From an uncultured virus (IMG/VR IMGVR_UViG_3300042338_000192) (lineage: Duplodnaviria; Heunggongvirae; Uroviricota; Caudoviricetes), in IMG/VR virus record IMGVR_UViG_3300042338_000192, positions 1-64,000 of that record: a DNA stretch of 64,000 bases. One strand, given 5' to 3'. Positions 1 through 64,000 of this stretch are shown piece by piece; positions within the stretch are counted from its first letter, which is position 1, and each line of letters starts with the position of its first letter. A model generated the notes under the pieces. The model worked only from the letters and a program-made list of their open reading frames with translations. It had not been told where the DNA came from and searched no databases. The position numbers and the translations under genes were made by a program.

Positions 1-1269
1 AAATTAAGATACGCCGTAGTGTGTTGCGCGAGGGGTTGGGGTAAATCATATATGGCTGCTGTGTGTGCAGTTACAGCTGTATTTGAATTACTCGAGCTAG
101 CAGCTAAGGTGCCTAATAAGACAGTGTACATCATTGCTCCTACTTATGATCAAGTAAAGGATATTTATTTTCCTTTAATAGCATACGACTTGGGAATGGA
201 AGACTATTCTATCAAAATGTCCCGTGACTTAGGACGATTTTGGTTCGCTAATAATGTTGAATTAAGATTATTATCATATGAATCAGTAGAACGTATGCGT
301 GGCAAGGGTTCTTATTTTGTCGTATGGGATGAGATATCATCATGTACCAAAGGTCTTGGTGCTGAAGACGCATGGATGTCTGTAATACAGCCTACTATTG
401 CCACTAGATGGTCTAACAAAAGAGCATTAAGTTATGGTGCTAGAAGTCCTGGACGTTCATTAGTTATTAGTACACCCAAAGGATATAATTTCTTTCATAC
501 ACTATCTACATATCATGAATCAGACTCTGATTGGGGATTTTATCAGTATGATTATTTACAATCGCCATTCCTAGATCAACAAGAAATAGAAAAGATTAAA
601 GATAAGATTGACCCAGTAACATGGGCATCAGAATACTTAGCACAATTTGCTGAATCAGGCAACAGTGTATTCTACTGTTTTGATCGTAAGAAACATGTTG
701 ATGCTACATTAGAAGACCTTATGGAAGGTGAAGATGTTCATATATGTATTGACTTTAACGTCATGCGTCAGTGTTCTAGTGTCTTCACACTTAGAGGGCA
801 TCAAATGCAATTTATTGATGAGTTCCAAGGGCATCCTGATACAGAATCACTGGCTATTGCTATTAAAGAAAAATATAAAGGCCATAAGATATATGCATAT
901 CCAGATCCTTCTGGTCGTGCTAGAAAGACTTCTGCTCCAGTAGGCCGTACTGACTTTAGTATATTAGAGACATATGGCATTATATGTAGAGCACACAGGG
1001 CTGCACCACCTATTATTGATAGTGTAGCTGCTGTAAACCGTAAACTATTAACAGCTTCAGGTAAAATAGACCTGTATGTACATCCTAGATGTTCCGGTAC
1101 TATTTTATCCTTAGAAAGAACAAAATGGACAGACCGCAACTTAGATATCGCGACAATTGATAAGTCCGAAAATATAGAGCATTTTTCTGACGGTATTAGA
1201 TATGCCACAGAATATCTCTATCCAATACAAACGGGCGGGAAACGGGTTTCTCGTGGGTTTAATTTCTAA
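1..1269 (+). CDS. terL: Terminase large subunit (5' truncated by window edge)
   Basis: Frame open from base 1. Walker A ARGWGKS, IIAPTYDQ, Walker B FVVWDE, ISTPKG motif, nuclease motifs IDFN, DPSG and EHFSDGIRY. Confidence 0.95.
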   Translation, partial: KLRYAVVCCARGWGKSYMAAVCAVTAVFELLELAAKVPNKTVYIIAPTYDQVKDIYFPLIAYDLGMEDYSIKMSRDLGRFWFANNVELRLLSYESVERMRGKGSYFVVWDEISSCTKGLGAEDAWMSVIQPTIATRWSNKRALSYGARSPGRSLVISTPKGYNFFHTLSTYHESDSDWGFYQYDYLQSPFLDQQEIEKIKDKIDPVTWASEYLAQFAESGNSVFYCFDRKKHVDATLEDLMEGEDVHICIDFNVMRQCSSVFTLRGHQMQFIDEFQGHPDTESLAIAIKEKYKGHKIYAYPDPSGRARKTSAPVGRTDFSILETYGIICRAHRAAPPIIDSVAAVNRKLLTASGKIDLYVHPRCSGTILSLERTKWTDRNLDIATIDKSENIEHFSDGIRYATEYLYPIQTGGKRVSRGFNF

Positions 1270-1279
1270 AGGATTGAAA

Positions 1280-1639
1280 ATGGATACACAAGACTGGGTA
1301 AACATAGTCTTAGGTATTGTTAGTTTCATTGCTACCTTAGGTGTAGCAAAATTAAATGGAATACAAACGAGCCTAGCAGACTCTGAGAAGGAAGTTAATG
1401 CTTTAAAATTATTAATCGCAAATGACTACGTTAAGCGCAGTGATATGCAACTACAGCTTACTGAAATATCTAAAAAGCTAGACAAACTAGAAGACCTAGA
1501 GTTGCAAATGGCAGACCATTATGCAAAGAAACAGGACTTGAAAGATCTAGGCGAGTCTTTAGGGAGGAAACTGGATCAAGTACTCAGTAAGTTAGATAAC
1601 AAGGCAGATAGGTCGGAGTTAAGAAATGGCAAGGTCTAA
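1280..1639 (+). CDS. Membrane-anchored coiled-coil protein (possible holin/lysis accessory)
   Basis: Start refined to ATG 1280 (AAGGA upstream). N-terminal hydrophobic helix WVNIVLGIVSFIATLGVA followed by coiled coil. Confidence 0.55.
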   Translation: MDTQDWVNIVLGIVSFIATLGVAKLNGIQTSLADSEKEVNALKLLIANDYVKRSDMQLQLTEISKKLDKLEDLELQMADHYAKKQDLKDLGESLGRKLDQVLSKLDNKADRSELRNGKV

Positions 1640-2222
1640 GCTAACAGATTTAAAAGACGACATTATAGATGACGGTGGCAGTATATTATGGTCATTTATT
1701 AAAGGTGAGCAATTAGAATTTCCTATAACATTATCATTTATTGAAGACGCTACTATTGCAGGATATAAATGGGAAGCTGTTGTTGTTGAAGCCGCAAATG
1801 AAATAGATCAAACATCACCACCAACTACGATAAAGAATGGTGGACATCAAGCGAAATTGGTAGTAAGAGTTCCAACTAATGCAGGAACGTGGAGTGCTGT
1901 AGCTGCATATAACAGAGAAGATGTCGTTCTCTATAATGGCTTATACTATAGACTACTTTATGGTGCCGCAAGAATTAGTGCGCTATTACCTAATGTTGAT
2001 CCGTTATGGGAAGTAACGACACTCAATATTATTTATGTACAATTTCCATCGACCCTAGGCTATGCATGGACAATACAACCAACTACAACATTTTCTAGTT
2101 ATGGATTCTTTGAGCTTAGAGTAACAGAGCCTACAATGTCGCTCTTTACAAGAACATGGAAACCTGTTAGAGGAATGGTAGAAATCTTGTTTAGTCCTAC
2201 AGACTTAGTGGCGGATGTCTAG
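1626..2222 (+). CDS. Virion structural protein with one CBM5/12-like repeat
   Basis: Segment WSAVAAYNREDVVLYNGLYY...W resembles the repeats of the 1091-aa fibre; lies in the structural block. Confidence 0.55.
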   Translation: MARSKLTDLKDDIIDDGGSILWSFIKGEQLEFPITLSFIEDATIAGYKWEAVVVEAANEIDQTSPPTTIKNGGHQAKLVVRVPTNAGTWSAVAAYNREDVVLYNGLYYRLLYGAARISALLPNVDPLWEVTTLNIIYVQFPSTLGYAWTIQPTTTFSSYGFFELRVTEPTMSLFTRTWKPVRGMVEILFSPTDLVADV

Positions 2223-4164
2223 AATATTTGTCCCATATAATGTAGATTTACCCGTTAAAGCCGAAGTGATTGCTAGGGTTTCTTCCCCTACATTAATTGC
2301 TACACAAACACAGAAGACAGTAGCAGAGGGTAAAGTTAATTCAAAGATGGTTTATGGTGATGCTCCTAAAATCCCTGTAGTCTCTTCGGTAGCAACCACG
2401 CCTGTTATTGCAATAGAAACTTTTAAAGATATAACAATAGCTCAATATGATTTAGGCAAATCTTCATTAGTCGATATAAGAGCATTCACTGGTGCATTAG
2501 ATTACTTTAAAAGTTCAGACGTCGTATATGTCGCAGCAACCTTTAATAGAGTTTTACTTAATACATTATCTTATCAAGAATTTATTTCCAATGCAATAGG
2601 TAAAAAGCTTGTAGATAATGCTAATGTAAGTCAAGATAAGCTTAATATAGAAGTTGAGAAACGCTTAGCTGATAATTTTAAATACAATGACTCTGTTATA
2701 TTACGATTAACAATAATTAGATTCTTTGAAGATATATATCAAACTGCTGAAGAGGCTATACTATCGTTTAATAAAGGCTTAATAGACAGTACTATACCTT
2801 CAGACACTATAGACTTACTTGCTGAATTTAAACGTACAACTCTCGACTTTATTAGTAATAGCGAACTTGTTGTATTTAATACTGAAAAAGAATTACAAGA
2901 AATACCTACGGCTACTGATATCTTAGATAGAATAGTTGAATATTATCGTAGTATTGAAGATACGATGCGAGGTAGTGATGATATATTCGGATTAGCCGAC
3001 ATAGATGATGCGCAATATGCATCTATGTTTAAAGTCACAAATGAAACTCTATTTGTACCAGAGGTATTATCTTTTGATGTCACTACAAAATTAATAGCAA
3101 TATATAATGCTAATGATAGTGCGGCTATAACTTTAGATAAGTCCTTTAGTAATTCAATTAAAGAAAACGATATAAGCTACATTACGTTTGATCAAGTACA
3201 TAATTCTAATATCAATTCATTGGATCCTCGATATCTTAAAATAGGTAAGACTGTTAGTGAGTTATTGACACATAGTCATGAATTATATTTTTATTCGGTA
3301 AAGGGTGTTAATACTCTCTATAGAAGTATTGAAGAGGCTTCATTTGATTTAGTAAAACCGATTCAGAATAATAGTTTACTTACTGATATTATATCATTAA
3401 AGTTTGATGCTTTACGTTTATTTATTGAATCTATTAGTTCGAAAGAAAGAATAACACTATCTGTTACAAAGAGTATTGAAAATACTTTTAACTCTATAGA
3501 TTTAATAACTATTCAATTAACATTAAATAGATACTTATCCGAAGTGTTCAATACCTCTGAATTATTATTATTTAGTGTTGATAAAGGTTTAATTGATATT
3601 GCAAAGAGCACTGATAGTATTACTATACAAATGGGTGTCGTAAGGTTATTATACACAGCGTTTGTTTATTCAGATACAGTATCATTGTCACCAAATAAAG
3701 CTGTCATCTCGTCTTTATCTTATTCAGAAGAATCTTTTAGAACGATAAATAAATCAATTATTGATACATTATTAGTTAGTGATAACATACTAGGTAATGA
3801 TGATCCTTTACAATCAGAGAGTTTTACCGTAGAAAAAGATTTTCCTAAGTTACTTGACACATTCTCAGCCGAATTTAATAAAATACTTTCAAGTCTTTTT
3901 ACTTACTCAGACCAATTCTTACTCGGCTTCAATAAAGGTGTTCATGACACTTCTCAAACAGCTGATATAACAGCTAAAACTTTTTATAAAGTTATTGTCG
4001 ATACTATTTATTCTATAGACATATTTACTGGTACCATTAGTCCAGAAAGAACACCAACAGACACCGGTAAAATCTCTGATAAAGTTATCATAAATGTACA
4101 ATCTTATTTTGTGGATGGATATGTAGAGCCAGGATTTATCGGTATAGATTATAACACTTATTAA
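2215..4164 (+). CDS. Repetitive virion structural/fibre-like protein
   Basis: 649 aa with recurring ~19-23 aa units of the type F/V-x-K-x-L/I-x-D-x4-S-D/E; structural context. Confidence 0.55.
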   Translation: MSRIFVPYNVDLPVKAEVIARVSSPTLIATQTQKTVAEGKVNSKMVYGDAPKIPVVSSVATTPVIAIETFKDITIAQYDLGKSSLVDIRAFTGALDYFKSSDVVYVAATFNRVLLNTLSYQEFISNAIGKKLVDNANVSQDKLNIEVEKRLADNFKYNDSVILRLTIIRFFEDIYQTAEEAILSFNKGLIDSTIPSDTIDLLAEFKRTTLDFISNSELVVFNTEKELQEIPTATDILDRIVEYYRSIEDTMRGSDDIFGLADIDDAQYASMFKVTNETLFVPEVLSFDVTTKLIAIYNANDSAAITLDKSFSNSIKENDISYITFDQVHNSNINSLDPRYLKIGKTVSELLTHSHELYFYSVKGVNTLYRSIEEASFDLVKPIQNNSLLTDIISLKFDALRLFIESISSKERITLSVTKSIENTFNSIDLITIQLTLNRYLSEVFNTSELLLFSVDKGLIDIAKSTDSITIQMGVVRLLYTAFVYSDTVSLSPNKAVISSLSYSEESFRTINKSIIDTLLVSDNILGNDDPLQSESFTVEKDFPKLLDTFSAEFNKILSSLFTYSDQFLLGFNKGVHDTSQTADITAKTFYKVIVDTIYSIDIFTGTISPERTPTDTGKISDKVIINVQSYFVDGYVEPGFIGIDYNTY

Positions 4165-4173
4165 GGATTAAAA

Positions 4174-4641
4174 ATGTTAAAAGATAATTTGAAGCCAGCT
4201 GGTATTGTTAATTTGGTATTAACAGATGAATTTGGCAATATTAAACAACAAGAAGAAACCAATCTAGTAGTAAACACTGGTTTAGCCTATATCACATCAC
4301 GTATGCTTAATGCAGACACAGCTGTAGTTTCACATATGCAAGTCGGAACTGATGTTACACCAACCCCTGTAGCTGCAACAGATACTGTTTTGGTTAACCC
4401 ATTGACACCTCGTGTAGGTCTCAGTTCCGCCGCAGTAAGAGTGCAAACAACTGTTTTAAATGACTCAGTACAGTATGTAGCGTCTTTCCCTGCAGGCAGC
4501 TCAACAGGTGCTATCGGTGAAGCAGGCTTATTCAATGACTTGACAGCAGGCTCTATGATTGCTCGCACTAAATTCCCAGTAATCAATAAAGGCGCGTTAG
4601 ATACTTTAGCGATCACTTGGAAAATTACTGTAGCACCATAA
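4174..4641 (+). CDS. Tail-collar fibre attachment-like protein
   Basis: NLVVNTGLAYI...HMQVGT...AIGEAGLFN...FPVINKG..DTLAITW pattern typical of phage tail-collar fibre N-terminal domains. Confidence 0.6.
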   Translation: MLKDNLKPAGIVNLVLTDEFGNIKQQEETNLVVNTGLAYITSRMLNADTAVVSHMQVGTDVTPTPVAATDTVLVNPLTPRVGLSSAAVRVQTTVLNDSVQYVASFPAGSSTGAIGEAGLFNDLTAGSMIARTKFPVINKGALDTLAITWKITVAP

Positions 4642-4642
4642 A

Positions 4643-4810
4643 ATGACTACGGTAGATATAACTACACGCGCGAGTCAAGAAGAACCTTTGACTATTGTAC
4701 AAATGGACACAAACTTAACTAATTTAAAAGCAGGTATAGAGGAACTCTCTGATTTGCTTCCACAGATTAGTACAGATGCTGCAATTGCAATGGCAATCGC
4801 ATTGGGGTAA
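4643..4810 (+). CDS. Small structural protein, 55 aa (not in ORF track)
   Basis: MTTVDITTRASQEEPLTIVQMDTNLTNLK...AAIAMAIALG. Fills the gap between neighbouring genes; both terminal motifs are typical of aquatic phage fibre proteins. Confidence 0.7.
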   Translation: MTTVDITTRASQEEPLTIVQMDTNLTNLKAGIEELSDLLPQISTDAAIAMAIALG

Positions 4811-4812
4811 TT

Positions 4813-5127
4813 ATGGCTCAAAATTTTAAAAGAGTCAGTGCATCTAGTATCGGGACTGCCGCTACAACCATATATACTGCTACTTCTTCTGTAATATTGA
4901 TCGGCTGTAATATCTCAAATCTTACCAATTTCGACTTACCGATAAGTATTTGGATAACAAATTCTACTGATACTTATCTTCTAAAGAATTATAGATTAAA
5001 AGGTAATGACAGCAAAGAAGTCGTACAAGGTAAGATTGTGTTAGAGTCTGGAGACATAGTTAAAGCTATTAGCTCACTGGCTAACTCCATTGACGTACGT
5101 CTTGCTATGTTAACAGGAGTCGCATAA
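4813..5127 (+). CDS. Small virion structural protein
   Basis: MAQNFK... beta-rich protein ending KIVLESGD.VKA; this type commonly follows genes ending in AIALG in aquatic phages. Confidence 0.6.
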   Translation: MAQNFKRVSASSIGTAATTIYTATSSVILIGCNISNLTNFDLPISIWITNSTDTYLLKNYRLKGNDSKEVVQGKIVLESGDIVKAISSLANSIDVRLAMLTGVA

Positions 5128-5339
5128 TGTTTAATCACGTAGACGAAACATTTTATGGTTTTAGGGTAGAATCAAAAACTAGTTCATTGACTGTAGAAGT
5201 TATCTCAGGGGAATCTCCTGTCGTATTACCTCAAGAAGGTTTTATCGATAGTGAAGATTACAAACAATGGCTATGGTCTAGAAATGCTCACCAGTTTGAC
5301 TGGAGCGCTACAGGCCATTTAAGGGTAAAAGTAGTATGA
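5127..5339 (+). CDS. Hypothetical protein
   Basis: 70 aa, overlaps both neighbours, AGGAG upstream. Confidence 0.6.
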   Translation: MFNHVDETFYGFRVESKTSSLTVEVISGESPVVLPQEGFIDSEDYKQWLWSRNAHQFDWSATGHLRVKVV

Positions 5340-8300
5340 CACAATATATAGATTTAGGAAAACTACGATTTCATTTTGCAGGCGACTGGGCAAATACCAC
5401 GGCTTACGAAACAAATGATGTCGTTAAATATGGTGGTAATGTGTATGTTTATACTCACGCATTGAAAACTGCAGGAAGTCTCCCAACAAATACCGCATAT
5501 TGGGCGTTAATGGTTGAAGGCTTTAAATTTAAAGGTGTATTTAGTACATCTGTCGCTTATAGAATAGGTGACGGTGTCGCGCACGGTGGTAAGATTTATG
5601 TAGCCGTTTTAGATAGCACAGGCTCAACACCTCCAAATACCACTTATTGGTCGCAGTTTGTCGATGGCATTCAATACGAAGGTGAGTACAGTTCTGTAAC
5701 ATCATATCAAAAGAATGACGTTGTAACTTACGGCGGTTCTATTTATATTGCTAAGCAAGATACCACAAACAATAATCCAGTAGCAACGGCATATTGGGAT
5801 AAGTTTGTAGAAGGTATTTCGCCATCTGGAATTTATAACGCTGCTACTGCTTATGCGCCTGGAGATTTAATTGCGTATGGCCCTAACTTATACAGAGCTA
5901 CTGCTAATACAACAGGTAATCTCCCCACTAATCAAACTTATTGGGAGTTATTCATTCAGGGGACTAGTTACCAGGGTATCTTTAATACTGTCACTACATA
6001 CTACGTAAATGATCTAGTATCCCATGGCGGTAATTTGTATCGCTCAAAAGTAACACAATCCAATGCAACACCTCCAGGGGTATCGTGGGATATTATTTCA
6101 CAAGGTTTCTCATTCCAAGGTGTATGGTCTTCAGCAACAGCTTATAAGATTGGCCAGACAGTAAGTTATGGCGGTTCACTTTTCCAAGTCAAGGTAGATA
6201 ACACTAATGTTAATCCTACCGATATTTCGAAGTGGGATAAGCTATTATCTGGCTTTAGAAATAAAGGAACTTGGACAACAGCGACAGCCTATGCTGTAGA
6301 TGATGTAGTTGGGCATGGTGGTAATACATATCTGTGTTTAACTCCGCATGCATCAGCAGTATTTGATACTGACTTATCAGCGAGTAAATGGCAAAAGTTT
6401 AATAGCGGTGTTGCGTGGCGCGGCGTGTGGAGTGCTAGCCAACTTTACCTAAAAGATGATTTAGTCAAAGACGCAGTAGGCTCGGTTTACATAGCTACTT
6501 CAGACCATACTTCTTCAGCTAGTATGAGTTCTGACAAGACAGCTGGCAAATGGTCTATATTTGTAGTTGGCGGCAGCGACGTATTACCAGCAGTTCCTTT
6601 AGCTCCTAATGGTAAATCTCTTACATTTAACAACAATGGTTCAGCATTAGATTGGATTGGCGCAACAGCATCAGCTAATATTATTTATGTAGCACCACAC
6701 GGTTCAGACAGCGTAAATAATGGTCAAAATTTAGCCACACCATACGCATCTATTAAATACGCGTGTCAGAATGCAGCTGTTGGAGCTACTATTTTTGTTA
6801 AAACAGGTACATATTCTGAACAATTGCCAATTACTGTACCCGAGCATGTAGCTATTGTTGGTGATAGCCAGCGTACAGTCATTGTACAACCTAAAGCAGG
6901 TAATGATGATTCAGGTTCAATACCTAATGCACAATCAACAATGTTCTACCTTAGCAACGGTTCTATCTTAAATAAGATGACCTTCAAAGGAATGACGGGC
7001 TGGGTTCCAGGTACTACAGCAGCAGATGTCACTACATCTACAATTAAAGGCGTAGTGGTTCGTTTCAATCCTGCATCTCCTATTCTTACAAAATCACCTT
7101 ATGTATTAGAATGCGCTGCTATTTGTAGTGGAGCTATTGGTGCGTTAATTGACGGCACTATTCATGCTTCTGGCGCTAAAACAATGATTTTCCATGGCTA
7201 CACTGTTATATCTGACAACGGTGTGGGATATTGGGTTAAGGATGGCGGTAAGGCTGAAATTGTCTCTTGTTTTACATATTACTGTTACTTTGGTTATACA
7301 GCTTCCGGTGGCGGATTTATTCGTGCCTTAAATGGTAATAATAGTTATGGAACGTGGGGCGCAACATCTCGTGGTTATAACACAAATGAATCAGCATTAA
7401 CAGGTGCTTTAGTAGGACAGCAATTAAATTTCCTTTATGGTGGTGGTACAATTAACGTAAACGACACAGTAACAGGCCCAACAGGAACAGGCGTTGTAAC
7501 AAATGTCCAATACTCTGCTAATAAGCTATACGTTAAAAATACCACAGGTACGTTTACATCTGGTCAAGCTTTGACGTTTACAAGCGGTGGCACTGGTACG
7601 GTTTCAAACGGTGCATTGGAAAACCAAAAAGGCTTTGTATTAATTGTCACAGGCCTAGCATCTAGCCCTAAACCAGGTTCTAGTATTTCTATAAATGGTG
7701 ATACCTACGCGTATGTAATCCAAAGCGTATCAGGTACATATGTAGATAATACTAGTACATTAGTCTTAGTATTGGCTCAGGAAAAGCCTACGGGTTCTGC
7801 AGCAGGATCTGCTGTCACTATTCGTACTATGTACAGTCAAATTCGTTTAACTGGTCATGACTTTTTAAGTATTGGAACAGGTGGTGTAACAACTACTAAT
7901 TATCCTAACACACCTACACAAGCGGCAGCGCAGGGTAATGAAACAGACGAAGCATACCCTGGTCGTGTATTTTATGTAAGTACCGATCAAGATGGTAATT
8001 TCAGAGTAGGTGAATATTTTAGAATTGATCAGGCAACAGGAAGGGCTACTTTGAATGCTAATGCATTCGATTTGGCCGGTTTGACATCACTAAAATTAGG
8101 TTCTATTGGTGCGCAATTAGGTGAAACAATTAATGAATTTTCAAGTGACGCAACATTATCTGGCAATTCTAATACAGCTGTACCAACAGAGTATGCCGTT
8201 AAAACATACGCAGATAATGCATTAGTTTCAAGAGTTCCTCAAACTGTTCCAACTGCTGTTGGTAATACCGCTAAGTTTTTACAAAGCCAAGGGACTTCCT

Positions 8301-8611
8301 TAGTTTGGGCAACTGTATCTGTTACGCCAGAATGGTCTGTAAAATCTGCGAACTATACAGCTGTGGCAAGTGATAATTTATTTTGTGATACCAGCATAGG
8401 TGCTTTTACTATTACATTACCTTCAAGTGCTGTATTAAACGATACAATTCGAATTGTCGATGTGGGTAGCGCTTTTTCACGGTATAATTTAACAGTAGCG
8501 AATAATGGCTTGAAAATTGAGGGAATGCTTGACAACCTTGTGTGTGATATTGCAAACACCTCGATAAGTTTAACATACTCAGGCAGCACCTACGGTTGGT
8601 GTATTGTTTAA
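5336..8611 (+). CDS. Fibre/spike protein: 8 CBM5/12-like repeats, beta-helix-like centre, T4 gp9/gp10-like C-terminal domain
   Basis: Eight ~49-aa repeats (W..ttaY..nDvV.yGg..Y...W). IYVAPHGSD..NG...PYASIKYA..TIFVKTGTY..VAIVGD beta-helix start. C-terminal DTSIGAFTITLP..DTIRIVD..NLTV..YGW. Confidence 0.8.
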   Translation: MTQYIDLGKLRFHFAGDWANTTAYETNDVVKYGGNVYVYTHALKTAGSLPTNTAYWALMVEGFKFKGVFSTSVAYRIGDGVAHGGKIYVAVLDSTGSTPPNTTYWSQFVDGIQYEGEYSSVTSYQKNDVVTYGGSIYIAKQDTTNNNPVATAYWDKFVEGISPSGIYNAATAYAPGDLIAYGPNLYRATANTTGNLPTNQTYWELFIQGTSYQGIFNTVTTYYVNDLVSHGGNLYRSKVTQSNATPPGVSWDIISQGFSFQGVWSSATAYKIGQTVSYGGSLFQVKVDNTNVNPTDISKWDKLLSGFRNKGTWTTATAYAVDDVVGHGGNTYLCLTPHASAVFDTDLSASKWQKFNSGVAWRGVWSASQLYLKDDLVKDAVGSVYIATSDHTSSASMSSDKTAGKWSIFVVGGSDVLPAVPLAPNGKSLTFNNNGSALDWIGATASANIIYVAPHGSDSVNNGQNLATPYASIKYACQNAAVGATIFVKTGTYSEQLPITVPEHVAIVGDSQRTVIVQPKAGNDDSGSIPNAQSTMFYLSNGSILNKMTFKGMTGWVPGTTAADVTTSTIKGVVVRFNPASPILTKSPYVLECAAICSGAIGALIDGTIHASGAKTMIFHGYTVISDNGVGYWVKDGGKAEIVSCFTYYCYFGYTASGGGFIRALNGNNSYGTWGATSRGYNTNESALTGALVGQQLNFLYGGGTINVNDTVTGPTGTGVVTNVQYSANKLYVKNTTGTFTSGQALTFTSGGTGTVSNGALENQKGFVLIVTGLASSPKPGSSISINGDTYAYVIQSVSGTYVDNTSTLVLVLAQEKPTGSAAGSAVTIRTMYSQIRLTGHDFLSIGTGGVTTTNYPNTPTQAAAQGNETDEAYPGRVFYVSTDQDGNFRVGEYFRIDQATGRATLNANAFDLAGLTSLKLGSIGAQLGETINEFSSDATLSGNSNTAVPTEYAVKTYADNALVSRVPQTVPTAVGNTAKFLQSQGTSLVWATVSVTPEWSVKSANYTAVASDNLFCDTSIGAFTITLPSSAVLNDTIRIVDVGSAFSRYNLTVANNGLKIEGMLDNLVCDIANTSISLTYSGSTYGWCIV

Positions 8612-8632
8612 TAACACAACAGGAATTTAATA

Positions 8633-10057
8633 ATGGCTTTTCTTTCTCAAATAACAACAGGCACGCAAAATACTATTGGTGCCTATAATCCAATGTCCGC
8701 GCAAGCAATGCCCAGGGCATCGTATGTAATTGCTTCACATAATACCTCAAGTACCTTTTATGGCGCTATATTTTTAGACGCAGAATTTCGTAGAATTGGA
8801 AGACCTGGAAATCAGTTTGCCAATACGTATGCAAATGGTTTTACAAATGACATGGATCAAACAGACGGTTCATATGTTACTCCGAGTGGTCAGATGTTTA
8901 ACAACAGTCTAAGTCCGAATACGCAAACGTCTATGTCAAGCTCTGGCTACTCACTTCCGATGTGCGGTACTGCGTCAATGGGCGAATATGGACAAGGCGC
9001 ATTTATGGGCTCTGAACGCGGAATTATTATGAGCTCTAATATGCGGTTTCTATCTAGTACGGGTACAGCGCCCATTAGAGCTAACCGCGCGTTTGTAAAT
9101 AGCGATCATGCAAATAAAAAGTTAACCATGCAATTTTCAGGTGGATACTTAACAGTTTGCCCGATCCAAACTCCGATTTGTTATACAATAGCTTCTACAG
9201 ATCCTTTTCCACGTCCTAAGTTTAATGCGCAATCGCTCTTTAATACGTATGATTCAGGTAGCCAAACAACTAGCATGTATGGTTCTGCGTCGTATAATGC
9301 AGTGCGTAAGGAACTTATGATTGCAACAACTAGCAATACTGCCGCAGGCCGTGTGAATATTGCAATATGGAAGAATTTCGATTTTGATGCAGTTAGGGGA
9401 GATGTTGCAACACTATCCGCAGCGCCTACTGTTTTGTTGAATACAACTTTAGCCTCTTTTATTGACTCCTCCGAAGCTCGTTTTAATTCTAAATGGACAT
9501 TAGTTGATGATGGTAGTATATTTGTTTCAACAATGAATGAAGGAAGTAACAGTACTTATTTATGGAAGATTACAAGAGCTGCGCTTGACGCAAGTTTAAG
9601 CAATACTCAGGTAGGCACTCAGAGTACGACAACAGCGTATGGTCTTGCCAACGGCGAGTCTTATGGTCAACGTCAGATGCAAACTCGTTCAGGAAATATG
9701 ACTTGTAGTTGGGTGCCATATTATTATTACCAATGCGGTATTAGAAGCTGGGTAATTGATAAGCGTAATAGTTCGTGGACTTACGGGTATAGTGACAACA
9801 ACAGCACTTGTGGAACATACCCTATGAAATACAGAGATAATGGCTTTGTATTTGCGTTTACATCTAACTATTACGCAGGCAATTGGACTGGGATGTATAA
9901 TGCAGGAACTTGTTTTCCAAGTCTTACTGTAAATGCAGCGCCTATTGTGTATAATATGGCGTGGTATTATCCTTCTGCGCCAGGCCCTAATACAACTAAC
10001 TATCCCGGTATAAGTCATGTATGGGAATTTGACTTACAATCTCAATTACCTTATTAA
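8633..10057 (+). CDS. Putative receptor-binding/virion protein
   Basis: 474 aa rich in S/T/N/G/Y with higher GC, immediately after the fibre gene. Confidence 0.5.
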   Translation: MAFLSQITTGTQNTIGAYNPMSAQAMPRASYVIASHNTSSTFYGAIFLDAEFRRIGRPGNQFANTYANGFTNDMDQTDGSYVTPSGQMFNNSLSPNTQTSMSSSGYSLPMCGTASMGEYGQGAFMGSERGIIMSSNMRFLSSTGTAPIRANRAFVNSDHANKKLTMQFSGGYLTVCPIQTPICYTIASTDPFPRPKFNAQSLFNTYDSGSQTTSMYGSASYNAVRKELMIATTSNTAAGRVNIAIWKNFDFDAVRGDVATLSAAPTVLLNTTLASFIDSSEARFNSKWTLVDDGSIFVSTMNEGSNSTYLWKITRAALDASLSNTQVGTQSTTTAYGLANGESYGQRQMQTRSGNMTCSWVPYYYYQCGIRSWVIDKRNSSWTYGYSDNNSTCGTYPMKYRDNGFVFAFTSNYYAGNWTGMYNAGTCFPSLTVNAAPIVYNMAWYYPSAPGPNTTNYPGISHVWEFDLQSQLPY

Positions 10058-10066
10058 GAGGCTAAA

Positions 10067-10321
10067 ATGGTAAATAAATTAAAATTTAATCTCCTTGGTG
10101 ATTTGGAAAATAACCCAAGATTGCTTGAAGTAGTAGATGGTGAATACGAAGCACCTACAGAAGGGCAGTTACCTCATAGGTTTAAATATGATGTTACAAC
10201 TGACTCTATTTTAGATGTTTACGGTGATATCTCTGACTTTGAAGTTAGACAAAAAGATCATGAAGCCGCAATTGCTTTGGCAACTGAGCTAGGTATGCCC
10301 TTACCACCTCCATTGGTATGA
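10067..10321 (+). CDS. Hypothetical protein (possible fibre chaperone)
   Basis: 84 aa, acidic, GAGG RBS, follows the fibre genes. Confidence 0.5.
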   Translation: MVNKLKFNLLGDLENNPRLLEVVDGEYEAPTEGQLPHRFKYDVTTDSILDVYGDISDFEVRQKDHEAAIALATELGMPLPPPLV

Positions 10322-10854
10322 GCCTACGGGAGCTAACCCACGATAAACATAGTGAGGCGGAAAATCACCGCTTCACTAAATTATTGTTAAGTGGAACAAT
10401 ACCAAAAGAAATATATGCAGACTATCTATATTCACAATTCAGATGCTATGCTATTCTAGAAGAAAGAGCCAGGTCTCTCGGATTACTTGATAACCTTGAA
10501 GCGATAGAACGTTCCATTAAAATATTTCAAGACTTTGATGAATTAGATTATGATGCACTCAATTACGATTCTGTTGAAAAGTACTCACAACATATACTAG
10601 CACTAGATAAGGAGCAACTCTTAGCTCATATTTATGTTAGACATTTCGGAGATATGTATGGTGGCCAAATGATTAAAAAGGTCATTCCAGGCTCCGGTAA
10701 AATGTATGAATTCGAAGATAGACAAGGATTAATCGATAAGATCAGACCTTTGCTATCAGATGACTTAGCTAATGAAGCTAATAAATGTTTTGATTTCGTA
10801 TTAAAATTATTTGACGAGATTTCAGATGAGCACGATATACAAAAAGTTCAATGA
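10318..10854 (+). CDS. ho1: Heme oxygenase (phage Ho1/HemO)
   Basis: SLRELTHDKHSEAE (proximal His), LAHIYVRHFGDMYGGQMI signature, EANKCF. Confidence 0.93.
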   Translation: MSLRELTHDKHSEAENHRFTKLLLSGTIPKEIYADYLYSQFRCYAILEERARSLGLLDNLEAIERSIKIFQDFDELDYDALNYDSVEKYSQHILALDKEQLLAHIYVRHFGDMYGGQMIKKVIPGSGKMYEFEDRQGLIDKIRPLLSDDLANEANKCFDFVLKLFDEISDEHDIQKVQ

Positions 10855-10893
10855 GTTAATAGATTATTTATATGACCTTGCACAGCACACTGT

Positions 10894-11685
10894 ATGAGTG
10901 AAATCTTTGAAAGATTAACAGTTCAGGCTGAACAATTCAAAGTATTACTAGATAACTATGCTGAAGATACGAATGAAGAGCATGATTTCGGTTGGGAAAA
11001 TAGAGTGTATAGTAACCATTATATACGTAGAGCTCATTTAGATATTATTGACCTTCGGGACACTAAGAAAATCTATATGATGCATCTCTGTATATTCCCA
11101 AAGATTACCTCTAATTCTCCTATCTTCGGTGTAGATATTGTGGCTGGCCCTAATAAAGTAACGGGCGCATTTCTTGATTACTCTCCTGTGTCTGAAGATA
11201 GTCATCCATTAACTAGTTGGTTTGCTTCAGAGACGAAGAAGTATAGTTGGAAGAGAGAGCGCGAGTTGCCTGAATGGGCACGCGCTATATTCAGTAAAGA
11301 TATGGTAGCTGCGAGTAATATAAACACTATAACCGAATTAGATGCATTTTTAAAGCTAGCACACGATTCACTTTCGTGTTATTTAACAAATGTAAATTAT
11401 TCTTCTAGCGAAGATTTATATATAGATCAACAAAATTTTTACTGTAAGATGCAAAAACAAAATCCTCATACGCCAAGAGTTTTAGAATCGTTAGGCTTTG
11501 AGAAAGAACTAGTAGTTAATTTTATTAATACAGGATTATTTCCGGAGATTGGTATGTCATTTTTAGATGATTTAAAAGATTCAGTAGAAGAGGTTGTTGA
11601 AGTACTAGTTCCTATTGTACCTCACAGCATTGTAGAAGATGTTGTCGACGTAACTGTTGACACAATTGTAGAGGTTGTATCATGA
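10894..11685 (+). CDS. pcyX: Ferredoxin-dependent bilin reductase, PcyX-type
   Basis: RRAH48LD50, M62xH64xC66IFP, PIFGVD81IVAG, RELPEWA..IFS, QKQNPHT; adjacent to the heme oxygenase. Confidence 0.85.
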   Translation: MSEIFERLTVQAEQFKVLLDNYAEDTNEEHDFGWENRVYSNHYIRRAHLDIIDLRDTKKIYMMHLCIFPKITSNSPIFGVDIVAGPNKVTGAFLDYSPVSEDSHPLTSWFASETKKYSWKRERELPEWARAIFSKDMVAASNINTITELDAFLKLAHDSLSCYLTNVNYSSSEDLYIDQQNFYCKMQKQNPHTPRVLESLGFEKELVVNFINTGLFPEIGMSFLDDLKDSVEEVVEVLVPIVPHSIVEDVVDVTVDTIVEVVS

Positions 11686-11840
11686 CAAACAGTTTAGATA
11701 AAGCATTTAAAGATGCAGGAAAAGCTATTAATCACACTGTACACGAAGCAGCAGATGTTGCAGAAAAAGTTGTGACTAATCCTGATGTACAAGAAGTAGC
11801 AAAAGAAGTTGCTATTGGCGTTATTGTTGCAGCGGTATAA
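11682..11840 (+). CDS. Small protein, 52 aa (not in ORF track)
   Basis: MTNSLDKAFKDAGKAINH...VAIGVIVAAV. ATGA overlap with the upstream stop, GAGG RBS, ends 2 nt before the endolysin. Confidence 0.65.
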   Translation: MTNSLDKAFKDAGKAINHTVHEAADVAEKVVTNPDVQEVAKEVAIGVIVAAV

Positions 11841-11842
11841 TT

Positions 11843-12292
11843 ATGGAACTTAGCGATAAAGGCGCAGAAGACTTAAAAGGTTCTGAAGGGTTTAGATCGC
11901 AACCGTATCCAGATGGTGAGGGCGTCCCTACTATTGGCTTTGGTAGTACTTTCTATGAGAATGGTACTAGAGTCACATTAAAGGATGCTCCCATTACTAA
12001 GGAGCGAGCGTTACAACTTTTCAAAGTTACCCTTAAGCAATACACAAGTGCAGTTGATAAAAACGTAACTGTACCGTTAACACAAAACGAATTTGATGCA
12101 TTAGTAGAATTTACATATAATGTAGGTGTAGCCGCTTTTAAAGGTTCTACATTATTGAAGCGACTCAATGCAGGGGCACCTAAAGATCAAGTAGCTGCTC
12201 AATTCCTTAGATGGAATAAAGATGAAGGTAAAGTCGTTCCAGGCTTAACCAATAGACGTAAACGTGAATCAACTAAATTTTTAGGAAAATAA
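11843..12292 (+). CDS. Endolysin, GH24 lysozyme
   Basis: EGFRSQPYPDGEGVPTIGFG (E-x8-D-x5-T catalytic triad), FDALVEFTYNVG, GLTNRRKRE. Confidence 0.95.
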   Translation: MELSDKGAEDLKGSEGFRSQPYPDGEGVPTIGFGSTFYENGTRVTLKDAPITKERALQLFKVTLKQYTSAVDKNVTVPLTQNEFDALVEFTYNVGVAAFKGSTLLKRLNAGAPKDQVAAQFLRWNKDEGKVVPGLTNRRKRESTKFLGK

Positions 12293-12293
12293 A

Positions 12294-12494
12294 ATGGCAG
12301 ATCAGCAAGAAACATTAACCGTAGCCCCTAAAGTTATGGCAAAGGTACAACCAAAAGAATTTGTAAATAAAATTACATCTAACTGGAATATTACACCTAC
12401 TGAAGTTGAAGAGGAAATCACAGCTTTGAATAGCGTGACAAATGAATATTTTGAAGGCACTATTGTTGAATTTAATAGACTATTAGAGGCTTAG
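12294..12494 (+). CDS. Hypothetical protein
   Basis: 66 aa, AGGA RBS, between lysin and portal. Confidence 0.6.
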   Translation: MADQQETLTVAPKVMAKVQPKEFVNKITSNWNITPTEVEEEITALNSVTNEYFEGTIVEFNRLLEA

Positions 12495-12495
12495 T

Positions 12496-14094
12496 ATGAC
12501 ATACGGCCCTACTAAGACAGTTGCGGATCCTTGTCAAGCGTATGAGTATCTTAAACCTTCGTGGAATAAGGCACGTGCTGTATGCAATGGGGAACGTACT
12601 GTAAAAGAGTTGGATCAGTATATTGATCTAATTAGATTTAGCAATTTGCTGATACCCTTCTCTACAACAATGAGCCAAGCTCAATATGACTTTTATAAGT
12701 CAGAAGCTGAATTACCAGGCATTACTGCACAATTTGCTAAGATGCTTGTTGGGGGTTTATTAAGAAAAGCTCCTATATTGACATTACCAGATGAAGTTCC
12801 TGAAGAAGCTAAAGATTGGCTTATCAACAATATCGGACGTGATGACTCTACACTAGTGGCATTTCTTGATGAACTATTGTGGGAAGAGATCAATACATCC
12901 CGTGCATGGGTATTTGTAGACCACCCATCCGTTAATGATGTTGAGAACTTAGATAAAGAAACTAGAGATATGATTAAACCATATCCTATTTTGCAAAAAG
13001 CTGAAACAATTGTTAATTGGGCAACAACTGTAGATGTATTTGGTAAAACAGTTTTAAAATATGTAATTGTTAAAGGTTACTCAGAAGATTATACTACTAA
13101 TGAATTCCATGCTCTGAGAGTCCCTACGGTATGGGTGCATGAGTTAAACGAACAAGGTAATTACCAAATCCGCAAGTTCATGGGCACAACTAAAGATAAT
13201 GGTGATCAAACTCTTAAAATAGGGGGTATTGGTGAGAAAGCGCAGCAATTACTACCTTCAGGCCATTTTGAATTAATAGAAACATTTGACAATATACTTA
13301 ATAACGGGGAACCGCTAAAGCATATTCCTGCATGGCCTGTTAATGGTAATATAGAACCTATTATGCCATTATTAATGCCTATCGTAGATAAAGAGATTAG
13401 CCTATATAATAAAATTAGTAGACGAAATCATTTACTATACGGTGCAGCTACTTATACACCTGTTATTATGTCAGATATGCCTGATGAACAATTTGATGAA
13501 ATTGTAGACGCTGGATTAGGGTCTTGGATAAGATTACGCCAAGATGATAAAGCAGATGTCTTAAAAACACCCACAGACGCATTACAAGATATGCAAAAAG
13601 CTATTGAAGCATCTATTGATGAAATGGCTAAACTTGGCATTAGAATGCTTACAACTGAAAATGAACAATCAGGTATTGCATTAGAAATTCGTAATGCTGC
13701 TCAAACGGCACAATTAAGTGTGTTGAGTACAAAAATCTCTAGTACATTAAAGCAAGTAATAGGCTTAATGGTTAACTGGAGATATGGCCTGCAAATTGAT
13801 TCATGTGATATTGTGTTTAATTTATCCGCAGATTTTGATCCAGTGCCTTTAGGTGCTGATTGGTTGAATCTTGTTACTCAATGGTATCAATCAGGTTTAT
13901 TACCAAGAAGCGTGTGGTTACAGATGTTAAAAGCAAATGATATTCTTGATTCTGAATATGATGATGAAGCCGCATTACAAGAAGTAAACGCTGATGAATT
14001 AATCATTCCTGCTGCAACAAAATATAATGATCAATATGCTATGCAGTCAGAAGCGGCTGCTGCAGGTAGTAAACCAAAACCTATGAAGGAATAA
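12496..14094 (+). CDS. Portal protein
   Basis: 532 aa directly upstream of the MuF gene. Pattern (Y..Y...A..P, L.RK.P, I.NW, ESG.A..IR, acidic C-terminus) resembles SPP1-like/DUF4055 portals. Confidence 0.85.
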   Translation: MTYGPTKTVADPCQAYEYLKPSWNKARAVCNGERTVKELDQYIDLIRFSNLLIPFSTTMSQAQYDFYKSEAELPGITAQFAKMLVGGLLRKAPILTLPDEVPEEAKDWLINNIGRDDSTLVAFLDELLWEEINTSRAWVFVDHPSVNDVENLDKETRDMIKPYPILQKAETIVNWATTVDVFGKTVLKYVIVKGYSEDYTTNEFHALRVPTVWVHELNEQGNYQIRKFMGTTKDNGDQTLKIGGIGEKAQQLLPSGHFELIETFDNILNNGEPLKHIPAWPVNGNIEPIMPLLMPIVDKEISLYNKISRRNHLLYGAATYTPVIMSDMPDEQFDEIVDAGLGSWIRLRQDDKADVLKTPTDALQDMQKAIEASIDEMAKLGIRMLTTENEQSGIALEIRNAAQTAQLSVLSTKISSTLKQVIGLMVNWRYGLQIDSCDIVFNLSADFDPVPLGADWLNLVTQWYQSGLLPRSVWLQMLKANDILDSEYDDEAALQEVNADELIIPAATKYNDQYAMQSEAAAAGSKPKPMKE

Positions 14095-14113
14095 TTTAAT
14101 CTAGGAATACCAA

Positions 14114-17100
14114 ATGACCATTAATAGTAATACACAAATATACGACAAAACACTAGATCGCGCAGCAATGATCCGTCTGTATGAGAGAAGAGTCTCTGGT
14201 AAAGTTGATTTAGTAATTGATGGTCATGTTGTTAGACTAGATAAATTAATTAAAGATGCTGAACTATCAGGCAGGGGTTTTGAAAGATTCAGAGAAGCAG
14301 TTGATCAAGAGTTAAGAAAGACTTATAAGTCAATTAATAATTCTGTTCAAAAAGATCTTTCATCACTTGTCTCAGATCAACTCTCATATGCTTATCAAAA
14401 AGTTGAAGTGGCAATGGGTAAAATATGGCGTACTGAAAGACCTAAAAATAGAATCTCTGAAGAAATTGTACTTAAAAATCCATTAAGCGAAAATGGTACA
14501 ATGGAACAGGGATGGTCAGGTATTGCCAAGAATGAAAAAATTAGATTAGAAGCAGTTATACGTAAGGGTATAGCTGACGGAAAAAGCGTAGATGAAATAG
14601 CTCTACAAGTACGTGCAGGAAATGTACATAATATAACTCGCATGCAGTCGAAAGGTCTGGTAATAACAGCCATTACAGCTGTATCCTCTCAGGCTGATCA
14701 TGCTATTTATAAAGCAAATGAAAAAGCGTTACAAGGATGGCAATATGTTGCTGTCCTTGACGCACGAACAACCCCAGTATGTGCCCATAGAGATGGTGAA
14801 ATTTATCCGATTAGCGATACAACACATCTCCCACCAGCACATTGGCATTGTAGATCTACAACAGTTCCTGTATTTAAATCATGGAGCGATATAGCAGATT
14901 TAGAAAGCGTAGCACAAGTAAGACGTAGAAATATTGAGAACTTAACTGATGCTCAAAAGGCTTTTTATGACGGTAATACACCACTTAGAGAATCATACAA
15001 TGATTGGCTAAAGCGTCAGCCACAAGATGTACAATTAAGGCATTTAGGTGATTATAAAAAAGTTAGTATGTTCCAAAGCGGGCAGCTTACCTTAGATCAG
15101 TTTACTAATCCCGAAGGTAATTCTATTGGGATTAAAGAATTAAGACGGATGACCGATCCCACATATACACTGCCAAATGATACAAAAAAGTTTGCTAATG
15201 CTAAAGCTAAACTTGATGCTATGCAACTTCCAATCATGACACCTGATGATTTAATTGGCAACACTAAGCTTATACAAACACTTAAAGATTATTATTTACT
15301 GCAATCAGGTGAATTAGACGGTACATTATCACTCACTAATTATAGGGGTGGTCTTATTCATACTAAGAAATCTGCCAAGGCAAGAGTACTTAATAGTCTT
15401 CCAACAGAAGATCAACTCATTTTTAATCCTGTCACAGGTCGATACGAAGATACAAGACTATACCAACCCAATCCGTCCGTACTAAATAATAACTTAAGAT
15501 TGACAGAACAAAGTAATGTTCTAAAGCCTAAAGATAAGGAATTTATTAAGGAATTTAATGAATTACTTAGTGAGAAAATGGGATCTAATGAAAGGGCAGT
15601 CGTGGTAGATAACCTGCGTATATTATTTACTAGATTTAGAAATAATGGTGAACAGTGGAATAATTTTAAAGCTGTAGTACAAGGTCAAATTAAATTTGAT
15701 GTAATGAATGTTTCTGATGCTATTGAAACTCAGATACGTAGTGATATCAACGTATTGAAGAAACTCAAACAAGATAATTATATTGATCCAGTATTAGGTC
15801 CAACTCAATTACAAGACTTACATGATAATTTCATTGATAATATTCGTGCTAAGAATAACTGGGAAGACACTATATCACCTAAAATAGCTAGAGAGTTACG
15901 TAATACATTTGATTACAAAATTCCTTTAGTATTAAAAAGAATGCCTAACGGTAAAGAACGTTTAACTGAATCTGCATTACAGCAATTTTATCTAAAGTTT
16001 GCTCACAGGCTAAGTATGGCAGATATGCCTGATAGAGACCAGTTTGCTATTGCATTAGGAAGAGATTTATATAATCTTGCTAATATGAACGGCACTAGAC
16101 GTAAATGGTATGAAACAGGTATGAAGCTACTTGAAGCTAAAAATGTTAATAATTTCTTTGAAGTTGAAACATATGGTGTTCAAAAAAGAAGAATGAAAAG
16201 TAGACTTAGTGGTTCTTTATTTGGTCCCTATTATGACACCTTATCATATAATATACGTGTTACTGATCCGCGTGTACAAAAATACTCACAGCTCACACGG
16301 AAAGTGGATGTCGGCCTTCGTGTCGGTGTAACAACGGATAAGAATAAGTTATTATTTCGCGAGGGTTATAAAACGTATTTTATTGATAATGGTGTCCTCG
16401 GTTTAGAAGATACTAGAATACCTATTACATCAACAAATAGTTTTTCAGATTTTCCTGTAGAATTTGTTGACAAGAATATGGCAGATGCACTTAACTGGGC
16501 ATCCAAATCCAAGTATAAAATTGATAATGACTTTTACGACTTTACTCAGAAATTACTATACTTTGAAGATGATCGTGGTAATGCTAAAAAGTATAATGAT
16601 TTAAACGAGTATAAACATTATATTTCTTCTCGTGGTGATGCATATGAGCGATTTAAATCTATGGATTGGCTTAGAAATAATGGTTACGCTTTCAGTAATC
16701 ATGCTTTTGTCGATCATCGGGCTAGGATCTATGATCGTGGCCTTATTAGTCCGCAATCGGGAGAGTCATTTAGACCTTTCTTAAATACTGAAGTAGAAAA
16801 GGTTCTTGGCGAAGATGGATATAGAAACTTCAGAGATCAGATAGGTGCCTTTATGGGGGGTCTAAATGATGTATTTGAAGGTAGATATAATTCATTGTCA
16901 TTTACTGGACGCCAAAAGATTGCTGATAAATTGTGGCCAGATATGGTAGACCTTGGTAATAAAATGCTAAGAGCCAGACCTGCAGATTTACGTGCCATTC
17001 TGGAATCAGATATGGTGCAATTAATTGAAGGTGAGGAACTTGGTAAGTTCATGAGATTTGCTATGGAAGCTGCTAAGATAGATAATCATCTTAAAGCCGG

Positions 17101-19441
17101 CGGCTCTATGAATGCATACAAAACAGCTTTAGCTTTAGAACAAGATGCTTCATCATCAGGTGCTCAGATTATTGCGTTAACTACGAAGAACAAACAGTTA
17201 GCCTCGTTATCTAATGTCATACCTACAAATCAGAAACGCAGGCTATATGATGAAATTGCTGCTGCAACTTTTAATGATCCTCGGTTTAAAGTTTTAAATG
17301 AGAGATTAGGTTTAAATGAGAAAGATTTACGTAAAGCTGCAAAAGCTCAAAATATGGTTACGTTTTATGGTGCTGGAGAAAGAACTGGAATTCTTAATGT
17401 TGAAGGTAAACTTGCAAAAGTATTGGAAAAGAAACCTGCAAAACCTGTTGAAACAAAAGTAACAGAAGGTTTATTATCCGAGCGTCAAGATTCTGCAGGA
17501 TTGTTAAGAGTATTAGGTGTTGATAATAAAACAGATCCTAATTATGTAGGCACAGTAGATGAGATTATTAAATCGCAAGGTGAGTTAATTTCAAAGGCTA
17601 TGAAAGGTCAGTTGTCTCCTGCAGAATTAAAAAATACGTTTAAATGGCTACATACTTCTGATATTGAATTAACAGATGAAAGAAAAGAGCGTGCTACATA
17701 TAAAACATTTGATCATAAGACTGGTGAAAAATTTTCTAAAGAAAAGATAGCTGAAAATAAAGCTAAATTTGAACAGCGCTCAAAAGGCGATACTAAGAAA
17801 TATATTGCTATGCAAGTTGTTGAAGAACTCGGTGAATTTTTAGATGAGCATTTAAAATCTTTAAATGTCCCTTCCGATTCAAGAGCCTTTAAATTATTAG
17901 AAGCTCAAAAACGTATTTTAAAGTCAAACAGGTTTGGTGAAGACACTATCATTAAAGATGAAGCGAGTGTTTATAATTTAAAGACAAATAAACAAGCTGC
18001 TGAAATGGCTTTAGAAGATGCAGGATTTACACCTGCTACTGCAAACACAGAAAAGACTATAGCAGATCTTAGTTCAGCATTACAAGAAGAATTGATTAAT
18101 GTAACTAAAAAGCCTGAAACATTTGCACCTACATTAGTAGTTAGAGCTAGTGATAGAGACAAAGTATTAAATGAAATATCGGCACGTGCAGCAAGATATG
18201 AAAAGTTTGATCCTGAAACAACTGCAGAACTTAAGCAATTAAGAGAAAATGTAAAAGACATCTTTAATAAAGGACTAGACCCTGGTGATGAGATAATGGA
18301 ACAATTATACTTCCTTGATCCAGCTACTAAAGACCTAGTAGAAAAGATGACACGTTCATATGATATGGTTGTCACTCCAAAAGACTTCCAAGCTATTGCT
18401 AAATTAATGTCTGAACATTTAGGTGAGCAGGTTCCTATTCTTAAAGATTTTACTAAATTCTTTGGTAGGCTAGCTGAAGATTATTTAACTAATGCTAAGC
18501 CTTCACAAGCTGCATTAGATTGGAAATCTATAGGCGCTACTAGTATATTAGGTACCCGTAAAAAGGGTTATGTATTACCTGATAGAGTTAGTGAAATATT
18601 AGGATTAAGGCCTGGAGAAGCTTTGTCTGAAAAGTTTTTAAAGAGATTTGATGGTTGGAAACCTGACGGAACCTTGGCTGATCTTATTTATGGTGTAAAA
18701 GGCCCAAAAGATCGTAGAACTGGATTTAAAGTATTTAAAGTAGAGCCTATAGAAAAATTAAATATCTCTAAAGGTTTTGAAATATTTTATGCTAATAAGC
18801 TGCCCAAGTCTTGGACTAATGTCCCATGGGTTAATTTTGATGGAAAAGTTATTGAGCAAAACTTTACCCAGTCATTTGAAGAAAGATTAGTCTATAAAGA
18901 TAAAGATGGTAATTGGGTTAATAATTTAGTTCAAGTGCAACAGAAAACAGAAGCCACTTGGTGGGAACAAGTAGTAAATGCTGAAGGAAAGATAAATGAC
19001 ATTGCAGACGCGACTAAAGCACGAACAGCATATGCCGTTAACGGGAATCACTCAAACGATGCTACGTTGGTCAAGAATTTCCATTTATGGGGACGAGACA
19101 ATAAGATTGCCACAAGCACCATTCACGATGCGTTTTTCGCCAATGCAGCCGATATGCTGGAGGCCCGGAAGGGTATAAGAAAGCTATATGCTAACGTACT
19201 AGATAAGAACCCTGTCAAGGTTACTTTAGATGAAATGTTAGCTAGAGGTTTTCCAAAAGAATTATATGATCAATATTTAGAAGAAGCTATTGATAAAGGA
19301 TTAATTCCAGTTGCTGGTAAATCAGTTGTCGGTGGTAAAACATTAACAGAAGCAGACATCTTAACAAAGAAAGATGTATTAAGCGATATTCCTGATCCTA
19401 CTAAATTTGAGGATGATTGGGGATTTTACGGTATAGGCTAA
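14114..19441 (+). CDS. MuF (SPP1 gp7-like) head morphogenesis domain fused to a T7-type single-subunit RNA polymerase; putative virion RNAP
   Basis: N-terminal MuF motif AVLDARTTPVCAHRDG...PPAHWHCRS. C-terminal RNAP motifs DHRARIY, motif A QD1011ASSSGAQ, motif B RKAAK1077AQNMVTFYG, NGNHSNDA and motif C TIHD1672AF. Confidence 0.9.
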   Translation: MTINSNTQIYDKTLDRAAMIRLYERRVSGKVDLVIDGHVVRLDKLIKDAELSGRGFERFREAVDQELRKTYKSINNSVQKDLSSLVSDQLSYAYQKVEVAMGKIWRTERPKNRISEEIVLKNPLSENGTMEQGWSGIAKNEKIRLEAVIRKGIADGKSVDEIALQVRAGNVHNITRMQSKGLVITAITAVSSQADHAIYKANEKALQGWQYVAVLDARTTPVCAHRDGEIYPISDTTHLPPAHWHCRSTTVPVFKSWSDIADLESVAQVRRRNIENLTDAQKAFYDGNTPLRESYNDWLKRQPQDVQLRHLGDYKKVSMFQSGQLTLDQFTNPEGNSIGIKELRRMTDPTYTLPNDTKKFANAKAKLDAMQLPIMTPDDLIGNTKLIQTLKDYYLLQSGELDGTLSLTNYRGGLIHTKKSAKARVLNSLPTEDQLIFNPVTGRYEDTRLYQPNPSVLNNNLRLTEQSNVLKPKDKEFIKEFNELLSEKMGSNERAVVVDNLRILFTRFRNNGEQWNNFKAVVQGQIKFDVMNVSDAIETQIRSDINVLKKLKQDNYIDPVLGPTQLQDLHDNFIDNIRAKNNWEDTISPKIARELRNTFDYKIPLVLKRMPNGKERLTESALQQFYLKFAHRLSMADMPDRDQFAIALGRDLYNLANMNGTRRKWYETGMKLLEAKNVNNFFEVETYGVQKRRMKSRLSGSLFGPYYDTLSYNIRVTDPRVQKYSQLTRKVDVGLRVGVTTDKNKLLFREGYKTYFIDNGVLGLEDTRIPITSTNSFSDFPVEFVDKNMADALNWASKSKYKIDNDFYDFTQKLLYFEDDRGNAKKYNDLNEYKHYISSRGDAYERFKSMDWLRNNGYAFSNHAFVDHRARIYDRGLISPQSGESFRPFLNTEVEKVLGEDGYRNFRDQIGAFMGGLNDVFEGRYNSLSFTGRQKIADKLWPDMVDLGNKMLRARPADLRAILESDMVQLIEGEELGKFMRFAMEAAKIDNHLKAGGSMNAYKTALALEQDASSSGAQIIALTTKNKQLASLSNVIPTNQKRRLYDEIAAATFNDPRFKVLNERLGLNEKDLRKAAKAQNMVTFYGAGERTGILNVEGKLAKVLEKKPAKPVETKVTEGLLSERQDSAGLLRVLGVDNKTDPNYVGTVDEIIKSQGELISKAMKGQLSPAELKNTFKWLHTSDIELTDERKERATYKTFDHKTGEKFSKEKIAENKAKFEQRSKGDTKKYIAMQVVEELGEFLDEHLKSLNVPSDSRAFKLLEAQKRILKSNRFGEDTIIKDEASVYNLKTNKQAAEMALEDAGFTPATANTEKTIADLSSALQEELINVTKKPETFAPTLVVRASDRDKVLNEISARAARYEKFDPETTAELKQLRENVKDIFNKGLDPGDEIMEQLYFLDPATKDLVEKMTRSYDMVVTPKDFQAIAKLMSEHLGEQVPILKDFTKFFGRLAEDYLTNAKPSQAALDWKSIGATSILGTRKKGYVLPDRVSEILGLRPGEALSEKFLKRFDGWKPDGTLADLIYGVKGPKDRRTGFKVFKVEPIEKLNISKGFEIFYANKLPKSWTNVPWVNFDGKVIEQNFTQSFEERLVYKDKDGNWVNNLVQVQQKTEATWWEQVVNAEGKINDIADATKARTAYAVNGNHSNDATLVKNFHLWGRDNKIATSTIHDAFFANAADMLEARKGIRKLYANVLDKNPVKVTLDEMLARGFPKELYDQYLEEAIDKGLIPVAGKSVVGGKTLTEADILTKKDVLSDIPDPTKFEDDWGFYGIG

Positions 19442-19444
19442 AAT

Positions 19445-19579
19445 ATGAACGCAGAAATTAAAAGATGTACATGCCAACATCCTAATCAGGATAAACTTCA
19501 TGGTAATGGAATGAGAGTGATGAATCCAGATCAGAAGAAAGGATTTACATGTACGGTATGCGGGGCTAAACATAAATGA
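19445..19579 (+). CDS. Small Cys-rich (possible Zn-binding) protein, 44 aa (not in ORF track)
   Basis: MNAEIKRCTCQHPNQDKLHGNGMRVMNPDQKKGFTCTVCGAKHK; CxC...CxxC. Confidence 0.6.
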   Translation: MNAEIKRCTCQHPNQDKLHGNGMRVMNPDQKKGFTCTVCGAKHK

Positions 19580-19604
19580 TAATGCACAGGTTCTTTACAG
19601 AGAC

Positions 19605-19621
19605 CCCGTTAAATTAACCCT
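19605..19621 (+). promoter_or_regulatory. Repeated motif class A (putative phage RNAP promoter)
   Basis: CCCGTTAAATTAACCCT; identical at 19719 and 59783, one mismatch at 52095. All copies are intergenic. Confidence 0.7.
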
Positions 19622-19718
19622 AAAGCGGTCCCCCTTTATTTAATCCCTTTAGTTAATCAGTCTATTATCTATCCCTTAGAAATATACTAATAGATAATTA
19701 TCTTAAGGGATTATAGAA

Positions 19719-19735
19719 CCCGTTAAATTAACCCT
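19719..19735 (+). promoter_or_regulatory. Repeated motif class A (putative phage RNAP promoter)
   Basis: CCCGTTAAATTAACCCT upstream of the scaffold/capsid operon. Confidence 0.7.
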
Positions 19736-19813
19736 AAATACTAAAAACAAATATCCTATAGGGTGAATTGTATTCACTTTATAACACTGAGTTGTACTCA
19801 AAGGAAACATAAA

Positions 19814-20452
19814 ATGACCGAAAATGTCGAAGAAAAAGAAACTGATAATATTACTCCGGATACTACTGCTACCAATTCTCCTGTGGATGATATGGACACG
19901 AAGATCCAAGAAGCTCTTAAACCAATCAAAGAAAAACTCGATAAAGCGTACAGCGAAAGAGACAATGCGTTAAAGAAAGCTGCTGAGTATGAACAAAAAG
20001 AGAAAGAAGCTGAAATAAAAAGACTTCAAGAAGAAGGAAAACATAAAGAAGTTTATGAACTTCAGTTAGCGGAAGCCAATGCTAAATTGGAAACGATAAC
20101 AAAACGTAACATAGAACTCGCTAGGGATTTAGAAGTAAAATCTGTTCTTAGTGGATATACGTTTAGAAGTGATAAAGCTGCGGATATGGCATATATGGAT
20201 GTGGCATCGCAACTTGTACAAAATGAAAATGGAGTATGGGTGCATAAATCAGGAACTGATCTAAGAACCTTTATAAAACAATTTTCTGAAGACGATAACA
20301 ATTCTTTCTTATTCAAACCAAAAGTTTCGACAGGGGCCGGTCAGACAAGTTCTAGCAGTACTTCTCAAGATACTTCGAATAAATCTTTATTCCAGTTATC
20401 ACAAGATGAAGTGCTTAAACGTGCTGCTGAAGGATCACTTCGCAGGAAATAA
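19814..20452 (+). CDS. Capsid scaffolding protein
   Basis: Start refined to ATG 19814 (AAGGA RBS). Highly charged coiled coil with FLFK..STGAG C-terminal motif; precedes the major capsid gene. Confidence 0.8.
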   Translation: MTENVEEKETDNITPDTTATNSPVDDMDTKIQEALKPIKEKLDKAYSERDNALKKAAEYEQKEKEAEIKRLQEEGKHKEVYELQLAEANAKLETITKRNIELARDLEVKSVLSGYTFRSDKAADMAYMDVASQLVQNENGVWVHKSGTDLRTFIKQFSEDDNNSFLFKPKVSTGAGQTSSSSTSQDTSNKSLFQLSQDEVLKRAAEGSLRRK

Positions 20453-20472
20453 ATACTTTAAGGAAAATTAAA

Positions 20473-21714
20473 ATGGGCGTTACAACAAGTACCTTGCCTA
20501 CAGGTATGCAGGCTGGCTTAACAAATAACTATGTATTACAAGAAGCAATTGGTGCTTACAGCGATGAAGCTTATACCAATGCAAGAAAATTATCTGGCAC
20601 AGGTATTACTTCTTCTAATCCACAAATTGATACTAGCACAGAAACCTTTATTGGTCAAATGCGTTGGATGAAACCGTTAAACCCAACTATTAACGTTGCG
20701 TCATTAACTGAATCTGCAGACGGCGTCAAAACCAATTACGACACTGACTACAGCACATATATTAAAACTGTGCGTACACACGGTGCCGAAAAAGTTAACA
20801 TGCAACAAATTGTTACACAACAAGACGGCTTAGCTAAAATTGGTCGTGACTTCGGTGAAACCCGCGCTCAAGACGAACACAATGCTATTCTTTCTGTATT
20901 GAAAGGTGTTGCTGTAGCTGAAGCATTAAACGGTGCTGCTACAGGTTCAGGTTCAACCGGTCTTGGCGGTCAAACATTCTCTAACGATCCTACAGATAAG
21001 AAATATGGTTTCTACGTAGATCTTGGTTCTGAGAAAATCGTTACTGCTAATGGTGTGGCTCCTGGTGCGGTTACTAACTATGCATATCAAGGTGCTTCAC
21101 GTGCTGAAGGTTTCTTAAATGCATTTGGTATGGCATTTAAAGATTATGAACCAGAATGGGCGTACTTAATTGTATCTCCTGAAACTATGGCTTCATTTCG
21201 TTCAGCTAACTTTGTCGATGAAACAACTATTGTTGATGGTAACATTAACTTTAACACAATCTTCAATGGTAAATTCCGTCTAATCACTACACGTGCTGCT
21301 CAGTCGCTTTCTGCTGCTGAATTAACAATGTTACGTACTGGTGCTGGCGTTGGTGCTGCAACTACTTTTGCTGCTAATAAGAAAACTTCATTCATTGTAT
21401 TGCCAGGTGCGATTGCAATGGAACAGTTGACGGTTCCTGATTCAGTTGAAGTTTACCGTGACGCTAACAAATACAAAGGTGGTGGTACAACTTCTATTTG
21501 GAATCGTTGGGGTTATGTATTATCTCCTGCTGGTTACGATTGGAATGGTGCTAAAACTGAATTCCCATCTGATGCAAATTACATGGGTGTTGTTGAAAGC
21601 GGTACTTCTAAAGCATTGACTGCAACTGGTACTATTGCTAACGCACGTGGTACATGGACACGTAAAACAGCTTCTGCATTATCATTAGGTATCTTACCTG
21701 TATTCCATTCTTAA
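20473..21714 (+). CDS. Major capsid protein
   Basis: 413 aa after the scaffold with strongly biased codons. TFIGQMRWMKPL, QDEHNAILSVLKG and YRDANKYKGGG motifs. Confidence 0.85.
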   Translation: MGVTTSTLPTGMQAGLTNNYVLQEAIGAYSDEAYTNARKLSGTGITSSNPQIDTSTETFIGQMRWMKPLNPTINVASLTESADGVKTNYDTDYSTYIKTVRTHGAEKVNMQQIVTQQDGLAKIGRDFGETRAQDEHNAILSVLKGVAVAEALNGAATGSGSTGLGGQTFSNDPTDKKYGFYVDLGSEKIVTANGVAPGAVTNYAYQGASRAEGFLNAFGMAFKDYEPEWAYLIVSPETMASFRSANFVDETTIVDGNINFNTIFNGKFRLITTRAAQSLSAAELTMLRTGAGVGAATTFAANKKTSFIVLPGAIAMEQLTVPDSVEVYRDANKYKGGGTTSIWNRWGYVLSPAGYDWNGAKTEFPSDANYMGVVESGTSKALTATGTIANARGTWTRKTASALSLGILPVFHS

Positions 21715-21724
21715 GGAGTAGGTT

Positions 21725-22207
21725 ATGGCACTAGTTAAAGGTGTTAATTCAAATGCTACCGTAACTGAGGCCAGTACTTATTTTGAGAACAGACTAGATG
21801 TAGCGGCATGGACTGATGCTCCTGCTCTTCAGAAAGAACAAGCCCTATGCACTGCTACTTTTATGTTGGATGAATTGGATTGGATCGGAGTAGCTACAGA
21901 TTCAGCTCAGTCACTTGCTCATCCCCGTAAAGATGGTGAATATTTTGATCCTAAGCTTGGTATACTTGTTTCTTTAGTTTCTACTGTTGTTGATCAAAGA
22001 GTCATTAAAGCTACTTATGAGTTAGCTTATCATTTATTAAATAATGACGGACTCTTAGACAATACAGGCTTAATTAAAGATTTAGAACTTAGTGGCATTA
22101 AACTTAGTGTGATTAGACCTGCGGATAAAATCCCCATGGTTGCAAAGACACTCATCAAACCATTACTCCGGAATAGTGGTAAGAGAACATGGTGGAGGGC
22201 TAATTAA
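21725..22207 (+). CDS. Head-tail adaptor (DnaT-like family)
   Basis: NS.ATV.EA..YF..R...W....KEQAL..AT..LD...W.G...Q.L..PR...VIKATYELA. Confidence 0.8.
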   Translation: MALVKGVNSNATVTEASTYFENRLDVAAWTDAPALQKEQALCTATFMLDELDWIGVATDSAQSLAHPRKDGEYFDPKLGILVSLVSTVVDQRVIKATYELAYHLLNNDGLLDNTGLIKDLELSGIKLSVIRPADKIPMVAKTLIKPLLRNSGKRTWWRAN

Positions 22208-22551
22208 TGGCTTATAATTCATTAATTGGTGTCCAGCTAAATAAAGCATTTAATGCAGCTAAGGACTTGGCTATTGAAGCAGTGTTTACAAAAACAGTTA
22301 ATTCTGAATTTGACTTTAGCACTGGTGAAGTTAATGATACGACTATACCTTCAATAACGACAAAAATAATTATTACAAAAACGTCTAAAACTACAGAAGC
22401 GAAAACGATGACTATTATGTTTAAAACAAAAGAAGTTGGGCCGTTTTCGATGACAGACCATGTGTATATAGGTAGTGATAAATGGCATCTTGGTAATGTG
22501 ATTACTTCAAACAATCATATTTCAGTTGTTGAACTTTATCATGAGGTATAA
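22207..22551 (+). CDS. Putative head closure protein
   Basis: Position after the adaptor, 114 aa, FDFSTGE motif. Confidence 0.6.
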   Translation: MAYNSLIGVQLNKAFNAAKDLAIEAVFTKTVNSEFDFSTGEVNDTTIPSITTKIIITKTSKTTEAKTMTIMFKTKEVGPFSMTDHVYIGSDKWHLGNVITSNNHISVVELYHEV

Positions 22552-22553
22552 TT

Positions 22554-22964
22554 ATGGGCAAATATGAATTATTAGAAAAAGACGTTTACTCAGTATTTTC
22601 GTCTAATGGATGGAAAGCTGAAAATATAAAAACATTCCCGACAAATTTTGTAGTTATGAATACTACTAATGATGAATTTATTCGTGTATCAGTGATACCT
22701 AGTGGAAAACCTATAAATAGATACTCATTAGCAGGCATTCTCATAATTGATATTTTTATAGCTGCAGGCTCTGGCACAAGACGTGCTATGGTAATAGCAG
22801 ATGTCTTAGATAAATACTTAGTAAACAAATCTAAGACTACAGGTTCTGGCGTTACACAATTTGGTATAAGCAGTCTTACGCATGTAGGCCCTGATAAAGC
22901 TTTACCAGTTATTCACAAAAGTACCTACACAATTACTTTCAACTTCTTCGGAAGTTCTACTTAA
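22554..22964 (+). CDS. Putative tail terminator
   Basis: FIRVSVIP..GILIIDIF..AGSGTRRA..IAD.L pattern; precedes the tail tube gene. Confidence 0.7.
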   Translation: MGKYELLEKDVYSVFSSNGWKAENIKTFPTNFVVMNTTNDEFIRVSVIPSGKPINRYSLAGILIIDIFIAAGSGTRRAMVIADVLDKYLVNKSKTTGSGVTQFGISSLTHVGPDKALPVIHKSTYTITFNFFGSST

Positions 22965-22982
22965 ATTTAAAGGAATTAAAAA

Positions 22983-23618
22983 ATGGCACACATTTCTTCT
23001 ATTGGCGCTGCAATGTTCACAGATTTGTCTGTGAGTTCTATGGCAAAAACTACCGCAAACCTTACAGCTATTGTTGATGGCCCAGTTACACATTTTGCCA
23101 CAGAAGCCGGACCTACTGATGTTGGTACACCTGCTGCAGGTCAATTTATTCGCATTACGCACATCAAAGAATTTCCAGCTATTGGTACACCAGCTAACGT
23201 CGTTAAAGTACCTGAATATGGTGCTAAAACTTCTAAACAAATTCAAGGTCAAGCAGACTCTCCTACAATGGAAATCACCTTGAACTATGTTCCAGGCTTA
23301 TGGGCTGATTCATTTTTATCTATTGAAGGCGCTACTGCTGGTACCTTTGCTAAATCAAAAATATATATTAATGATGGTAATATTTATCTATTCAGATTCT
23401 CTTTATTAGCATTAGAACCAGAAGGTTACTTATCAGTTGCTAACGCTACCGGTGATGACAACTCTATTGGTTCAGTAGGTAACTCTTCTTACTACTTCTT
23501 AGGTAAATTTGAAGCGTTAGAAGTAACTCCAAGTTTGACTGATGCATTGTCTGCTAAATTGACAATCACAGTACAATCTGATATTCGCGGTGCATACACT
23601 GTAGGCGCTGCCGCGTAA
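22983..23618 (+). CDS. Major tail tube protein
   Basis: IKEFPAIGTPANVVKVPEYG...QIQGQADSPTMEITLNYVP; followed by a terminator and chaperone genes. Confidence 0.85.
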   Translation: MAHISSIGAAMFTDLSVSSMAKTTANLTAIVDGPVTHFATEAGPTDVGTPAAGQFIRITHIKEFPAIGTPANVVKVPEYGAKTSKQIQGQADSPTMEITLNYVPGLWADSFLSIEGATAGTFAKSKIYINDGNIYLFRFSLLALEPEGYLSVANATGDDNSIGSVGNSSYYFLGKFEALEVTPSLTDALSAKLTITVQSDIRGAYTVGAAA

Positions 23619-23632
23619 GCGATATTAATTAT

Positions 23633-23660
23633 GCAAGGGAGTTAGCGCTCCCTTGCTTTA
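23633..23660 (+). terminator. Probable intrinsic terminator
   Basis: GCAAGGGAG-TTAGCG-CTCCCTTGC followed by TTT, just after the tail tube gene. Confidence 0.65.
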
Positions 23661-23679
23661 TATAACATTAGGAATAAAA

Positions 23680-23895
23680 ATGGCTCAGGATAAACCATTC
23701 AGCTTGGAGTATGTTATTGGCATCACTGTCAAACATATGCTCAAAAGCATCGATATTAGTATTAATAAAACATTCGAAAGAACAAAAGATGCTTCGTTAT
23801 CTCCAGACAAGAAGACTGAAGCTTTCGAAGCACTTTCAATTTTACATCAAATGCGAGCACAACTAGATGAACGCAAAATTAATCAAGGTAAGTAA
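23680..23895 (+). CDS. Hypothetical protein
   Basis: Start refined to ATG 23680 (AGGA RBS), 71 aa. Confidence 0.65.
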   Translation: MAQDKPFSLEYVIGITVKHMLKSIDISINKTFERTKDASLSPDKKTEAFEALSILHQMRAQLDERKINQGK

Positions 23896-23896
23896 T

Positions 23897-24214
23897 ATGT
23901 CAGAAGCAAAAGGTATCAAAAACTTAGTTGGCCAACGTATGACCAAAACAGTTAAATTCTTAAACAGTGATGTTAAGATTTCTAAGCTTACTGTTGCAGA
24001 AGTGCTAGAAATTCAGTCTAAAGCTGCTAATATCGAAAAAGATGATTCAGCTGGTTTAGAACTCTTAAAGACTGTTATTCGTTCTGCTGTTGAAGGCGGT
24101 TCGGACCTTGATGATTCAGAATTCGATAATTTCCCGATGGATGAATTGTCTAAATTATCTAATGAAATTATGAAGTATTCAGGCCTAGGTCAAGGCTCTG
24201 ACGCGGGAAAGTAA
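23897..24214 (+). CDS. Tail assembly chaperone (gpG-like)
   Basis: Start refined to ATG 23897. Ends ...DAGK-stop over the slippery heptamer GGGAAAG. Confidence 0.8.
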   Translation: MSEAKGIKNLVGQRMTKTVKFLNSDVKISKLTVAEVLEIQSKAANIEKDDSAGLELLKTVIRSAVEGGSDLDDSEFDNFPMDELSKLSNEIMKYSGLGQGSDAGK

Positions 24215-24555
24215 AACTAAGTGATAATGATTTACCTATCTATGAAATAGCTTTTCATTTAAAGATGCCTGTGTATAAAATGGTAGATGAAATGCCTTAT
24301 GATGAATTCTTAGGGTGGCTTAACTACTTTGAGCGTAGGCCATATGAATGGAGGGCAGATGATAGAGCGGCTAAATTAATACAAGCACAGGGCGTTAAAG
24401 AGAAGCCTTGGAATTTGTTTTCTTCATTGGATGCAATTTATAATAGTAAATCAGAAGATAGACAAGATAATGCACTCAGCCCTAGTAACTTTAAACGTTC
24501 TGGATTCTTCCAGAAAATAGCTGGAGCAGTTGGTGGGGAGACTCTTAAATTATGA
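24205..24555 (+). CDS. Tail assembly chaperone -1 frameshift extension (gpT-like)
   Basis: The -1 frame is open from GGGAAAG (GKVKLSDNDLPIYEIAFHLKMPV...EMPYDEFLGWLNYF) and in frame with track ORF 24265-24555. Confidence 0.8.
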   Translation, partial: GKVKLSDNDLPIYEIAFHLKMPVYKMVDEMPYDEFLGWLNYFERRPYEWRADDRAAKLIQAQGVKEKPWNLFSSLDAIYNSKSEDRQDNALSPSNFKRSGFFQKIAGAVGGETLKL

Positions 24556-24845
24556 CTGTAAAAATAAATCTTGATTTTAGAGCCGAACTAGCAAAAAGAT
24601 CTAAAACTATCTTAGAGCGTGAATCTTTAAAATTAATAGAAGCGTTAAAAGAAGCAACTCCAGTAGACACGGGAAGAGCACGTGATGGTTGGAAACTTCA
24701 AGATGGAAAAATAGTTAATGAAGTTGAATATATAGAGGAGTTGAATGCTGGCTCAAGTAAACAAGCACCTTCTCATTTTATTGAGAGAACTTTGTTAGCT
24801 AATGGAAACGTTAACGCGAATGGTGTTATCGTAACACCTAATTAA
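24552..24845 (+). CDS. HK97 gp10-like tail completion protein
   Basis: ATPVDTGRARDGW...NEVEYIEELNAGSSKQAP. Confidence 0.8.
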   Translation: MTVKINLDFRAELAKRSKTILERESLKLIEALKEATPVDTGRARDGWKLQDGKIVNEVEYIEELNAGSSKQAPSHFIERTLLANGNVNANGVIVTPN

Positions 24846-24849
24846 TAAC

Positions 24850-24893
24850 ACCCCTTTATTATTACCTTTATGGTATTAGTGGAGGGGTTTTTT
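24850..24893 (+). terminator. Probable intrinsic terminator/attenuator before the tape measure gene
   Basis: ACCCCTTTATTATTACC...GGTATTAGTGGAGGGGT stem with G-U pairs, followed by a T run. Confidence 0.6.
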
Positions 24894-24906
24894 ATGGAGA
24901 AAACAA

Positions 24907-27900
24907 ATGACAGGTATCGTAATTGATATCGAGGCTAAAGTTGACAAGGCACAGGGTAGTATTGATGCTTTAGCAAGATCTCTGGCCAAGATATCTCAGA
25001 ACACAAATAATATAGAAAAAGCGCTAACTGAAGGTTCTTTATCAAAAGAAATTGGTAAAAAGCCTACAGAAAGTATTAGTAAATTAAATAAAGAATCTAG
25101 TAATTTTAAAGATACGTTAACTAAGACAGATAAAACATTTACTGGTTCATTTTTAAATAAATCAAGTGATTTAAAAGTAAACAAATCTTTAGATAAAACT
25201 GGTGATTCATTAAGAAGTATTAATGATCTCGCAGTAGGTCTTGCTGGTAATTTAAAAGCTGCATTTGGTGCAGTTGCGTTTGGCGGAGCCTTTGCAGGAC
25301 TCACTAAAGTGTCTTCTGATTTTCAAGATTTAGAAAACCAAATTGCTAATGTTGTAGGACGTTCTGAACAACTTGCAGCAACGATGCTTAGCCTTAATGA
25401 TGTAGCATTGCGTACAAGAACGCTATACGCATCGACAACTACTGTATTTACAGGCTTTGGCAGAGCAATGAAAGACACTAGAGTCTCTATGGAGACTTTA
25501 CTAGGTGTTACTGAAACTATTCAGAAAGCTGTAGCAGTGTCTGGTGCATCTACTGATAGTGCTAATGCTGCACTATTCCAATTAAACCAAGGATTATCTG
25601 CTGGTGCATTACGCGGTGAAGAGTTAAATTCAGTGATGGAACAAACTCCTCGTATTGCTAAGGCTATCGCTGATAATTTAGATGTGAGTTTAGGTAAACT
25701 AAGAGAATTAGCCTCCACAGGACAAGTAACAACAGCAGTTGTAATGAAAGCCTTGTTAGATCAAGCTAAGCAAATTAATAAAGAATTTGCTGTAATGAAA
25801 CCTACAATGGCGCAGGGTGTTAGTAAATTAGGCGAAATGATTAAGTCTATTGCATCTGAATTTGAAAAAGGGTTAGGATTATCAGACTTCTTTGGGGAAT
25901 TTCTTTCAGATGCTATTCATGCATTAAGTGAAGTTTCTAAAAATGCTTTTGAAATGGGTGTCAATTTTGGTAGAGTAATAACTAACATAAAAGAGAGAAT
26001 GAAAGATTTTGCAGAACCAATCATTTTTGGTTTTGAGAAAATTGTCTTAAAAGTTAAATTATTACTTGGCGCATTAGGCATTTCAACTTTTGTTAAGAAA
26101 GAGATTGGCGAAGCCAAATATATCTTTGATGCATATATTAAAACTGCAGTACGCTCATATGAAGCATATGGTGCTGTATTACGTACACTTGGTAAAAGAG
26201 GTGTAGGTAAGGGTATTTGGTCTGTAGATGACTCTCCTATGATTATTACAGCATTTAAAAATACTTTCCTTGTGTATAAATCACAACTGAGTGTATTAGG
26301 CTCTAGAATGCTTTCAAGCGGTAGAGTACTTAAAGAGAATTTAAAATCTGTATTTGCAATGTTACCTCAAATGCTTGGGGAAGTTTTAATTGCAAAGAAA
26401 ACAGGATATCTCTTAAAAACATATATGTCAGATATTCTTGACTTTCGTGCAGAAATTCCTCGTGTTATTGGTAGAATGGGAGTGTATCTTTTTGATGCGC
26501 TTTCTAGTATGTTTTCTAGAATTGCAAAAGGCCTTGTAGTAAGCGATTTGTTTAGCAGTTTTATTGCCAGATCCTCTGATAATAGAAAAGTTGCTAAAAT
26601 ATTAAATGATATATTCTATTTTATTGCTTCTAAATTATCAGAAGGCTTTAACTATCTTTCTGATAAAACAAAAGAATTGACTGACTGGTCTTTCTTAGAT
26701 TACATTACAAATCGTTCACAAACTATTACTGGGCGTTTAAGAGATAGTTTTGCTTCTCTATTCCAAATGAAAGGCCCTTCGTTATCTTTTAGAAAAGTAT
26801 TTAATATTGTTGTTATACAATTAGACGAATTTTATAACAAATCAATTATAGTATTTGATAAGATTCAAAAAGCATTTAATAAATTTGGTGTAACAACTAA
26901 GTTTGCAAAAATGTTTAGCGGTGTAACACAAGACACCAATAAAGCTTTAGCTGGAATTAAGAGTTACTTTAGATCTTTACAAAATGAATTAGTAATTAAA
27001 TTTGAGAGTGACACTTTTGCTAAGAATATTGGTAAAGTATTTAAGAGTTTGCAAGGCACTGGTACAATCCTAAAAGTATTAGCTAAGACTCTATACCAAG
27101 CATTTGTTACAATTAAAAGTACTTTAAGCTCTATTAATGAAGCTTTTGACACAGCTGGCGTTTACAATAGACTTCTTCAAGGTCTTAGATTCATTGAAAA
27201 ACTTTTTGGAAACTTTATCAAAGGAATTCGTGGTAAACTAAAAGATCTTGAGAGTTCAACTAATATAAGCTTCAGCGCAAAAGATTTAGCTAAGAGTATA
27301 AATAAATTATTTGACGGTATTGAGAATCAAACCAATAAATTAGAAAAGGCCTTTGGCGCTATTTCTAAATTTGGTGAAAATGTAATAGAAGTATTCTTTA
27401 AAATATATGATGCTGTTATCGGTAATTCATGGTGGACAGATACCATTGATTCAATAATCAGTACAGTTAGAAGTCTTAAAAATAATACTGACGGTGGTTT
27501 GAAACAATTTGCAGGAAATACTATTCGTGTATTCCAAGCAATTTATGAAGTTGTTATAAGCATATTTAAAAGAATTTCTACAGTAGATATTTCTAGCAAT
27601 CTCCAGAAAATGTTGGAAGCTGTTAAAACTATTTCACCAATGGCTGCAAATGTATTGTCAAGTATTGGTGACGGTGTTGTAAGTAGCTTTAGAAAAATTA
27701 GAAGCATAGTCGCAGATACCTTACGTAGTGATTTTGTAATCAGCATCTCAACAGGCAATTTTAGAAAATCTATTGAAATAGCTAAAGACTTTGCTAAAAA
27801 CTTATTTGATGGGTTGCCAGAAGAATTAAAACATTCATTAACAGCTTTTGCTAATGTTTTTGGATTAGCTTTTGTATCGCTATTACTGCCAGAAAATAGA

Positions 27901-30900
27901 ATTACTTCTATGCTTGGTGGCTTATTCTTAAGAGCCGCTATTGCTGCAGGGCTAGCATTTGCTAACGTATTTGCTGATGTAAGATTTGGTGTTAGCTTCT
28001 CTGTAGAAGCTGGCAAAGTGGCAGGCAAAGTAGCTGGAACAGTTTTATTAGGAATATTAGCGGACTTGCCTGCAATTATATCTAATCTGTTAGGATTCAT
28101 TGGCGGTGCTGTTGAAGGCTTCTTGAAGAGTATCCCAATTGTAGGTACTGTTGCGAGCATGGTATATGGGATACTGGATCTATTTCAGTTTAGTACAGCT
28201 GGTGGCTTGATTGGTGCATTACTATTTGGCGGACCCGCTCTTAAAATGTTATCTACATTAGGAATATTTGAAAAGCAAATTTCTAGAATATTCAAAGTAA
28301 CAGGCTCTATTGGTTCATTCTTTGGTGGAACAATGGCAAATACTGCTGTTGCTGGCCACAATATGACACGTTTAATGACTAACCCTGCACACGTAGGAAT
28401 GGGGCCACCATTACCTCCTGGAGTTGGATACCAGTCTAGACCACAAACTGCAATGAGTCGTGCGTCATCCTCATTCTTTAGTTCAGGCAATGTAGTAAGT
28501 TCTAGTGCAATGGTCGCATTGGTTGCTGATCAATTAGGGATGTTTGATCAAGTATTCTATGATAGTCCTTTAGGGCATGCATATATGCAAGGCGGTTTAA
28601 TTGCATTAGCGTTAATGGGGCCAAGCGGTATTGATGCAATTAGATCTAAAATTATATATCCGGTAATGCGCGAATTATCTATGCTATTTCCAGAGGGTAC
28701 TATAAGAGGCAATCTTGTAAGAATGTTTGGAATGCTAGGCAGCATGGTAAGAGATCCTTCTATACTTGCTAATTTATTTGCAGGTATGAGAGAACGTTTT
28801 GCTTCTGCATTTACTGGCACTGGTACGGGAACATTCTTTTCTAGATTACTTTTTGGACCAACAGGAATACCCGCAACTTCATTAGGAGCTTTTTATAATT
28901 CTATTGAAAGTGCCTATAACTATGCAACAACAAGATTTGCAGCGGTATCACCACTTCTTGCATCCGCGTTTGGGCATCCTATTGTAAAATGGATTATGTT
29001 AGCTGTAGCAGCACTTGGTGCATTAACATTTTCTAATATGTCAAGCGCTGATACAATGACACCTTCATTGAATGGTGAGACATTTTACAGAGGTATTCAA
29101 GAAGCTCCACAAGGGCCACCTACAGACTTAATAAACAAACCTCGTGCTGAAACTGTAAAACCGTATCATAGAATTCCTGTTCCTAGTTTCAGAGAAATGA
29201 CAGGTCGTGGTACAGGCCATACTGTATTACAAAAGATTGCAGATGAAGTAGGATACGGATATGACAGATTATCACTATCTATTACTAATGGTCTTAAAAA
29301 TCTTATTCAAAATATTTCAGATATCTTACCAACAAGTTTAAAAGGCATGTGGGACAGTCTCACACCTAGCCAAGTAGCTATTGGCGGTATTGCACTACTA
29401 GCTGGGGCGTTAACAGCTCTATATAAACCTCTGATTAATTTGCAATTAGCATTAAGCCCTATTACATTATTTAGAGCAGCATTAGCAGCTTTAGGTAATC
29501 AATTACTTGCATTTCAAGGTATTGCAGCTACATCAGGATTAAAGTCTGTTGGCTTAAACATGAAGTCTTATACAGGTCTCTATGTAAGTGCGTTGTGGGA
29601 TACGATGCGTCAAGCATCTCCTATTCTAGATAAGCTAGCAAGTAAGATCGGTGGTAGTAGTATAGTCAAGAACTTAGGCGCTAATATCAGTAAATATAGC
29701 TCTGAATTAAAACAAGGCATGTCCGATAGAACTATGGCAGAAGCAGTTGCTGCAGATCTTAGAAATAGAAAAAGAACTTATAAAGAAGAACGAACATCTC
29801 GTTTTGATAGGTTCAGAAGCGCTTTTGAGCCTAATCCAAGTAAAGGTCCAGAAACTAAAGGCCAAACAGCAGTTAGAGGGTTTGCTAGATTCTTACAAGA
29901 AAGCTCAGCGCCTATTACAAGCGGAGCAGGAACTGTATTGCAGCAAGGATTCCAAAAGTTTCCTAATTTAACAAAAGTATTTGATACTGTAAAAGAAAAA
30001 GGTGAAATACTTGCCAGAACTAGTCCAGACAAATTTGTTCCAAGACTTAAACTATATACAGCTGAATTATATGCAATGGCACGTGCAACAGCTATTTTAA
30101 GAGAAACAATGGGGGGTAAGTTTGTATCCCTATGGTTAGCAGAAGTAGCAGGCGCAATGGGAGGCCTTACTGGTCTAACAAATAGAATAACATTGATGAC
30201 CAAAGCTTTAGCCCTGATGGTTAATACTCTGAAATTTATATCTACTTGGCGGGCAGCCATAGTCAGTGTTGGCGCTGCAGTTTTATTTCGTATACCATTC
30301 TTAGAAAGTACTGACGAGTTTAAGAAGGCCGGTGAACGCGGAAGAAAAGCCTTTATGGGTTCTTTCGAACTGGGTGGTTCTCACGTGGACGTAGCAGCTA
30401 CACTCTTTGGTGGATTAATTCCAGCAATTGCAGCAGGTGTTGTTGGTGTACAACGTAGTAGATTTAATGCAGCAAAAGAACTTGCTAATAACGTATTAGA
30501 TACAAAGATTTCACAAGGATTGACTCCTGCTAATGTTGATAGAAGTTTATATACTAGTAATGCTGCCATAAAGAAGCAATTATTGCAAAAAGATCTTGAA
30601 GCGCAATATGCAGGAATGACTCCAGCAGATAGACGCAAAGATTTTAACCGCATGGGAAGTTATGGCGGATTGCCAATGAACCAAGCAAGCTACATGCAAT
30701 ATTATATGGCAAATCCTAATAGAGCATTGCTAGGTGCTAAGGGCGCATTAACTAAAGGTATTGCAGGTGCTGGAGCAACCGCTACCACTCTCGTTGCAGC
30801 AGGGGCGGCAGGTGCTTATGTAGGAAATAAGATTGGTGGAGAAACAGGTGCAGGTATTGGCGCTGGATTAGCCATGATGTTCAGTTCAATGGTTATCCCT

Positions 30901-33900
30901 AAAATTACTTCATTCTTTATCACTATTGCAAAATTTATTCCAAGATTATTTTTAGGCTTTAATATATTTGCGCTTACAGGCGGCATTCTTGCAATGTATT
31001 TAATGGGTAGTAACGGCACATTAATGGGAGCCTTGGATGATATATACGAAAAAGTTAAAAAGATACTTGGGATCCATTCAGCAGCAAAAGATAAAAAGAC
31101 TGGATTACTAAAAAGTGAAGCTGACACTGCTACTCAATATGGAATTTCTCTTAAGTATGATGCAAGGCTAATTGATGAGTCTAATATTGAAGATCCTCAG
31201 ATATTTGAGAGATACACCAAGGCTCAAGAAACATTTAAATCTTCTATGGAAGCTTTAAAGAATGCTGAGGATAAAGGCGGTTCTGGTGATAAATCAGCTT
31301 TACAAAAAGATGCAGAGAAAGCAGCTGAAGTATTAAATAAGAAAGCTGCAGAAGCAATGCGAGCATCTAGGTTCAATATGCAGAAAACTGTAGATCTTTT
31401 TAAGAATTTTACAGTGGAGCGGTCAACTCGTCTTGATGAAGTGTTTGGTGGCGCAGACTCATTATCTCTACCTACGCGGAAAGGTTCAAAAGCAAGCGGA
31501 ACAATTTCTGCACGTGAAATGACTATGAGTACTGCGTACTTGACACCTGAGCAAGATGCAGTAAAAGCACGTATTTTTGAACTTAAGGCAATGGCGGATG
31601 AAGCTGTTAAATTAGGTGAATTGCCCGGTCTTGATGAAAATTTCAAAATGAGTCTTGCAGTTGCAAGTAATGATGTATATAAATATACAACAAAGATAAA
31701 TGAAGATCTGAGTTCTATGTCTATGCAGAATCTTTTAGGCAGTCCAGATTTAAAAGTTGATATCTCTTATTTTGAAAAATCAGTAGATGCCTTAGGCAAA
31801 TTCGTATCACGTGCAAAAGAAATTGCAAAAGCGCTTGCAGATGAACAAATATACACTAATCTTGTAAGTTCATTAGTAGGTAATTTAAAAGATGCTAATG
31901 TAAGTATAACCGCTAATGATATATTACCTGAATCTGAAAATAATGCTGCAATTTCAAGATTGCAACAATTAGGGTTAGAAGCTAAAAGATTAAAAGACCA
32001 TCTCGATCATACGTTCAGTACTAAAGATCGAAACGCAACTTTATCTACATTAAGAGCTGTTGAAAGAGAAGCTAAACTTGCACAAGAAATGGCAGCTGAT
32101 ACTGCAACAATTGGTCCAGTAGCTTTAGCCAAAAATATAGAGAAGCTTGGAATTAGAGGTGTAGAAGCATTACGTTTTGTAAATGAAAAAGCAACTCTTG
32201 ATATCAAGCAGGCTACTTACGGGCAGATGATGACTACATCACCTGAAAGAATTAGTCGTGCGCTTGTGGGTAATGATTTAAGGACTAATGTGCAAAGAGG
32301 TGTCCAAAGTCCTCCTCGTGATTTAAATATAAAAGAAGTAAATGCTCCTGAGCAAGTTCCATTTAAATCTGTAAACCCTGCATTTATCAAAACGCCTTCA
32401 ATATATGATATCCCTGCATTAAATATGTTAGGGGCGCCTAATAAATTTTCTCTTTTACCTAAGGCTACTACAAGAGATTTGAGTTCATTTTTACCACCTG
32501 CACTTAAAGAGCCTCTTATTATCCCTATTGATGATAAGGTTACTGCAGAATCGTTGAATAGGTTTGCATTAAAAGTAGTAGCAGCTAGGGCAAATATAGA
32601 AGCTACTTTAACCAAACCTGAAGATAAACCTAATCCATTTTTAAAAGATACTGCTGAATGGATTAAGGTTGAAAGAGAAAATGCAACGGCAGCTGATAAT
32701 TATAATAAACGTCTTGAAGAGCGAAAATACGATTTAGAGAATATAGATTTATGGATGGTTCAACTTGCTGCCGATACTAAAAGATTTCAAGATACTGATC
32801 CATTTGCCAAAGCTTTGCAAGGTTTAAAAGATATTGAAACATCAGGCATTAACTATCAACAAGTGTTTAAAGATTTTGGAAGAGCCGACGCTGATAAGGC
32901 GGCTACTAACATTGCTAGACTTAAGAATGCTATTCAAGATCTTAGAGATGGTAAATATAAAATTGCAGGTGGAGATCCACAAGGATTAATAAATAATTAT
33001 GAAGATGAATTAGCTCGAGCAGAAGCTGCGATAGCGCACAGAGAGATTCAATTCCCAGAATTTGGGCTAGATGCTCCTCGTAAGTTTAGGGCAGTCAGTG
33101 TAGACTTGTTGAAAGAAATTGATAGTGTTGATAAGCAAATCTTTAATCTAAACTCTGATATTAAACTAGCAGGTAATGATACTGGTAAAATTAAAACACT
33201 TAGCATAGAATTAGCTAAAGCTGAGAAACGCAGAGAAGAGATCAAAGCAGGTTTTGCAGATCTTACTTCGAAAACTTCTACAGTAAATGAAGTTTTTGGC
33301 TCTAATATGTCTACAGCGTTGATGGCAGGGTTGCCCTCTAAATTATGGGCACAATTATCAGGTACTGCTACACAATATAAAACTGCATTAGAAGAAGCTA
33401 TGAAAGAGTCTGATATGACTTCTTCAACTGAAGCACTTGCAACTAGCTTTGAAAATCTAAAATCTCATACGTCATTCTTAGGTTTCTTCGTAGATATGAA
33501 GACGCGCCTTAAGGAGACTATAACAGACGGGTTTACTTCTTCATTTGAGAAAATCAAATCGGGATTACCTGATTTAAATATCAATGCATCTCAATATGCT
33601 GCATTACCAACTACACAAAAGGTAGAGCTTAAGAATCGTGCAGATACAATTTATTTTGCTGAAGCATTGCAAAAGATGGACTCTATGTCAGGTGAAATGT
33701 ATAATTTTGCAACAGATAAACTTAAAGGTGGTATGCCGATTAAGGATATCCTATCTGGAATGGAATCGCGATTTGGTAAAGAGTTTGCTAATTTAAACAT
33801 TGCTGGCAAATTGACACCACCTCAAAGTTTCTCTGAAATGCTTCTCACAGCTGGCGCAGATATCAAGTCAGGTGCCTCAGAATTTCGTGGGGCTGTCACT

Positions 33901-36900
33901 GACCTAATTGCAGGAAAGCCGGCCACAGGCGGTACCGCAGAGTCCCCACAAACAGCTATTCCGCAGTCAGAGCTGGCACCGATGCCAAAAGCGTCAAGCA
34001 TGGCAGTCCCAGAAGGATTCAGTGCCAAAGAACTAAATAATTCAACATATGATGCAATCTTCAAAGAAGCGGCAACTAAATACAATGTTGATTGGATAGC
34101 TTTAAAAGCATTAGGAATTGTTGAAAGCAGATTAAAGAAAGATGCTGTAAGTGATAAAGGTGCTATTGGTGTTATGCAATTAGTGCCTAGATGGCATAAG
34201 CTTAATGACTATACAGATGCTCGTGAAAATATATTTGCAGGTGCTAAATACTATAAGTCAGGATTGAAAAGAAATAACGAAGATCTTGCAATGACTGCAG
34301 GCGGTTATAATGTAGGCTTTGGCAATAGCTATAATAATACAGAGACCCAAAATCAAATTTCCAGATTTAGGGATGTGTATGGGTATCTTAAGGGCGCTCC
34401 TGTTGCTGATACATCTGCCCCAGTAACTAAAGTTGATGGAACATTAAATACTGTTGCATTAAAAGCTAATACAGTAAAAGATGAAATGGCTTCTGCGTTT
34501 CAATTATGGATTGAAACATATAAGATAGCGGCTAATAATCAAGAAACATTAAACACTGCTAATGCTGATTTAGTTAAAGCAGGTGGCGCATTAGGTCGTG
34601 AAACACAAAAGACTTTAATAACTGAAGCTGGCTTTACTGAAGACGCATTCTTAGGTATGAATACTGAGCTTAAGAATTATGCATTAACTGTTGCCGGTAA
34701 AATTAATCAATTAAAAGCTGATATAGATGCTGCAATTAAAGCTGGTAAACCTACTGAGCAGTTTCTCCAAGATAGACTAAATGCATCTGCAGGTGTCGAA
34801 GGTACTAATAAAGGTCTGGCTGCAAACACAATGCCTACTACCTTAAAAGAAATGGATGCATTCCGTAAAGCTTCTACAGGAAATATTACAGCATTCCTTA
34901 GAGAATATAGCGGATTAAGCGCTGAAAATATTGATCTTATGACAGAAGAAGATAAGGTTAAAACAGGCATATTAGTCCATCAACAAGCTGATTTAGAATA
35001 TCAAATGGCTGTTGACGCAAAAGCAGGTAAATCAACTGTTGATACAGCAGGTAAAATTCTTAGTCTTGGCGATGATATCAAGGATATGGGGGACAAGTCA
35101 GAAGTTGCAGCGGCTAGTATTAGAGCAGCAAGAGACGCTGGAAAGGCCTTTTCTAGCACATTAACTACTGGCTTTACAGACGCATTTAAAGGGTTGTTAC
35201 GTGGCGAAAAAGATAGTGGACAAAATGCATTCCAAACCTTTGCTTCTAAACTCAAACAAAATTTAATCGACTCTACTATTAACTCTTTTTCTACTGGTGT
35301 AACTAATTCATTAGGCTTTGGTAAAGGCGGTGCTGTTGAAAACATGGCATCAGGCCTTGGTGAAGGCATCTTTAAGATGTTTGATAAGGGTATTAATTCT
35401 ATTCCAGGAGTTACTACTGCTTCTGCTGCAACTAGTAATTTCTCTAAGAGTGTCGGCAGTTTCTTTAAAAATGATGTTGGTAATTTCTTTGGCTTTGCAG
35501 AGGGCGGTCCGATAGTAGGCCCGGGAACTGGTACATCTGATTCGATAATGGCTAAATTATCCAATGGTGAATTTGTTATAAATGCTAAATCAACTGCTAA
35601 ATATGGTAATTTGATTAATGCTATTAATAATGATAAACTTCCTAAGTTTGCATTAGGTGGTATGGTAAATAAGATTGCTAATGCAGAAACAAGAAGTCCT
35701 TTATTCTCTAATATCCCTGTCTTAGAAAAACCTACTCAAACCAATGTAACTATTGATACCGAAATTCTAGATACTTCTGCATTTAAATTAAATAAGTCAG
35801 CAACTGATTTATCTGATTCAGCAGCTAAAGGGTCAAGTCTTTGGGATAAGTTAGCTGCAGCCGCAGGCGGTAGTACCCCTGTTACATCTTTAACTGGTGT
35901 TGGTGTTGATGTCGGTAAGCAAGTTCTTAAATTCTTTTCAGATACCGGGAAATGGGCATGGAACGGTCTTATTGATGTTGGCTCTAAAGTCGGTACATTC
36001 TTTTCGGACAGTGCTAAATGGGCATGGAATGGCATCGTTGATGTTAGTACTGCAATTGGAGATTTCATTTCGAAGAATGCAAAGTGGGCTTGGAATGGTA
36101 TCGTTGATGTCGGTTCTAAGGTTGAAGATTTCTTCTCAGATACCACTAAATGGGCATGGAGCGGTCTTGTTGACGTAAGTACTAAAGTCGGTGCATTCTT
36201 TGCAAACGCAGGAAAGTGGGCATGGAATGGTTTAATTGACGTAAGTACTAAAGTCGGTGCATTCTTTACAGACAGTGCTAAATGGGCATGGAATAGCTTA
36301 ATTGATGTTGGATCGAAAGTTGGTACATTCTTTGCAGACGCTAGAAAGTGGGCATGGACTAATCTTGTAGATGTCGGCTCTAAGGTTGGAGATTTCTTCT
36401 CAGATACCACTAAATGGGCATGGGATGGTATTGTAGATGTCGGTAAAAAGGTCGGTACATTCTTTGCGGATACTGGAAAGTGGGCATGGAGTGGCATTAT
36501 AGATGTCGGTAAGAAGGTTGGAGATTTCTTTTTAGACACCACTAAATGGGCATGGAGTGGCATTATTGATGTTGGTGCTGCACTTGGAGACTCTATTTCG
36601 AAAAATGCAAAATTAGTATGGGACGGTGTTATCGATGTTGGTAAGAAGGTTGGGGATTTCTTTACAGACACCACTAAATGGGTATGGACCGGTATTGTAG
36701 ATGTTGGCAAAAAGGTTGGGAATTTCTTTACAGACACCACTAAATGGGCATGGGATGGTATTATAGATGTCGGTAAGAAGGTTGGGAATTTCTTTACAGA
36801 CACCACTAAATGGGCATGGACCGGTATTGTAGATGTTGGCGCTAAGGTTGGCGGGTTCTTTACAGATAATGCTAAATGGGCATGGAATACTGCTGTAGAT

Positions 36901-39900
36901 ATTAGCGCCAGTATTGGTACTTGGGTCACTACAAACGCTGCAACGCTTTGGAAAGGTACTGTAAATCTTGGTGCCGATATTGGTAAAGGAATCACATGGG
37001 CGTGGACAAGTGCTATTGATTTGGCTGACAGCGCAAAAACTTGGATAGAAACAGCCGCAAATAACTTTTGGAAAGGCTCTATAGATTTAGGTACGAAAGC
37101 TGGAGATTGGATAGGTACAACCACTAGTAAATTCTGGACAGGTACTGTAGCATTAGGTACAAAAGTTGGGGATTGGATAGGTACAAGTGCCAATAACTTT
37201 TGGGGAGGTACTGTAGCTTTAGGTACGAAAGCTGGAGATTGGATTACCACAAAAGCTTCTGACTTTTGGACAGGGACAGTAGCAGTAGGTACAAAAATCG
37301 GTGACTGGATAGACACAACAAGTAGCAAGTTTTGGACAGGCACCGTAGATATTGGAACAAAACTAGGGAGCTGGATCAGTACTAATGCATCAACTCTCTT
37401 TACAAATGCTGGGCAAGTGTTAACTGATACAGGAGCAACACTAGCTGAGACTGGAAAAGTCGCATGGTCAGGTATTGTAGATATCAGCTCAAGTCTTACA
37501 GCATGGTTAAAAGAGACAGCAAATATAACATGGTCAGGTATTGCAGATGTTAGTTCAAGCATTGGTACTTGGATAGGTACTGCAGGTAATTGGACATGGA
37601 CAAAAGCTGTAGATGTAAGTAAAAGTGTCACCGACTGGTTAGGAACTGCTGCCAATATTACATGGTCAGGTCTTGCTGATATTTCTACAAGCCTTAGTGC
37701 GTGGTTTACAACAAAGGCCGGTAGTTTTATTACTGGTACTTTAGATGTCGGTTCACAAGTTGTAAATACAGTCGGTTCAACGTTAGCTGAAACTGGGAAA
37801 ATTGCATGGTCAGGAATTGTTGATATTAGCGCCAATTTAAAAACATGGCTAGGCACTGCATCTAATATCGTTTGGTCTGGAGCTGCAGAGATAGGGGAAA
37901 GTCTCAAAACTTATTTATCGAAAGCAGGTAATTGGGTTTGGAATACAGGTGCAGATATTTCTGTAAGTGTAGGTACATATCTTAAAACTGCAGGAAATTG
38001 GTTATGGTCAACAGCAGTAGATATAGGTGATAGCGTTAGTAAGGCTGTTCCAACTATTGCAAAATGGGCATGGACTAGTACTGTAGATATAAGTAAAAGT
38101 GTTACAAGCTGGCTAGGCACTGCGGCTAATATAACATGGTCAGGTATTGCAGATATTTCCAGCAGTCTTGGTTCATGGTTTACAACAAAGGCCGGTAGCT
38201 TTATAACTGGGACTTTGGATGTAGGTAAGCAGGTTGTCAGCAGCACTGCTGCGGTCATCTCAGATACAAGTAAAATAATCTGGAACGGTACTGCAGACAT
38301 TGGAACAAGCTTAAAAACTTATCTTAGCAAAGCTGCAAATTGGACATGGACAACAGCAACAGACCTTGGTGCGGGTATTACTGCGTTTATTGATAAGTCT
38401 GCAAACTGGGCATGGGCAAAGGCAATAGATGTTGGCGCGAATATTAAAGCATTCTTAGCCAAAGGTGCTAATTGGGTTTGGACAAATGCTGTGGATATTG
38501 GGACAGCTCTTACAAGTTTTGTCACCACAAAAGGTAATTGGTTGTGGTCAACAGCTACAGATCTTTCGGCAACGGTAGGAAGTAAAATTAAAGATTTAGC
38601 CACATTCACATGGGGTGGTGTTGTCGACATGGGCACTACAGTAGGCGATAGCCTAACCCAGTGGTTTAGAGACTTTGAGATGCCAGCTTTCGAACCTAGT
38701 AGTTGGGTGAACCAAGCTAAAGTTGTCGGTGGCGCTGTGTGGGATTGGGTTGCAGCTGGGTTTAAAAGCTTAGATAAATTAGATTTTAGTAAATTTATTT
38801 CAAGTATCTTTAAAACAGGTGGTGTAACAGGTACGCCTAACGCTGATGCAAAAATAGGTGGTGGTATATTCCAAGGCTCAGGGACAGGTACCTCTGATTC
38901 TAATGTTATTAGAATTTCGAATGGTGAGTATATTATTCCTGCTAAGCAAACTGCTGAGTATGCTGATGTACTGAATCAAATTAGAGCTGGTACTTTTGGG
39001 AAAGGAATGCCAGAAGGTGTTAATCTAGGTGATTATGCGAAAGGTATTGAAACTGGAAAATATTCTACGACTAGTAACAAAGGTTTCTTTGATGCAATTG
39101 GTAAACTAAAGACCTATGATGCTGCTGGAAATCCAACAGGACATTACTGGAAATCTGAATATGCGCCTATAATGGATTCATTAGGTTCTGCATTTACATC
39201 AGGATTGCCTTCAAATTCTTCTGTTGCTTATAATGGTAAGAGTTATAATATAGCTGCTTTCAATAAATTAATGATGAAGGGCATTAGTGGTGCAGGCCAA
39301 TTAGTTAGGACAGCGCTAGGGAAATACTCTTGGGATAATACTGGAGAAATGTCTGATTGGACTCCTGATATTTCTGAAACGCCTATAGCTGGCACATCTC
39401 AGTATACTATGGAGCAGTTAAGGTATACTTTTGGAAAGCAAGGCGAAGCTATCGGATACTCGGATATAAAACCTACTGATATGACTACTAAGTTCATATT
39501 AAGTGATAATGGCGCTAGACAAGTTCCTAATCTCTTAAATGATGATAGTAATTGGTTTGGTACAGGTATTCTGTTGCCTAATGATCCTTCTATGTCAGTA
39601 GAAGATATGGCTGCAATTAGAGCGCATAACTATTTAAACCTTAGACGATTTGATTCTATTGCTGATAAGCAAACAGGTAAAGGTTTACTGCGTGTATTCA
39701 ATCAAAATCCTAAAACTAAAGCTTTTGAACCTGCCAAAGGTTCTTTAGGACCTTGGAGAACTCAATCAGAAGTAAATAAGTTAATTGAAAATTCAGGCTA
39801 TTTAGGGAATACACAATTCTTTGATAACACAACAGTTGCACAAATGGATGCTGTCAGAGAAGCTTCCTTTCCTGTGATAAGTGCGTATAATGAAGAATCC

Positions 39901-42594
39901 CAAAATACGCTTAAAAAGTTTAAACCAAATTTAGGTACATTAGGCATTTTTGCAGGAACAGGTGCATCATCATTATTCAATTTGAATGACAGCATTGATG
40001 GATATGTATGGCCAGCTGGTATGAATAATGCCACTGCATTAGCTAAAATAGGATTACAAAATAAGCAATATTCTGAATTATTAGCAAAAAGTGAAAATCC
40101 GTTAGCAGATGCAGCAGTTTTCTGGCAAAACACCAAAGGTTCAACTCATTATGAAAAAGAACTTGCAAAAACTTCAAGTGTATCTGGTCATTCTTCTATA
40201 AACTATTGGGAAGATTATTTCGGACAAAAGGCTTTAGATTTAATCAATACATACCATCCTGACGCTTCTAATAATTATTTAGGCACAGCAGTACAACCTA
40301 AGCCTAACGCTCAAGTTCAAAAAATATTAGAAGCTACAGAAAAAGCTTTTGAGTTACCTTTGAAAGCAGATGGATCTCCATATTCAGATGATGATATCAA
40401 AGCAATTCACCAAGGATTAGTCGATTCTAATATTCTAAGTAAAGTTGTTGCGGGATCTACTAAAAGTGCTGTAGGCTTAAATGGGTTCCAAATTCCTTCT
40501 AATGTTATGGCCAGTTTGCTTAAAGACGGCCAACTAGGTACAGGTAGTTGGGCATTAGAGAAAAACAGTGGAATGTACAATTACACTGAAGAAGCTGTAG
40601 CAAATGGTACAAAGATGCGTGAGACTGTCTTAGGCCTTACTAGTGCTGCAGGTGATCTCGTAACAGAGAGAATTCCTACAGATAAGCCTATGTTAGAGTT
40701 GAATAAAGCAGGCAAGTGGGAATTACCAAAAATAAAGGTATCAGAAGACACCACCAACCGTTTAACAGCTAAATTGATTTCAAATGTAGCTACTGGAAAA
40801 TCTAAAGTCAGTGATTGGATGCAACCTAAAACATCAGATTTAGTAGATTACTCAAAAGCTGTCAAAATTGATTTATCAAAATTTGGTACTAATAAGCCAA
40901 ATACCAGTATAATGGATACAATCACTAAGAATTTAACTCCTGCTGGTATTAAAAAGTTTGGTACAGATGGCAGTCAACTAATAGCAGATCTTGCAAGTAA
41001 GATTTATAAGTCAGGTGTTGATGTTGCAATTACAATGCAAGACTATTATAAAAGTTTAACTGCAGATGGGTATGCTCAATCTATCGCTGTCAACAGTATT
41101 CCGGATGTAATGGCAGCATTGCCTAATATTCCTGTTAACAGTTTTCCTTTTGGCGTAGATGAGCTAGCCGGCGATTTTAGTAGTTCAATTGGGAAGCAGT
41201 TTACTCTAAAGAATCTTACTAACCAGCCTTTAAATACTGGATATTTTCCAAATGATTCTAAAATTGGTTTATCAGATTTTGACGCAAAGATGGCTCAAAG
41301 CCAATTAAATAATCTTATGCAGTATGTTAGATCTGGGAAGCCTATGACAGAAGCTCAGAGACTTGGTGCTGAATGGGTATTACAACAAAATGGTCAAGAT
41401 TTTAATAAATTAGCACCTCCTTCGATGTTTGACAAAGCTTTGAATTGGATCATTCCAAATGCAGGCGCTAATGCAGATGTTCCGCCTGTATTGAACTTCT
41501 TAACTTCTCCATCTAAAGATGTATTATCAAAATTTTATCCAAAAGTATTTTCAGACCCTGTGGTATCAAATAAGATCATTGATGATTTAGCGCCAGATAA
41601 TGTACTAGATAGTACTACAACAAGTGCGTTATTAGAGAATATTGATTTTTCAAGTCTTGCAAAATCCTTAAATGGCAAGTTAGTAAGCGACTGGGGCAAG
41701 GATATGATAGCACCAATGCTATCAGGCGTAGAAGTATTAGACCAATCTACATACCCTAATCCTGAATTCGGTATTTGGGATCGTATGTTAAGCTGGGTAG
41801 GATTATCTGATAAGCCTGAAATTTTAACAGCAGAACAACATGATGATTATGAAACTTTCAAAGGTTACAAACCATTAGCTATTTCTAAACCAGTAACACC
41901 TTCGTTATTTAATTTTGGAAATGATCCTATTACTAAAGTTCCAATGTTGTCTATAGGTTCTGGTAAGTTATTAAAAGATTGGGAAGCAGATGAAAATCCA
42001 CTAATTACTCTTGCTAAGGATTCGCAAGGACAGGGGTTATCATCTAACTGGGATGCTGGATGGAAAAATGATTTTGGATTTAGTGATAACCAAATGACAG
42101 ATATCACTCCAATGGTTGAGGCAATATTCTCAGCATTTACCAATGACCCTGTTGGAACCATCGCATCTATTGTTACTCCAGCTGCTCAACAGACAGTAAC
42201 AAGTTTGTTAACTGGATGGTTATTCAGCTCAGTTATGGGCATGGCTACAGGCGGTTTAGTTAAAGGGCCGGGAACAGGAACTTCTGATTCTATTCCTACA
42301 ATGTTATCTAACGGTGAGTTTGTAATTAATGCAGCATCGACTGCAAGAAATAGACAATTACTTGAAGCTATTAATTCAGGTGCAACTATTTCATCTGCAG
42401 CTTCTCCTATTATGGCCGTACCAACTGCATCAAAAGCTAATAGTACGACAAATACTATTACTAATAATAGTGTTATTAATATGAATATAACAGGCGATAT
42501 TTCTCGCCAAACACGTGCTGAGATTTCACAAATGCTACCGCAAATCGCGGCTGGTGTGAATCAGTACAATCGTGAGCGTAATTATAGAGGTTAA
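24907..42594 (+). CDS. Giant tape measure protein (5895 aa) with lytic transglycosylase domain and Trp-rich repeats
   Basis: N-terminal tape-measure motif ANAALFQLNQGLSAGALRGEELNSVMEQTP. SLT motif LGIVE3073S...GAIGVMQL...YNVG. Three GxGTGTSDS..LSNGEF motifs. Follows the chaperone genes. Confidence 0.93.
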   Translation: MTGIVIDIEAKVDKAQGSIDALARSLAKISQNTNNIEKALTEGSLSKEIGKKPTESISKLNKESSNFKDTLTKTDKTFTGSFLNKSSDLKVNKSLDKTGDSLRSINDLAVGLAGNLKAAFGAVAFGGAFAGLTKVSSDFQDLENQIANVVGRSEQLAATMLSLNDVALRTRTLYASTTTVFTGFGRAMKDTRVSMETLLGVTETIQKAVAVSGASTDSANAALFQLNQGLSAGALRGEELNSVMEQTPRIAKAIADNLDVSLGKLRELASTGQVTTAVVMKALLDQAKQINKEFAVMKPTMAQGVSKLGEMIKSIASEFEKGLGLSDFFGEFLSDAIHALSEVSKNAFEMGVNFGRVITNIKERMKDFAEPIIFGFEKIVLKVKLLLGALGISTFVKKEIGEAKYIFDAYIKTAVRSYEAYGAVLRTLGKRGVGKGIWSVDDSPMIITAFKNTFLVYKSQLSVLGSRMLSSGRVLKENLKSVFAMLPQMLGEVLIAKKTGYLLKTYMSDILDFRAEIPRVIGRMGVYLFDALSSMFSRIAKGLVVSDLFSSFIARSSDNRKVAKILNDIFYFIASKLSEGFNYLSDKTKELTDWSFLDYITNRSQTITGRLRDSFASLFQMKGPSLSFRKVFNIVVIQLDEFYNKSIIVFDKIQKAFNKFGVTTKFAKMFSGVTQDTNKALAGIKSYFRSLQNELVIKFESDTFAKNIGKVFKSLQGTGTILKVLAKTLYQAFVTIKSTLSSINEAFDTAGVYNRLLQGLRFIEKLFGNFIKGIRGKLKDLESSTNISFSAKDLAKSINKLFDGIENQTNKLEKAFGAISKFGENVIEVFFKIYDAVIGNSWWTDTIDSIISTVRSLKNNTDGGLKQFAGNTIRVFQAIYEVVISIFKRISTVDISSNLQKMLEAVKTISPMAANVLSSIGDGVVSSFRKIRSIVADTLRSDFVISISTGNFRKSIEIAKDFAKNLFDGLPEELKHSLTAFANVFGLAFVSLLLPENRITSMLGGLFLRAAIAAGLAFANVFADVRFGVSFSVEAGKVAGKVAGTVLLGILADLPAIISNLLGFIGGAVEGFLKSIPIVGTVASMVYGILDLFQFSTAGGLIGALLFGGPALKMLSTLGIFEKQISRIFKVTGSIGSFFGGTMANTAVAGHNMTRLMTNPAHVGMGPPLPPGVGYQSRPQTAMSRASSSFFSSGNVVSSSAMVALVADQLGMFDQVFYDSPLGHAYMQGGLIALALMGPSGIDAIRSKIIYPVMRELSMLFPEGTIRGNLVRMFGMLGSMVRDPSILANLFAGMRERFASAFTGTGTGTFFSRLLFGPTGIPATSLGAFYNSIESAYNYATTRFAAVSPLLASAFGHPIVKWIMLAVAALGALTFSNMSSADTMTPSLNGETFYRGIQEAPQGPPTDLINKPRAETVKPYHRIPVPSFREMTGRGTGHTVLQKIADEVGYGYDRLSLSITNGLKNLIQNISDILPTSLKGMWDSLTPSQVAIGGIALLAGALTALYKPLINLQLALSPITLFRAALAALGNQLLAFQGIAATSGLKSVGLNMKSYTGLYVSALWDTMRQASPILDKLASKIGGSSIVKNLGANISKYSSELKQGMSDRTMAEAVAADLRNRKRTYKEERTSRFDRFRSAFEPNPSKGPETKGQTAVRGFARFLQESSAPITSGAGTVLQQGFQKFPNLTKVFDTVKEKGEILARTSPDKFVPRLKLYTAELYAMARATAILRETMGGKFVSLWLAEVAGAMGGLTGLTNRITLMTKALALMVNTLKFISTWRAAIVSVGAAVLFRIPFLESTDEFKKAGERGRKAFMGSFELGGSHVDVAATLFGGLIPAIAAGVVGVQRSRFNAAKELANNVLDTKISQGLTPANVDRSLYTSNAAIKKQLLQKDLEAQYAGMTPADRRKDFNRMGSYGGLPMNQASYMQYYMANPNRALLGAKGALTKGIAGAGATATTLVAAGAAGAYVGNKIGGETGAGIGAGLAMMFSSMVIPKITSFFITIAKFIPRLFLGFNIFALTGGILAMYLMGSNGTLMGALDDIYEKVKKILGIHSAAKDKKTGLLKSEADTATQYGISLKYDARLIDESNIEDPQIFERYTKAQETFKSSMEALKNAEDKGGSGDKSALQKDAEKAAEVLNKKAAEAMRASRFNMQKTVDLFKNFTVERSTRLDEVFGGADSLSLPTRKGSKASGTISAREMTMSTAYLTPEQDAVKARIFELKAMADEAVKLGELPGLDENFKMSLAVASNDVYKYTTKINEDLSSMSMQNLLGSPDLKVDISYFEKSVDALGKFVSRAKEIAKALADEQIYTNLVSSLVGNLKDANVSITANDILPESENNAAISRLQQLGLEAKRLKDHLDHTFSTKDRNATLSTLRAVEREAKLAQEMAADTATIGPVALAKNIEKLGIRGVEALRFVNEKATLDIKQATYGQMMTTSPERISRALVGNDLRTNVQRGVQSPPRDLNIKEVNAPEQVPFKSVNPAFIKTPSIYDIPALNMLGAPNKFSLLPKATTRDLSSFLPPALKEPLIIPIDDKVTAESLNRFALKVVAARANIEATLTKPEDKPNPFLKDTAEWIKVERENATAADNYNKRLEERKYDLENIDLWMVQLAADTKRFQDTDPFAKALQGLKDIETSGINYQQVFKDFGRADADKAATNIARLKNAIQDLRDGKYKIAGGDPQGLINNYEDELARAEAAIAHREIQFPEFGLDAPRKFRAVSVDLLKEIDSVDKQIFNLNSDIKLAGNDTGKIKTLSIELAKAEKRREEIKAGFADLTSKTSTVNEVFGSNMSTALMAGLPSKLWAQLSGTATQYKTALEEAMKESDMTSSTEALATSFENLKSHTSFLGFFVDMKTRLKETITDGFTSSFEKIKSGLPDLNINASQYAALPTTQKVELKNRADTIYFAEALQKMDSMSGEMYNFATDKLKGGMPIKDILSGMESRFGKEFANLNIAGKLTPPQSFSEMLLTAGADIKSGASEFRGAVTDLIAGKPATGGTAESPQTAIPQSELAPMPKASSMAVPEGFSAKELNNSTYDAIFKEAATKYNVDWIALKALGIVESRLKKDAVSDKGAIGVMQLVPRWHKLNDYTDARENIFAGAKYYKSGLKRNNEDLAMTAGGYNVGFGNSYNNTETQNQISRFRDVYGYLKGAPVADTSAPVTKVDGTLNTVALKANTVKDEMASAFQLWIETYKIAANNQETLNTANADLVKAGGALGRETQKTLITEAGFTEDAFLGMNTELKNYALTVAGKINQLKADIDAAIKAGKPTEQFLQDRLNASAGVEGTNKGLAANTMPTTLKEMDAFRKASTGNITAFLREYSGLSAENIDLMTEEDKVKTGILVHQQADLEYQMAVDAKAGKSTVDTAGKILSLGDDIKDMGDKSEVAAASIRAARDAGKAFSSTLTTGFTDAFKGLLRGEKDSGQNAFQTFASKLKQNLIDSTINSFSTGVTNSLGFGKGGAVENMASGLGEGIFKMFDKGINSIPGVTTASAATSNFSKSVGSFFKNDVGNFFGFAEGGPIVGPGTGTSDSIMAKLSNGEFVINAKSTAKYGNLINAINNDKLPKFALGGMVNKIANAETRSPLFSNIPVLEKPTQTNVTIDTEILDTSAFKLNKSATDLSDSAAKGSSLWDKLAAAAGGSTPVTSLTGVGVDVGKQVLKFFSDTGKWAWNGLIDVGSKVGTFFSDSAKWAWNGIVDVSTAIGDFISKNAKWAWNGIVDVGSKVEDFFSDTTKWAWSGLVDVSTKVGAFFANAGKWAWNGLIDVSTKVGAFFTDSAKWAWNSLIDVGSKVGTFFADARKWAWTNLVDVGSKVGDFFSDTTKWAWDGIVDVGKKVGTFFADTGKWAWSGIIDVGKKVGDFFLDTTKWAWSGIIDVGAALGDSISKNAKLVWDGVIDVGKKVGDFFTDTTKWVWTGIVDVGKKVGNFFTDTTKWAWDGIIDVGKKVGNFFTDTTKWAWTGIVDVGAKVGGFFTDNAKWAWNTAVDISASIGTWVTTNAATLWKGTVNLGADIGKGITWAWTSAIDLADSAKTWIETAANNFWKGSIDLGTKAGDWIGTTTSKFWTGTVALGTKVGDWIGTSANNFWGGTVALGTKAGDWITTKASDFWTGTVAVGTKIGDWIDTTSSKFWTGTVDIGTKLGSWISTNASTLFTNAGQVLTDTGATLAETGKVAWSGIVDISSSLTAWLKETANITWSGIADVSSSIGTWIGTAGNWTWTKAVDVSKSVTDWLGTAANITWSGLADISTSLSAWFTTKAGSFITGTLDVGSQVVNTVGSTLAETGKIAWSGIVDISANLKTWLGTASNIVWSGAAEIGESLKTYLSKAGNWVWNTGADISVSVGTYLKTAGNWLWSTAVDIGDSVSKAVPTIAKWAWTSTVDISKSVTSWLGTAANITWSGIADISSSLGSWFTTKAGSFITGTLDVGKQVVSSTAAVISDTSKIIWNGTADIGTSLKTYLSKAANWTWTTATDLGAGITAFIDKSANWAWAKAIDVGANIKAFLAKGANWVWTNAVDIGTALTSFVTTKGNWLWSTATDLSATVGSKIKDLATFTWGGVVDMGTTVGDSLTQWFRDFEMPAFEPSSWVNQAKVVGGAVWDWVAAGFKSLDKLDFSKFISSIFKTGGVTGTPNADAKIGGGIFQGSGTGTSDSNVIRISNGEYIIPAKQTAEYADVLNQIRAGTFGKGMPEGVNLGDYAKGIETGKYSTTSNKGFFDAIGKLKTYDAAGNPTGHYWKSEYAPIMDSLGSAFTSGLPSNSSVAYNGKSYNIAAFNKLMMKGISGAGQLVRTALGKYSWDNTGEMSDWTPDISETPIAGTSQYTMEQLRYTFGKQGEAIGYSDIKPTDMTTKFILSDNGARQVPNLLNDDSNWFGTGILLPNDPSMSVEDMAAIRAHNYLNLRRFDSIADKQTGKGLLRVFNQNPKTKAFEPAKGSLGPWRTQSEVNKLIENSGYLGNTQFFDNTTVAQMDAVREASFPVISAYNEESQNTLKKFKPNLGTLGIFAGTGASSLFNLNDSIDGYVWPAGMNNATALAKIGLQNKQYSELLAKSENPLADAAVFWQNTKGSTHYEKELAKTSSVSGHSSINYWEDYFGQKALDLINTYHPDASNNYLGTAVQPKPNAQVQKILEATEKAFELPLKADGSPYSDDDIKAIHQGLVDSNILSKVVAGSTKSAVGLNGFQIPSNVMASLLKDGQLGTGSWALEKNSGMYNYTEEAVANGTKMRETVLGLTSAAGDLVTERIPTDKPMLELNKAGKWELPKIKVSEDTTNRLTAKLISNVATGKSKVSDWMQPKTSDLVDYSKAVKIDLSKFGTNKPNTSIMDTITKNLTPAGIKKFGTDGSQLIADLASKIYKSGVDVAITMQDYYKSLTADGYAQSIAVNSIPDVMAALPNIPVNSFPFGVDELAGDFSSSIGKQFTLKNLTNQPLNTGYFPNDSKIGLSDFDAKMAQSQLNNLMQYVRSGKPMTEAQRLGAEWVLQQNGQDFNKLAPPSMFDKALNWIIPNAGANADVPPVLNFLTSPSKDVLSKFYPKVFSDPVVSNKIIDDLAPDNVLDSTTTSALLENIDFSSLAKSLNGKLVSDWGKDMIAPMLSGVEVLDQSTYPNPEFGIWDRMLSWVGLSDKPEILTAEQHDDYETFKGYKPLAISKPVTPSLFNFGNDPITKVPMLSIGSGKLLKDWEADENPLITLAKDSQGQGLSSNWDAGWKNDFGFSDNQMTDITPMVEAIFSAFTNDPVGTIASIVTPAAQQTVTSLLTGWLFSSVMGMATGGLVKGPGTGTSDSIPTMLSNGEFVINAASTARNRQLLEAINSGATISSAASPIMAVPTASKANSTTNTITNNSVINMNITGDISRQTRAEISQMLPQIAAGVNQYNRERNYRG
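35904..38760 (+). repeat. 66-bp (22-aa) Trp-rich tandem repeat array inside the tape measure gene
   Basis: About 15 near-canonical units VDVGxKVGxFFxDTxKWAWxGI, followed by diverged 22-aa units. Confidence 0.9.
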
Positions 42595-42595
42595 T

Positions 42596-43402
42596 ATGTC
42601 ATACGGTATCCTGAACGGTACTGCATTGATTGCTAAATTTATTGCACCATTAACAGTTAAAAGTAATCAACCAGTATTTAGTTCGGATACCCTTTCATTA
42701 TCTAGAGTTTCGGTAAAACGTAATGTCCAACGTTGGGAGATAGATGCAAATCTTGAACCCCTCGTTGGTACTGCTAACGATTTATTTGCACATCTAGTAA
42801 CTAAAGGGTCATCCGAAAGTTTTAAAATTAAAATGCCTCAGAATTATGGGGCACAATTACAAATAGAAAAACCATTAGAAATAACAGCAACACTAAATAA
42901 AGAAAATGGTAATGTGTTTACAGTAGTAACCCCATCTAATTTTAATTATGTAAGTGTCCTTAATAAAAGTATAATTGGTGTTGGAATAATAACATCTACA
43001 GATGCAGTAGCAAAGACATTAACTGTTACAACTTTAATTCCTGGGAATCCTGGACATAGTGAACCTAAGTCTTATTTTATTGACTCAGAAACGGAATTGA
43101 CAGTTGGCGCAGCGCTTGCTGGTGTAACTAGTCTACCAATTGTTTCTAATACTAATAAAAAATTGCCAGTAGGTCTCTTTATAACTTTCGGTATTGATCC
43201 AAAGGTTTATATGGTGGTTAGCCATACGACTTCTTTGGTAATATTTCCAGAGTTACGATTGCCAATAACTACTACAACGGCTGTAAAATATACAGAAGTA
43301 GAAATGAATGCCAAGTACGATACAGATGTTATCTCAGGCATGGTGTACAGCGATGGTATTATGATGACCACAGGCCAAGTTAAATTGATAGAGGCGTTAT
43401 GA
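42596..43402 (+). CDS. Putative distal tail protein
   Basis: Start refined to ATG 42596 (GAGG RBS). First gene after the tape measure; QRWEI and F..DPKVYMV motifs. Confidence 0.6.
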   Translation: MSYGILNGTALIAKFIAPLTVKSNQPVFSSDTLSLSRVSVKRNVQRWEIDANLEPLVGTANDLFAHLVTKGSSESFKIKMPQNYGAQLQIEKPLEITATLNKENGNVFTVVTPSNFNYVSVLNKSIIGVGIITSTDAVAKTLTVTTLIPGNPGHSEPKSYFIDSETELTVGAALAGVTSLPIVSNTNKKLPVGLFITFGIDPKVYMVVSHTTSLVIFPELRLPITTTTAVKYTEVEMNAKYDTDVISGMVYSDGIMMTTGQVKLIEAL

Positions 43403-43896
43403 GAAATTTTGCGACAGGAACATTAAAAGATATGTTCGTTATTGCAACCATAGGAAGTATAAATACGACTTCTAGTTATAAAAATGAGACGGTAGAGGGT
43501 GTTGTTTACCTTGCTGATTCTCGACTAGTTTCTGTATCACCTATAGTTGTTTCAGATATAAAACAGGTTACATACGGGATAGAGTTAGCTAACTCTTCTT
43601 TAAGCAGTTTCTCAAATGGAATGCCGGTAACTGTTAAAAATGTATATGTCACTGATAGTGATGTAACAATTGTAATTGCATATAAAGGTGTTATCTCAGG
43701 AATTGATTCCTATTTGAAAACAGATGCTATTGGAGAATCCTTAATTAAACTCACATGCGCAAGTCCTATGTATGTCCTTGATTCAGTTGCGGGATGGCAC
43801 ATTAGCAAGGACTATCCACCTGCAGTAGGCGACACTTGCTTTGAAAGATCGCAAGATGATGTTTCTAAACTAATGCTTCAATGGGGTAAGAAATAA
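43399..43896 (+). CDS. Minor tail/hub protein
   Basis: Y.G.I...LTCASPM..LD...DTCF...LQWGK pattern; position in the tail tip module. Confidence 0.6.
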   Translation: MRNFATGTLKDMFVIATIGSINTTSSYKNETVEGVVYLADSRLVSVSPIVVSDIKQVTYGIELANSSLSSFSNGMPVTVKNVYVTDSDVTIVIAYKGVISGIDSYLKTDAIGESLIKLTCASPMYVLDSVAGWHISKDYPPAVGDTCFERSQDDVSKLMLQWGKK

Positions 43897-46800
43897 TGAT
43901 AACATTTTCTGATATTGTTAAAACAGGTCTTATACTTTGGGCAATCTATGAAGAATGGACTAAGCCTGAGCCGCCTGAAAAGACAACTGGTATAACACCT
44001 GAAGCTAAGATGGTAACAGGATACTTACCTTTAGTATATGGTAGAGGTCTTGTCGAAGGGACATTAGTATATGCAGACACTACAAAGAAATTTACAATGA
44101 CAGGTGTCACAGTTAATAGTCAACAAACTTTTCAAGCTGGTCCGTCTGCCATTCCAGCATCTTCGTTATCTGTCGTAACTATAGATCCAACAGATGCTAC
44201 AAAAACAATCACATCATCTCTAATAGTGCCTGCACAATCGGCACTTAAATTAGACACTACATATCCAACTGATGCAGTATCAGATTTACTATATGCACAG
44301 TATACTATCGCAAGGGGTGATATCAACCGTGTTGTAGAATGTCTTGTTGATGATAAATACATCTCATCTCCCGACTTAGGAGGTAGCGCAAGAAGTAAAT
44401 GGGATAGCAAACATTCTAATCAGTCTGCTCTTAGGATTGATATACATACAAATGGCGGGACAGACGCAGTCATGACTGCAAATCAACCTAGACGTAAGGC
44501 AGCAGCATTTACTAATATTGCGTATGCTTCTTGTGCGTTTAAATTGAATGCAATGAATCCACAGTTCACTTCCGTTCCAAAGGTTAAGTTTCTTATCGAA
44601 GGTCGAAAAATAAGAACAACATTGAACCCGGGCAATACAGCAATTTTGCCTACTAGGGTGTATTCTAATAACCCAGCTTGGGTGCTATTGGATTATTTGC
44701 TAGATTGTGGCAGCTTGGACGATTCTTTGAGAATAACAGAATCTATGTTAGATTTGAATTCATTTAGAGAGACTGCAGCTGTTTGTGATCAAGTCATTGC
44801 AAATGCTGATATGAAAGTCATGTCTGCAAGAAGTGGCAAATTTTACAACCCTACTCAACTAGGTAATACTTTAGTTGCTCCTTATAATGCGGCACCGTCA
44901 GTTACAGAACCCTTACGTAAGTATGAATGTAATATTGTACTAGATACTTCTAAATCTATTTCAGAAAATGTAAAGTCTATTTTGCTATCTATGCCGGAAG
45001 CTTCTTTAGTCTGGTCTGGGGGTAAATATAAACTACTCTTAGATAATCCTACAGGTGTCACAATAACAGATAGCGATTTAGTGCTATCACAAGAAGTGCT
45101 TAAATCCTTTCCACCGTCATCTTCTAAATATAACTATTGTACAGTCACTTTTAAAAATGAATCAGCAGAATTTGTAGAAGAGAAAGTATCATGGCCACCT
45201 AAAATTACCGATTCAGCGCCCTATAGAGGTGTTGGACCTTTTAGATACAGTCGATCCACCCGCACTAACTGGGGTGAGGAAAATAATGGTGCAAACGTAG
45301 GGCCAACTCTTTTAAACAATTATGCCGTATGGTCTGGCGAATCCGCTGGGTTTACATTTGTTTACAAGATTTATATACCTACAGCGTTGGCTGATGATTA
45401 TAGATTGAGAATTGCATCTGGAGACTCCAATCACCGTGTAAGGATGGTGAATCTCGAAACCAGTGTCATGATTGTCGATGGATACGCTTCAAATGGGTTG
45501 TATACAAGTAGCGTGAAGGCTTTGACCGCAGGCAGATATTCCATAACAGTCGAATGTACGGGTGCTGCTTTATTTGGCATGGCAGGTACGTTATCACAAG
45601 CTACGAGCGGTGCCCAGATTTGGAACAGTGCAGATGAAACTTATACCGATTTCATTGCAGTGCCGAGTGACTCAGGGAAATACAATACACTCCTTTCGCA
45701 AGACGGTTATATACTATCTTCAAATGAAATATCGGCTTCAGGTATAACTGACTACTACCATGCAGCGTTATTAGCTAAGTACACTGTTGAGAAAAGTAGA
45801 GACACTTATGCAATATCTTTTAGTTATATTATAACTAATAAGCTATTAGAGCCTGGAGATATTGTAACGCTTACAAGTAAAACAATAACTAATTCAGTTC
45901 CGACTAGGCTAAGAATTTTACAAGTTGAAATTGATATTAATAATATATGTAAAGTATCTGCTGTATATGCGCCTGTCTTAAATTCAGATATTACTGAATT
46001 TTTAGCGCCTACTGTCAGTGTCCCTGTAACGAGCACTGTTGTACCTACCCCTTCTAAGCCTGTTTATACGCCTTATTATGATCCAAAAAGTACTGCACTG
46101 GGCGAAGTAAAATGGACTACAAATGATTCATTAACAGTGAGTTATGACTTATATTATGCTAGATACGAAACACAGGGTGTGGCCACTTTTGTATTACTCG
46201 CATCAGACATTAAAGCGACAACATATAGCATTAACCAAATTATTCCATACATTAGTACTGTTTTTGCAGTTAGGGGTTATAGAGCTGACGGGACGTATTC
46301 TGATCTTGTTGAAAGTGATCTAGTATTAAATTTAAATACATTTAATACAAAAATGATAACGGCTAGTGTTTCTAAAATAGAACGCAGTGAAATCGGAGTA
46401 TTGGTACCTACAACAATAACTTTTAGCACTCCTTACGCATCGGCGACTCACCAGTGGACAATAGCTGGCGTTGTGCAGACAGATACGAGCAACTCGATTA
46501 CAGTATCAACTACGAATGCTTCAATGGCTACGAGTGTAAAAGTTGTAGACGCGACGACATTTTCAATAATGAGCGATTCATTAACAATTCCGTTCACTCA
46601 ATTAAAAACAACTTCATTTACCAGTACTATATTTAAACGTAGTATTTTAAAACCTGATACACCAACAGACGGCTCTTTCTTACTACCTGTACCTTCCGGC
46701 TGGTCTGATGGCATACCGGAAGACAATGGCACCAACCTGACAGTATGGATGAGTAGTCGTTTATTTACAAGTGATGGAGAATCACCTCAAGCGCTAGTAT

Positions 46801-49130
46801 GGAAAACACCTACTGAATTGGTCTCTACATCAGATACAAAACTAGAGTTTAGTGTAGACGGTTCTACAAACTGGCATCCAATTGGTGTACCATTAGATCA
46901 ATACATGCGAACCACCGTCACAGCAAATGGTGAAGCAACAGTATCAATTGTTAAGATAAGAGGAGAGAATGGTTCTCCAGGTGCAGTAGGGCAAGGCCAA
47001 GTTAATGGGATATGCTTCAACCGAAGTGCAACCCCATTGGTTGATAGACCTGCAGGTGGTACATTTAGCAGTCCAGCTGCTACAGGTTGGTCGGATGGGG
47101 TGCCTGCTGGTACCGATCAATTATATATGGCAACCAGAATCTTCACTAGTGATGGCTTACCTCCGCATTCAGCTGTATGGTCATTTCCTGTTGCAATCTC
47201 AAAAGATGGCACTAGTGGTACTATACGCTTTACTTATAGTTCTGCTACAAATGCTCCAACGCTTCCAGCATCATCTACGCAGACTGCCACAGGGTGGGGG
47301 CCTATTCCTGATACAACGACAATTTGGATGAGCCAGCAAGTGAATACTTTAAGTGCCACAGGAGTTGTATTATCATATGGTACATGGTCTACCCCTTCTA
47401 AAATTAAAGGCGAGAAAGGAGATCAAGGCTTATCTATAAAAGGCGATACAGGCGATTCAGTAGATATTATTTTTAGACGAAGTGCAGCAGCGCCCTCTGT
47501 TGTAGGCGCACCGGCTAATTGGTATTCTAATGTCGATCTAGTGCCTGATAGCACAGAGCCGATGTGGTCATCCGTTGGCTATAAACTATTAGGCGCGAGT
47601 AGTTTTACATGGAATACTCCAATTAAGATTGAAGGATCAAGTATTGCGGAAATTACCATTTATACAAGAGGGGCGCCATCTACTACTCCTTCCGGAGGTT
47701 TATACAGTTTTAGTAGTGGGAATACTCTGGTGACCATGCCAACTTCGACGGGAGCGACATGGAGTTACGCAATACCCGCAGGAACTACCCCAGTTTATAC
47801 CTCAAGGGCGGTTGTATCTGCGCGTGCAGGCTATGTAGGTAATATTGCAGTTACAGGATGGACAACACCTGTAGTCAGTATGAAAGATGGTATCGATGGT
47901 AGTCCTTCTACAGTTCCAGGTCCATCAGGTAAAACTGCAAAAAGGTTATACTACAAACAACTATATACTGGTTATGAGCCTCAAACACCTATGGCGTCTA
48001 CAGATGGCGCATTGCCAGCAATAGCCTACGATTTGTTTTGGAATATTATAACTTGGTCAGAAACACCTTATACTGTAGCTACTGGGGAGAAGCAATGGCA
48101 GACTGATGCGATATATCAGCCAAATGGAGACTACCAAAATACAGTGTGGGGTGTACCTTATCTTAGTTTATTTAAAGTTGGCAGCCTAGAGGCCATAACA
48201 ACATTTACAGGAGAGTTAAAATCTACATCTGGAACGGGAGAACGGTTAACTATTAATGAAGATAGAACTAGTCATGAGTTTAGAACGTATTCAAATACTA
48301 ATAACTTATTATTTTCCGCCGGAGATAGCGTTATTGGCGACTATACAGTTGTATACGCAAATCCAGCAGGGTCTGCTGAACAACCTGTTAGGATAGCTTA
48401 CCAAGCAAAGATAAGGCACCCGAGTGATTTCGTAAATAGAGCGGGTGTAGGTATGGAAACGATGTTTTGGGGTCATAATGGGAAACCGGACGTCAACGGC
48501 AGTACTTTAATACGTATGGGCGAAACAGGTTATTATCTAAATAATGAGTTTTGTAGAGCTTTTAACGTAACTTACAGTTCAGAGGCTGGAAATAATGCTT
48601 TCCAAGTTAGTTTAGGTTCACATGCTTCTTACGGCACCAGTGGAGCGGATACCGCTCAGTACGCAGGATACTTTGCCAGTCAGTTTAATATGTCACCTGG
48701 CTCTACTCGAACTTCAGTTTATATATGCGACCCCTCATATGCGCTCAGAGCCTCTGGGAATGTATATGTAACTGGAAATATAACTGCTACTGCGAATATA
48801 ACGGCATACAATGGTTCAGATAAAAGATTGAAACATAATATTGTATTAATTTCAAATCCCATTGAAAAACTATCTAAAATAAATGGATATACTTTCACCT
48901 GGAATGATGACTATTACGCTAAGCAAAATCAAGACCTATTCAAGCGAAATGATATAGGTGTAATTGCTCAGGAAATAATGGAAGTTATTCCGGAAGCTGT
49001 TCATGAAAAAGATGATGGATTTCTTGGTGTAGATTACCAGAAGATTATACCATTATTAATTGAAGCTATAAAAGAGCAACAATTGCAAATAGAGGAGCTA
49101 CGTAATGACATTACCCGTCTCTCCGAATAG
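43896..49130 (+). CDS. Tail tip/central fibre protein (gpJ-like) with C-terminal peptidase S74 intramolecular chaperone
   Basis: LPLVYGR, YSNNPAWVLLDYL, LEPGDIVTL, collagen-like GEKGDQG, internal GWSDG.P repeats, C-terminal SDKRLKHNI..IGVIAQE..PEAV..VDY. Confidence 0.88.
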   Translation: MITFSDIVKTGLILWAIYEEWTKPEPPEKTTGITPEAKMVTGYLPLVYGRGLVEGTLVYADTTKKFTMTGVTVNSQQTFQAGPSAIPASSLSVVTIDPTDATKTITSSLIVPAQSALKLDTTYPTDAVSDLLYAQYTIARGDINRVVECLVDDKYISSPDLGGSARSKWDSKHSNQSALRIDIHTNGGTDAVMTANQPRRKAAAFTNIAYASCAFKLNAMNPQFTSVPKVKFLIEGRKIRTTLNPGNTAILPTRVYSNNPAWVLLDYLLDCGSLDDSLRITESMLDLNSFRETAAVCDQVIANADMKVMSARSGKFYNPTQLGNTLVAPYNAAPSVTEPLRKYECNIVLDTSKSISENVKSILLSMPEASLVWSGGKYKLLLDNPTGVTITDSDLVLSQEVLKSFPPSSSKYNYCTVTFKNESAEFVEEKVSWPPKITDSAPYRGVGPFRYSRSTRTNWGEENNGANVGPTLLNNYAVWSGESAGFTFVYKIYIPTALADDYRLRIASGDSNHRVRMVNLETSVMIVDGYASNGLYTSSVKALTAGRYSITVECTGAALFGMAGTLSQATSGAQIWNSADETYTDFIAVPSDSGKYNTLLSQDGYILSSNEISASGITDYYHAALLAKYTVEKSRDTYAISFSYIITNKLLEPGDIVTLTSKTITNSVPTRLRILQVEIDINNICKVSAVYAPVLNSDITEFLAPTVSVPVTSTVVPTPSKPVYTPYYDPKSTALGEVKWTTNDSLTVSYDLYYARYETQGVATFVLLASDIKATTYSINQIIPYISTVFAVRGYRADGTYSDLVESDLVLNLNTFNTKMITASVSKIERSEIGVLVPTTITFSTPYASATHQWTIAGVVQTDTSNSITVSTTNASMATSVKVVDATTFSIMSDSLTIPFTQLKTTSFTSTIFKRSILKPDTPTDGSFLLPVPSGWSDGIPEDNGTNLTVWMSSRLFTSDGESPQALVWKTPTELVSTSDTKLEFSVDGSTNWHPIGVPLDQYMRTTVTANGEATVSIVKIRGENGSPGAVGQGQVNGICFNRSATPLVDRPAGGTFSSPAATGWSDGVPAGTDQLYMATRIFTSDGLPPHSAVWSFPVAISKDGTSGTIRFTYSSATNAPTLPASSTQTATGWGPIPDTTTIWMSQQVNTLSATGVVLSYGTWSTPSKIKGEKGDQGLSIKGDTGDSVDIIFRRSAAAPSVVGAPANWYSNVDLVPDSTEPMWSSVGYKLLGASSFTWNTPIKIEGSSIAEITIYTRGAPSTTPSGGLYSFSSGNTLVTMPTSTGATWSYAIPAGTTPVYTSRAVVSARAGYVGNIAVTGWTTPVVSMKDGIDGSPSTVPGPSGKTAKRLYYKQLYTGYEPQTPMASTDGALPAIAYDLFWNIITWSETPYTVATGEKQWQTDAIYQPNGDYQNTVWGVPYLSLFKVGSLEAITTFTGELKSTSGTGERLTINEDRTSHEFRTYSNTNNLLFSAGDSVIGDYTVVYANPAGSAEQPVRIAYQAKIRHPSDFVNRAGVGMETMFWGHNGKPDVNGSTLIRMGETGYYLNNEFCRAFNVTYSSEAGNNAFQVSLGSHASYGTSGADTAQYAGYFASQFNMSPGSTRTSVYICDPSYALRASGNVYVTGNITATANITAYNGSDKRLKHNIVLISNPIEKLSKINGYTFTWNDDYYAKQNQDLFKRNDIGVIAQEIMEVIPEAVHEKDDGFLGVDYQKIIPLLIEAIKEQQLQIEELRNDITRLSE

Positions 49131-50943
49131 TATCTCATTATCACAGGTTAATATAGAGTTAGGTCTTACAAGTAATACAGCTATCAATATGAATGATACA
49201 GCAGTCAGGGCTCTCTTTGGAAGAACTTCAGGGACAATTTCTATGTCTGATGGGTGGGGAAAGAGTAGTGTTGTAAAACTTGGGACACCTACATTTACGG
49301 CGGCTACGGGTGGCGCAGGTACTGTTTCGTTTACATGGAATGCGATTACTAGCGCCACAAGTTATGATGTTACATTCAACGGCACTACCACAAATCAAAC
49401 AAGCACGACATTTGCTAGAACAAGTGGAGTCAATGCCGGTTTATATGCCTTATCTGTAGTGGCTAAAGCAACTGGCTTCACGAGTTCAGATGCCGGTGTA
49501 TCCACCACTGTCAATGTAACCTCACCTAAATTAGCGACCCCGCTATATTCAGTAGTAGCTGGTGGTGTTAACTCGGTATCTTTCGCATGGACTGCAGTCT
49601 CTAATGCTACAAGTTATGATGTGACGTTTAATGGCAATACTACAACTCAAACTGGTCTTACATTTAACATCGCATCGGGCGTTGCCGCAGGGACTTACTC
49701 TTTGAGTGTTGTGGCCAAGGCCGCAAACTACACTAACTCAGATGCTGCTACATCTGGTAATATAATCGTAACAAATGCTAAACTCTCTACACCTTCGTTT
49801 ACGGCGGCCACCGGTTCAGTCAATCAAGTATCATTTACATGGAGTGCAGTTACAAACGCTACAAGTTATGATGTGACGTTTAATAGTGTAACAACTACTC
49901 AGACTAGCACAACATTTACAAGCGTTAATACTTTGACCCCGGGCACATATTATCTTTTTGTTAAAGCGAAAGCAGCCAACTATCCCGATTCAGATGTCGG
50001 TACCAGTTCTGCCGTTGCAACCGCAACGAACGTCCTAGGTACTCTAAATGTATCAGTCAGTGGCATAAATTCAGGTTCTGCCACGGTCTCTTTGACCTAT
50101 ACAGGGACGTATTCTATAGGTACTTACTACATTGATTTATTCCCTTCATTATCTAATACGGGAACACCGCTCGCCAGTTATAGCGGCGCAAGCTCAACAC
50201 ACGTATTTTCTGGCCTAGCTGCTTCCACAAAATATTATGTCGATGTAGCGGCACAATTCAGTACAGGGGGTGGCTTTAACAAAGGAATGAATGAGACCGA
50301 TACTTTCACAACGATCGCGTCAGCCACGCCTCCCTCAGCCACTGTAATCACAGCGGGAACACGTACCGCACGTGCTACTGGGAATGCCTTCCCAACATGG
50401 TATTCATTCACCCCAACCACGAGTGGAAGTTATACATTTGTATTAACATCTGCAGTAGATCCTTTTGTTGAAATTTATGATAGTAGTGGTATGACCATCC
50501 AATTTAGTGATGATGATTCGGCTTACCTTAATAACTCGCAAGCGACCGGCACCTTAGCCGCTAACACCACGTATCTCATAAAGGCAAGGGCATTTAGTCC
50601 GCCCAACAGCGGTGCGCACGCGTTATCGATTTATGGTGGAAGTTGTACAGCTATTACGACCACAGGCACGACTCAAGGCGCTGTTGCCGTAGCCACTTCG
50701 AACGTGACTTACAGATTCACCCCAGCTGTCGGGAAGACGTATCAATTTGCTTTGACCGGTGCAATCGGAGATAACTTTATGCTGATGTATGATTACACGG
50801 GCACTTTGCTAATTCAAGACGACGATTCAGGTGGCGCAGGTTCCGCGCTATTCTCGTACGGTTGCTTAGCTGGTCAAGATTATTATATAAAATGTATGGG
50901 TTACAGCAGTCAAACAGGTGTATTTAATTTAACAATAACATAG
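49105..50943 (+). CDS. Fibre tip adhesin with FN3-like repeats and two PPC-like C-terminal domains
   Basis: N-terminal ISLSQVNIELG..VRALFG..ISMSD.WGKS attachment motif; three 84-aa repeats (FTW.A..ATSYDVTFN); C-terminal YSFTP..D..YD..DDDS domains. Confidence 0.75.
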   Translation: MTLPVSPNSISLSQVNIELGLTSNTAINMNDTAVRALFGRTSGTISMSDGWGKSSVVKLGTPTFTAATGGAGTVSFTWNAITSATSYDVTFNGTTTNQTSTTFARTSGVNAGLYALSVVAKATGFTSSDAGVSTTVNVTSPKLATPLYSVVAGGVNSVSFAWTAVSNATSYDVTFNGNTTTQTGLTFNIASGVAAGTYSLSVVAKAANYTNSDAATSGNIIVTNAKLSTPSFTAATGSVNQVSFTWSAVTNATSYDVTFNSVTTTQTSTTFTSVNTLTPGTYYLFVKAKAANYPDSDVGTSSAVATATNVLGTLNVSVSGINSGSATVSLTYTGTYSIGTYYIDLFPSLSNTGTPLASYSGASSTHVFSGLAASTKYYVDVAAQFSTGGGFNKGMNETDTFTTIASATPPSATVITAGTRTARATGNAFPTWYSFTPTTSGSYTFVLTSAVDPFVEIYDSSGMTIQFSDDDSAYLNNSQATGTLAANTTYLIKARAFSPPNSGAHALSIYGGSCTAITTTGTTQGAVAVATSNVTYRFTPAVGKTYQFALTGAIGDNFMLMYDYTGTLLIQDDDSGGAGSALFSYGCLAGQDYYIKCMGYSSQTGVFNLTIT

Positions 50944-50951
50944 GAAAAATT

Positions 50952-51134
50952 ATGAGTTATATCACATCCAGATTAAGAGAGCCATCTACATGGTTCGGTA
51001 TTATTTCAGCTACATTAGCTATCTTAAGTTCATTTAAAGTGTTAGTATTAACACCTGAAGAAATGGATAGTTTACTCGCGCTGTCGGTTGCCGTTTTGGG
51101 TGGCGGCAGTATCACGTCTAAAGATCCTGAATAA
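50952..51134 (+). CDS. Putative holin
   Basis: 60 aa, RLREPSTW.G start, two hydrophobic helices. Confidence 0.7.
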   Translation: MSYITSRLREPSTWFGIISATLAILSSFKVLVLTPEEMDSLLALSVAVLGGGSITSKDPE

Positions 51135-51149
51135 AAAGGGAAAAAACAC

Positions 51150-51818
51150 ATGGCGAAAAAATCTAGACGTACTGAAGAAAACGTTGTAGAACCCACTACT
51201 GAAAAGGACTTACAGCTTTTAACAGATGCACAGAAAAGATATTTAAATTCCATCAAATCAAATATAATAACATTTGGTGTTGGGGTTGCTGGTACAGGTA
51301 AATCATATGTAGCATTATCATATGCTGCTCAATTACTACAGAACAAACGAATATCAAAGATCATTGTTACAAGGCCTGCGGTAGAAGCCGGTGAATCATT
51401 TGGATACTTACCAGGAGAGCTTGAGGAAAAATATGCTCCCTACATTGATCCAATAAAAGATATATTAAACAAAAGATTAGGTCATTCATTTACAGATTAC
51501 TTATTTAAACGTAAAGTAATTGAAGCAAGACCATTGGCATTTATCAGAGGAAGTACATTTGAAAATACATTCGTATTATTAGATGAAGCTCAAAATTGTA
51601 CTCCTGCTCAAATGAAAATGTTCTTAACTAGAATTGGTGAGAATACTAAAGTAGTTATTGATGGTGATATACAACAGAAAGATATTAAAGGTAATTCAGG
51701 ATTAGCTGATGCTATTACTAGATTACATGGTATTAATAAAGTTGGTATAGTTACTTTTGATGTTGATGATATTGTACGTAGTGGTATCTGTAAAGAAATT
51801 GTGAAAGCCTATTTGTAA
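51150..51818 (+). CDS. phoH: PhoH-like ATPase
   Basis: GVAGTGKS, TRPAVE, GYLPG, RGSTF, LLDEAQN, GDIQQKD, DIVRS. Confidence 0.95.
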   Translation: MAKKSRRTEENVVEPTTEKDLQLLTDAQKRYLNSIKSNIITFGVGVAGTGKSYVALSYAAQLLQNKRISKIIVTRPAVEAGESFGYLPGELEEKYAPYIDPIKDILNKRLGHSFTDYLFKRKVIEARPLAFIRGSTFENTFVLLDEAQNCTPAQMKMFLTRIGENTKVVIDGDIQQKDIKGNSGLADAITRLHGINKVGIVTFDVDDIVRSGICKEIVKAYL

Positions 51819-51826
51819 AATTTGAG

Positions 51827-51855
51827 ATGCCCTGACTACGGTTGGGGCATTTATT
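51827..51855 (+). terminator. Intrinsic terminator ending the late region
   Basis: ATGCCCTGAC-TACG-GTTGGGGCAT-TTATT; cUACGg tetraloop. Confidence 0.7.
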
Positions 51856-51860
51856 CGCAC

Positions 51861-52080
51861 AGGAACGGGGGTAGACGTGGCGACTGAGTGGCCAGCTATA
51901 CGACAGGCATGGGGCAGCCTCAGCGTGGCAGAGACGGGCAGATTTCACACCTCTCAAAGTTGGGCGTGTGTGGGCCGCCTGAGACGGGGGCATCACTGAG
52001 GGGGCAGCGTGCCGTCCGCGTGCCGTGTAGGGCAGTTTCTGGTCGCAGAACTGGCACTCTCAGTGCGGGGCGTGTCGCAG
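51861..52080. other. GC-rich non-coding island (possible genome terminus/packaging or origin region)
   Basis: 143/220 G+C (65%, hand count) against an AT-rich background; lies at the late-to-early junction. Confidence 0.6.
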
Positions 52081-52094
52081 TTTTCAGCACCGAA

Positions 52095-52137
52095 CCCGTT
52101 GAATTAACCCTTCAGACGTCCCCCCTCAATTAACCCT
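52095..52137 (+). promoter_or_regulatory. Motif class A copy plus a degenerate second copy
   Basis: CCCGTTGAATTAACCCT (52095-52111) and CCCCCTCAATTAACCCT (52121-52137). Confidence 0.65.
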
Positions 52138-52171
52138 TTAGTCATTATCCATTAATTGTTAATTCCTAATA

Positions 52172-52195
52172 CGGAAATAATGGTATCTTATATGA
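52172..52195 (+). promoter_or_regulatory. Repeated motif class B (putative early promoter)
   Basis: CGGAAATAATGGTATCTTATATGA; 21/24 identical to 52710-52733; upstream of the first early gene. Confidence 0.65.
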
Positions 52196-52231
52196 TAATC
52201 AATATCGATTATTATAACTAAGGAGTATATC

Positions 52232-52375
52232 ATGAAACACAATAGAGTAACACCTATCCAACAATTAGCGCTAATAAACTCTAAGGGTGTGCCATTCCCT
52301 TTCCGTAAAAAGAAAGAGAAAAACTCAGAAGCCTTTGATACCTTTCTTAAGGCAGCTTTGAAGGAGCAAAAATGA
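52232..52375 (+). CDS. Small early protein, 47 aa (not in ORF track)
   Basis: MKHNRVTPIQQLALINSKG...; strong AAGGAG RBS; ATGA overlap with the next gene. Confidence 0.7.
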   Translation: MKHNRVTPIQQLALINSKGVPFPFRKKKEKNSEAFDTFLKAALKEQK

Positions 52376-52674
52376 AAAGTACAGTAATGTTTGTAATTGA
52401 AAACAATTTAGATATCGATATCCGACACCACGTCCCCTGGGACTATGAAGAAGTCGATGCAGAGGATTACTCTGCAGTGATTAATATCTTAGATGCGGCT
52501 AATACGCGCGTGCGTATTGGCAATGTTGTCCAGTACACGTGGGACAACGTCACGTGGGTAGGTAGAGATGTTGATAGTCTAGCAGCTATGCTAGAGAAGT
52601 TGAATGGAGATGACTTCAAACTATGTGTCTTAACGGAAGGGCATATTTACCAGCAGGGGGTGCTGGTGCTTTAA
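52372..52674 (+). CDS. Hypothetical early protein
   Basis: AAGGAG RBS, 100 aa. Confidence 0.7.
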   Translation: MKSTVMFVIENNLDIDIRHHVPWDYEEVDAEDYSAVINILDAANTRVRIGNVVQYTWDNVTWVGRDVDSLAAMLEKLNGDDFKLCVLTEGHIYQQGVLVL

Positions 52675-52678
52675 CACA

Positions 52679-52704
52679 GGGATGGTCTTCGGACTATCCC
52701 TTTT
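52679..52704 (+). terminator. Intrinsic terminator
   Basis: GGGATGGTC-TTCG-GACTATCCC-TTTT; cUUCGg tetraloop. Confidence 0.8.
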
Positions 52705-52709
52705 AAACG

Positions 52710-52733
52710 CGGAAAAAGAGGTATCTTATATGA
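52710..52733 (+). promoter_or_regulatory. Repeated motif class B (putative early promoter)
   Basis: CGGAAAAAGAGGTATCTTATATGA directly after a terminator and before the next gene. Confidence 0.65.
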
Positions 52734-52782
52734 AGTACAATAAGGTACCTCAACTAACTTAATTAAAATCAAAGGTAATAAA

Positions 52783-52935
52783 ATGAACTCAATTCAACAA
52801 GCAAAAGCAGCAGTCTATTCTGAATTAGAAGCAATGAAAATTGCTCATGATGAAAGTATCAAAGCTCTAGACAACAATGTAGAAGATCAAATGGCCGCAA
52901 TCATGGCTACAATCGCAGCAATGCAATCTAACTAA
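52783..52935 (+). CDS. Small helical early protein, 50 aa (not in ORF track)
   Basis: MNSIQQAKAAVYSELEAMKIAHDESIK...; AAAGGT RBS. Confidence 0.7.
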   Translation: MNSIQQAKAAVYSELEAMKIAHDESIKALDNNVEDQMAAIMATIAAMQSN

Positions 52936-52948
52936 AAGGTAAATCAAA

Positions 52949-53200
52949 ATGAAATTAATTAAAATTGCATGTGTAATAGTAGAATTAAATCTTCTTAATG
53001 ACTCTGAATTAACAGGTCAAGTTTATGAAGGAAAAAGAAATAACTCTGAAGTAACAGCAATATATCCGCCTGATGGAAATCCCTGGGCTATTGTTAGCAC
53101 ACTCGACGTAGGAGAAGCTGGCTATCTTATTTGGATGCATGAAGGCTCAGACCTACGTATATCTGAAAAAGGCATTTATTCATTCAAAATTAATCTTTAA
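52949..53200 (+). CDS. Hypothetical early protein
   Basis: AAAGGT RBS, 83 aa. Confidence 0.65.
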   Translation: MKLIKIACVIVELNLLNDSELTGQVYEGKRNNSEVTAIYPPDGNPWAIVSTLDVGEAGYLIWMHEGSDLRISEKGIYSFKINL

Positions 53201-53229
53201 TAACTTCACATTCCAAGAGGAAGCTTACA

Positions 53230-53511
53230 ATGAGCGAACTAAGCAAAGTTTTAGATGTAGTGGCCCCAGTATCAGCTGGATATCTCGCAGGCTCTTACGT
53301 AGCTGCGCAAGCGCCAATAATAATTGCAGAAGTAGCTTCTGTAGTTGTTACACGAACAGCCTTACAAGTAGGTGCACAAACGATTGTTACACCGTTTGCG
53401 ACAGCTGCTGCAACAGGAACAGCTGTTGTATTAAACCCTATTGTAGCAGGGGTAGTTGTTGGCTTTGCTGTATACACTTTATTTGATGCATTATTTGGAG
53501 AAAAGAAATGA
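53230..53511 (+). CDS. Hydrophobic Ala/Val-rich early membrane protein
   Basis: GAGGA RBS; C-terminal hydrophobic helix PIVAGVVVGFAVYTLF. Confidence 0.65.
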   Translation: MSELSKVLDVVAPVSAGYLAGSYVAAQAPIIIAEVASVVVTRTALQVGAQTIVTPFATAAATGTAVVLNPIVAGVVVGFAVYTLFDALFGEKK

Positions 53512-53783
53512 TACCATTAGTATTACTTGTTGGTTTGGGTGCCTTAGTTTTAAACAAACTAGAAGACTCAAGAACACCTGCTGAGACCGCTATTGAGGCT
53601 CAAGTGGAAATTGTAACATCAACTATAGCTGCTACAGCAGTTGTAATTGGAGCTGTTGCAGTTGTAACAATGCCAGTTGGAATCAACAGCTGGTATATGT
53701 ATCACTATTTGCTTAATATCGGGAGGCTAGTGTTTGACATTATACTCATTGTACCATTCCTTTTAGGAGGGTTGTTACTATGA
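53508..53783 (+). CDS. Early membrane protein
   Basis: GGAG RBS; up to three hydrophobic segments. Confidence 0.65.
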   Translation: MIPLVLLVGLGALVLNKLEDSRTPAETAIEAQVEIVTSTIAATAVVIGAVAVVTMPVGINSWYMYHYLLNIGRLVFDIILIVPFLLGGLLL

Positions 53784-54172
53784 ACCCTCTTTGGATTGTG
53801 GCAATTGCAGTTGGGATCTTCTTTACTAAAGACTGTCAAGACTTCATAAAAGAAGCTGATGAGGATTTTAAGAAGAAGAAAAAACTTGAAGCTATAAAAG
53901 CTAAACGTGAATTAAGACGTTTAGCAAAGGAGGCTAAGTGGAATGGTTATATTGTTCTAGAAGGTCACTATCCAGTGGACAAAAAAGATAAACCACCGGA
54001 ATATACTTTCAGTGCTAAAAAGTTAGATGTTGAAGATATCTATCTTTTAAAGGAATTTGTAAAAGATGGAATAAGTGTTTATCCAGTTGTAAATTTAAAA
54101 GGGTCCCTCAACCCGATCTATATAGGCAAAAAGGATTACGAACTACTTAAAGAGCTTCGAACACTGCCATAG
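53780..54172 (+). CDS. Membrane-anchored early protein
   Basis: AGGAGG RBS; N-terminal hydrophobic helix followed by a basic region. Confidence 0.65.
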   Translation: MNPLWIVAIAVGIFFTKDCQDFIKEADEDFKKKKKLEAIKAKRELRRLAKEAKWNGYIVLEGHYPVDKKDKPPEYTFSAKKLDVEDIYLLKEFVKDGISVYPVVNLKGSLNPIYIGKKDYELLKELRTLP

Positions 54173-54209
54173 AAAGTCAGAGTCTGTTGACTCTGTAAGT
54201 AAGAATATC

Positions 54210-54290
54210 CCCTCCCACATCCCTAATACATTCCCTTAATTGGGGGTGTATTAGGGATGTGGGAGGGTTAACCCTTATTTTTTTCTTTCT
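54210..54290 (+). terminator. Long hairpin followed by T tract (terminator, processing site or origin)
   Basis: 21-bp perfect inverted repeat CCCTCCCACATCCCTAATACA/TGTATTAGGGATGTGGGAGGG, extended by 5 pairs around a TTAATT loop. Confidence 0.6.
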
Positions 54291-54469
54291 ATGACTAATA
54301 CATTAAATTATGCGGCAACAGTATGGTTAGCTTCCGTATTATTCGGATTGACTACACCTGTAGTAATTATGGCAACAGTAGTACATTTAGTAAATAGTGG
54401 TGACAATGCCGATATTTAATTTATTACTACTATGTGCGTTCTCCAGTATTTTAAACAGCAAAGGATCAG

Positions 54470-56689
54470 ATGAGAATACAACTATTGAAGTCATTAAAAA
54501 GAAGGATGCAATTAGAAATAGCTCCTCAAAGTCCGCTAAAATTTCTAAAAGAAATTGACTTAGAAAGCGTATTAGATGTAATAATATCTAACGTATACTT
54601 ATACACTCGTCCAAAGAGAGGTGCTGTAAACAAACAAATATTAATGGTAGAAGTCATTAGCATTATTGGGCATTCAGTAAGACGAGGTTTAAAGAAAGAT
54701 TCATCTGTTGCGGCTAAGACTGGTGCATTCATACTATACTCATTTGAAGAGCTTGGAATGCTTAGAGCAGTACTAGGTTCTGCTGGTAATGGTCATGCAA
54801 CATATATTGTAGAAGTCTTAGATGATGCGACAATACAATTACTATGGGAAAGTGTAAGCAGAGAAGGTGCCAAGGGTAAATTACCTTCAGTAACACCATA
54901 TGAATCTTATACAGAATTCAAACACCCTACTGGACAAGTATTAGTCAAGACGGGTAATAAAGATGTTCCAACAAAATTAACACCTGCAACACATCCTATA
55001 GTATTTGATTCAGTAAATAAGAGCTTAAATACGGGTTGGCAAATAAACAAAGAAGTTTATAATGTTTCTAAATGGGCATTGAATAACCATACTGATGCAT
55101 TTAGTGATATATGGGAGCAGCAAAATCCTCAAGCTAAGACTACTAAATTAAGGGAAACAAAAGCTATTCTATCTATAGCAGATAAGTTCATGGATACTGT
55201 ATTTTACCATATGTATTACCTTGATTTCCGTGGAAGGAAATATCCAACAACGGCATATCTCCATGAACAATCTAGTGATATTGCTAAAGGTCTTTTAATG
55301 CGTCAAGATAAGAAAGTAATTGGTGAAGAGGGTTTCTTTTGGCTATGTGTATCTATCGCCAGTAACTGGGCAGGTTCATCAGGACGTGAAGATGGTGCAA
55401 AGACGGATAAGATCAATCTCAAAGACCGATATCAGTGGGTATTAGACAATCAAGAGATTTTATTATCATATGCAGAAAGTCCAAAAGTAAATCAAGGATG
55501 GATGTCAGGAGATAAGCCATGGCAATTCTTAAGTGCATGTATTGAATTAAGAAATGCTTTAAAATTGGGACCAAGATATTTAGAGTATGAGTCACATGTT
55601 GAATGTTTTATTGACGGATCAACGAACGGCTCACAACATTTATCTGCATTAACAAGAGATGAAATAACAGCTCCATATGTTAATTTAATTCCATTAGAAC
55701 TTCCAGGTGATTTATATGCATATGTTGCCGAACATGTATGGAATAAAATATCTAATGACATAGCAAGAATGCCAGCGGATTTAATCTTTCAATGTGAAGA
55801 TTTTATAGATGGCTTAATTAAATTAAAGAAAAAGATTACTGCATCCGAACCTAAGTCTGAAATTAGGAATCAACTAGTAGCTCAAATTAAAGCCTATAAA
55901 CAACAATGGGCTGATATTGGCTCTGTTGCAGCACCTGTATTTTGGAATCGTATAAAGGATTTGAAACAAAGAAGGAAGATAGTTAAAAGAAACACTATGA
56001 CTCTTCCTTATGGAGGTAGCAGCTATGGATTGGGAGAGCAACAAATCCTTGATGCAAAAAAGCATGGAATAGACTTGCTACTTCATATGGAGCATAAATG
56101 GGGAGCTTGGCTGGGCAGATTAGTATTTGAAGATTGTAAAGCTTCATTAGAGAAGCCAATGAGGCTGTTAAATATATTTGAGAATGCCGGAAGAAACTGT
56201 GAGAAAATTGAAGAATTTTTATCATGGAATGTTCCAATAGTAAACTTTCCTGTGGTACAAAATTATACAGAAGGTAAAGTTAAAAAGATTTATGTACAGT
56301 ATGGGCCACCAGTTGGGTCACGTAAATCTACAGGTTATTATGAAAACACTTTTCAATTAGCAATATGTTTTATTGAAGATGTGGTTCCTAGTAAAGGTAA
56401 GCAGTCTCAAGGAGCAGCACCTAACGTTATTCATAGTTTAGATGCAGCACACTTAGCACTTACTACACACCGTTGTGATTTTACAATTACAACAATTCAT
56501 GACAGCTATGGTTGTTTATTTGCTGACATGCCAAATCTCTTTAGAATAGTTCGCGAGACATTTGTAGAACTTTATAAAGATAATCCATTGTTTCCAATAA
56601 TGGATGATATTGACGGAGATCTTACTTATCTTGAGATGGGTGATCTTGATATTAATTTAATTCTAGAAAGCGAATACGCTTTCGCATAG
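54470..56689 (+). CDS. T7-type single-subunit DNA-directed RNA polymerase (short N-terminus)
   Basis: LDFRGRKYP, DKPWQFL, motif A ID382GSTNGSQHL, DLY, motif B RKIVK506RNTMTLPYG, APNVIHSLDAAHL, motif C TIHD678SY, C-terminal YAFA. Confidence 0.97.
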   Translation: MRIQLLKSLKRRMQLEIAPQSPLKFLKEIDLESVLDVIISNVYLYTRPKRGAVNKQILMVEVISIIGHSVRRGLKKDSSVAAKTGAFILYSFEELGMLRAVLGSAGNGHATYIVEVLDDATIQLLWESVSREGAKGKLPSVTPYESYTEFKHPTGQVLVKTGNKDVPTKLTPATHPIVFDSVNKSLNTGWQINKEVYNVSKWALNNHTDAFSDIWEQQNPQAKTTKLRETKAILSIADKFMDTVFYHMYYLDFRGRKYPTTAYLHEQSSDIAKGLLMRQDKKVIGEEGFFWLCVSIASNWAGSSGREDGAKTDKINLKDRYQWVLDNQEILLSYAESPKVNQGWMSGDKPWQFLSACIELRNALKLGPRYLEYESHVECFIDGSTNGSQHLSALTRDEITAPYVNLIPLELPGDLYAYVAEHVWNKISNDIARMPADLIFQCEDFIDGLIKLKKKITASEPKSEIRNQLVAQIKAYKQQWADIGSVAAPVFWNRIKDLKQRRKIVKRNTMTLPYGGSSYGLGEQQILDAKKHGIDLLLHMEHKWGAWLGRLVFEDCKASLEKPMRLLNIFENAGRNCEKIEEFLSWNVPIVNFPVVQNYTEGKVKKIYVQYGPPVGSRKSTGYYENTFQLAICFIEDVVPSKGKQSQGAAPNVIHSLDAAHLALTTHRCDFTITTIHDSYGCLFADMPNLFRIVRETFVELYKDNPLFPIMDDIDGDLTYLEMGDLDINLILESEYAFA

Positions 56690-56697
56690 GAGTTTAT

Positions 56698-56982
56698 ATG
56701 ACACAGCCACAAAGATTTACAATACATGAATACGCAGAATTGACTGGAACAACACCTAATACTGTTCGTACACGTATCGTAAAAAGTCAAGCAGATCCAG
56801 TAGATTCTATACGTAATAAAAACGGTAGCATAACTTATGTTTATAGTGGTGTTGATTTAAAAGCATGTATGCATAACTTAAGAAAGAAAGAGAGAGAAGC
56901 CATTGAGATCACAAATCCGATGTGCAAGTTTCTTGCTAACCCGATAATGCCTGTTGGCAAATGGTATGGATTTGCGGTATGA
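56698..56982 (+). CDS. Putative HTH DNA-binding protein
   Basis: FTIHEYAELTGTTPNTVRTRI; AGGAG RBS. Confidence 0.65.
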   Translation: MTQPQRFTIHEYAELTGTTPNTVRTRIVKSQADPVDSIRNKNGSITYVYSGVDLKACMHNLRKKEREAIEITNPMCKFLANPIMPVGKWYGFAV

Positions 56983-57182
56983 GCAATGTAATAGGTTTAA
57001 CACAACCAAAGAAGAAACACGAAGTAAAGATACTAAACATTGCTGTTGGCCATAAAGCTGACTACTCTGAACTACAAGCATTAATGGAATCTGAATATGA
57101 ATTAACAGATGTAATTACAACAGGTGGTACAGAAGGTTACCACGGATCTTACACAATTTTTATCTTACAAAAATGGGGTTAA
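56979..57182 (+). CDS. Hypothetical protein
   Basis: Start refined to ATG 56979 (ATGA overlap). Confidence 0.55.
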   Translation: MSNVIGLTQPKKKHEVKILNIAVGHKADYSELQALMESEYELTDVITTGGTEGYHGSYTIFILQKWG

Positions 57183-57183
57183 T

Positions 57184-57501
57184 ATGTTTATTTCAAAAGA
57201 AGAATCCAATGCTTTTTTGTTGAATAATTGCCTTGGGAAAAAGCTTTATGCACATGTTATTTGGAATTGTAATGGCGTTGTCGAAGTTGTTTCAACATTT
57301 ACAGAAAATGACATTAAAGATGTTTTTGAAGATTTTAACGGACGTGTGGAAGACTTCATGAAAGTGTGTCGTAGCTGCGACCCGAATTCTTTTTGTCAGC
57401 GAGTAGATCAAGAAGAGATTGATCCAGGATGTAATTTTGAAATCTTCATCGTCAAAGGCGATGATTGGTCTTATCAAATTAATTTCGTGGAGGTTTACTG
57501 A
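57184..57501 (+). CDS. Hypothetical protein
   Basis: Start refined to ATG 57184. Confidence 0.55.
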   Translation: MFISKEESNAFLLNNCLGKKLYAHVIWNCNGVVEVVSTFTENDIKDVFEDFNGRVEDFMKVCRSCDPNSFCQRVDQEEIDPGCNFEIFIVKGDDWSYQINFVEVY

Positions 57502-57502
57502 T

Positions 57503-57850
57503 ATGCCGACAACGATTGCAGAGTTACTTGTGGCAGCTTACGAGAAAATAGGCTACTTGACACTGACCGATGAAGATGCTGTATCAGGTCCAAAGGAAGT
57601 ATATACCCTGGGTTTGCATGCGCGAGTCTATTATCAAAATAAAGCTGCGCATGAGGTAAGTGGCCCTGTGTATGATATGATAAACACGATTATGGTTAAT
57701 CCAGTAACTGATGAAGTAGAGGTTTCTTTTGAGACAGCTAGTAGCTGTTGTGGTATTTCGGCTTGTGTGAATACCGAGGTAAATCCCTTACAGCTGTATT
57801 CACCAATTCCTCCGCGACTCATTGTTAAATTCTACAAAGAGCTGGAATAG
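57503..57850 (+). CDS. Hypothetical protein
   Basis: Start refined to ATG 57503 (GGAGG RBS). Confidence 0.6.
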   Translation: MPTTIAELLVAAYEKIGYLTLTDEDAVSGPKEVYTLGLHARVYYQNKAAHEVSGPVYDMINTIMVNPVTDEVEVSFETASSCCGISACVNTEVNPLQLYSPIPPRLIVKFYKELE

Positions 57851-57903
57851 CTAATAAAAGCCTGAGTATGCTTTAACTGCTCAAAACAAAAATGGAGGAA
57901 AGT

Positions 57904-58278
57904 ATGTTAACATCAATAGGTTGTCTCGTAGCTGTAATGTATTTCGAGGCAAGAAACCAACCAGTTGATACTATGTTAGGTGTAGGTCAAGTATTAATTG
58001 AACACGCACGTCCAGGAGAAAATCTATGTCATGTTATTCAACGTGATCCAGGTTTGTTTACATGGGCACGACATGGTATGAAAACACCCCACCCTAAAGG
58101 TAAAGCCGATAGAGATGTGTTGGATAAGCAATATGAATTGGCGCGAAAAATGTTATTCAGAAATCTCAGAACTACTAAATTAACAGAAGGCTATACGCAT
58201 TTTAATAATGTGCCTTTAGGCAAGCGCTTCAGAACAAATGTTAAAATGGTAAAAATTGGCGATTTATTATTTTTCTAA
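57904..58278 (+). CDS. Cell wall hydrolase, SleB/Hydrolase_2-like
   Basis: CLVAVMYFEARNQP..M.GVGQV...FTW...THF...KIGDLLF; GGAGGA RBS before ATG 57904. Confidence 0.8.
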   Translation: MLTSIGCLVAVMYFEARNQPVDTMLGVGQVLIEHARPGENLCHVIQRDPGLFTWARHGMKTPHPKGKADRDVLDKQYELARKMLFRNLRTTKLTEGYTHFNNVPLGKRFRTNVKMVKIGDLLFF

Positions 58279-58288
58279 GGAGAACCAA

Positions 58289-58555
58289 ATGGATAATATT
58301 CTGAGTACGATTAACTATGTTTTAAATTTAGAGATAGACGCATTTGAGGAATACGTCTGTGACCAGTGGAATGATGAAACATTCACACCACGAAATAAAC
58401 ATATGCTTGATAGAGCATTACTAGATAGTAATATTGATCATATGTATAAAACCGCTTACTTAGCTGGAGAAGAATATGTTACATTAGTAGCATTTGAGAA
58501 TAAAGTCAAGAGTCTGACTTTGAATCAACAACAACAATCGGCAATGTGGAAATAA
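58289..58555 (+). CDS. Hypothetical protein
   Basis: AAGGAG RBS before ATG 58289. Confidence 0.6.
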   Translation: MDNILSTINYVLNLEIDAFEEYVCDQWNDETFTPRNKHMLDRALLDSNIDHMYKTAYLAGEEYVTLVAFENKVKSLTLNQQQQSAMWK

Positions 58556-58690
58556 TTATGTTTAAAGATATTTGTCAAGCCATGTTTTCATTGGCGGTGG
58601 TAATACCATTATTTGTATTGCTATTCATTTTTTATATTCCTCTTAGAATCTTTGGAATTGATATATTAAAAATTATAGAGGTAAAAATAG

Positions 58691-58870
58691 ATGATGTCTT
58701 ACGGTGATATAGCACTATGGTGCTCATTACTTTTTGTAATGTATAAGAATATTCATTGGTATAAGGTTGCGCGTACACAATCTGAACTGAATGAAAAACT
58801 TCAAGATAAGATTGCTGAACTTGAAACGATTATAATTATTCATGGAATCAAAAATGAGAGTAAGCACTAG
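58691..58870 (+). CDS. Small membrane-anchored coiled-coil protein, 59 aa (not in ORF track)
   Basis: MMSYGDIALWCSLLFVMY...; GAGG RBS. Confidence 0.5.
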   Translation: MMSYGDIALWCSLLFVMYKNIHWYKVARTQSELNEKLQDKIAELETIIIIHGIKNESKH

Positions 58871-59048
58871 AGATGTAATGATTAGATTAGGTATCAACCA
58901 GATGCAACTAGGTATGGCATTGTATTCAGGACGATTACCTAATCATGGAGCAGATGCCACATGGGATAAAGAATCCATTGAACCATATTTAGTTAATTGG
59001 GAAAGACAACTTAAAGCTAAAGAAAGAACAGGTATAAGAAATGATTAG
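58842..59048 (+). CDS. Putative HTH/excisionase-like DNA-binding protein
   Basis: STRDVMIRLGINQMQL....SGRLP......W pattern. Confidence 0.55.
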   Translation: MESKMRVSTRDVMIRLGINQMQLGMALYSGRLPNHGADATWDKESIEPYLVNWERQLKAKERTGIRND

Positions 59049-59220
59049 TCAAATGCAATATCAATTATTAGAAGCTGTAAGCTGTAAACTTTTAGAAAAC
59101 ATGGTAGTAGAGCTATTGCACCAAGGTTGGATGCCACTGGGCGGAGTTGCAGCATGCGCACCTCCCGATGTTACTCCACTTTATGTTCAAGCTATGGTAC
59201 GAGATAATGCTAGTGCTTAA
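59041..59220 (+). CDS. DUF1737-like protein, 59 aa (not in ORF track)
   Basis: YQLL...LE..V..LL.QGW.PLGG...YVQAMVR. Confidence 0.6.
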   Translation: MISQMQYQLLEAVSCKLLENMVVELLHQGWMPLGGVAACAPPDVTPLYVQAMVRDNASA

Positions 59221-59352
59221 AGAAGAAGTAATTGAAGTACTTAGTTTGCTTAAGCTATTAAGAGCAATGCTAGGTGAAGGCAAAAGTGGATACGAGGATT
59301 CTGTAGCAACAGTTGATCGTTATATTAATTTATTTTCAGAATGGTTAAAAGC

Positions 59353-59751
59353 ATGATTACATTTAGACAAAACTCACATGTACGCGACTTCTTTTATGGA
59401 AAAGAAGATCATCCGCATTGGAAACCACTGTGGCAACACTTTTCAAACATCTTAATGAGCACACATGATGCTGCAGGTTACATTCATGAATTTGGCGGTA
59501 ATCTTCATATTCTAGAATCTTTTGGAGATTTCTTGCATGTAACATTTATGGGCATGGATGATAATGGTGTATTTAGAGAAACTAATCTTGCGTTAGATCC
59601 TGGTTCATTTGATATTGCTCGAAAAATCGAAGACTCTGACTGGTATGAGTTTCATTTCATCACTACAAATGCAGGCGGTCCGGTTTGGTTCATTCCAGAA
59701 GAACTTGCTAAAGTAAATGAAAACGTGCAAGAATCAGTAAATATTTCCTAA
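59353..59751 (+). CDS. Hypothetical protein
   Basis: ATG 59353 overlaps the upstream stop; C-terminal TNAGGPVWFIP. Confidence 0.6.
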   Translation: MITFRQNSHVRDFFYGKEDHPHWKPLWQHFSNILMSTHDAAGYIHEFGGNLHILESFGDFLHVTFMGMDDNGVFRETNLALDPGSFDIARKIEDSDWYEFHFITTNAGGPVWFIPEELAKVNENVQESVNIS

Positions 59752-59782
59752 TAAATGTGGGTCTCTATAAATGCTTAGAGAC

Positions 59783-59799
59783 CCCGTTAAATTAACCCT
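59783..59799 (+). promoter_or_regulatory. Repeated motif class A (putative phage RNAP promoter)
   Basis: CCCGTTAAATTAACCCT ending 29 nt before the SSB start; overlaps the hairpin GGGTCTCTA/TAGAGACCC. Confidence 0.7.
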
Positions 59800-59827
59800 A
59801 ATTCAGAAATCAAAAGAGAGAACAGCA

Positions 59828-60319
59828 ATGGCAAAGTTATATGACGTAGAAATTTATTTCGCTAAACTTGGTAAACCAAACGGCAAGTTTAATAAAGAAA
59901 ATCCTACATGGGAACTCCAAATTCGGACTACCGACAAAGAGAAAAAGAAAGAATGGGAAGCTATTGGATTGACTGTCAAGGCTATCGTTCCAGATGATGG
60001 TGATACATATTTCAGAGCTAATCTGAAAAAGAAGTCTATTAAATCAGACGGTACACCAAATGAACCTGTGAAATTGATTGATGGTAAATTAAGACCTATT
60101 GATCCCAACACGATTGGAAATGGATCCATCGGTAATATTCGTGTATTTGAATACGAATATAAAGATCCAATGGGGGTTACAAAGAAAGGCTTTACCCTTA
60201 TGACAGTACAATTAACAAAGCATATAGTATATACTCCACGTATCAGCGAAGATGATTTCGGTGAGACAGAATATGAACGTGAATTCAGCAGTAATGAAAC
60301 TGACGATGACGTATTCTAA
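59828..60319 (+). CDS. Single-stranded DNA-binding protein (T7 gp2.5-like)
   Basis: Start refined to ATG 59828. IGNGSIGNI motif; acidic tail ending in Phe (ETDDDVF). Confidence 0.8.
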   Translation: MAKLYDVEIYFAKLGKPNGKFNKENPTWELQIRTTDKEKKKEWEAIGLTVKAIVPDDGDTYFRANLKKKSIKSDGTPNEPVKLIDGKLRPIDPNTIGNGSIGNIRVFEYEYKDPMGVTKKGFTLMTVQLTKHIVYTPRISEDDFGETEYEREFSSNETDDDVF

Positions 60320-60323
60320 ATAT

Positions 60324-61028
60324 ATGATAAATTATACATACAAAATACTTAATAAAGATCACCAATTTGTAGCTTTTATTAGAGAATGTGAATTAGATAG
60401 TATGATTTCTAATTTTAAAGACGGATATTTTATAAAAGCAGAAACAAATAATATGCCGCTTCAAAGAATTTCTTTTATTAGAAATGTTGATGAACTTGAT
60501 GCGTGGTATGAACAAATAGATCGAAGACATTGGAAAAAGAAAGAGCGTACAATTTCATTTTTATATGATCTTCAAATAGTATATAAAGCAACTATTAATG
60601 AATATTTAAATGAGAATATTCGTGATGTTACTGAGTATAATTTAAACAATGACCATTTAACCGCAGTAATTACAGAAAGTAATGGAAACGAAATTGTATT
60701 CCATGACGAAGAAGCTTTAGATAATTATCTAATGAATTATCGTAAAAAAACTCAAGAAGTAAATAATGCAGTAGACCCTAAGCATTATAAGGGATATGTA
60801 GATGAATTACAATGGTTAGACACAATGAGTAGAATACCTACACTGCGTGATCCAGTGAAATTCGAAGCAGCAGTTGAATTACAAATAAGAAAATACCTTG
60901 ACCGTAATGGTCAAAAGGATGATTCTCTACAAGAACTCCAAAAAGCTTTATGGTACTTAAAGTACCTAATCGCCTATAAAAAGGCCGGCAGACCGATAAA
61001 GGTTGGAGAAGTAGAAAGCATCCTATAA
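60324..61028 (+). CDS. DUF3310-domain protein (T7 gp1.7-like, possible nucleotide kinase)
   Basis: C-terminal AVDPKHY...KYLDRNGQKD...ELQKALWYL. Confidence 0.7.
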   Translation: MINYTYKILNKDHQFVAFIRECELDSMISNFKDGYFIKAETNNMPLQRISFIRNVDELDAWYEQIDRRHWKKKERTISFLYDLQIVYKATINEYLNENIRDVTEYNLNNDHLTAVITESNGNEIVFHDEEALDNYLMNYRKKTQEVNNAVDPKHYKGYVDELQWLDTMSRIPTLRDPVKFEAAVELQIRKYLDRNGQKDDSLQELQKALWYLKYLIAYKKAGRPIKVGEVESIL

Positions 61029-61035
61029 CAAAATC

Positions 61036-61068
61036 GGCACCTCACTAATACTGGGGTGCCTTTTATTT
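61036..61068 (+). terminator. Probable intrinsic terminator
   Basis: GGCACCTCA-CTAATAC-TGGGGTGCC-TTTTATTT. Confidence 0.65.
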
Positions 61069-61079
61069 GGAAATTATAT

Positions 61080-62948
61080 ATGAATTATGTATTCGACATT
61101 GAAACCGATGGACTATTAAAAGACGTAACACAAATGTGGATCATGGTTGTTCATGATGTAAGTGCTAATAAGCGAATGCAATTTTTGCAAGGAGATATGA
61201 ATTGGATACAACTATTCAATAATGCTAGACAAGTTATGGGCCATAATATTATTGGATATGACTTAGCTGTATTAAAGAAGCTATTCAACTATGAATTACC
61301 TAAGAGCGTAAAAGCTGTAGATACACTTATTCTTTCACAAGTATTAGACTATAGGAGGTTCGGTAATGATGGGCATGGTTTAAAACGTTGGGGTGAATAT
61401 TTAGAGTTTCCTAAACAAGAGTTTGAAGACTGGTCTGGATATTCTGAACAAATGGGTGAATACTGTAATAACGACGTTTCATTAAATGTCAAGGTATTAG
61501 AGATATTAAAGCAGGAATTGATTGAAGTGTCTGAAAAGAATCCTAAAGTCAAAGAGTATATTAAAGTAGAACATGCAGTAAGTAAGTGGTGTGCCGAAGC
61601 TAACTTAGGTGGATGGCCATTTAATTTAGATAAAGCACATATACTTTATGACAGATTACAAGTTGAAATGGATAAGACGTATACTGCACTAAATTCAAAA
61701 CTTGGCTTAAAGATAGTCGCTGTAGATAAGAAACTTGGTATTGTAGAAGTAAAGAGACCTAAATATAGAAAGGATGGATGTTATGATGCGCATACTGCTC
61801 GGTGGTTTGATGTGGATCCTTGGAGTGGGTTCGATCCTGATGATCGCATTGTCGATGGTGAGTATTGCCGTATTCAAGTCGAACCTCTTAGTCTGGACTC
61901 GGTAACAGATGTAAAGATATTTCTATATAGACATGGTTGGGTTCCTAATGATTGGAATTATAAAGCTGATCCTATTACAGGAAGAAAAGCGAAAACTACA
62001 CCTAAGATTACAGAAGATAGTTTAGAATTCTTAGGTGGTGATGGTAAGCTCTATAAAGATTTCTTAACTGCAAAGGCTAGGCAAGGCATTTTAACAACAT
62101 GGTTAAAGAACGTAGATGCTCAAGGCAATCTGCACGGTGATTGTATGACAATCGGTACACCAAGTATGCGTGCTAGACACTCTATTATTGTTAACGTACC
62201 GTCAGGAGATTCACCATGGGGTAGAGAAATGCGGGAATTGTTCTCATGTAAGCCTGGCTGGAAGCTTGTAGGCTGTGATTCATCAGGTAATCAAGCTAGA
62301 GGCTTAGCACATTATTTGAATAATGCTACATTTATTGATACATTACTTAATGGTGATATCCATCAATTTAATGCTGATATTCTTACTGAGATCTTAAAGA
62401 AAGATTTAAAGATGAATTATGTAGTACCAAGAGCGAATGCCAAAAGAATTCTATACGCATTCTTATTCGGAGCCAGTGGTGGAAAGCTTTGGTCATATAT
62501 CTTTGGCTCGCATGATGATGTTAAAGGTAAGAAATTGAAATCAGGCTTTATTAAAGCTGTTCCAGGGTTTAAAGACTTAAGTGAAAAGTTGGAGAAAATA
62601 TATGGAAACACAAAGAAAAAGGGAGATGGTTATATACCTAGCTTGGCTGGTACTCGTGTGTATGTTGACAGTTTCCATAAGCTTCTTGTCTATCTACTGC
62701 AATCGGCAGAGAAAATTACTTGCGGAGCAGCATGTATGCTTGCAATGGAGCGACTCGAATCTGCAGGAATTCCGTACCAACCCTTAATTATGATGCATGA
62801 TGAAATTGACTTTATGGTGCCTGAAGAGTTTGCTGAACAAGCAGCAGAAATAGGTAAACAAGCTTTTGCAGACGGCCCAAAACTATTCGGTGTTGAGATT
62901 ATGGATGGTAGCGGAAAAATTGGCAATGACTGGTATGAGATTCACTAA
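61080..62948 (+). CDS. Family A DNA polymerase (T7-like) with 3'-5' exonuclease
   Basis: FDIETDG, GHNIIGYD, YCNNDV; motif A GCDSSGNQAR, motif B RANAKRILYAFLFG, motif C MHDEI. Confidence 0.96.
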   Translation: MNYVFDIETDGLLKDVTQMWIMVVHDVSANKRMQFLQGDMNWIQLFNNARQVMGHNIIGYDLAVLKKLFNYELPKSVKAVDTLILSQVLDYRRFGNDGHGLKRWGEYLEFPKQEFEDWSGYSEQMGEYCNNDVSLNVKVLEILKQELIEVSEKNPKVKEYIKVEHAVSKWCAEANLGGWPFNLDKAHILYDRLQVEMDKTYTALNSKLGLKIVAVDKKLGIVEVKRPKYRKDGCYDAHTARWFDVDPWSGFDPDDRIVDGEYCRIQVEPLSLDSVTDVKIFLYRHGWVPNDWNYKADPITGRKAKTTPKITEDSLEFLGGDGKLYKDFLTAKARQGILTTWLKNVDAQGNLHGDCMTIGTPSMRARHSIIVNVPSGDSPWGREMRELFSCKPGWKLVGCDSSGNQARGLAHYLNNATFIDTLLNGDIHQFNADILTEILKKDLKMNYVVPRANAKRILYAFLFGASGGKLWSYIFGSHDDVKGKKLKSGFIKAVPGFKDLSEKLEKIYGNTKKKGDGYIPSLAGTRVYVDSFHKLLVYLLQSAEKITCGAACMLAMERLESAGIPYQPLIMMHDEIDFMVPEEFAEQAAEIGKQAFADGPKLFGVEIMDGSGKIGNDWYEIH

Positions 62949-63253
62949 TGAATAAAGAACAATATCTACTTGTATGTTTAATGGAAGAACTCTCAGAAGC
63001 CGCACAGGAAGCGTCTAAATGTTTAAGATTCACACTTGATCATAAATATGAATTGTATGAAAAGACTAACAAAGAAAAGCTTAAATCAGAGCTATCTGAT
63101 GTACAAGCTATTTTAATACTTCTTTCATCAGAGTGTAATATTAGATTGAATTGCGAAAGAGTGCCTGATATCAGAGATAAGATTGATCGCACATTGCTAA
63201 GAATGAAATTGTCTCAGGAAATGGGAGTTTTAGATGCTGATAGCACTGATTGA
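62948..63253 (+). CDS. MazG-like nucleotide pyrophosphohydrolase
   Basis: LMEELSEAAQEASKCLRF...ELSDV. Confidence 0.7.
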   Translation: MNKEQYLLVCLMEELSEAAQEASKCLRFTLDHKYELYEKTNKEKLKSELSDVQAILILLSSECNIRLNCERVPDIRDKIDRTLLRMKLSQEMGVLDADSTD

Positions 63254-64000
63254 TGGCGATATACTTGCCCACAACTGCTGTTACAACCGTACTGATGGTG
63301 TCACATATCTTGATGATGAGGGTAACGTAATACCTCAAGTATTCACTAAAGAAGAAGATACAGAGTATCGTAAAGCAATATGGCGTAACTTTGAAAGTAT
63401 GTTAGAAGTGATTATGGAGGAGACATTTGCAAGTGATTACTGTATGGCTGTTAAGGGTGAAGGCAACTATAGAGACGAAATATTTGTAGACTATAAGAAG
63501 CATCGTACAGCTGGTCCACCTAATCTTTTTGTACCATTTGTAAGAAAGCTAGCAGTAATGCACGAGATCGCTATAGCTGCAGATGGACGCGAAGCTGATG
63601 ATTTATTACGTATATGGGCAAATGAATGTAGGTCTCATAATATAGATTATGTTATATGCTCAATAGATAAGGATCTATTAATGATCCCTGGAAAGCACTA
63701 TAATATAAAGCATAAAACAATTACAGAAGTCTCAGAGCTTGATGCTAAAAGAAACTTCTACGAACAAGTATTAAAAGGCGATGCCACGGATAATATACCT
63801 GGCATTTGGAAAATGGGGCCAGTGAAAGCATCAAAAGCTTTAGCACATTGCACAACAGATGAGGAATTCCAAGAGGCAGTAATTGAACAATATATAAAAG
63901 CTAATGGTGATGAATGGCCTGAATATCTATTAGCTAATGCAAAGCTTATCAACATACAGAATACATATGATGATTATTTCTGTTTTGATAACTGGCCATT
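63234..64000 (+). CDS. 5'-3' exonuclease (T7 gp6-like), 3' truncated
   Basis: MLIALIDGD, YKKHR, EADD, IDKDL, GDATDNIPG, GPVKA. Frame open to the window end, so absent from the ORF track. Confidence 0.9.
   Translation, partial: MLIALIDGDILAHNCCYNRTDGVTYLDDEGNVIPQVFTKEEDTEYRKAIWRNFESMLEVIMEETFASDYCMAVKGEGNYRDEIFVDYKKHRTAGPPNLFVPFVRKLAVMHEIAIAADGREADDLLRIWANECRSHNIDYVICSIDKDLLMIPGKHYNIKHKTITEVSELDAKRNFYEQVLKGDATDNIPGIWKMGPVKASKALAHCTTDEEFQEAVIEQYIKANGDEWPEYLLANAKLINIQNTYDDYFCFDNWP

Follow-up and report, generated by a model that had tools for sequence, protein, structure and literature searches.

The gene at positions 14114..19441 (+) of an uncultured tailed phage encodes one polypeptide in which a MuF/gp7 head domain is joined, via a helical linker, to a complete T7-type RNA polymerase (RNAP). 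Since the polymerase is fused to a head protein that normally rides inside the capsid, the phage probably carries its own polymerase into the host. We favour the reading that the gene encodes a virion-borne RNAP, with an early-transcription cascade, and consider it somewhat better than an even prospect. The case for a capsid-loaded, injected virion RNAP in an N4-like cascade is circumstantial and draws on the late-module position of the gene, the literature on MuF proteins, the cysteine-free polymerase, a module shared with N4-type virion RNAPs (vRNAPs), a partner RNAP and two classes of promoter-like motif. The window referred to below is the whole stretch of DNA that was analysed, 64,000 nucleotides of the IMG/VR record IMGVR_UViG_3300042338_000192.

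Gene Context and Domain Architecture

The fusion gene is a single ATG-started frame of 1775 aa without an internal stop. It lies within the late head module, directly after the portal gene (12496..14094, +; phrog_145, 2.8e-56; DUF4055), which is the presumed docking partner of the MuF domain, and ahead of the genes for the scaffold (19763-20452; phrog_206) and the major head protein (20473-21714; phrog_247). The order portal, fusion, scaffold, capsid recurs in 26 loci of relatives. The initial annotation had described an uninterrupted frame between portal and scaffold, holding a MuF domain and an intact T7-type RNAP as parts of a single chain, at the usual place of a MuF gene, and this description is borne out by the reading frame, Pfam, PHROG and fold searches, and the relatives. 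The HMM and structure check proposed for it finds both Pfam families, Phage_Mu_F and RNA_pol, above their cut-offs on the same chain, and a T7-like fold is predicted.

The head-morphogenesis domain, of the MuF/SPP1 gp7 type, occupies residues 1-349 (14114..15160, +), the stretch matched by the head-morphogenesis family phrog_241 (5e-62; PHROGs). Pfam Phage_Mu_F (PF04233) covers residues 146-250 with 53.3 bits against a cut-off of 29.6, and MuF was found in 25/25 divergent family members. The MuF motif previously placed at nt 14735-14870 corresponds to residues 208-253 and coincides with the core that is invariant in 25 members (L215 D216 ... C223 ... P240 P241 H243 C246 R247 S248 P252). A fold search with residues 1-270 returned only helical-bundle look-alikes (designed bundles, the MxA stalk and ABC transporters; Z 7-9.6), which were left uninterpreted. 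When the portal (532 aa; an alignment of 23 rows) and residues 1-360 of the MuF part (25 rows) were modelled as a complex, the score was 0.00 in both runs, which had no controls; this speaks neither for nor against binding.

The MuF domain is followed by a middle region of 215 residues (350-564; 15161..15805, +), a linker that is mostly helical, conserved across the family and modelled with a pLDDT mostly between 70 and 95. Residues 270-565 were barely covered in a fold search.

The Polymerase Module

Residues ~565-1775 (15806..19438, +) form a T7-type single-subunit RNAP module, assigned by its fold match to T7 RNAP, in which an N-terminal domain (~565-900) precedes the thumb, palm and fingers on to the C-terminus. 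Pfam RNA_pol (PF00940) is matched with 39 bits against a cut-off of 22, best over residues 1607-1716, and the RNA polymerase family phrog_414 is matched over residues 864-1096 (2e-22; PHROGs). A fold comparison was needed because sequence searches of the PDB gave either nothing (single-sequence phmmer with each half, 0 matches) or weak matches to T7 RNAP (family profile, E 0.046-0.066). The match of the same profile to PH1932 (E 6e-4) was rejected as unrelated.

The structure model of residues 576-1775 (pLDDT 79, pTM 0.74) aligns with T7 RNAP (8dh5_E) with Z 31.3 and an rmsd of 3.4 Å over 521 residues (model 151..1200, T7 261..883). The alignment reaches the T7 C-terminus, at a sequence identity of merely 16-18% in the structural alignments to T7, and Foldseek gave E 5.6e-14 for the polymerase model. 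The corresponding Z values are ~28 for mitochondrial RNAPs, 21.2 and 15.9 for the N4 mini-vRNAP, and 13.4-13.8 for N4 gp50; by these values the modelled polymerase resembles T7 and mitochondrial RNAPs more closely than it does N4 vRNAP. The N-terminal domain (residues 565-900) matches T7 34..454 with Z 9.7 and the N4 RNAPII subunit A with Z 9.1, both values being in the middling range.

Every residue named in the initial annotation for the catalytic motifs is present: the motif A aspartate D1011 (codon at 17144..17146, +), motif B R1073-x3-K1077-x7-Y1085-G1086 (17330..17371, +), and motif C H1671-D1672 (19124..19129, +), the last being aligned to T7 'IHDSF' by profile search. R871, D1011, K1077, Y1085, D1649 and D1672 are invariant in 25 members sharing 20-68% identity; conservation is at least 90% for G1086 in these members and for R1073 and H1671 in a closer set of 23. 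Also present are the DxRxR element of the palm and HSxD, the latter aligning to T7 together with motif C; the specificity loop is placed at about residues 1569-1609, and the chain ends in FYGIG, versus FAFA in T7. Taken with the model, the fusion contains a working-looking T7-type RNAP, for which DNA-dependent RNA synthesis is predicted.

The fingers carry an insertion of 234 aa (residues 1107-1340; 17432..18133, +) that is missing from the family consensus, absent from most relatives and modelled with low pLDDT. Over its first ~200 residues it shares a module with N4-type virion RNAPs, with 41% identity to residues 932-1148 of P0176, a protein that matches phrog_2206 'virion RNA polymerase' with 1486 bits, and also 36% identity to a segment of an N4-type vRNAP protein. 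No match was returned by tblastn of the insertion against 50,697 phage records or by megablast of the fusion gene, and phrog_2206, the N4 gp50 family, is not among the 15 PHROG matches of the fusion at E <= 0.001.

A Conserved Family of Fusion Proteins

A search of phage genomes for the same fusion found both Pfam families on one chain in 113 of the best 120 database relatives. RNA_pol was detected in 21/25 divergent members (E <= 0.001), and the RNAP C-terminus is reached in 44/80 kept IMG/VR loci. Furthermore, the cultured roseophages DSS3_VP1 and DSS3_PM1 carry the gene, annotated only as 'head morphogenesis', and the DSS3_VP1 counterpart is a single CDS of 1463 aa. Among these cultured phages the fusion protein has the accession YP_010105321. 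An assembly chimera, which had been named as a possible refutation, is ruled out by the recurrence of this architecture in independent assemblies and cultured phages. In split relatives (EBPR siphovirus 1, with gp47, the HNH protein gp48 and gp49, and three further loci), separate MuF and RNAP genes were considered and rejected in favour of group I introns.

Judged by the conservation of the sequences, purifying selection acts on both halves across a large family of phages of the siphovirus type, and the RNAP half is no relic, since its catalytic residues stay invariant down to 20% identity. Hundreds of metagenome members are named only 'head morphogenesis protein', so that the polymerase is currently invisible in annotation. 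A literature search of openly accessible main texts found no paper describing a MuF-RNAP fusion and no virion proteomics of any member; 'RNA polymerase' is absent from the main text of Rihtman 2021 (PMC8323127). Within the literature searched, a MuF-carried polymerase is probably an undescribed delivery route for long-tailed phages of this kind.

Absence of Cysteines

The whole fusion protein has two cysteines, C223 and C246, both in the MuF domain. There are 0 in the 1529 residues after C246, where ~9 would be expected (P ~9e-5), and the stretch after the MuF pair is likewise cysteine-free in 20/24 relatives. The N4-type vRNAP P0176 has 0 cysteines in 3748 residues and the tape measure of the window phage 0 in 5895, and the free second RNAP of the window (RNAP2) has 9 in 739. 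The absence of cysteines is not specific to ejected proteins, as it extends to the major capsid protein (0/413) and to ORF 2215-4164 (0/649).

A Second RNA Polymerase and Candidate Promoters

The second RNAP announced at 54470 is indeed encoded there. RNAP2 is a free-standing T7-like enzyme of 739 aa (54470..56689, +; PF00940, 3.7e-65, 221 bits; phrog_414, 3e-112) that ends in YAFA and is 35% identical to the 'RNA polymerase' CDS of DSS3_VP1. A free T7-like RNAP co-occurs with the fusion in every near-complete relative, and the pair was found in the window, DSS3_VP1 and two further genomes. In the cultured roseophages the free RNAP is gp080, and the small-ORF block starts behind the tape measure gene.

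Two promoter classes had also been claimed. Both motifs exist and are conserved, motif 1 with four window sites and motif 2 exactly in relatives, but motif 2 has only two copies in the window. The comparison of loci supports two conserved classes of promoter-like motif, of which motif 2 is confined to the early block upstream of RNAP2.

Motif 1, a 19-mer (CCCGTTAAATTAACCCTAA), has 4 sites in the window versus 0 expected. An exact match lies between the fusion and scaffold genes (19605..19623, +), and motif scanning places a second copy 26 nt upstream of the scaffold gene (19719..19737, +) and a third at the head of the replication gene block (59783..59801, +). The fourth site, a variant with 3 mismatches that is kept in relatives, lies 87 nt upstream of the first motif-2 site (52095..52113, +). 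Four other loci likewise have a motif-1 site immediately behind the stop codon of the fusion, and the replication-block site has a counterpart, identical or differing by 1 mismatch, in the corresponding position of 13/19 RNAP2 loci. The motif-1 core, AATTAACCCT, is presumably similar to the T3 promoter.

Motif 2 (CGGAAA-N5-GGTATCTTATATGA) lies 37 nt upstream of a small ORF (52172..52195, +) and again, with a conserved downstream block AGTACAATAAGGTACCTCA, at 52709..52752 (+), a copy that forms a hairpin. When 2 mismatches are allowed the window holds 4 sites versus 0.88 expected, and 1/100 shuffles reaches 4. In relatives the motif occurs exactly, and on the plus strand only, upstream of RNAP2 in 17/19 loci (39 sites in 25 distinct contexts), and DSS3_VP1 has a core matching at 10 of 14 positions in the same place. 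As single-stranded DNA the second copy folds with -8.1 kcal/mol (z -3.76); N4-style hairpin promoters were considered and set aside, folding being significant at one of the two motif-2 sites only. Between the early small-ORF block and RNAP2, a perfect 21-nt inverted repeat with a T-run was read from the sequence as terminator-like (54210..54286, +), and a consensus scan flags its inner part only (54263-54276).

RNA-library contigs (3 runs from one sample of one study) were also compared with the window. None lies over 52906-54509, which carries no weight. Three contigs end at 59804, near motif 1, with a contig depth of ~12-15 before and ~260-330 after that position, a break that is a weak hint at most, given that the loose end at 59803 shows strain divergence, that contig depth cannot rank genes and that DNA carry-over is possible.

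Proposed Transcription Cascade and Alternatives

In the proposed mechanism, the fusion gene would be expressed late, together with the head genes, and its MuF domain would bind the portal during procapsid assembly as SPP1 gp7 binds gp6, placing a few copies of the 200-kDa fusion protein inside the capsid. In two reports (PMC6316719, PMC5576092), SPP1 gp7 is described as being carried into the procapsid by the portal in few copies. At infection, the cysteine-free polymerase part would pass down the tail as an unfolded chain, either along with the DNA or slightly before it. Once refolded, the enzyme would transcribe the first genes, a step that would need neither host RNAP nor newly made protein. 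Its likeliest promoters would be the motif-2 sites (GCGGAAA-N5-GGTATCTTATATGA) with which the small-ORF block (52.1-54.2 kb) opens, and the early transcripts may reach or enable the RNAP2 gene. RNAP2 would in turn read the motif-1 promoters of the replication block (59783) and of the scaffold and capsid genes (19605, 19719). Starts of the ...GGCATCTATAATGA class would be expected first, and those of the ATAGGGTGCGTTAAAGA class only once RNAP2 has been made.

The N4-like transcription cascade of the initial annotation fits as the name of the proposed strategy but not of a lineage, since in structure the enzyme has its closer matches among T7 and mitochondrial RNAPs, with N4 vRNAP further off (Z 31 for T7 versus 21). 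Several observations were counted against a virion-borne enzyme: the strong terminator-like hairpin separates the motif-2 block from RNAP2; a 200-kDa protein must pass a siphovirus tail holding a 5895-aa tape measure; motif 2 has two copies in the window, with a significant hairpin at one; its DSS3_VP1 counterpart may be a host promoter; cysteines are also lacking in the major capsid protein and in ORF 2215-4164; and the polymerase lies nearer to T7 than to N4 vRNAP, with no N4 vRNAP match among the PHROGs.

T7 uses host RNAP for its early genes, and the entry of its genome is driven by transcription. A T7-style arrangement, which we consider unlikely, would have host RNAP read the early block, including RNAP2, from motif 2 as a sigma-70-type promoter, and the packaged MuF-RNAP would do some other job at entry (DNA pulled in by transcription, replication priming, or one specific RNA). 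With its perfect TATAAT, the sequence that corresponds to motif 2 in DSS3_VP1 might serve as a host promoter, and motif 2 of the window contains TTATAT. However, the exact conservation of motif 2 spans at least 24 nt, and ~44 nt in 18/25 contexts, which goes far beyond two hexamers, and no conserved -35 was seen. Moreover, sigma-70-like sites are not enriched between 50.9 and 64 kb (39 found versus 52 +/- 6.6 expected), and it would be hard to see why a promoter-specific RNAP should be packaged if it had no early promoters to itself.

The assignment of enzymes to motifs is predicted only, and a conserved motif-1 variant stands at the head of the early block, just upstream of the first motif-2 site. 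Both points leave some room for a packaged and ejected fusion whose promoters are reversed or shared, with MuF-RNAP on motif-1-type sites (including the 52095 variant) and RNAP2 on motif 2 or both. This exchange is less probable than the T7-style arrangement. Against it, motif 1 precedes late (scaffold, capsid) and replication genes, RNAP2 is the more canonical T7-type enzyme by its PF00940 score and YAFA C-terminus, and the motif-1 core is presumably T3-promoter-like. The least credible alternative, a fusion not packaged as a polymerase (a late non-virion RNAP translated with MuF by chance, and either cleaved off before packaging or a structural relic), can point to the inferred nature of the virion location and to MuF proteins fused to proteases or portals for assembly reasons (PMC7302621), but it is opposed by the invariant catalytic residues, by the failure of Pfam and PHROG to detect a head protease in the portal-to-capsid module, by the loss of cysteines in the fusion polymerase and not in RNAP2, and by the want of an obvious late task for a late-made polymerase when RNAP2 promoters already precede the late genes.

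The virion-borne RNAP remains the preferred reading. A wider proposition, for which the chances seem evenly poised, is that a large, environmentally widespread long-tailed clade, including the cultured roseophages with dU-DNA (Naomviridae), would be fully independent of host RNAP, with two T7-type enzymes, one of them MuF-loaded, ejected unfolded and served by its own early promoters (GCGGAAA-N5-GG[TC]ATCT...ATGA).

Implications

Virion RNAPs are known from few phage groups only, each with its own packaging device. If the wider proposition is right, the MuF fusion would be a further independent means of polymerase delivery, beside N4 gp50, the crAss-type gp66, the phiKZ-type multisubunit vRNAP and the P23-45 tape-measure fusion, and the module that N4-type vRNAPs also carry would be a sign that two kinds of injected polymerase have exchanged genetic material. 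A T7-type RNAP carried on MuF would show that the generic MuF 'cargo hook' of siphoviruses can deliver the phage's own transcription machinery and not toxins alone. It would also explain how gene expression could start without host RNAP; cultured members carry dU-substituted DNA. Pfam and PHROG scans of the replication-side ORFs of the window detected no deaminase or HD hydrolase, and ORF 59771-60319, at the position of the DSS3_VP1 deaminase, has no Pfam match. For biotechnology, the family would offer single-subunit RNAPs that are highly divergent and free of cysteine, along with candidate promoters that are long and exact. DSS3_VP1, whose host Ruegeria pomeroyi DSS-3 is a harmless, non-pathogenic bacterium of the sea, allows direct testing of the idea.

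Comparison with Known Systems

The fold match to T7 RNAP runs from T7 residue ~34 to 883, with motifs A, B and C, DxRxR and HSxD all present. The fusion enzyme differs from both T7 RNAP and RNAP2 in being fused to MuF, in lacking cysteines, and in its 234-aa insertion and FYGIG end.

According to PMC4496689 and PMC5512222, N4 vRNAP is packaged, injected and transcribes the early genes, and a second phage RNAP then follows. Like N4 gp50 (Schitoviridae), the window enzyme is a single-subunit RNAP of the T7 superfamily encoded among late genes, and with the N4-type vRNAP P0176 it shares the absence of cysteines and the ~200-aa module. In contrast, N4 gp50 is a podovirus protein of ~3500 aa that lacks MuF and has N- and C-terminal domains of its own for injection and encapsidation, whereas the window phage has a MuF carrier, siphovirus-type tail genes and a 1775-aa protein. 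By fold, T7 (Z 31.3) is a better match for the window enzyme than N4 mini-vRNAP (Z 21.2), and phrog_2206 is not matched. Iyer et al. 2017 (PMC5512222) placed N4-like vRNAP modules only in N4-like phages.

MuF polymorphic toxins and polyvalent proteins share with the fusion an N-terminal MuF domain, a gene position after the portal and a C-terminal enzymatic cargo, and such cargo has been proposed to ride in the capsid and be delivered to the host (PMC5576092, PMC6316719 and PMC5512222). The window cargo is instead a 1200-aa polymerase for the phage's own expression and not a toxin or host-modifying enzyme. The window has no immunity gene, the gene after the fusion being the scaffold or a 44-aa Cys-rich ORF; genomes of the lytic type are what the relatives have, and neither integrase nor repressor is among the PHROG matches of the scanned window genes. 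The survey of MuF toxins does not use the word 'polymerase' in its main text (0 occurrences).

Finally, in the Thermus phage P23-45 the virion RNAP gp96 transcribes pre-early genes, including that of the non-virion RNAP gp64, as reported in PMC10770324, where 'MuF' has 0 occurrences. That system resembles the proposed one in that a siphovirus fuses an RNAP to a virion protein released from the particle on infection and has a second RNAP that is non-virion. The enzymes of P23-45 are homologues of cellular RNAPs with a two-barrel architecture, and their carrier is the tape measure, whereas both enzymes of the window phage are T7-type right-hand polymerases and the putative carrier is the head protein MuF.

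Architecture and Predicted Fold of the Fusion Protein

The fusion gene (14114..19441, plus strand) is a single 1775-aa frame without stops, located between the portal and scaffold genes as the initial annotation had described. The window comprises 64,000 of the 66,324 bases of an IMG/VR virus record rated 95% complete, and all of its large genes are carried by the plus strand. The portal gene (12496-14094, plus strand; phrog_145, 2.8e-56) ends 19 nt before the fusion gene, which is followed by the scaffold gene (19763-20452; phrog_206) and, 3´ of it, the major head protein gene (20473-21714; phrog_247). The fusion–scaffold gap is 321 nt long and holds two exact copies of motif 1, a promoter-like motif, together with a zinc-ribbon-like 44-aa ORF (CxC...CxxC; 19445-19579, plus strand) that begins 4 nt past the fusion stop. 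In relatives this gap is only ~70–130 nt.

Both domains are recognized on one chain above their Pfam cut-offs: Phage_Mu_F at residues 146-250 (53.3 bits versus 29.6) and RNA_pol PF00940 (39 bits versus 22). In PHROGs, residues 1-349 match phrog_241 'head morphogenesis' (5e-62) and residues 864-1096 match phrog_414 'RNA polymerase' (2e-22). The catalytic residues D1011, K1077, Y1085 and D1672 occupy the positions first assigned to them and, like R871 and D1649, are invariant in 25/25 family members (20-68% identity). The MuF core (L215, D216, T219, C223, P240, P241, H243, C246, R247, S248 and P252) is invariant in the same 25 members.

Two AlphaFold models built with family alignments recover the T7-type polymerase fold that the annotation had anticipated. 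The model of residues 576-1775 (pLDDT 79.2, pTM 0.74) superposes on T7 RNAP elongation complexes with Z 31.3 and an rmsd of 3.4 Å over 521 residues at 17% identity (model 151..1200 on T7 261..883, reaching the T7 C-terminus), and its top Foldseek match is also T7 RNAP (E 5.6e-14). Next come the human and yeast mitochondrial RNAPs (Z 24-30), the N4 mini-vRNAP (Z 21.2) and full N4 gp50 (Z 13.4-13.8). In the model of residues 1-900 (pLDDT 84.9, pTM 0.51), the RNAP module begins near residue 565, and the region from there aligns with both T7 34..454 (Z 9.7) and residues 2..269 of N4 RNAPII subunit A (Z 9.1). The predicted layout is thus a MuF domain (1-349), a helical linker (350-564) and an RNAP (565-1775). 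The enzyme is very divergent in sequence: a phmmer search of the PDB with the polymerase sequence gave no matches, and the family profile reaches T7 RNAP only at E ~0.05, yet aligned at the DxRxR and HSxD..IHDxF elements.

Distribution of the Fusion and Introns in Relatives

Residues 850-1775 are matched at E ≤ 1e-3 by 418 proteins of a 5.8-billion-protein collection. PF00940 and PF04233 occur together in 113 of the best 120 of these 418 matches, the remaining seven being shorter or partial. Clustering at 50% leaves 144 representatives (69 at E ≤ 1e-30), among which full-length proteins measure 1264-2073 aa with 20-42% identity; divergent members carry MuF in 25/25 cases and RNA_pol in 21/25. 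Relatives of the MuF pattern are encoded by 587 IMG/VR stretches. Eighty loci were kept, and in 44 of these the match extends as far as the RNAP C-terminus; contig ends truncate most of the remaining loci, and about 13 encode plain MuF proteins. The order portal, fusion, scaffold, major capsid is found in 26 loci; in one locus (L108), no portal relative is detectable in 5.9 kb upstream.

The search of phage genomes suggested earlier also found the fusion in deposited phages, with more than 70% query coverage in only three of 50,697 records: EBPR siphovirus 1 (58% identity) and the roseophages DSS3_VP1 and DSS3_PM1 (Naomviridae; 31% identity). Both DSS3 phages carry the gene as a single CDS of 1463 aa, annotated 'head morphogenesis' or 'minor head protein-like protein'. 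The MuF and RNAP pair is already recorded in databases among precomputed Pfam hits, for proteins called 'SPP1 gp7 family putative phage head morphogenesis protein'. An artefactual origin of the fusion is rejected, since both domains recur in the database relatives, the IMG/VR loci and the single CDS of the DSS3 phages.

Apparent splits into separate MuF and RNAP genes were likewise rejected, being explained by introns. Where the first ORF ends, group I introns above the Rfam gathering score are located in the comparison loci L034 (9251-9489 and 11105-11368), L038 (7933-8203) and L043 (3571-3770). L001 also has a group I intron, at 9179-9405. The introns break the RNAP part of the gene, in or close to the region that encodes motif B. 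In EBPR siphovirus 1, a full-length intron match below the gathering score (40.5 bits, E 1.7e-8) stands beside an HNH endonuclease gene. No group I intron was found in the fusion gene of the window.

An Insertion Shared with N4-Type Virion RNAPs

Most relatives measure ~1540 aa. Residues 1107-1340 are recognized as an insertion because the family consensus passes directly from '...KLAKVL.K' to 'TLVVKASDRD'. The insertion is located in the fingers, immediately past motif B, and model confidence is low within it. Over its first ~200 residues the insertion shares 41% identity with positions 932-1148 of P0176, an N4-type virion RNAP of full length (3748 aa; 1486 bits to phrog_2206, 'virion RNA polymerase'), and 36% identity with part of P0177. 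P0177 additionally carries a GGDEF domain; both it and P0179 match phrog_2206 in the family's N-terminal part. The module is absent from the cultured phages of the 50,697-record collection and is therefore a mobile module common to two kinds of large polymerase proteins.

The Free-Standing RNAP and the Two Motif Classes

The second RNAP expected at 54470 was confirmed. RNAP2 (54470-56689, plus strand; 739 aa, PF00940 221 bits, C-terminal YAFA) is, judging by sequence, a canonical T7-like enzyme, sharing 35% identity with the CDS annotated 'RNA polymerase' in DSS3_VP1. Fusion and free RNAP occur together in the window, in DSS3_VP1 and in two near-complete relatives, G001 (92% complete) and G002 (86% complete). 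The fusion appears without a free RNAP in two records that are 68% and 73% complete, and the EBPR siphovirus 1 sequence is partial. A perfect 21-nt inverted repeat (CCCTCCCACATCCCTAATACA ... TGTATTAGGGATGTGGGAGGG) followed by a T-run (54210-54286, plus strand) separates the early small-ORF block from a ~42-aa hydrophobic ORF located ahead of RNAP2, and is a candidate terminator or attenuator for RNAP2 expression.

Both proposed promoter classes proved to be conserved in relatives, although motif 2 has only two copies in the window. Motif 1, CCCGTTAAATTAACCCTAA, lies at 19605, 19719 and 59783, and with three mismatches at 52095; all four sites are on the plus strand (0 expected). The genes behind it are scaffold and capsid and the replication block, and it is kept at the same places in relatives. 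Motif 2, GGTATCTTATATGA, stands at 52182 and 52720, each copy 37-49 nt from a downstream small ORF. It is exact in 17/19 loci fetched around RNAP2 relatives, including L023, where RNAP2 is only 58% identical; the other two loci have only ~1.2 kb of upstream sequence. All 39 sites in these loci are on the plus strand and upstream of RNAP2. The 25 distinct contexts share GCGGAAA-N5-GGTATCTTATATGA, and 18/25 also share a downstream AGTACAATAAGGTACC. A hairpin is significant at one of the two window sites (z -3.76 versus -0.27).

The gene order of DSS3_VP1 is collinear with the window. Its many-copy motif class is ATAGGGTGCGTTAAAGA, and a 2-3-copy class ending in GGCATCTATAATGA (10/14 positions matching motif 2) lies at the start of the small-ORF block upstream of its RNAP. 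In the DSS3_VP1 locus (L109), a terminator-like hairpin (10137-10173) stands immediately 3´ of the tape measure gene. Two 43-nt elements ending in GGCATCTATAATGA come next (10180-10222 and 10627-10669) and head the block leading to the RNAP gene.

Window sequence is also represented in three metatranscriptome runs from one sample of one study, labelled freshwater metagenome, which contain ~38% of the sampled words of 51000-60500. RNA-library contigs cover RNAP2 and adjoining ORFs. Three of them stop at 59804, 3 nt past motif 1, and depth is ~20-fold greater downstream. This is only a weak hint, because the contigs come from one study with possible DNA carry-over and the loose end at 59803 reflects strain divergence exactly there. 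Loose contig ends cluster to either side of the two motif-2 blocks (52221-52225, 52704-52709 and 52759-52763). The blocks are thus identical among co-occurring strains whereas the flanks differ, in agreement with the IMG/VR locus comparison.

Proposed Virion Carriage and Early Transcription

We consider it probable that the fusion is a capsid-loaded, ejected T7-type RNAP. The MuF tag would dock at the portal and load the polymerase in the capsid, the ejected enzyme would be active and begin early transcription, and RNAP2 would afterwards act on motif-1 promoters. An unlikely alternative has host RNAP reading motif 2 and the packaged MuF-RNAP serving another role at entry. It draws on the TATAAT in the DSS3 counterpart of motif 2, but 50.9-64 kb shows no enrichment of sigma-70-like sites (39 observed versus 52 ± 6.6 expected). 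Still less probable is that the promoter assignment is reversed or shared between MuF-RNAP and RNAP2.

Several signs bear on packaging and ejection of the polymerase. The fusion gene is part of the head module, and its two nearest motif-1 sites stand 3´ of it, ahead of the scaffold gene. SPP1 virions without gp7 are described as only ~25% infectious, and MuF-fused toxins are thought to take the gp7 route, being delivered at infection (PMC6316719, PMC5576092, PMC5512222, as far as available). The fusion protein has cysteine only at the invariant MuF positions C223 and C246. None occurs in the 1529 residues past C246, where the background frequency in this phage predicts ~9.3 (P ~9e-5). No cysteine follows the MuF motif in 20/24 divergent relatives, and the other four have 2-3. 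Among the phage's cytoplasmic enzymes, cysteine counts are 9/739 (RNAP2), 9/630 (DNA polymerase) and 9/416 (terminase), and the free RNAPs P0264, P0230 and P0254 have 8-11, compared with 0/3748 in the N4-type vRNAP P0176, 0/1183 in P0179 and 0/5895 in this phage's tape measure. Cysteine absence is not exclusive to ejected proteins, as the capsid protein also has none. The module held in common with N4-type vRNAPs bears on virion carriage as well. No head protease was detected in the head module with Pfam and PHROGs, so nothing suggests that the MuF and RNAP halves are cut apart. It is very improbable that the fusion goes unpackaged or is a relic.

Other Genes of the Window

The tape measure is a single 5895-aa ORF (24907-42594, plus strand) occupying 27% of the 66-kb genome, with TMP_3 at residues 132-320, an SLT lytic transglycosylase at about 3052-3148, no cysteine and, at 35904-38600, a long tandem array of a 66-nt (22-aa) unit. 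The tape measure of Thermus phage P23-45, given as 5002 residues in the available text of PMC10770324, is shorter, and an extremely long tail is therefore implied. The structural region has a large tail-fibre-like gene at each end: 5336-8611 (plus strand; 1091 aa, three CBM_5_12 carbohydrate-binding modules, phrog_9851 766 bits) and 43896-49130 (plus strand; 1744 aa, C-terminal fibre domain). A ferredoxin-dependent bilin reductase gene (10894-11685, plus strand; PF05996 1.9e-22, phrog_7278) separates tail-fibre-like genes from the endolysin; it is an auxiliary gene usually tied to cyanophages.

Comparison with Known Systems

A description of a MuF–RNAP fusion was not found in the main texts of the open literature. 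In the available text of Iyer et al. 2017 (PMC5512222), N4-like vRNAP modules are confined to N4-like phages, and many MuF fusions are listed, none to an RNAP. 'Polymerase' does not occur in the main text of the MuF toxin survey, nor 'RNA polymerase' in that of the Naomviridae paper (PMC8323127).

The fusion is not a member of the N4 gp50 family (phrog_2206 is unmatched in PHROGs) or of the P23-45 family, whose enzymes, in the available text of PMC10770324, are of another fold class. MuF and T7-type RNAP are the two families to which it belongs. In its mode of action it is proposed to resemble N4 gp50 and the tape-measure-fused RNAP of P23-45 described in that text.

Follow-up and report, generated by a model that had tools for sequence, protein, structure and literature searches.

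Does a tape measure protein (TMP) of 5,895 amino acids (aa) measure out a tail of matching length, or is much of the chain something other than ruler? The question arises from one open reading frame (ORF) in the window, i.e., the whole 64,000-nucleotide (nt) stretch analysed here, which comprises positions 1 to 64,000 of IMG/VR record IMGVR_UViG_3300042338_000192 from an uncultured virus of the Caudoviricetes. The first-pass annotation had put the two answers as alternatives (a tail approaching 0.9 µm, or a TMP with much non-ruler cargo) and had suggested that such cargo might form a trans-envelope conduit that also passes a MuF-RNA polymerase (MuF-RNAP).

The tape measure gene, its surroundings and its assembly

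The ORF at 24907..42594 (+ strand, as are all features below) has an ATG start and a single stop, in a record from which N is absent, and its predicted product is a 634-kDa protein without cysteine. It occupies 27.6% of the window, matching the 28% given at first, and about 22% of a complete genome of ~80 kb; the chance probability of a stop-free run of 5,895 codons at 37.5% GC is about 1e-178. The gene lies 3' of the major tail protein gene (22983..23618; 211 aa, phrog_158, 100% identical in G001, a sister genome), a pair of chaperone-like ORFs and one further ORF of 97 aa; its 3' end runs into the beginning of the distal tail protein (Dit) gene (42572..43402; phrog_1302, with identities of 99% in G001 and 38% in a distant relative, G007). 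A hub/central fibre gene with a C-terminal S74 chaperone lies at 43896..49130 (PF13550 [weak], PF13884). The two frames of the tail assembly chaperone pair (23867..24555) would be fused by -1 slippage at the heptamer GGGAAAG (24205-24211), from which, at the sequence level, the -1 frame is open into ORF 24265. Of 14 related loci, 13 have this heptamer at the stop or close to it, the remaining locus having no match; GGGAAAG is the slip heptamer of lambda.

The protein itself begins with a TMP_3/tape_meas_nterm domain (aa 132-320; 25300..25866; PF20155, E 8e-48; TIGR02675, E 9e-20) and carries an SLT lytic transglycosylase domain (aa 3052-3148; 34060..34350; PF01464, E 3e-14). Because of its position among the tail genes, these two domains and the chaperone pair, we identify the product, from sequence, as a siphophage TMP. 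Residues 1-3,529 are mostly amphipathic and, judged by sequence comparison, ordinary for the family. In a Kyte-Doolittle scan of the whole TMP, all nine strongly hydrophobic segments started between aa 372 and 2014 (26020..31002), with a cluster at 977-1093, and none started beyond aa 2,014, including in the added distal part. This hydrophobic N-terminal third, in which aa 824-1066 are homologous to residues 339-579 of the TMP of phage DSS3_VP1 (E 5e-12), is the likely candidate for a membrane channel. The SLT domain occupies a variable slot: it was matched in 4 of 13 relatives compared, G022 has unrelated sequence in its place, and two others (P0022 and P0037) have a glucosaminidase at a similar position.

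We regard it as extremely improbable that the length arose through misassembly of the 66-nt repeat or through the merging of strains that co-occur. Misassembly of the repeat region, which the first-pass annotation had named as the finding that would overturn its claim, was not seen in the short-read assemblies on which the comparison is based. Contigs do fragment between 35.8 and 36.8 kb (into pieces of 84-348 nt) and at forks, no contig among those listed for the runs spans the stretch from end to end, and several alleles co-occur. Against an artefact, the longest exact repeat within the TMP gene is 42 nt, the copies of the 66-nt repeat match their reference copy at 60-81%, and window positions 35800-38700 are letter-for-letter identical in loci of four other records (G002-G005). 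The full TMP is recorded on 4 contigs and in one ENA variant (99.98% identical), with the identical 5,895-aa frame in G002 and G003. At least half of the sampled words were present in 15 of the 24 sequencing runs listed, 5 being possible sources of the record; the 8 runs compared with the window include none of these five and none of the runs with small shares (X18-X24). Two of the eight, X6 and X7, which were not flagged as possible sources, covered 30 of 30 bins, and both contain a 2,424-nt contig (36790-39213) that has 0 differences from the window and the same depth as its flanks (~10x and ~22x, respectively). Contig depth over the repeat region is roughly flat and, across the fragmented 35.8-36.8 kb in runs X8 and X9, near single-copy; in X6 and X7, about all of it belongs to the window allele. 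We excluded from the comparison two joints (near 37,463-37,500) that lie at the edge of the compared stretch and within the repeat.

Relatives and the distal cassette

Among cultured phages, DSS3_VP1 and DSS3_PM1 (Naomviridae, genus Noahvirus) come nearest, with EBPR siphovirus 1 being closer in MuF-RNAP; all three have in common with the window the head-tail gene order, the MuF-RNAP fusion and a second T7-type RNAP. Thirteen of the 16 window genes tested match the compared stretch of DSS3_VP1 at 30-46% (head-tail module, RNAP and DNA polymerase), including the major capsid protein (40%) and portal (41%); the TMP N-terminal domain is 44% identical, and the C-terminal ends are alike. In the TMP_3 tree DSS3_VP1 stands among the family rows, beside a long branch. 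Its TMP is 1,655 aa long and has one degenerate copy of a module of which the window TMP, 3.6 times longer, has three. Outside the tail genes, a dCMP deaminase (PF00383) was found in none of four related records, the DSS3_VP1 gene having no tblastn match in the incomplete record G000, and Thy1 thymidylate synthase was likewise found in none of four; as that search covered Thy1 and left ThyA outside, it has no bearing on DNA chemistry.

TMP length across relatives, a check proposed at the outset, varies from 2,752 to 5,895 aa. Once partial frames and duplicates were omitted, 12 distinct complete related TMPs remained (2,752, 2,848, 3,341, 3,370, 3,467, 3,892, 3,969, 4,028, 4,720, 4,742, 5,362 and 5,895 aa). 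The module is carried by 11 of these, with 2,620-3,686 aa before its first copy and 125-2,366 aa after it, the window TMP having the longest distal part (2,366 aa). By these lengths, the excess of the window TMP is distal. Among 91 module-bearing proteins (3,242-10,317 aa), 8 reach 5,000 aa and 4 exceed the window TMP, the longer predicted TMPs having 6,066, 7,394, 7,470 and 7,683 aa; we therefore rejected the description of the window TMP as the longest on record. It is the longest of the 41 that end like its family, and P0066 (5,861 aa, one module) belongs to another branch. Our literature search, which covered mainly the main texts of openly accessible papers, returned no characterised TMP longer than those of the ~5,000-aa class to which P23-45 (5,002 aa) belongs, and the available text of PMC13585406 gives no maximum TMP length.

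No relative emerged from a metagenome scan that used Dit as the query. When bacterial genomes were scanned with the capsid protein, the matches were one 5.7-kb contig (64%), from a bin bearing the label Beijerinckiaceae (L088), and a second, weak one; as so short a contig may have been binned wrongly, we assigned no host.

The distal 2,366 aa consist of three copies of a ~55-aa module (starting at aa 3529, 4649 and 5778, i.e., 1,119 and 1,130 aa apart) that fence about 41 Trp-rich repeats and an orphan segment. Module 1 (AxGG...GxGTxTSDS...SNGEF...AxGG; aa 3529-3585; 35491..35661) is followed by amphipathic repeats of 22 aa (2 x 11) at aa ~3669-4570 (35911..38616), which match TMP family phrog_5493 (E 3e-6) and resemble the aromatic 11-aa repeats that serve as a ruler in TP901-1 (PMC5099701); in G001, this slot holds a 35-aa unit instead. 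Module 2 (aa 4649-4700; 38851..39006) precedes the orphan segment (aa 4701-5777; 39007..42237), which is ~1,075 aa long, rich in Pro, Asn and Asp, internally mosaic and of weak helical amphipathy, unlike the ruler parts. Module 3 (aa 5778-5830; 42238..42396) comes before a C-terminal end (42454..42594) conserved in the family and in DSS3_VP1 that, by analogy with the T5, JBD30 and lambda structures, is likely to be a trimeric plug in the tail tip.

Searches of Pfam, PHROGs and NCBIfam with the C-terminal third of the window TMP returned nothing besides the module and the repeat; the orphan segment belongs to no family in these collections, and none of four orphan segment alleles matched a known enzyme there. 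The ESM Atlas returned nothing usable for this segment, whole or in part. Its profile had 7 matches among 1.84 billion representatives, six of them TMPs or TMP pieces of the same family and the seventh weak. Domain-wise structure prediction, another of the proposed checks, gave little here: the fold of the orphan segment on a 4-row alignment was uninformative (pLDDT 31), and that of module 1 on 23 rows was of low confidence (pLDDT 55); besides short strands it showed a single helix predicted with confidence, and it had no Foldseek match in the PDB at E 0.001.

The module matches 1,275 phage records, and among the best 40 of the 1,275 most bear a TMP annotation. In the PDB sequence file, direct matches were found in the much shorter TMPs of JBD30 (gp46, 1,158 aa; residues 1009-1055; 8rk3, E 6e-8) and mycobacteriophage Douge (gp16, 1,699 aa; two copies; 8zdo, E 6e-16), the module lying outside the resolved residues of both structures. 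A profile of 228 module copies matched residues 730-801 of lambda gpH (E 5e-8), whose C-terminal module has the pattern AxGG...GE(F/Y)V...AxGG and is single where the window TMP has three, and 1560-1600 of the DSS3_VP1 TMP (E 4e-6). A G/G-T-like chaperone pair is common to lambda and the window phage. After lambda tail assembly, a ~14-kDa C-terminal piece is cut from gpH, the site and the protease being unknown (PMC12617516); by mass, the cut falls near residue 715-730, adjoining the module that starts at 730. In JBD30, a predicted hook (1022-1066) is described as anchoring the TMP after ejection, with a speculated cut at 1066 (PMC11445458), and pb2 of T5 is cut after R1127 (PMC10038345). By its sequence matches, the module is thus tied to the processed region of known TMPs, and it is possible, by analogy with lambda and T5, which cut their TMPs near the C terminus, that the window TMP is cut at its modules. 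Like the window TMP, pb2 has muralytic cargo; a T5-type metallopeptidase was considered for the window TMP and rejected, as the zinc motif (HExxH, HxxExH) and similarity are absent.

Probable exchange of the cassette among related phages

The sister genome G001, a complete record of 78,740 nt, encodes a TMP of 5,362 aa, i.e., 533 residues fewer than in the window. The two genes have 3 differences in their first 10,949 nt, diverge at aa 3650 and rejoin at module 3, so that a cassette of 6.4 kb (35856..42243) is replaced. Excluding 20001-22511, which the comparison omits, G001 is ~100% identical to the window over 10324-20000, 22512-35855 and 44001-64000, 98.7% over 42244-45793 and 95% over 1-5946. 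The second large difference is the side fibre region (5336..10321), in which the fibre is 67% identical and two ORFs (8633 and 10067) are unmatched in the compared G001 stretch; this co-variation of cassette and side fibre comes from one genome pair.

Other relatives carry pieces of the same cassette. G007 has blocks of ~94% nucleotide identity at aa 4671-5306 and 5574-5809, beginning in module 2 (94.5%), and is elsewhere distant (~26% identity across the TMP's N-terminal part). G021 has aa 3531-3650 in common with the window at 98%, and the G006 allele leaves the window sequence at aa 3585. In window pairs over aa 3,500-5,895, five of nine block edges fall inside modules covering 7% of the region (binomial p 2e-4, a value limited by non-independent edges and by modules being conserved places where edges would fall anyway); the other four, including the left G001 junction at aa 3650, lie outside. 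These patterns suggest that the distal cassette is likely swapped among related phages by recombination, often at the repeated lambda gpH-type module.

Alleles also co-occur within samples. Both the window and the G001 allele are present in runs X8 and X9, where depth falls at 35855 from ~610 and ~330, respectively, to ~20-34 and the loose end is the G001 allele; the G006 allele accounts for a further loose end, found at 35660 in X6, X7 and X9. Contig depth is no more than a rough guide to allele frequency. A large survey of phage protein mosaicism was unable to confirm a recent example among TMPs (PMC10684548); the blocks shared here at 94-100% identity provide one.

Tail length and the use of the extra residues

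Three phages with known tails provided a calibration: DSS3_VP1 (230-240 nm for its 1,655 aa; PMC8323127), JBD30 (180 nm for 1,158 aa; PMC11445458) and Douge (269.6 nm for 1,699 aa; PMC13033339), which together give 0.139-0.159 nm per residue. From these values, the predicted tails are 819-937 nm for the window and 745-853 nm for G001 (a difference of about 75-85 nm between the two alleles), an extrapolation 3.5-fold past the nearest cultured relative. The T5 ratio of about 0.13, calculated by hand, would give about 0.77 µm. The original expectation of a tail approaching 0.9 µm is thus upheld as a prediction; it lies, on this sequence-based estimate, within the range of P74-26, whose tail is described as the longest known (PMC10034513) and reaches up to 875 nm (PMC13033339), and not clearly beyond it.

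The opposition of cargo and ruler fared less well. One domain of the window TMP, the SLT, is evident cargo. The Thermus siphophages P23-45 and P74-26, like the window phage, have a giant TMP with an enzyme carried inside the ruler, and they encode two RNA polymerases. The full-size gp96 of P23-45 includes that phage's virion RNA polymerase (PMC10770324), yet the tail exceeds 800 nm (PMC9022992); therefore, cargo probably counts as ruler, and by this analogy the two are probably not alternatives. Likewise, the two modules of Douge are 437 aa apart, and its tail measures 0.159 nm per residue with this spacer counted and 0.21 without (calculated by hand). As 0.21 exceeds the 0.147 nm of a helix, the Douge tail fits a helix only if the spacer counts. 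The likeness to P23-45 does not extend to sequence: gp96 has no BLASTP match to the window TMP at E 0.01, no match to the 228-copy module profile and its RNAP fused to the TMP, whereas the candidate virion RNAP of the window phage is T7-type and fused to MuF, and the extra length of the window TMP is distal and swappable. A hidden two-barrel RNAP of P23-45 type was rejected, as the window TMP contains neither a DxDGD nor a DxDxD motif and has no similarity to gp96.

We consider it probable that the whole chain is the ruler of a siphophage with a flexible tail of about 0.8-0.95 µm, the excess being a distal cassette exchanged by recombination. Under this model, the C-terminal end would plug the tail tip, and the chain, threaded between plug and tail terminator, would be coated by the chaperones G and G-T during polymerisation of some 200-230 tube rings. 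When the phage infects, the first part to exit the tube and come up against the cell envelope would be the distal cassette; the SLT domain would breach the peptidoglycan, and a channel for the DNA would be formed by the hydrophobic N-terminal third. This cassette would likely be host-facing, with tail length following from the cassette carried; a change of allele is likely to alter tail length and possibly alters host contact.

One rival reading, which we judge unlikely, is that only part of the chain measures, with the cassette or its orphan segment folding, looping out at the tip or being cut off before polymerisation as pure cargo, for a tail of about 0.5-0.75 µm. The module does sit at the gpH cut region, the Pro-rich orphan segment lacks the ruler-type amphipathic helix signal and might not thread as a helix, and 3,650 residues would correspond to 507-580 nm. 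However, lambda cleavage follows tail assembly (PMC12617516), the length of the Douge tail needs its inter-module spacer, the cassette includes about 900 aa of repeats typical of TMPs, and a C-terminal anchor beyond the cassette places it between the two fixed ends of the ruler. It is also conceivable, if distinctly improbable, that length itself is selected, e.g., because a longer tail could cross a thick capsule, a sheath or appendages on the cell surface, and that the cassette is interchangeable filler without activity. Expansion of different units in one slot (22 aa in the window, 35 aa in G001), the 5,861 aa attained with one module on the branch of P0066, and the failure to find an enzyme in the orphan segment would agree with this. 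Filler, on the other hand, leaves unexplained the 94% nucleotide identity of a non-repetitive 1,075-aa segment between distant members, and the sister with 533 fewer residues does well, being the deeper allele in two runs.

The suggestion that the extra sequence is an enlarged trans-envelope conduit needed for passing the MuF-RNAP appears very unlikely. It would draw on the channels that TMPs form in lambda and T5 (PMC12617516, PMC10038345), on the MuF-T7-type RNAP fusion encoded by the phage (14114..19441; PF04233, PF00940) and on the strong amphipathy of the Trp repeats, which could associate with membranes. Yet the polymerase part of this fusion was matched in five of five records searched, namely the sister G001 and four relatives that have it at 83-97% identity with TMPs of 3,370-4,742 aa, and DSS3_VP1 combines a homologous fusion with its 1,655-aa TMP. 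With the fusion kept in short-TMP relatives, the extra length is not needed for it, and the early position of the strongly hydrophobic segments likewise argues against a distal conduit.

Beyond the preferred reading of a whole-chain ruler with an exchangeable distal cassette, we tentatively raise the possibility of a "magazine": a ruler cut at its three modules into polypeptides of ~118 and ~122 kDa that would be ejected before the DNA. The orphan segment might then be a new host-specificity or takeover effector that phages of a wild population exchange together with the side fibre, and the near-record length would merely follow from a choice of cassette driven by the host.

Neither giant TMPs nor muralytic cargo nor processing at the C terminus is new; what is added here is a near-isogenic, co-occurring allele pair, recent TMP mosaicism, a parallel side-fibre change (in one pair) and a cultured relative for calibration. 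The significance is tempered by the existence of longer predicted TMPs and by our having found no function for the cassette. Should tail length obey the ruler rule, this lake phage of ~80 kb would devote 22% of its genome to a tail that equals the longest one known, in a habitat other than hot springs. Near-identical, co-sampled phages that differ by 533 ruler residues and a side fibre amount to a natural experiment: with them it can be tested directly whether tail length includes the cargo that lies between gpH-type modules, whether the modules are cut and whether the distal TMP has a part in host range.

Giant tape measure proteins and the tail chaperone slip site

Between three and five copies of the ~55-aa lambda-gpH-type module are also carried by other giant proteins resembling the tape measure protein (TMP), namely, P0043, P0054, P0065, P0069, P0073, and P0084, and these proteins contain NlpC/P60, CHAP, LysM, amidase, lysozyme, or ADP-ribosyltransferase-like domains, which lie mostly between the module copies. 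In the related EBPR siphovirus 1, the TMP is divided between a pair of overlapping ORFs, 1,211 and 2,141 aa long (L085:16980-27037), with a short stretch repeated at the ends of both; this split is possibly a sequencing frameshift in a TMP of ~3,350 aa. For the tail chaperone pair, a conserved slip site, GGGAAAG, is predicted from sequence at window 24205-24211; its equivalent in DSS3_VP1, one of the nearest cultured phages (Naomviridae), is GGGAAAC.

RNA polymerases and short recurring stretches

Two T7-type RNA polymerases are encoded in the window of this siphophage, one fused to MuF (14114-19441) and the other at 54470-56689. The MuF-RNAP fusion is common to DSS3_VP1, DSS3_PM1, and EBPR siphovirus 1, where it is annotated as a head protein only, and in EBPR siphovirus 1 it is split by an HNH gene. 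A literature search found no description of this arrangement. When window 15914-19438 was compared with related records, a ~230-aa internal stretch of the MuF-RNAP (query 508-738) was missing from G011 and G022, and the frame was longer in G014.

Short stretches at window 19599-19623, 19603-19753, 54210-54267, and 59775-59803 have further copies elsewhere in the near-identical sister genome G001. Between the window and G001, the recurring stretches match over 23-27 nt at 93-100%, along with one inverted 58-nt match, and are candidate phage RNAP promoters or terminators.

Mosaicism of the tail genes and the fibre region

The related record G022 is close to the window at the TMP N-terminus, and its tube protein (window 22983-23618) is 50% identical; in G007, the tube protein is 88% identical and the TMP N-terminus is distant. 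Across relatives, TMP identity and major tail protein identity do not go together. Judged from such comparisons, mosaicism in the tail module operates at the level of single genes. Within the TMP, aa ~2200-2600 (window 31500-32700) are partly proline-rich and more variable among close relatives, with 62-95% identity in G006 versus 94-100% in most flanking blocks, and may represent another exchangeable slot.

A heme oxygenase and a ferredoxin-dependent bilin reductase lie adjacent at window 10318-11685, flanked by fibre genes and lysozyme. At window 5336-10321, G001 (L090) has other sequence in place of the side fibre, which bears CBM5/12 repeats, and of the genes that follow this fibre; on sequence comparison this region is a second variable locus between the two genomes.
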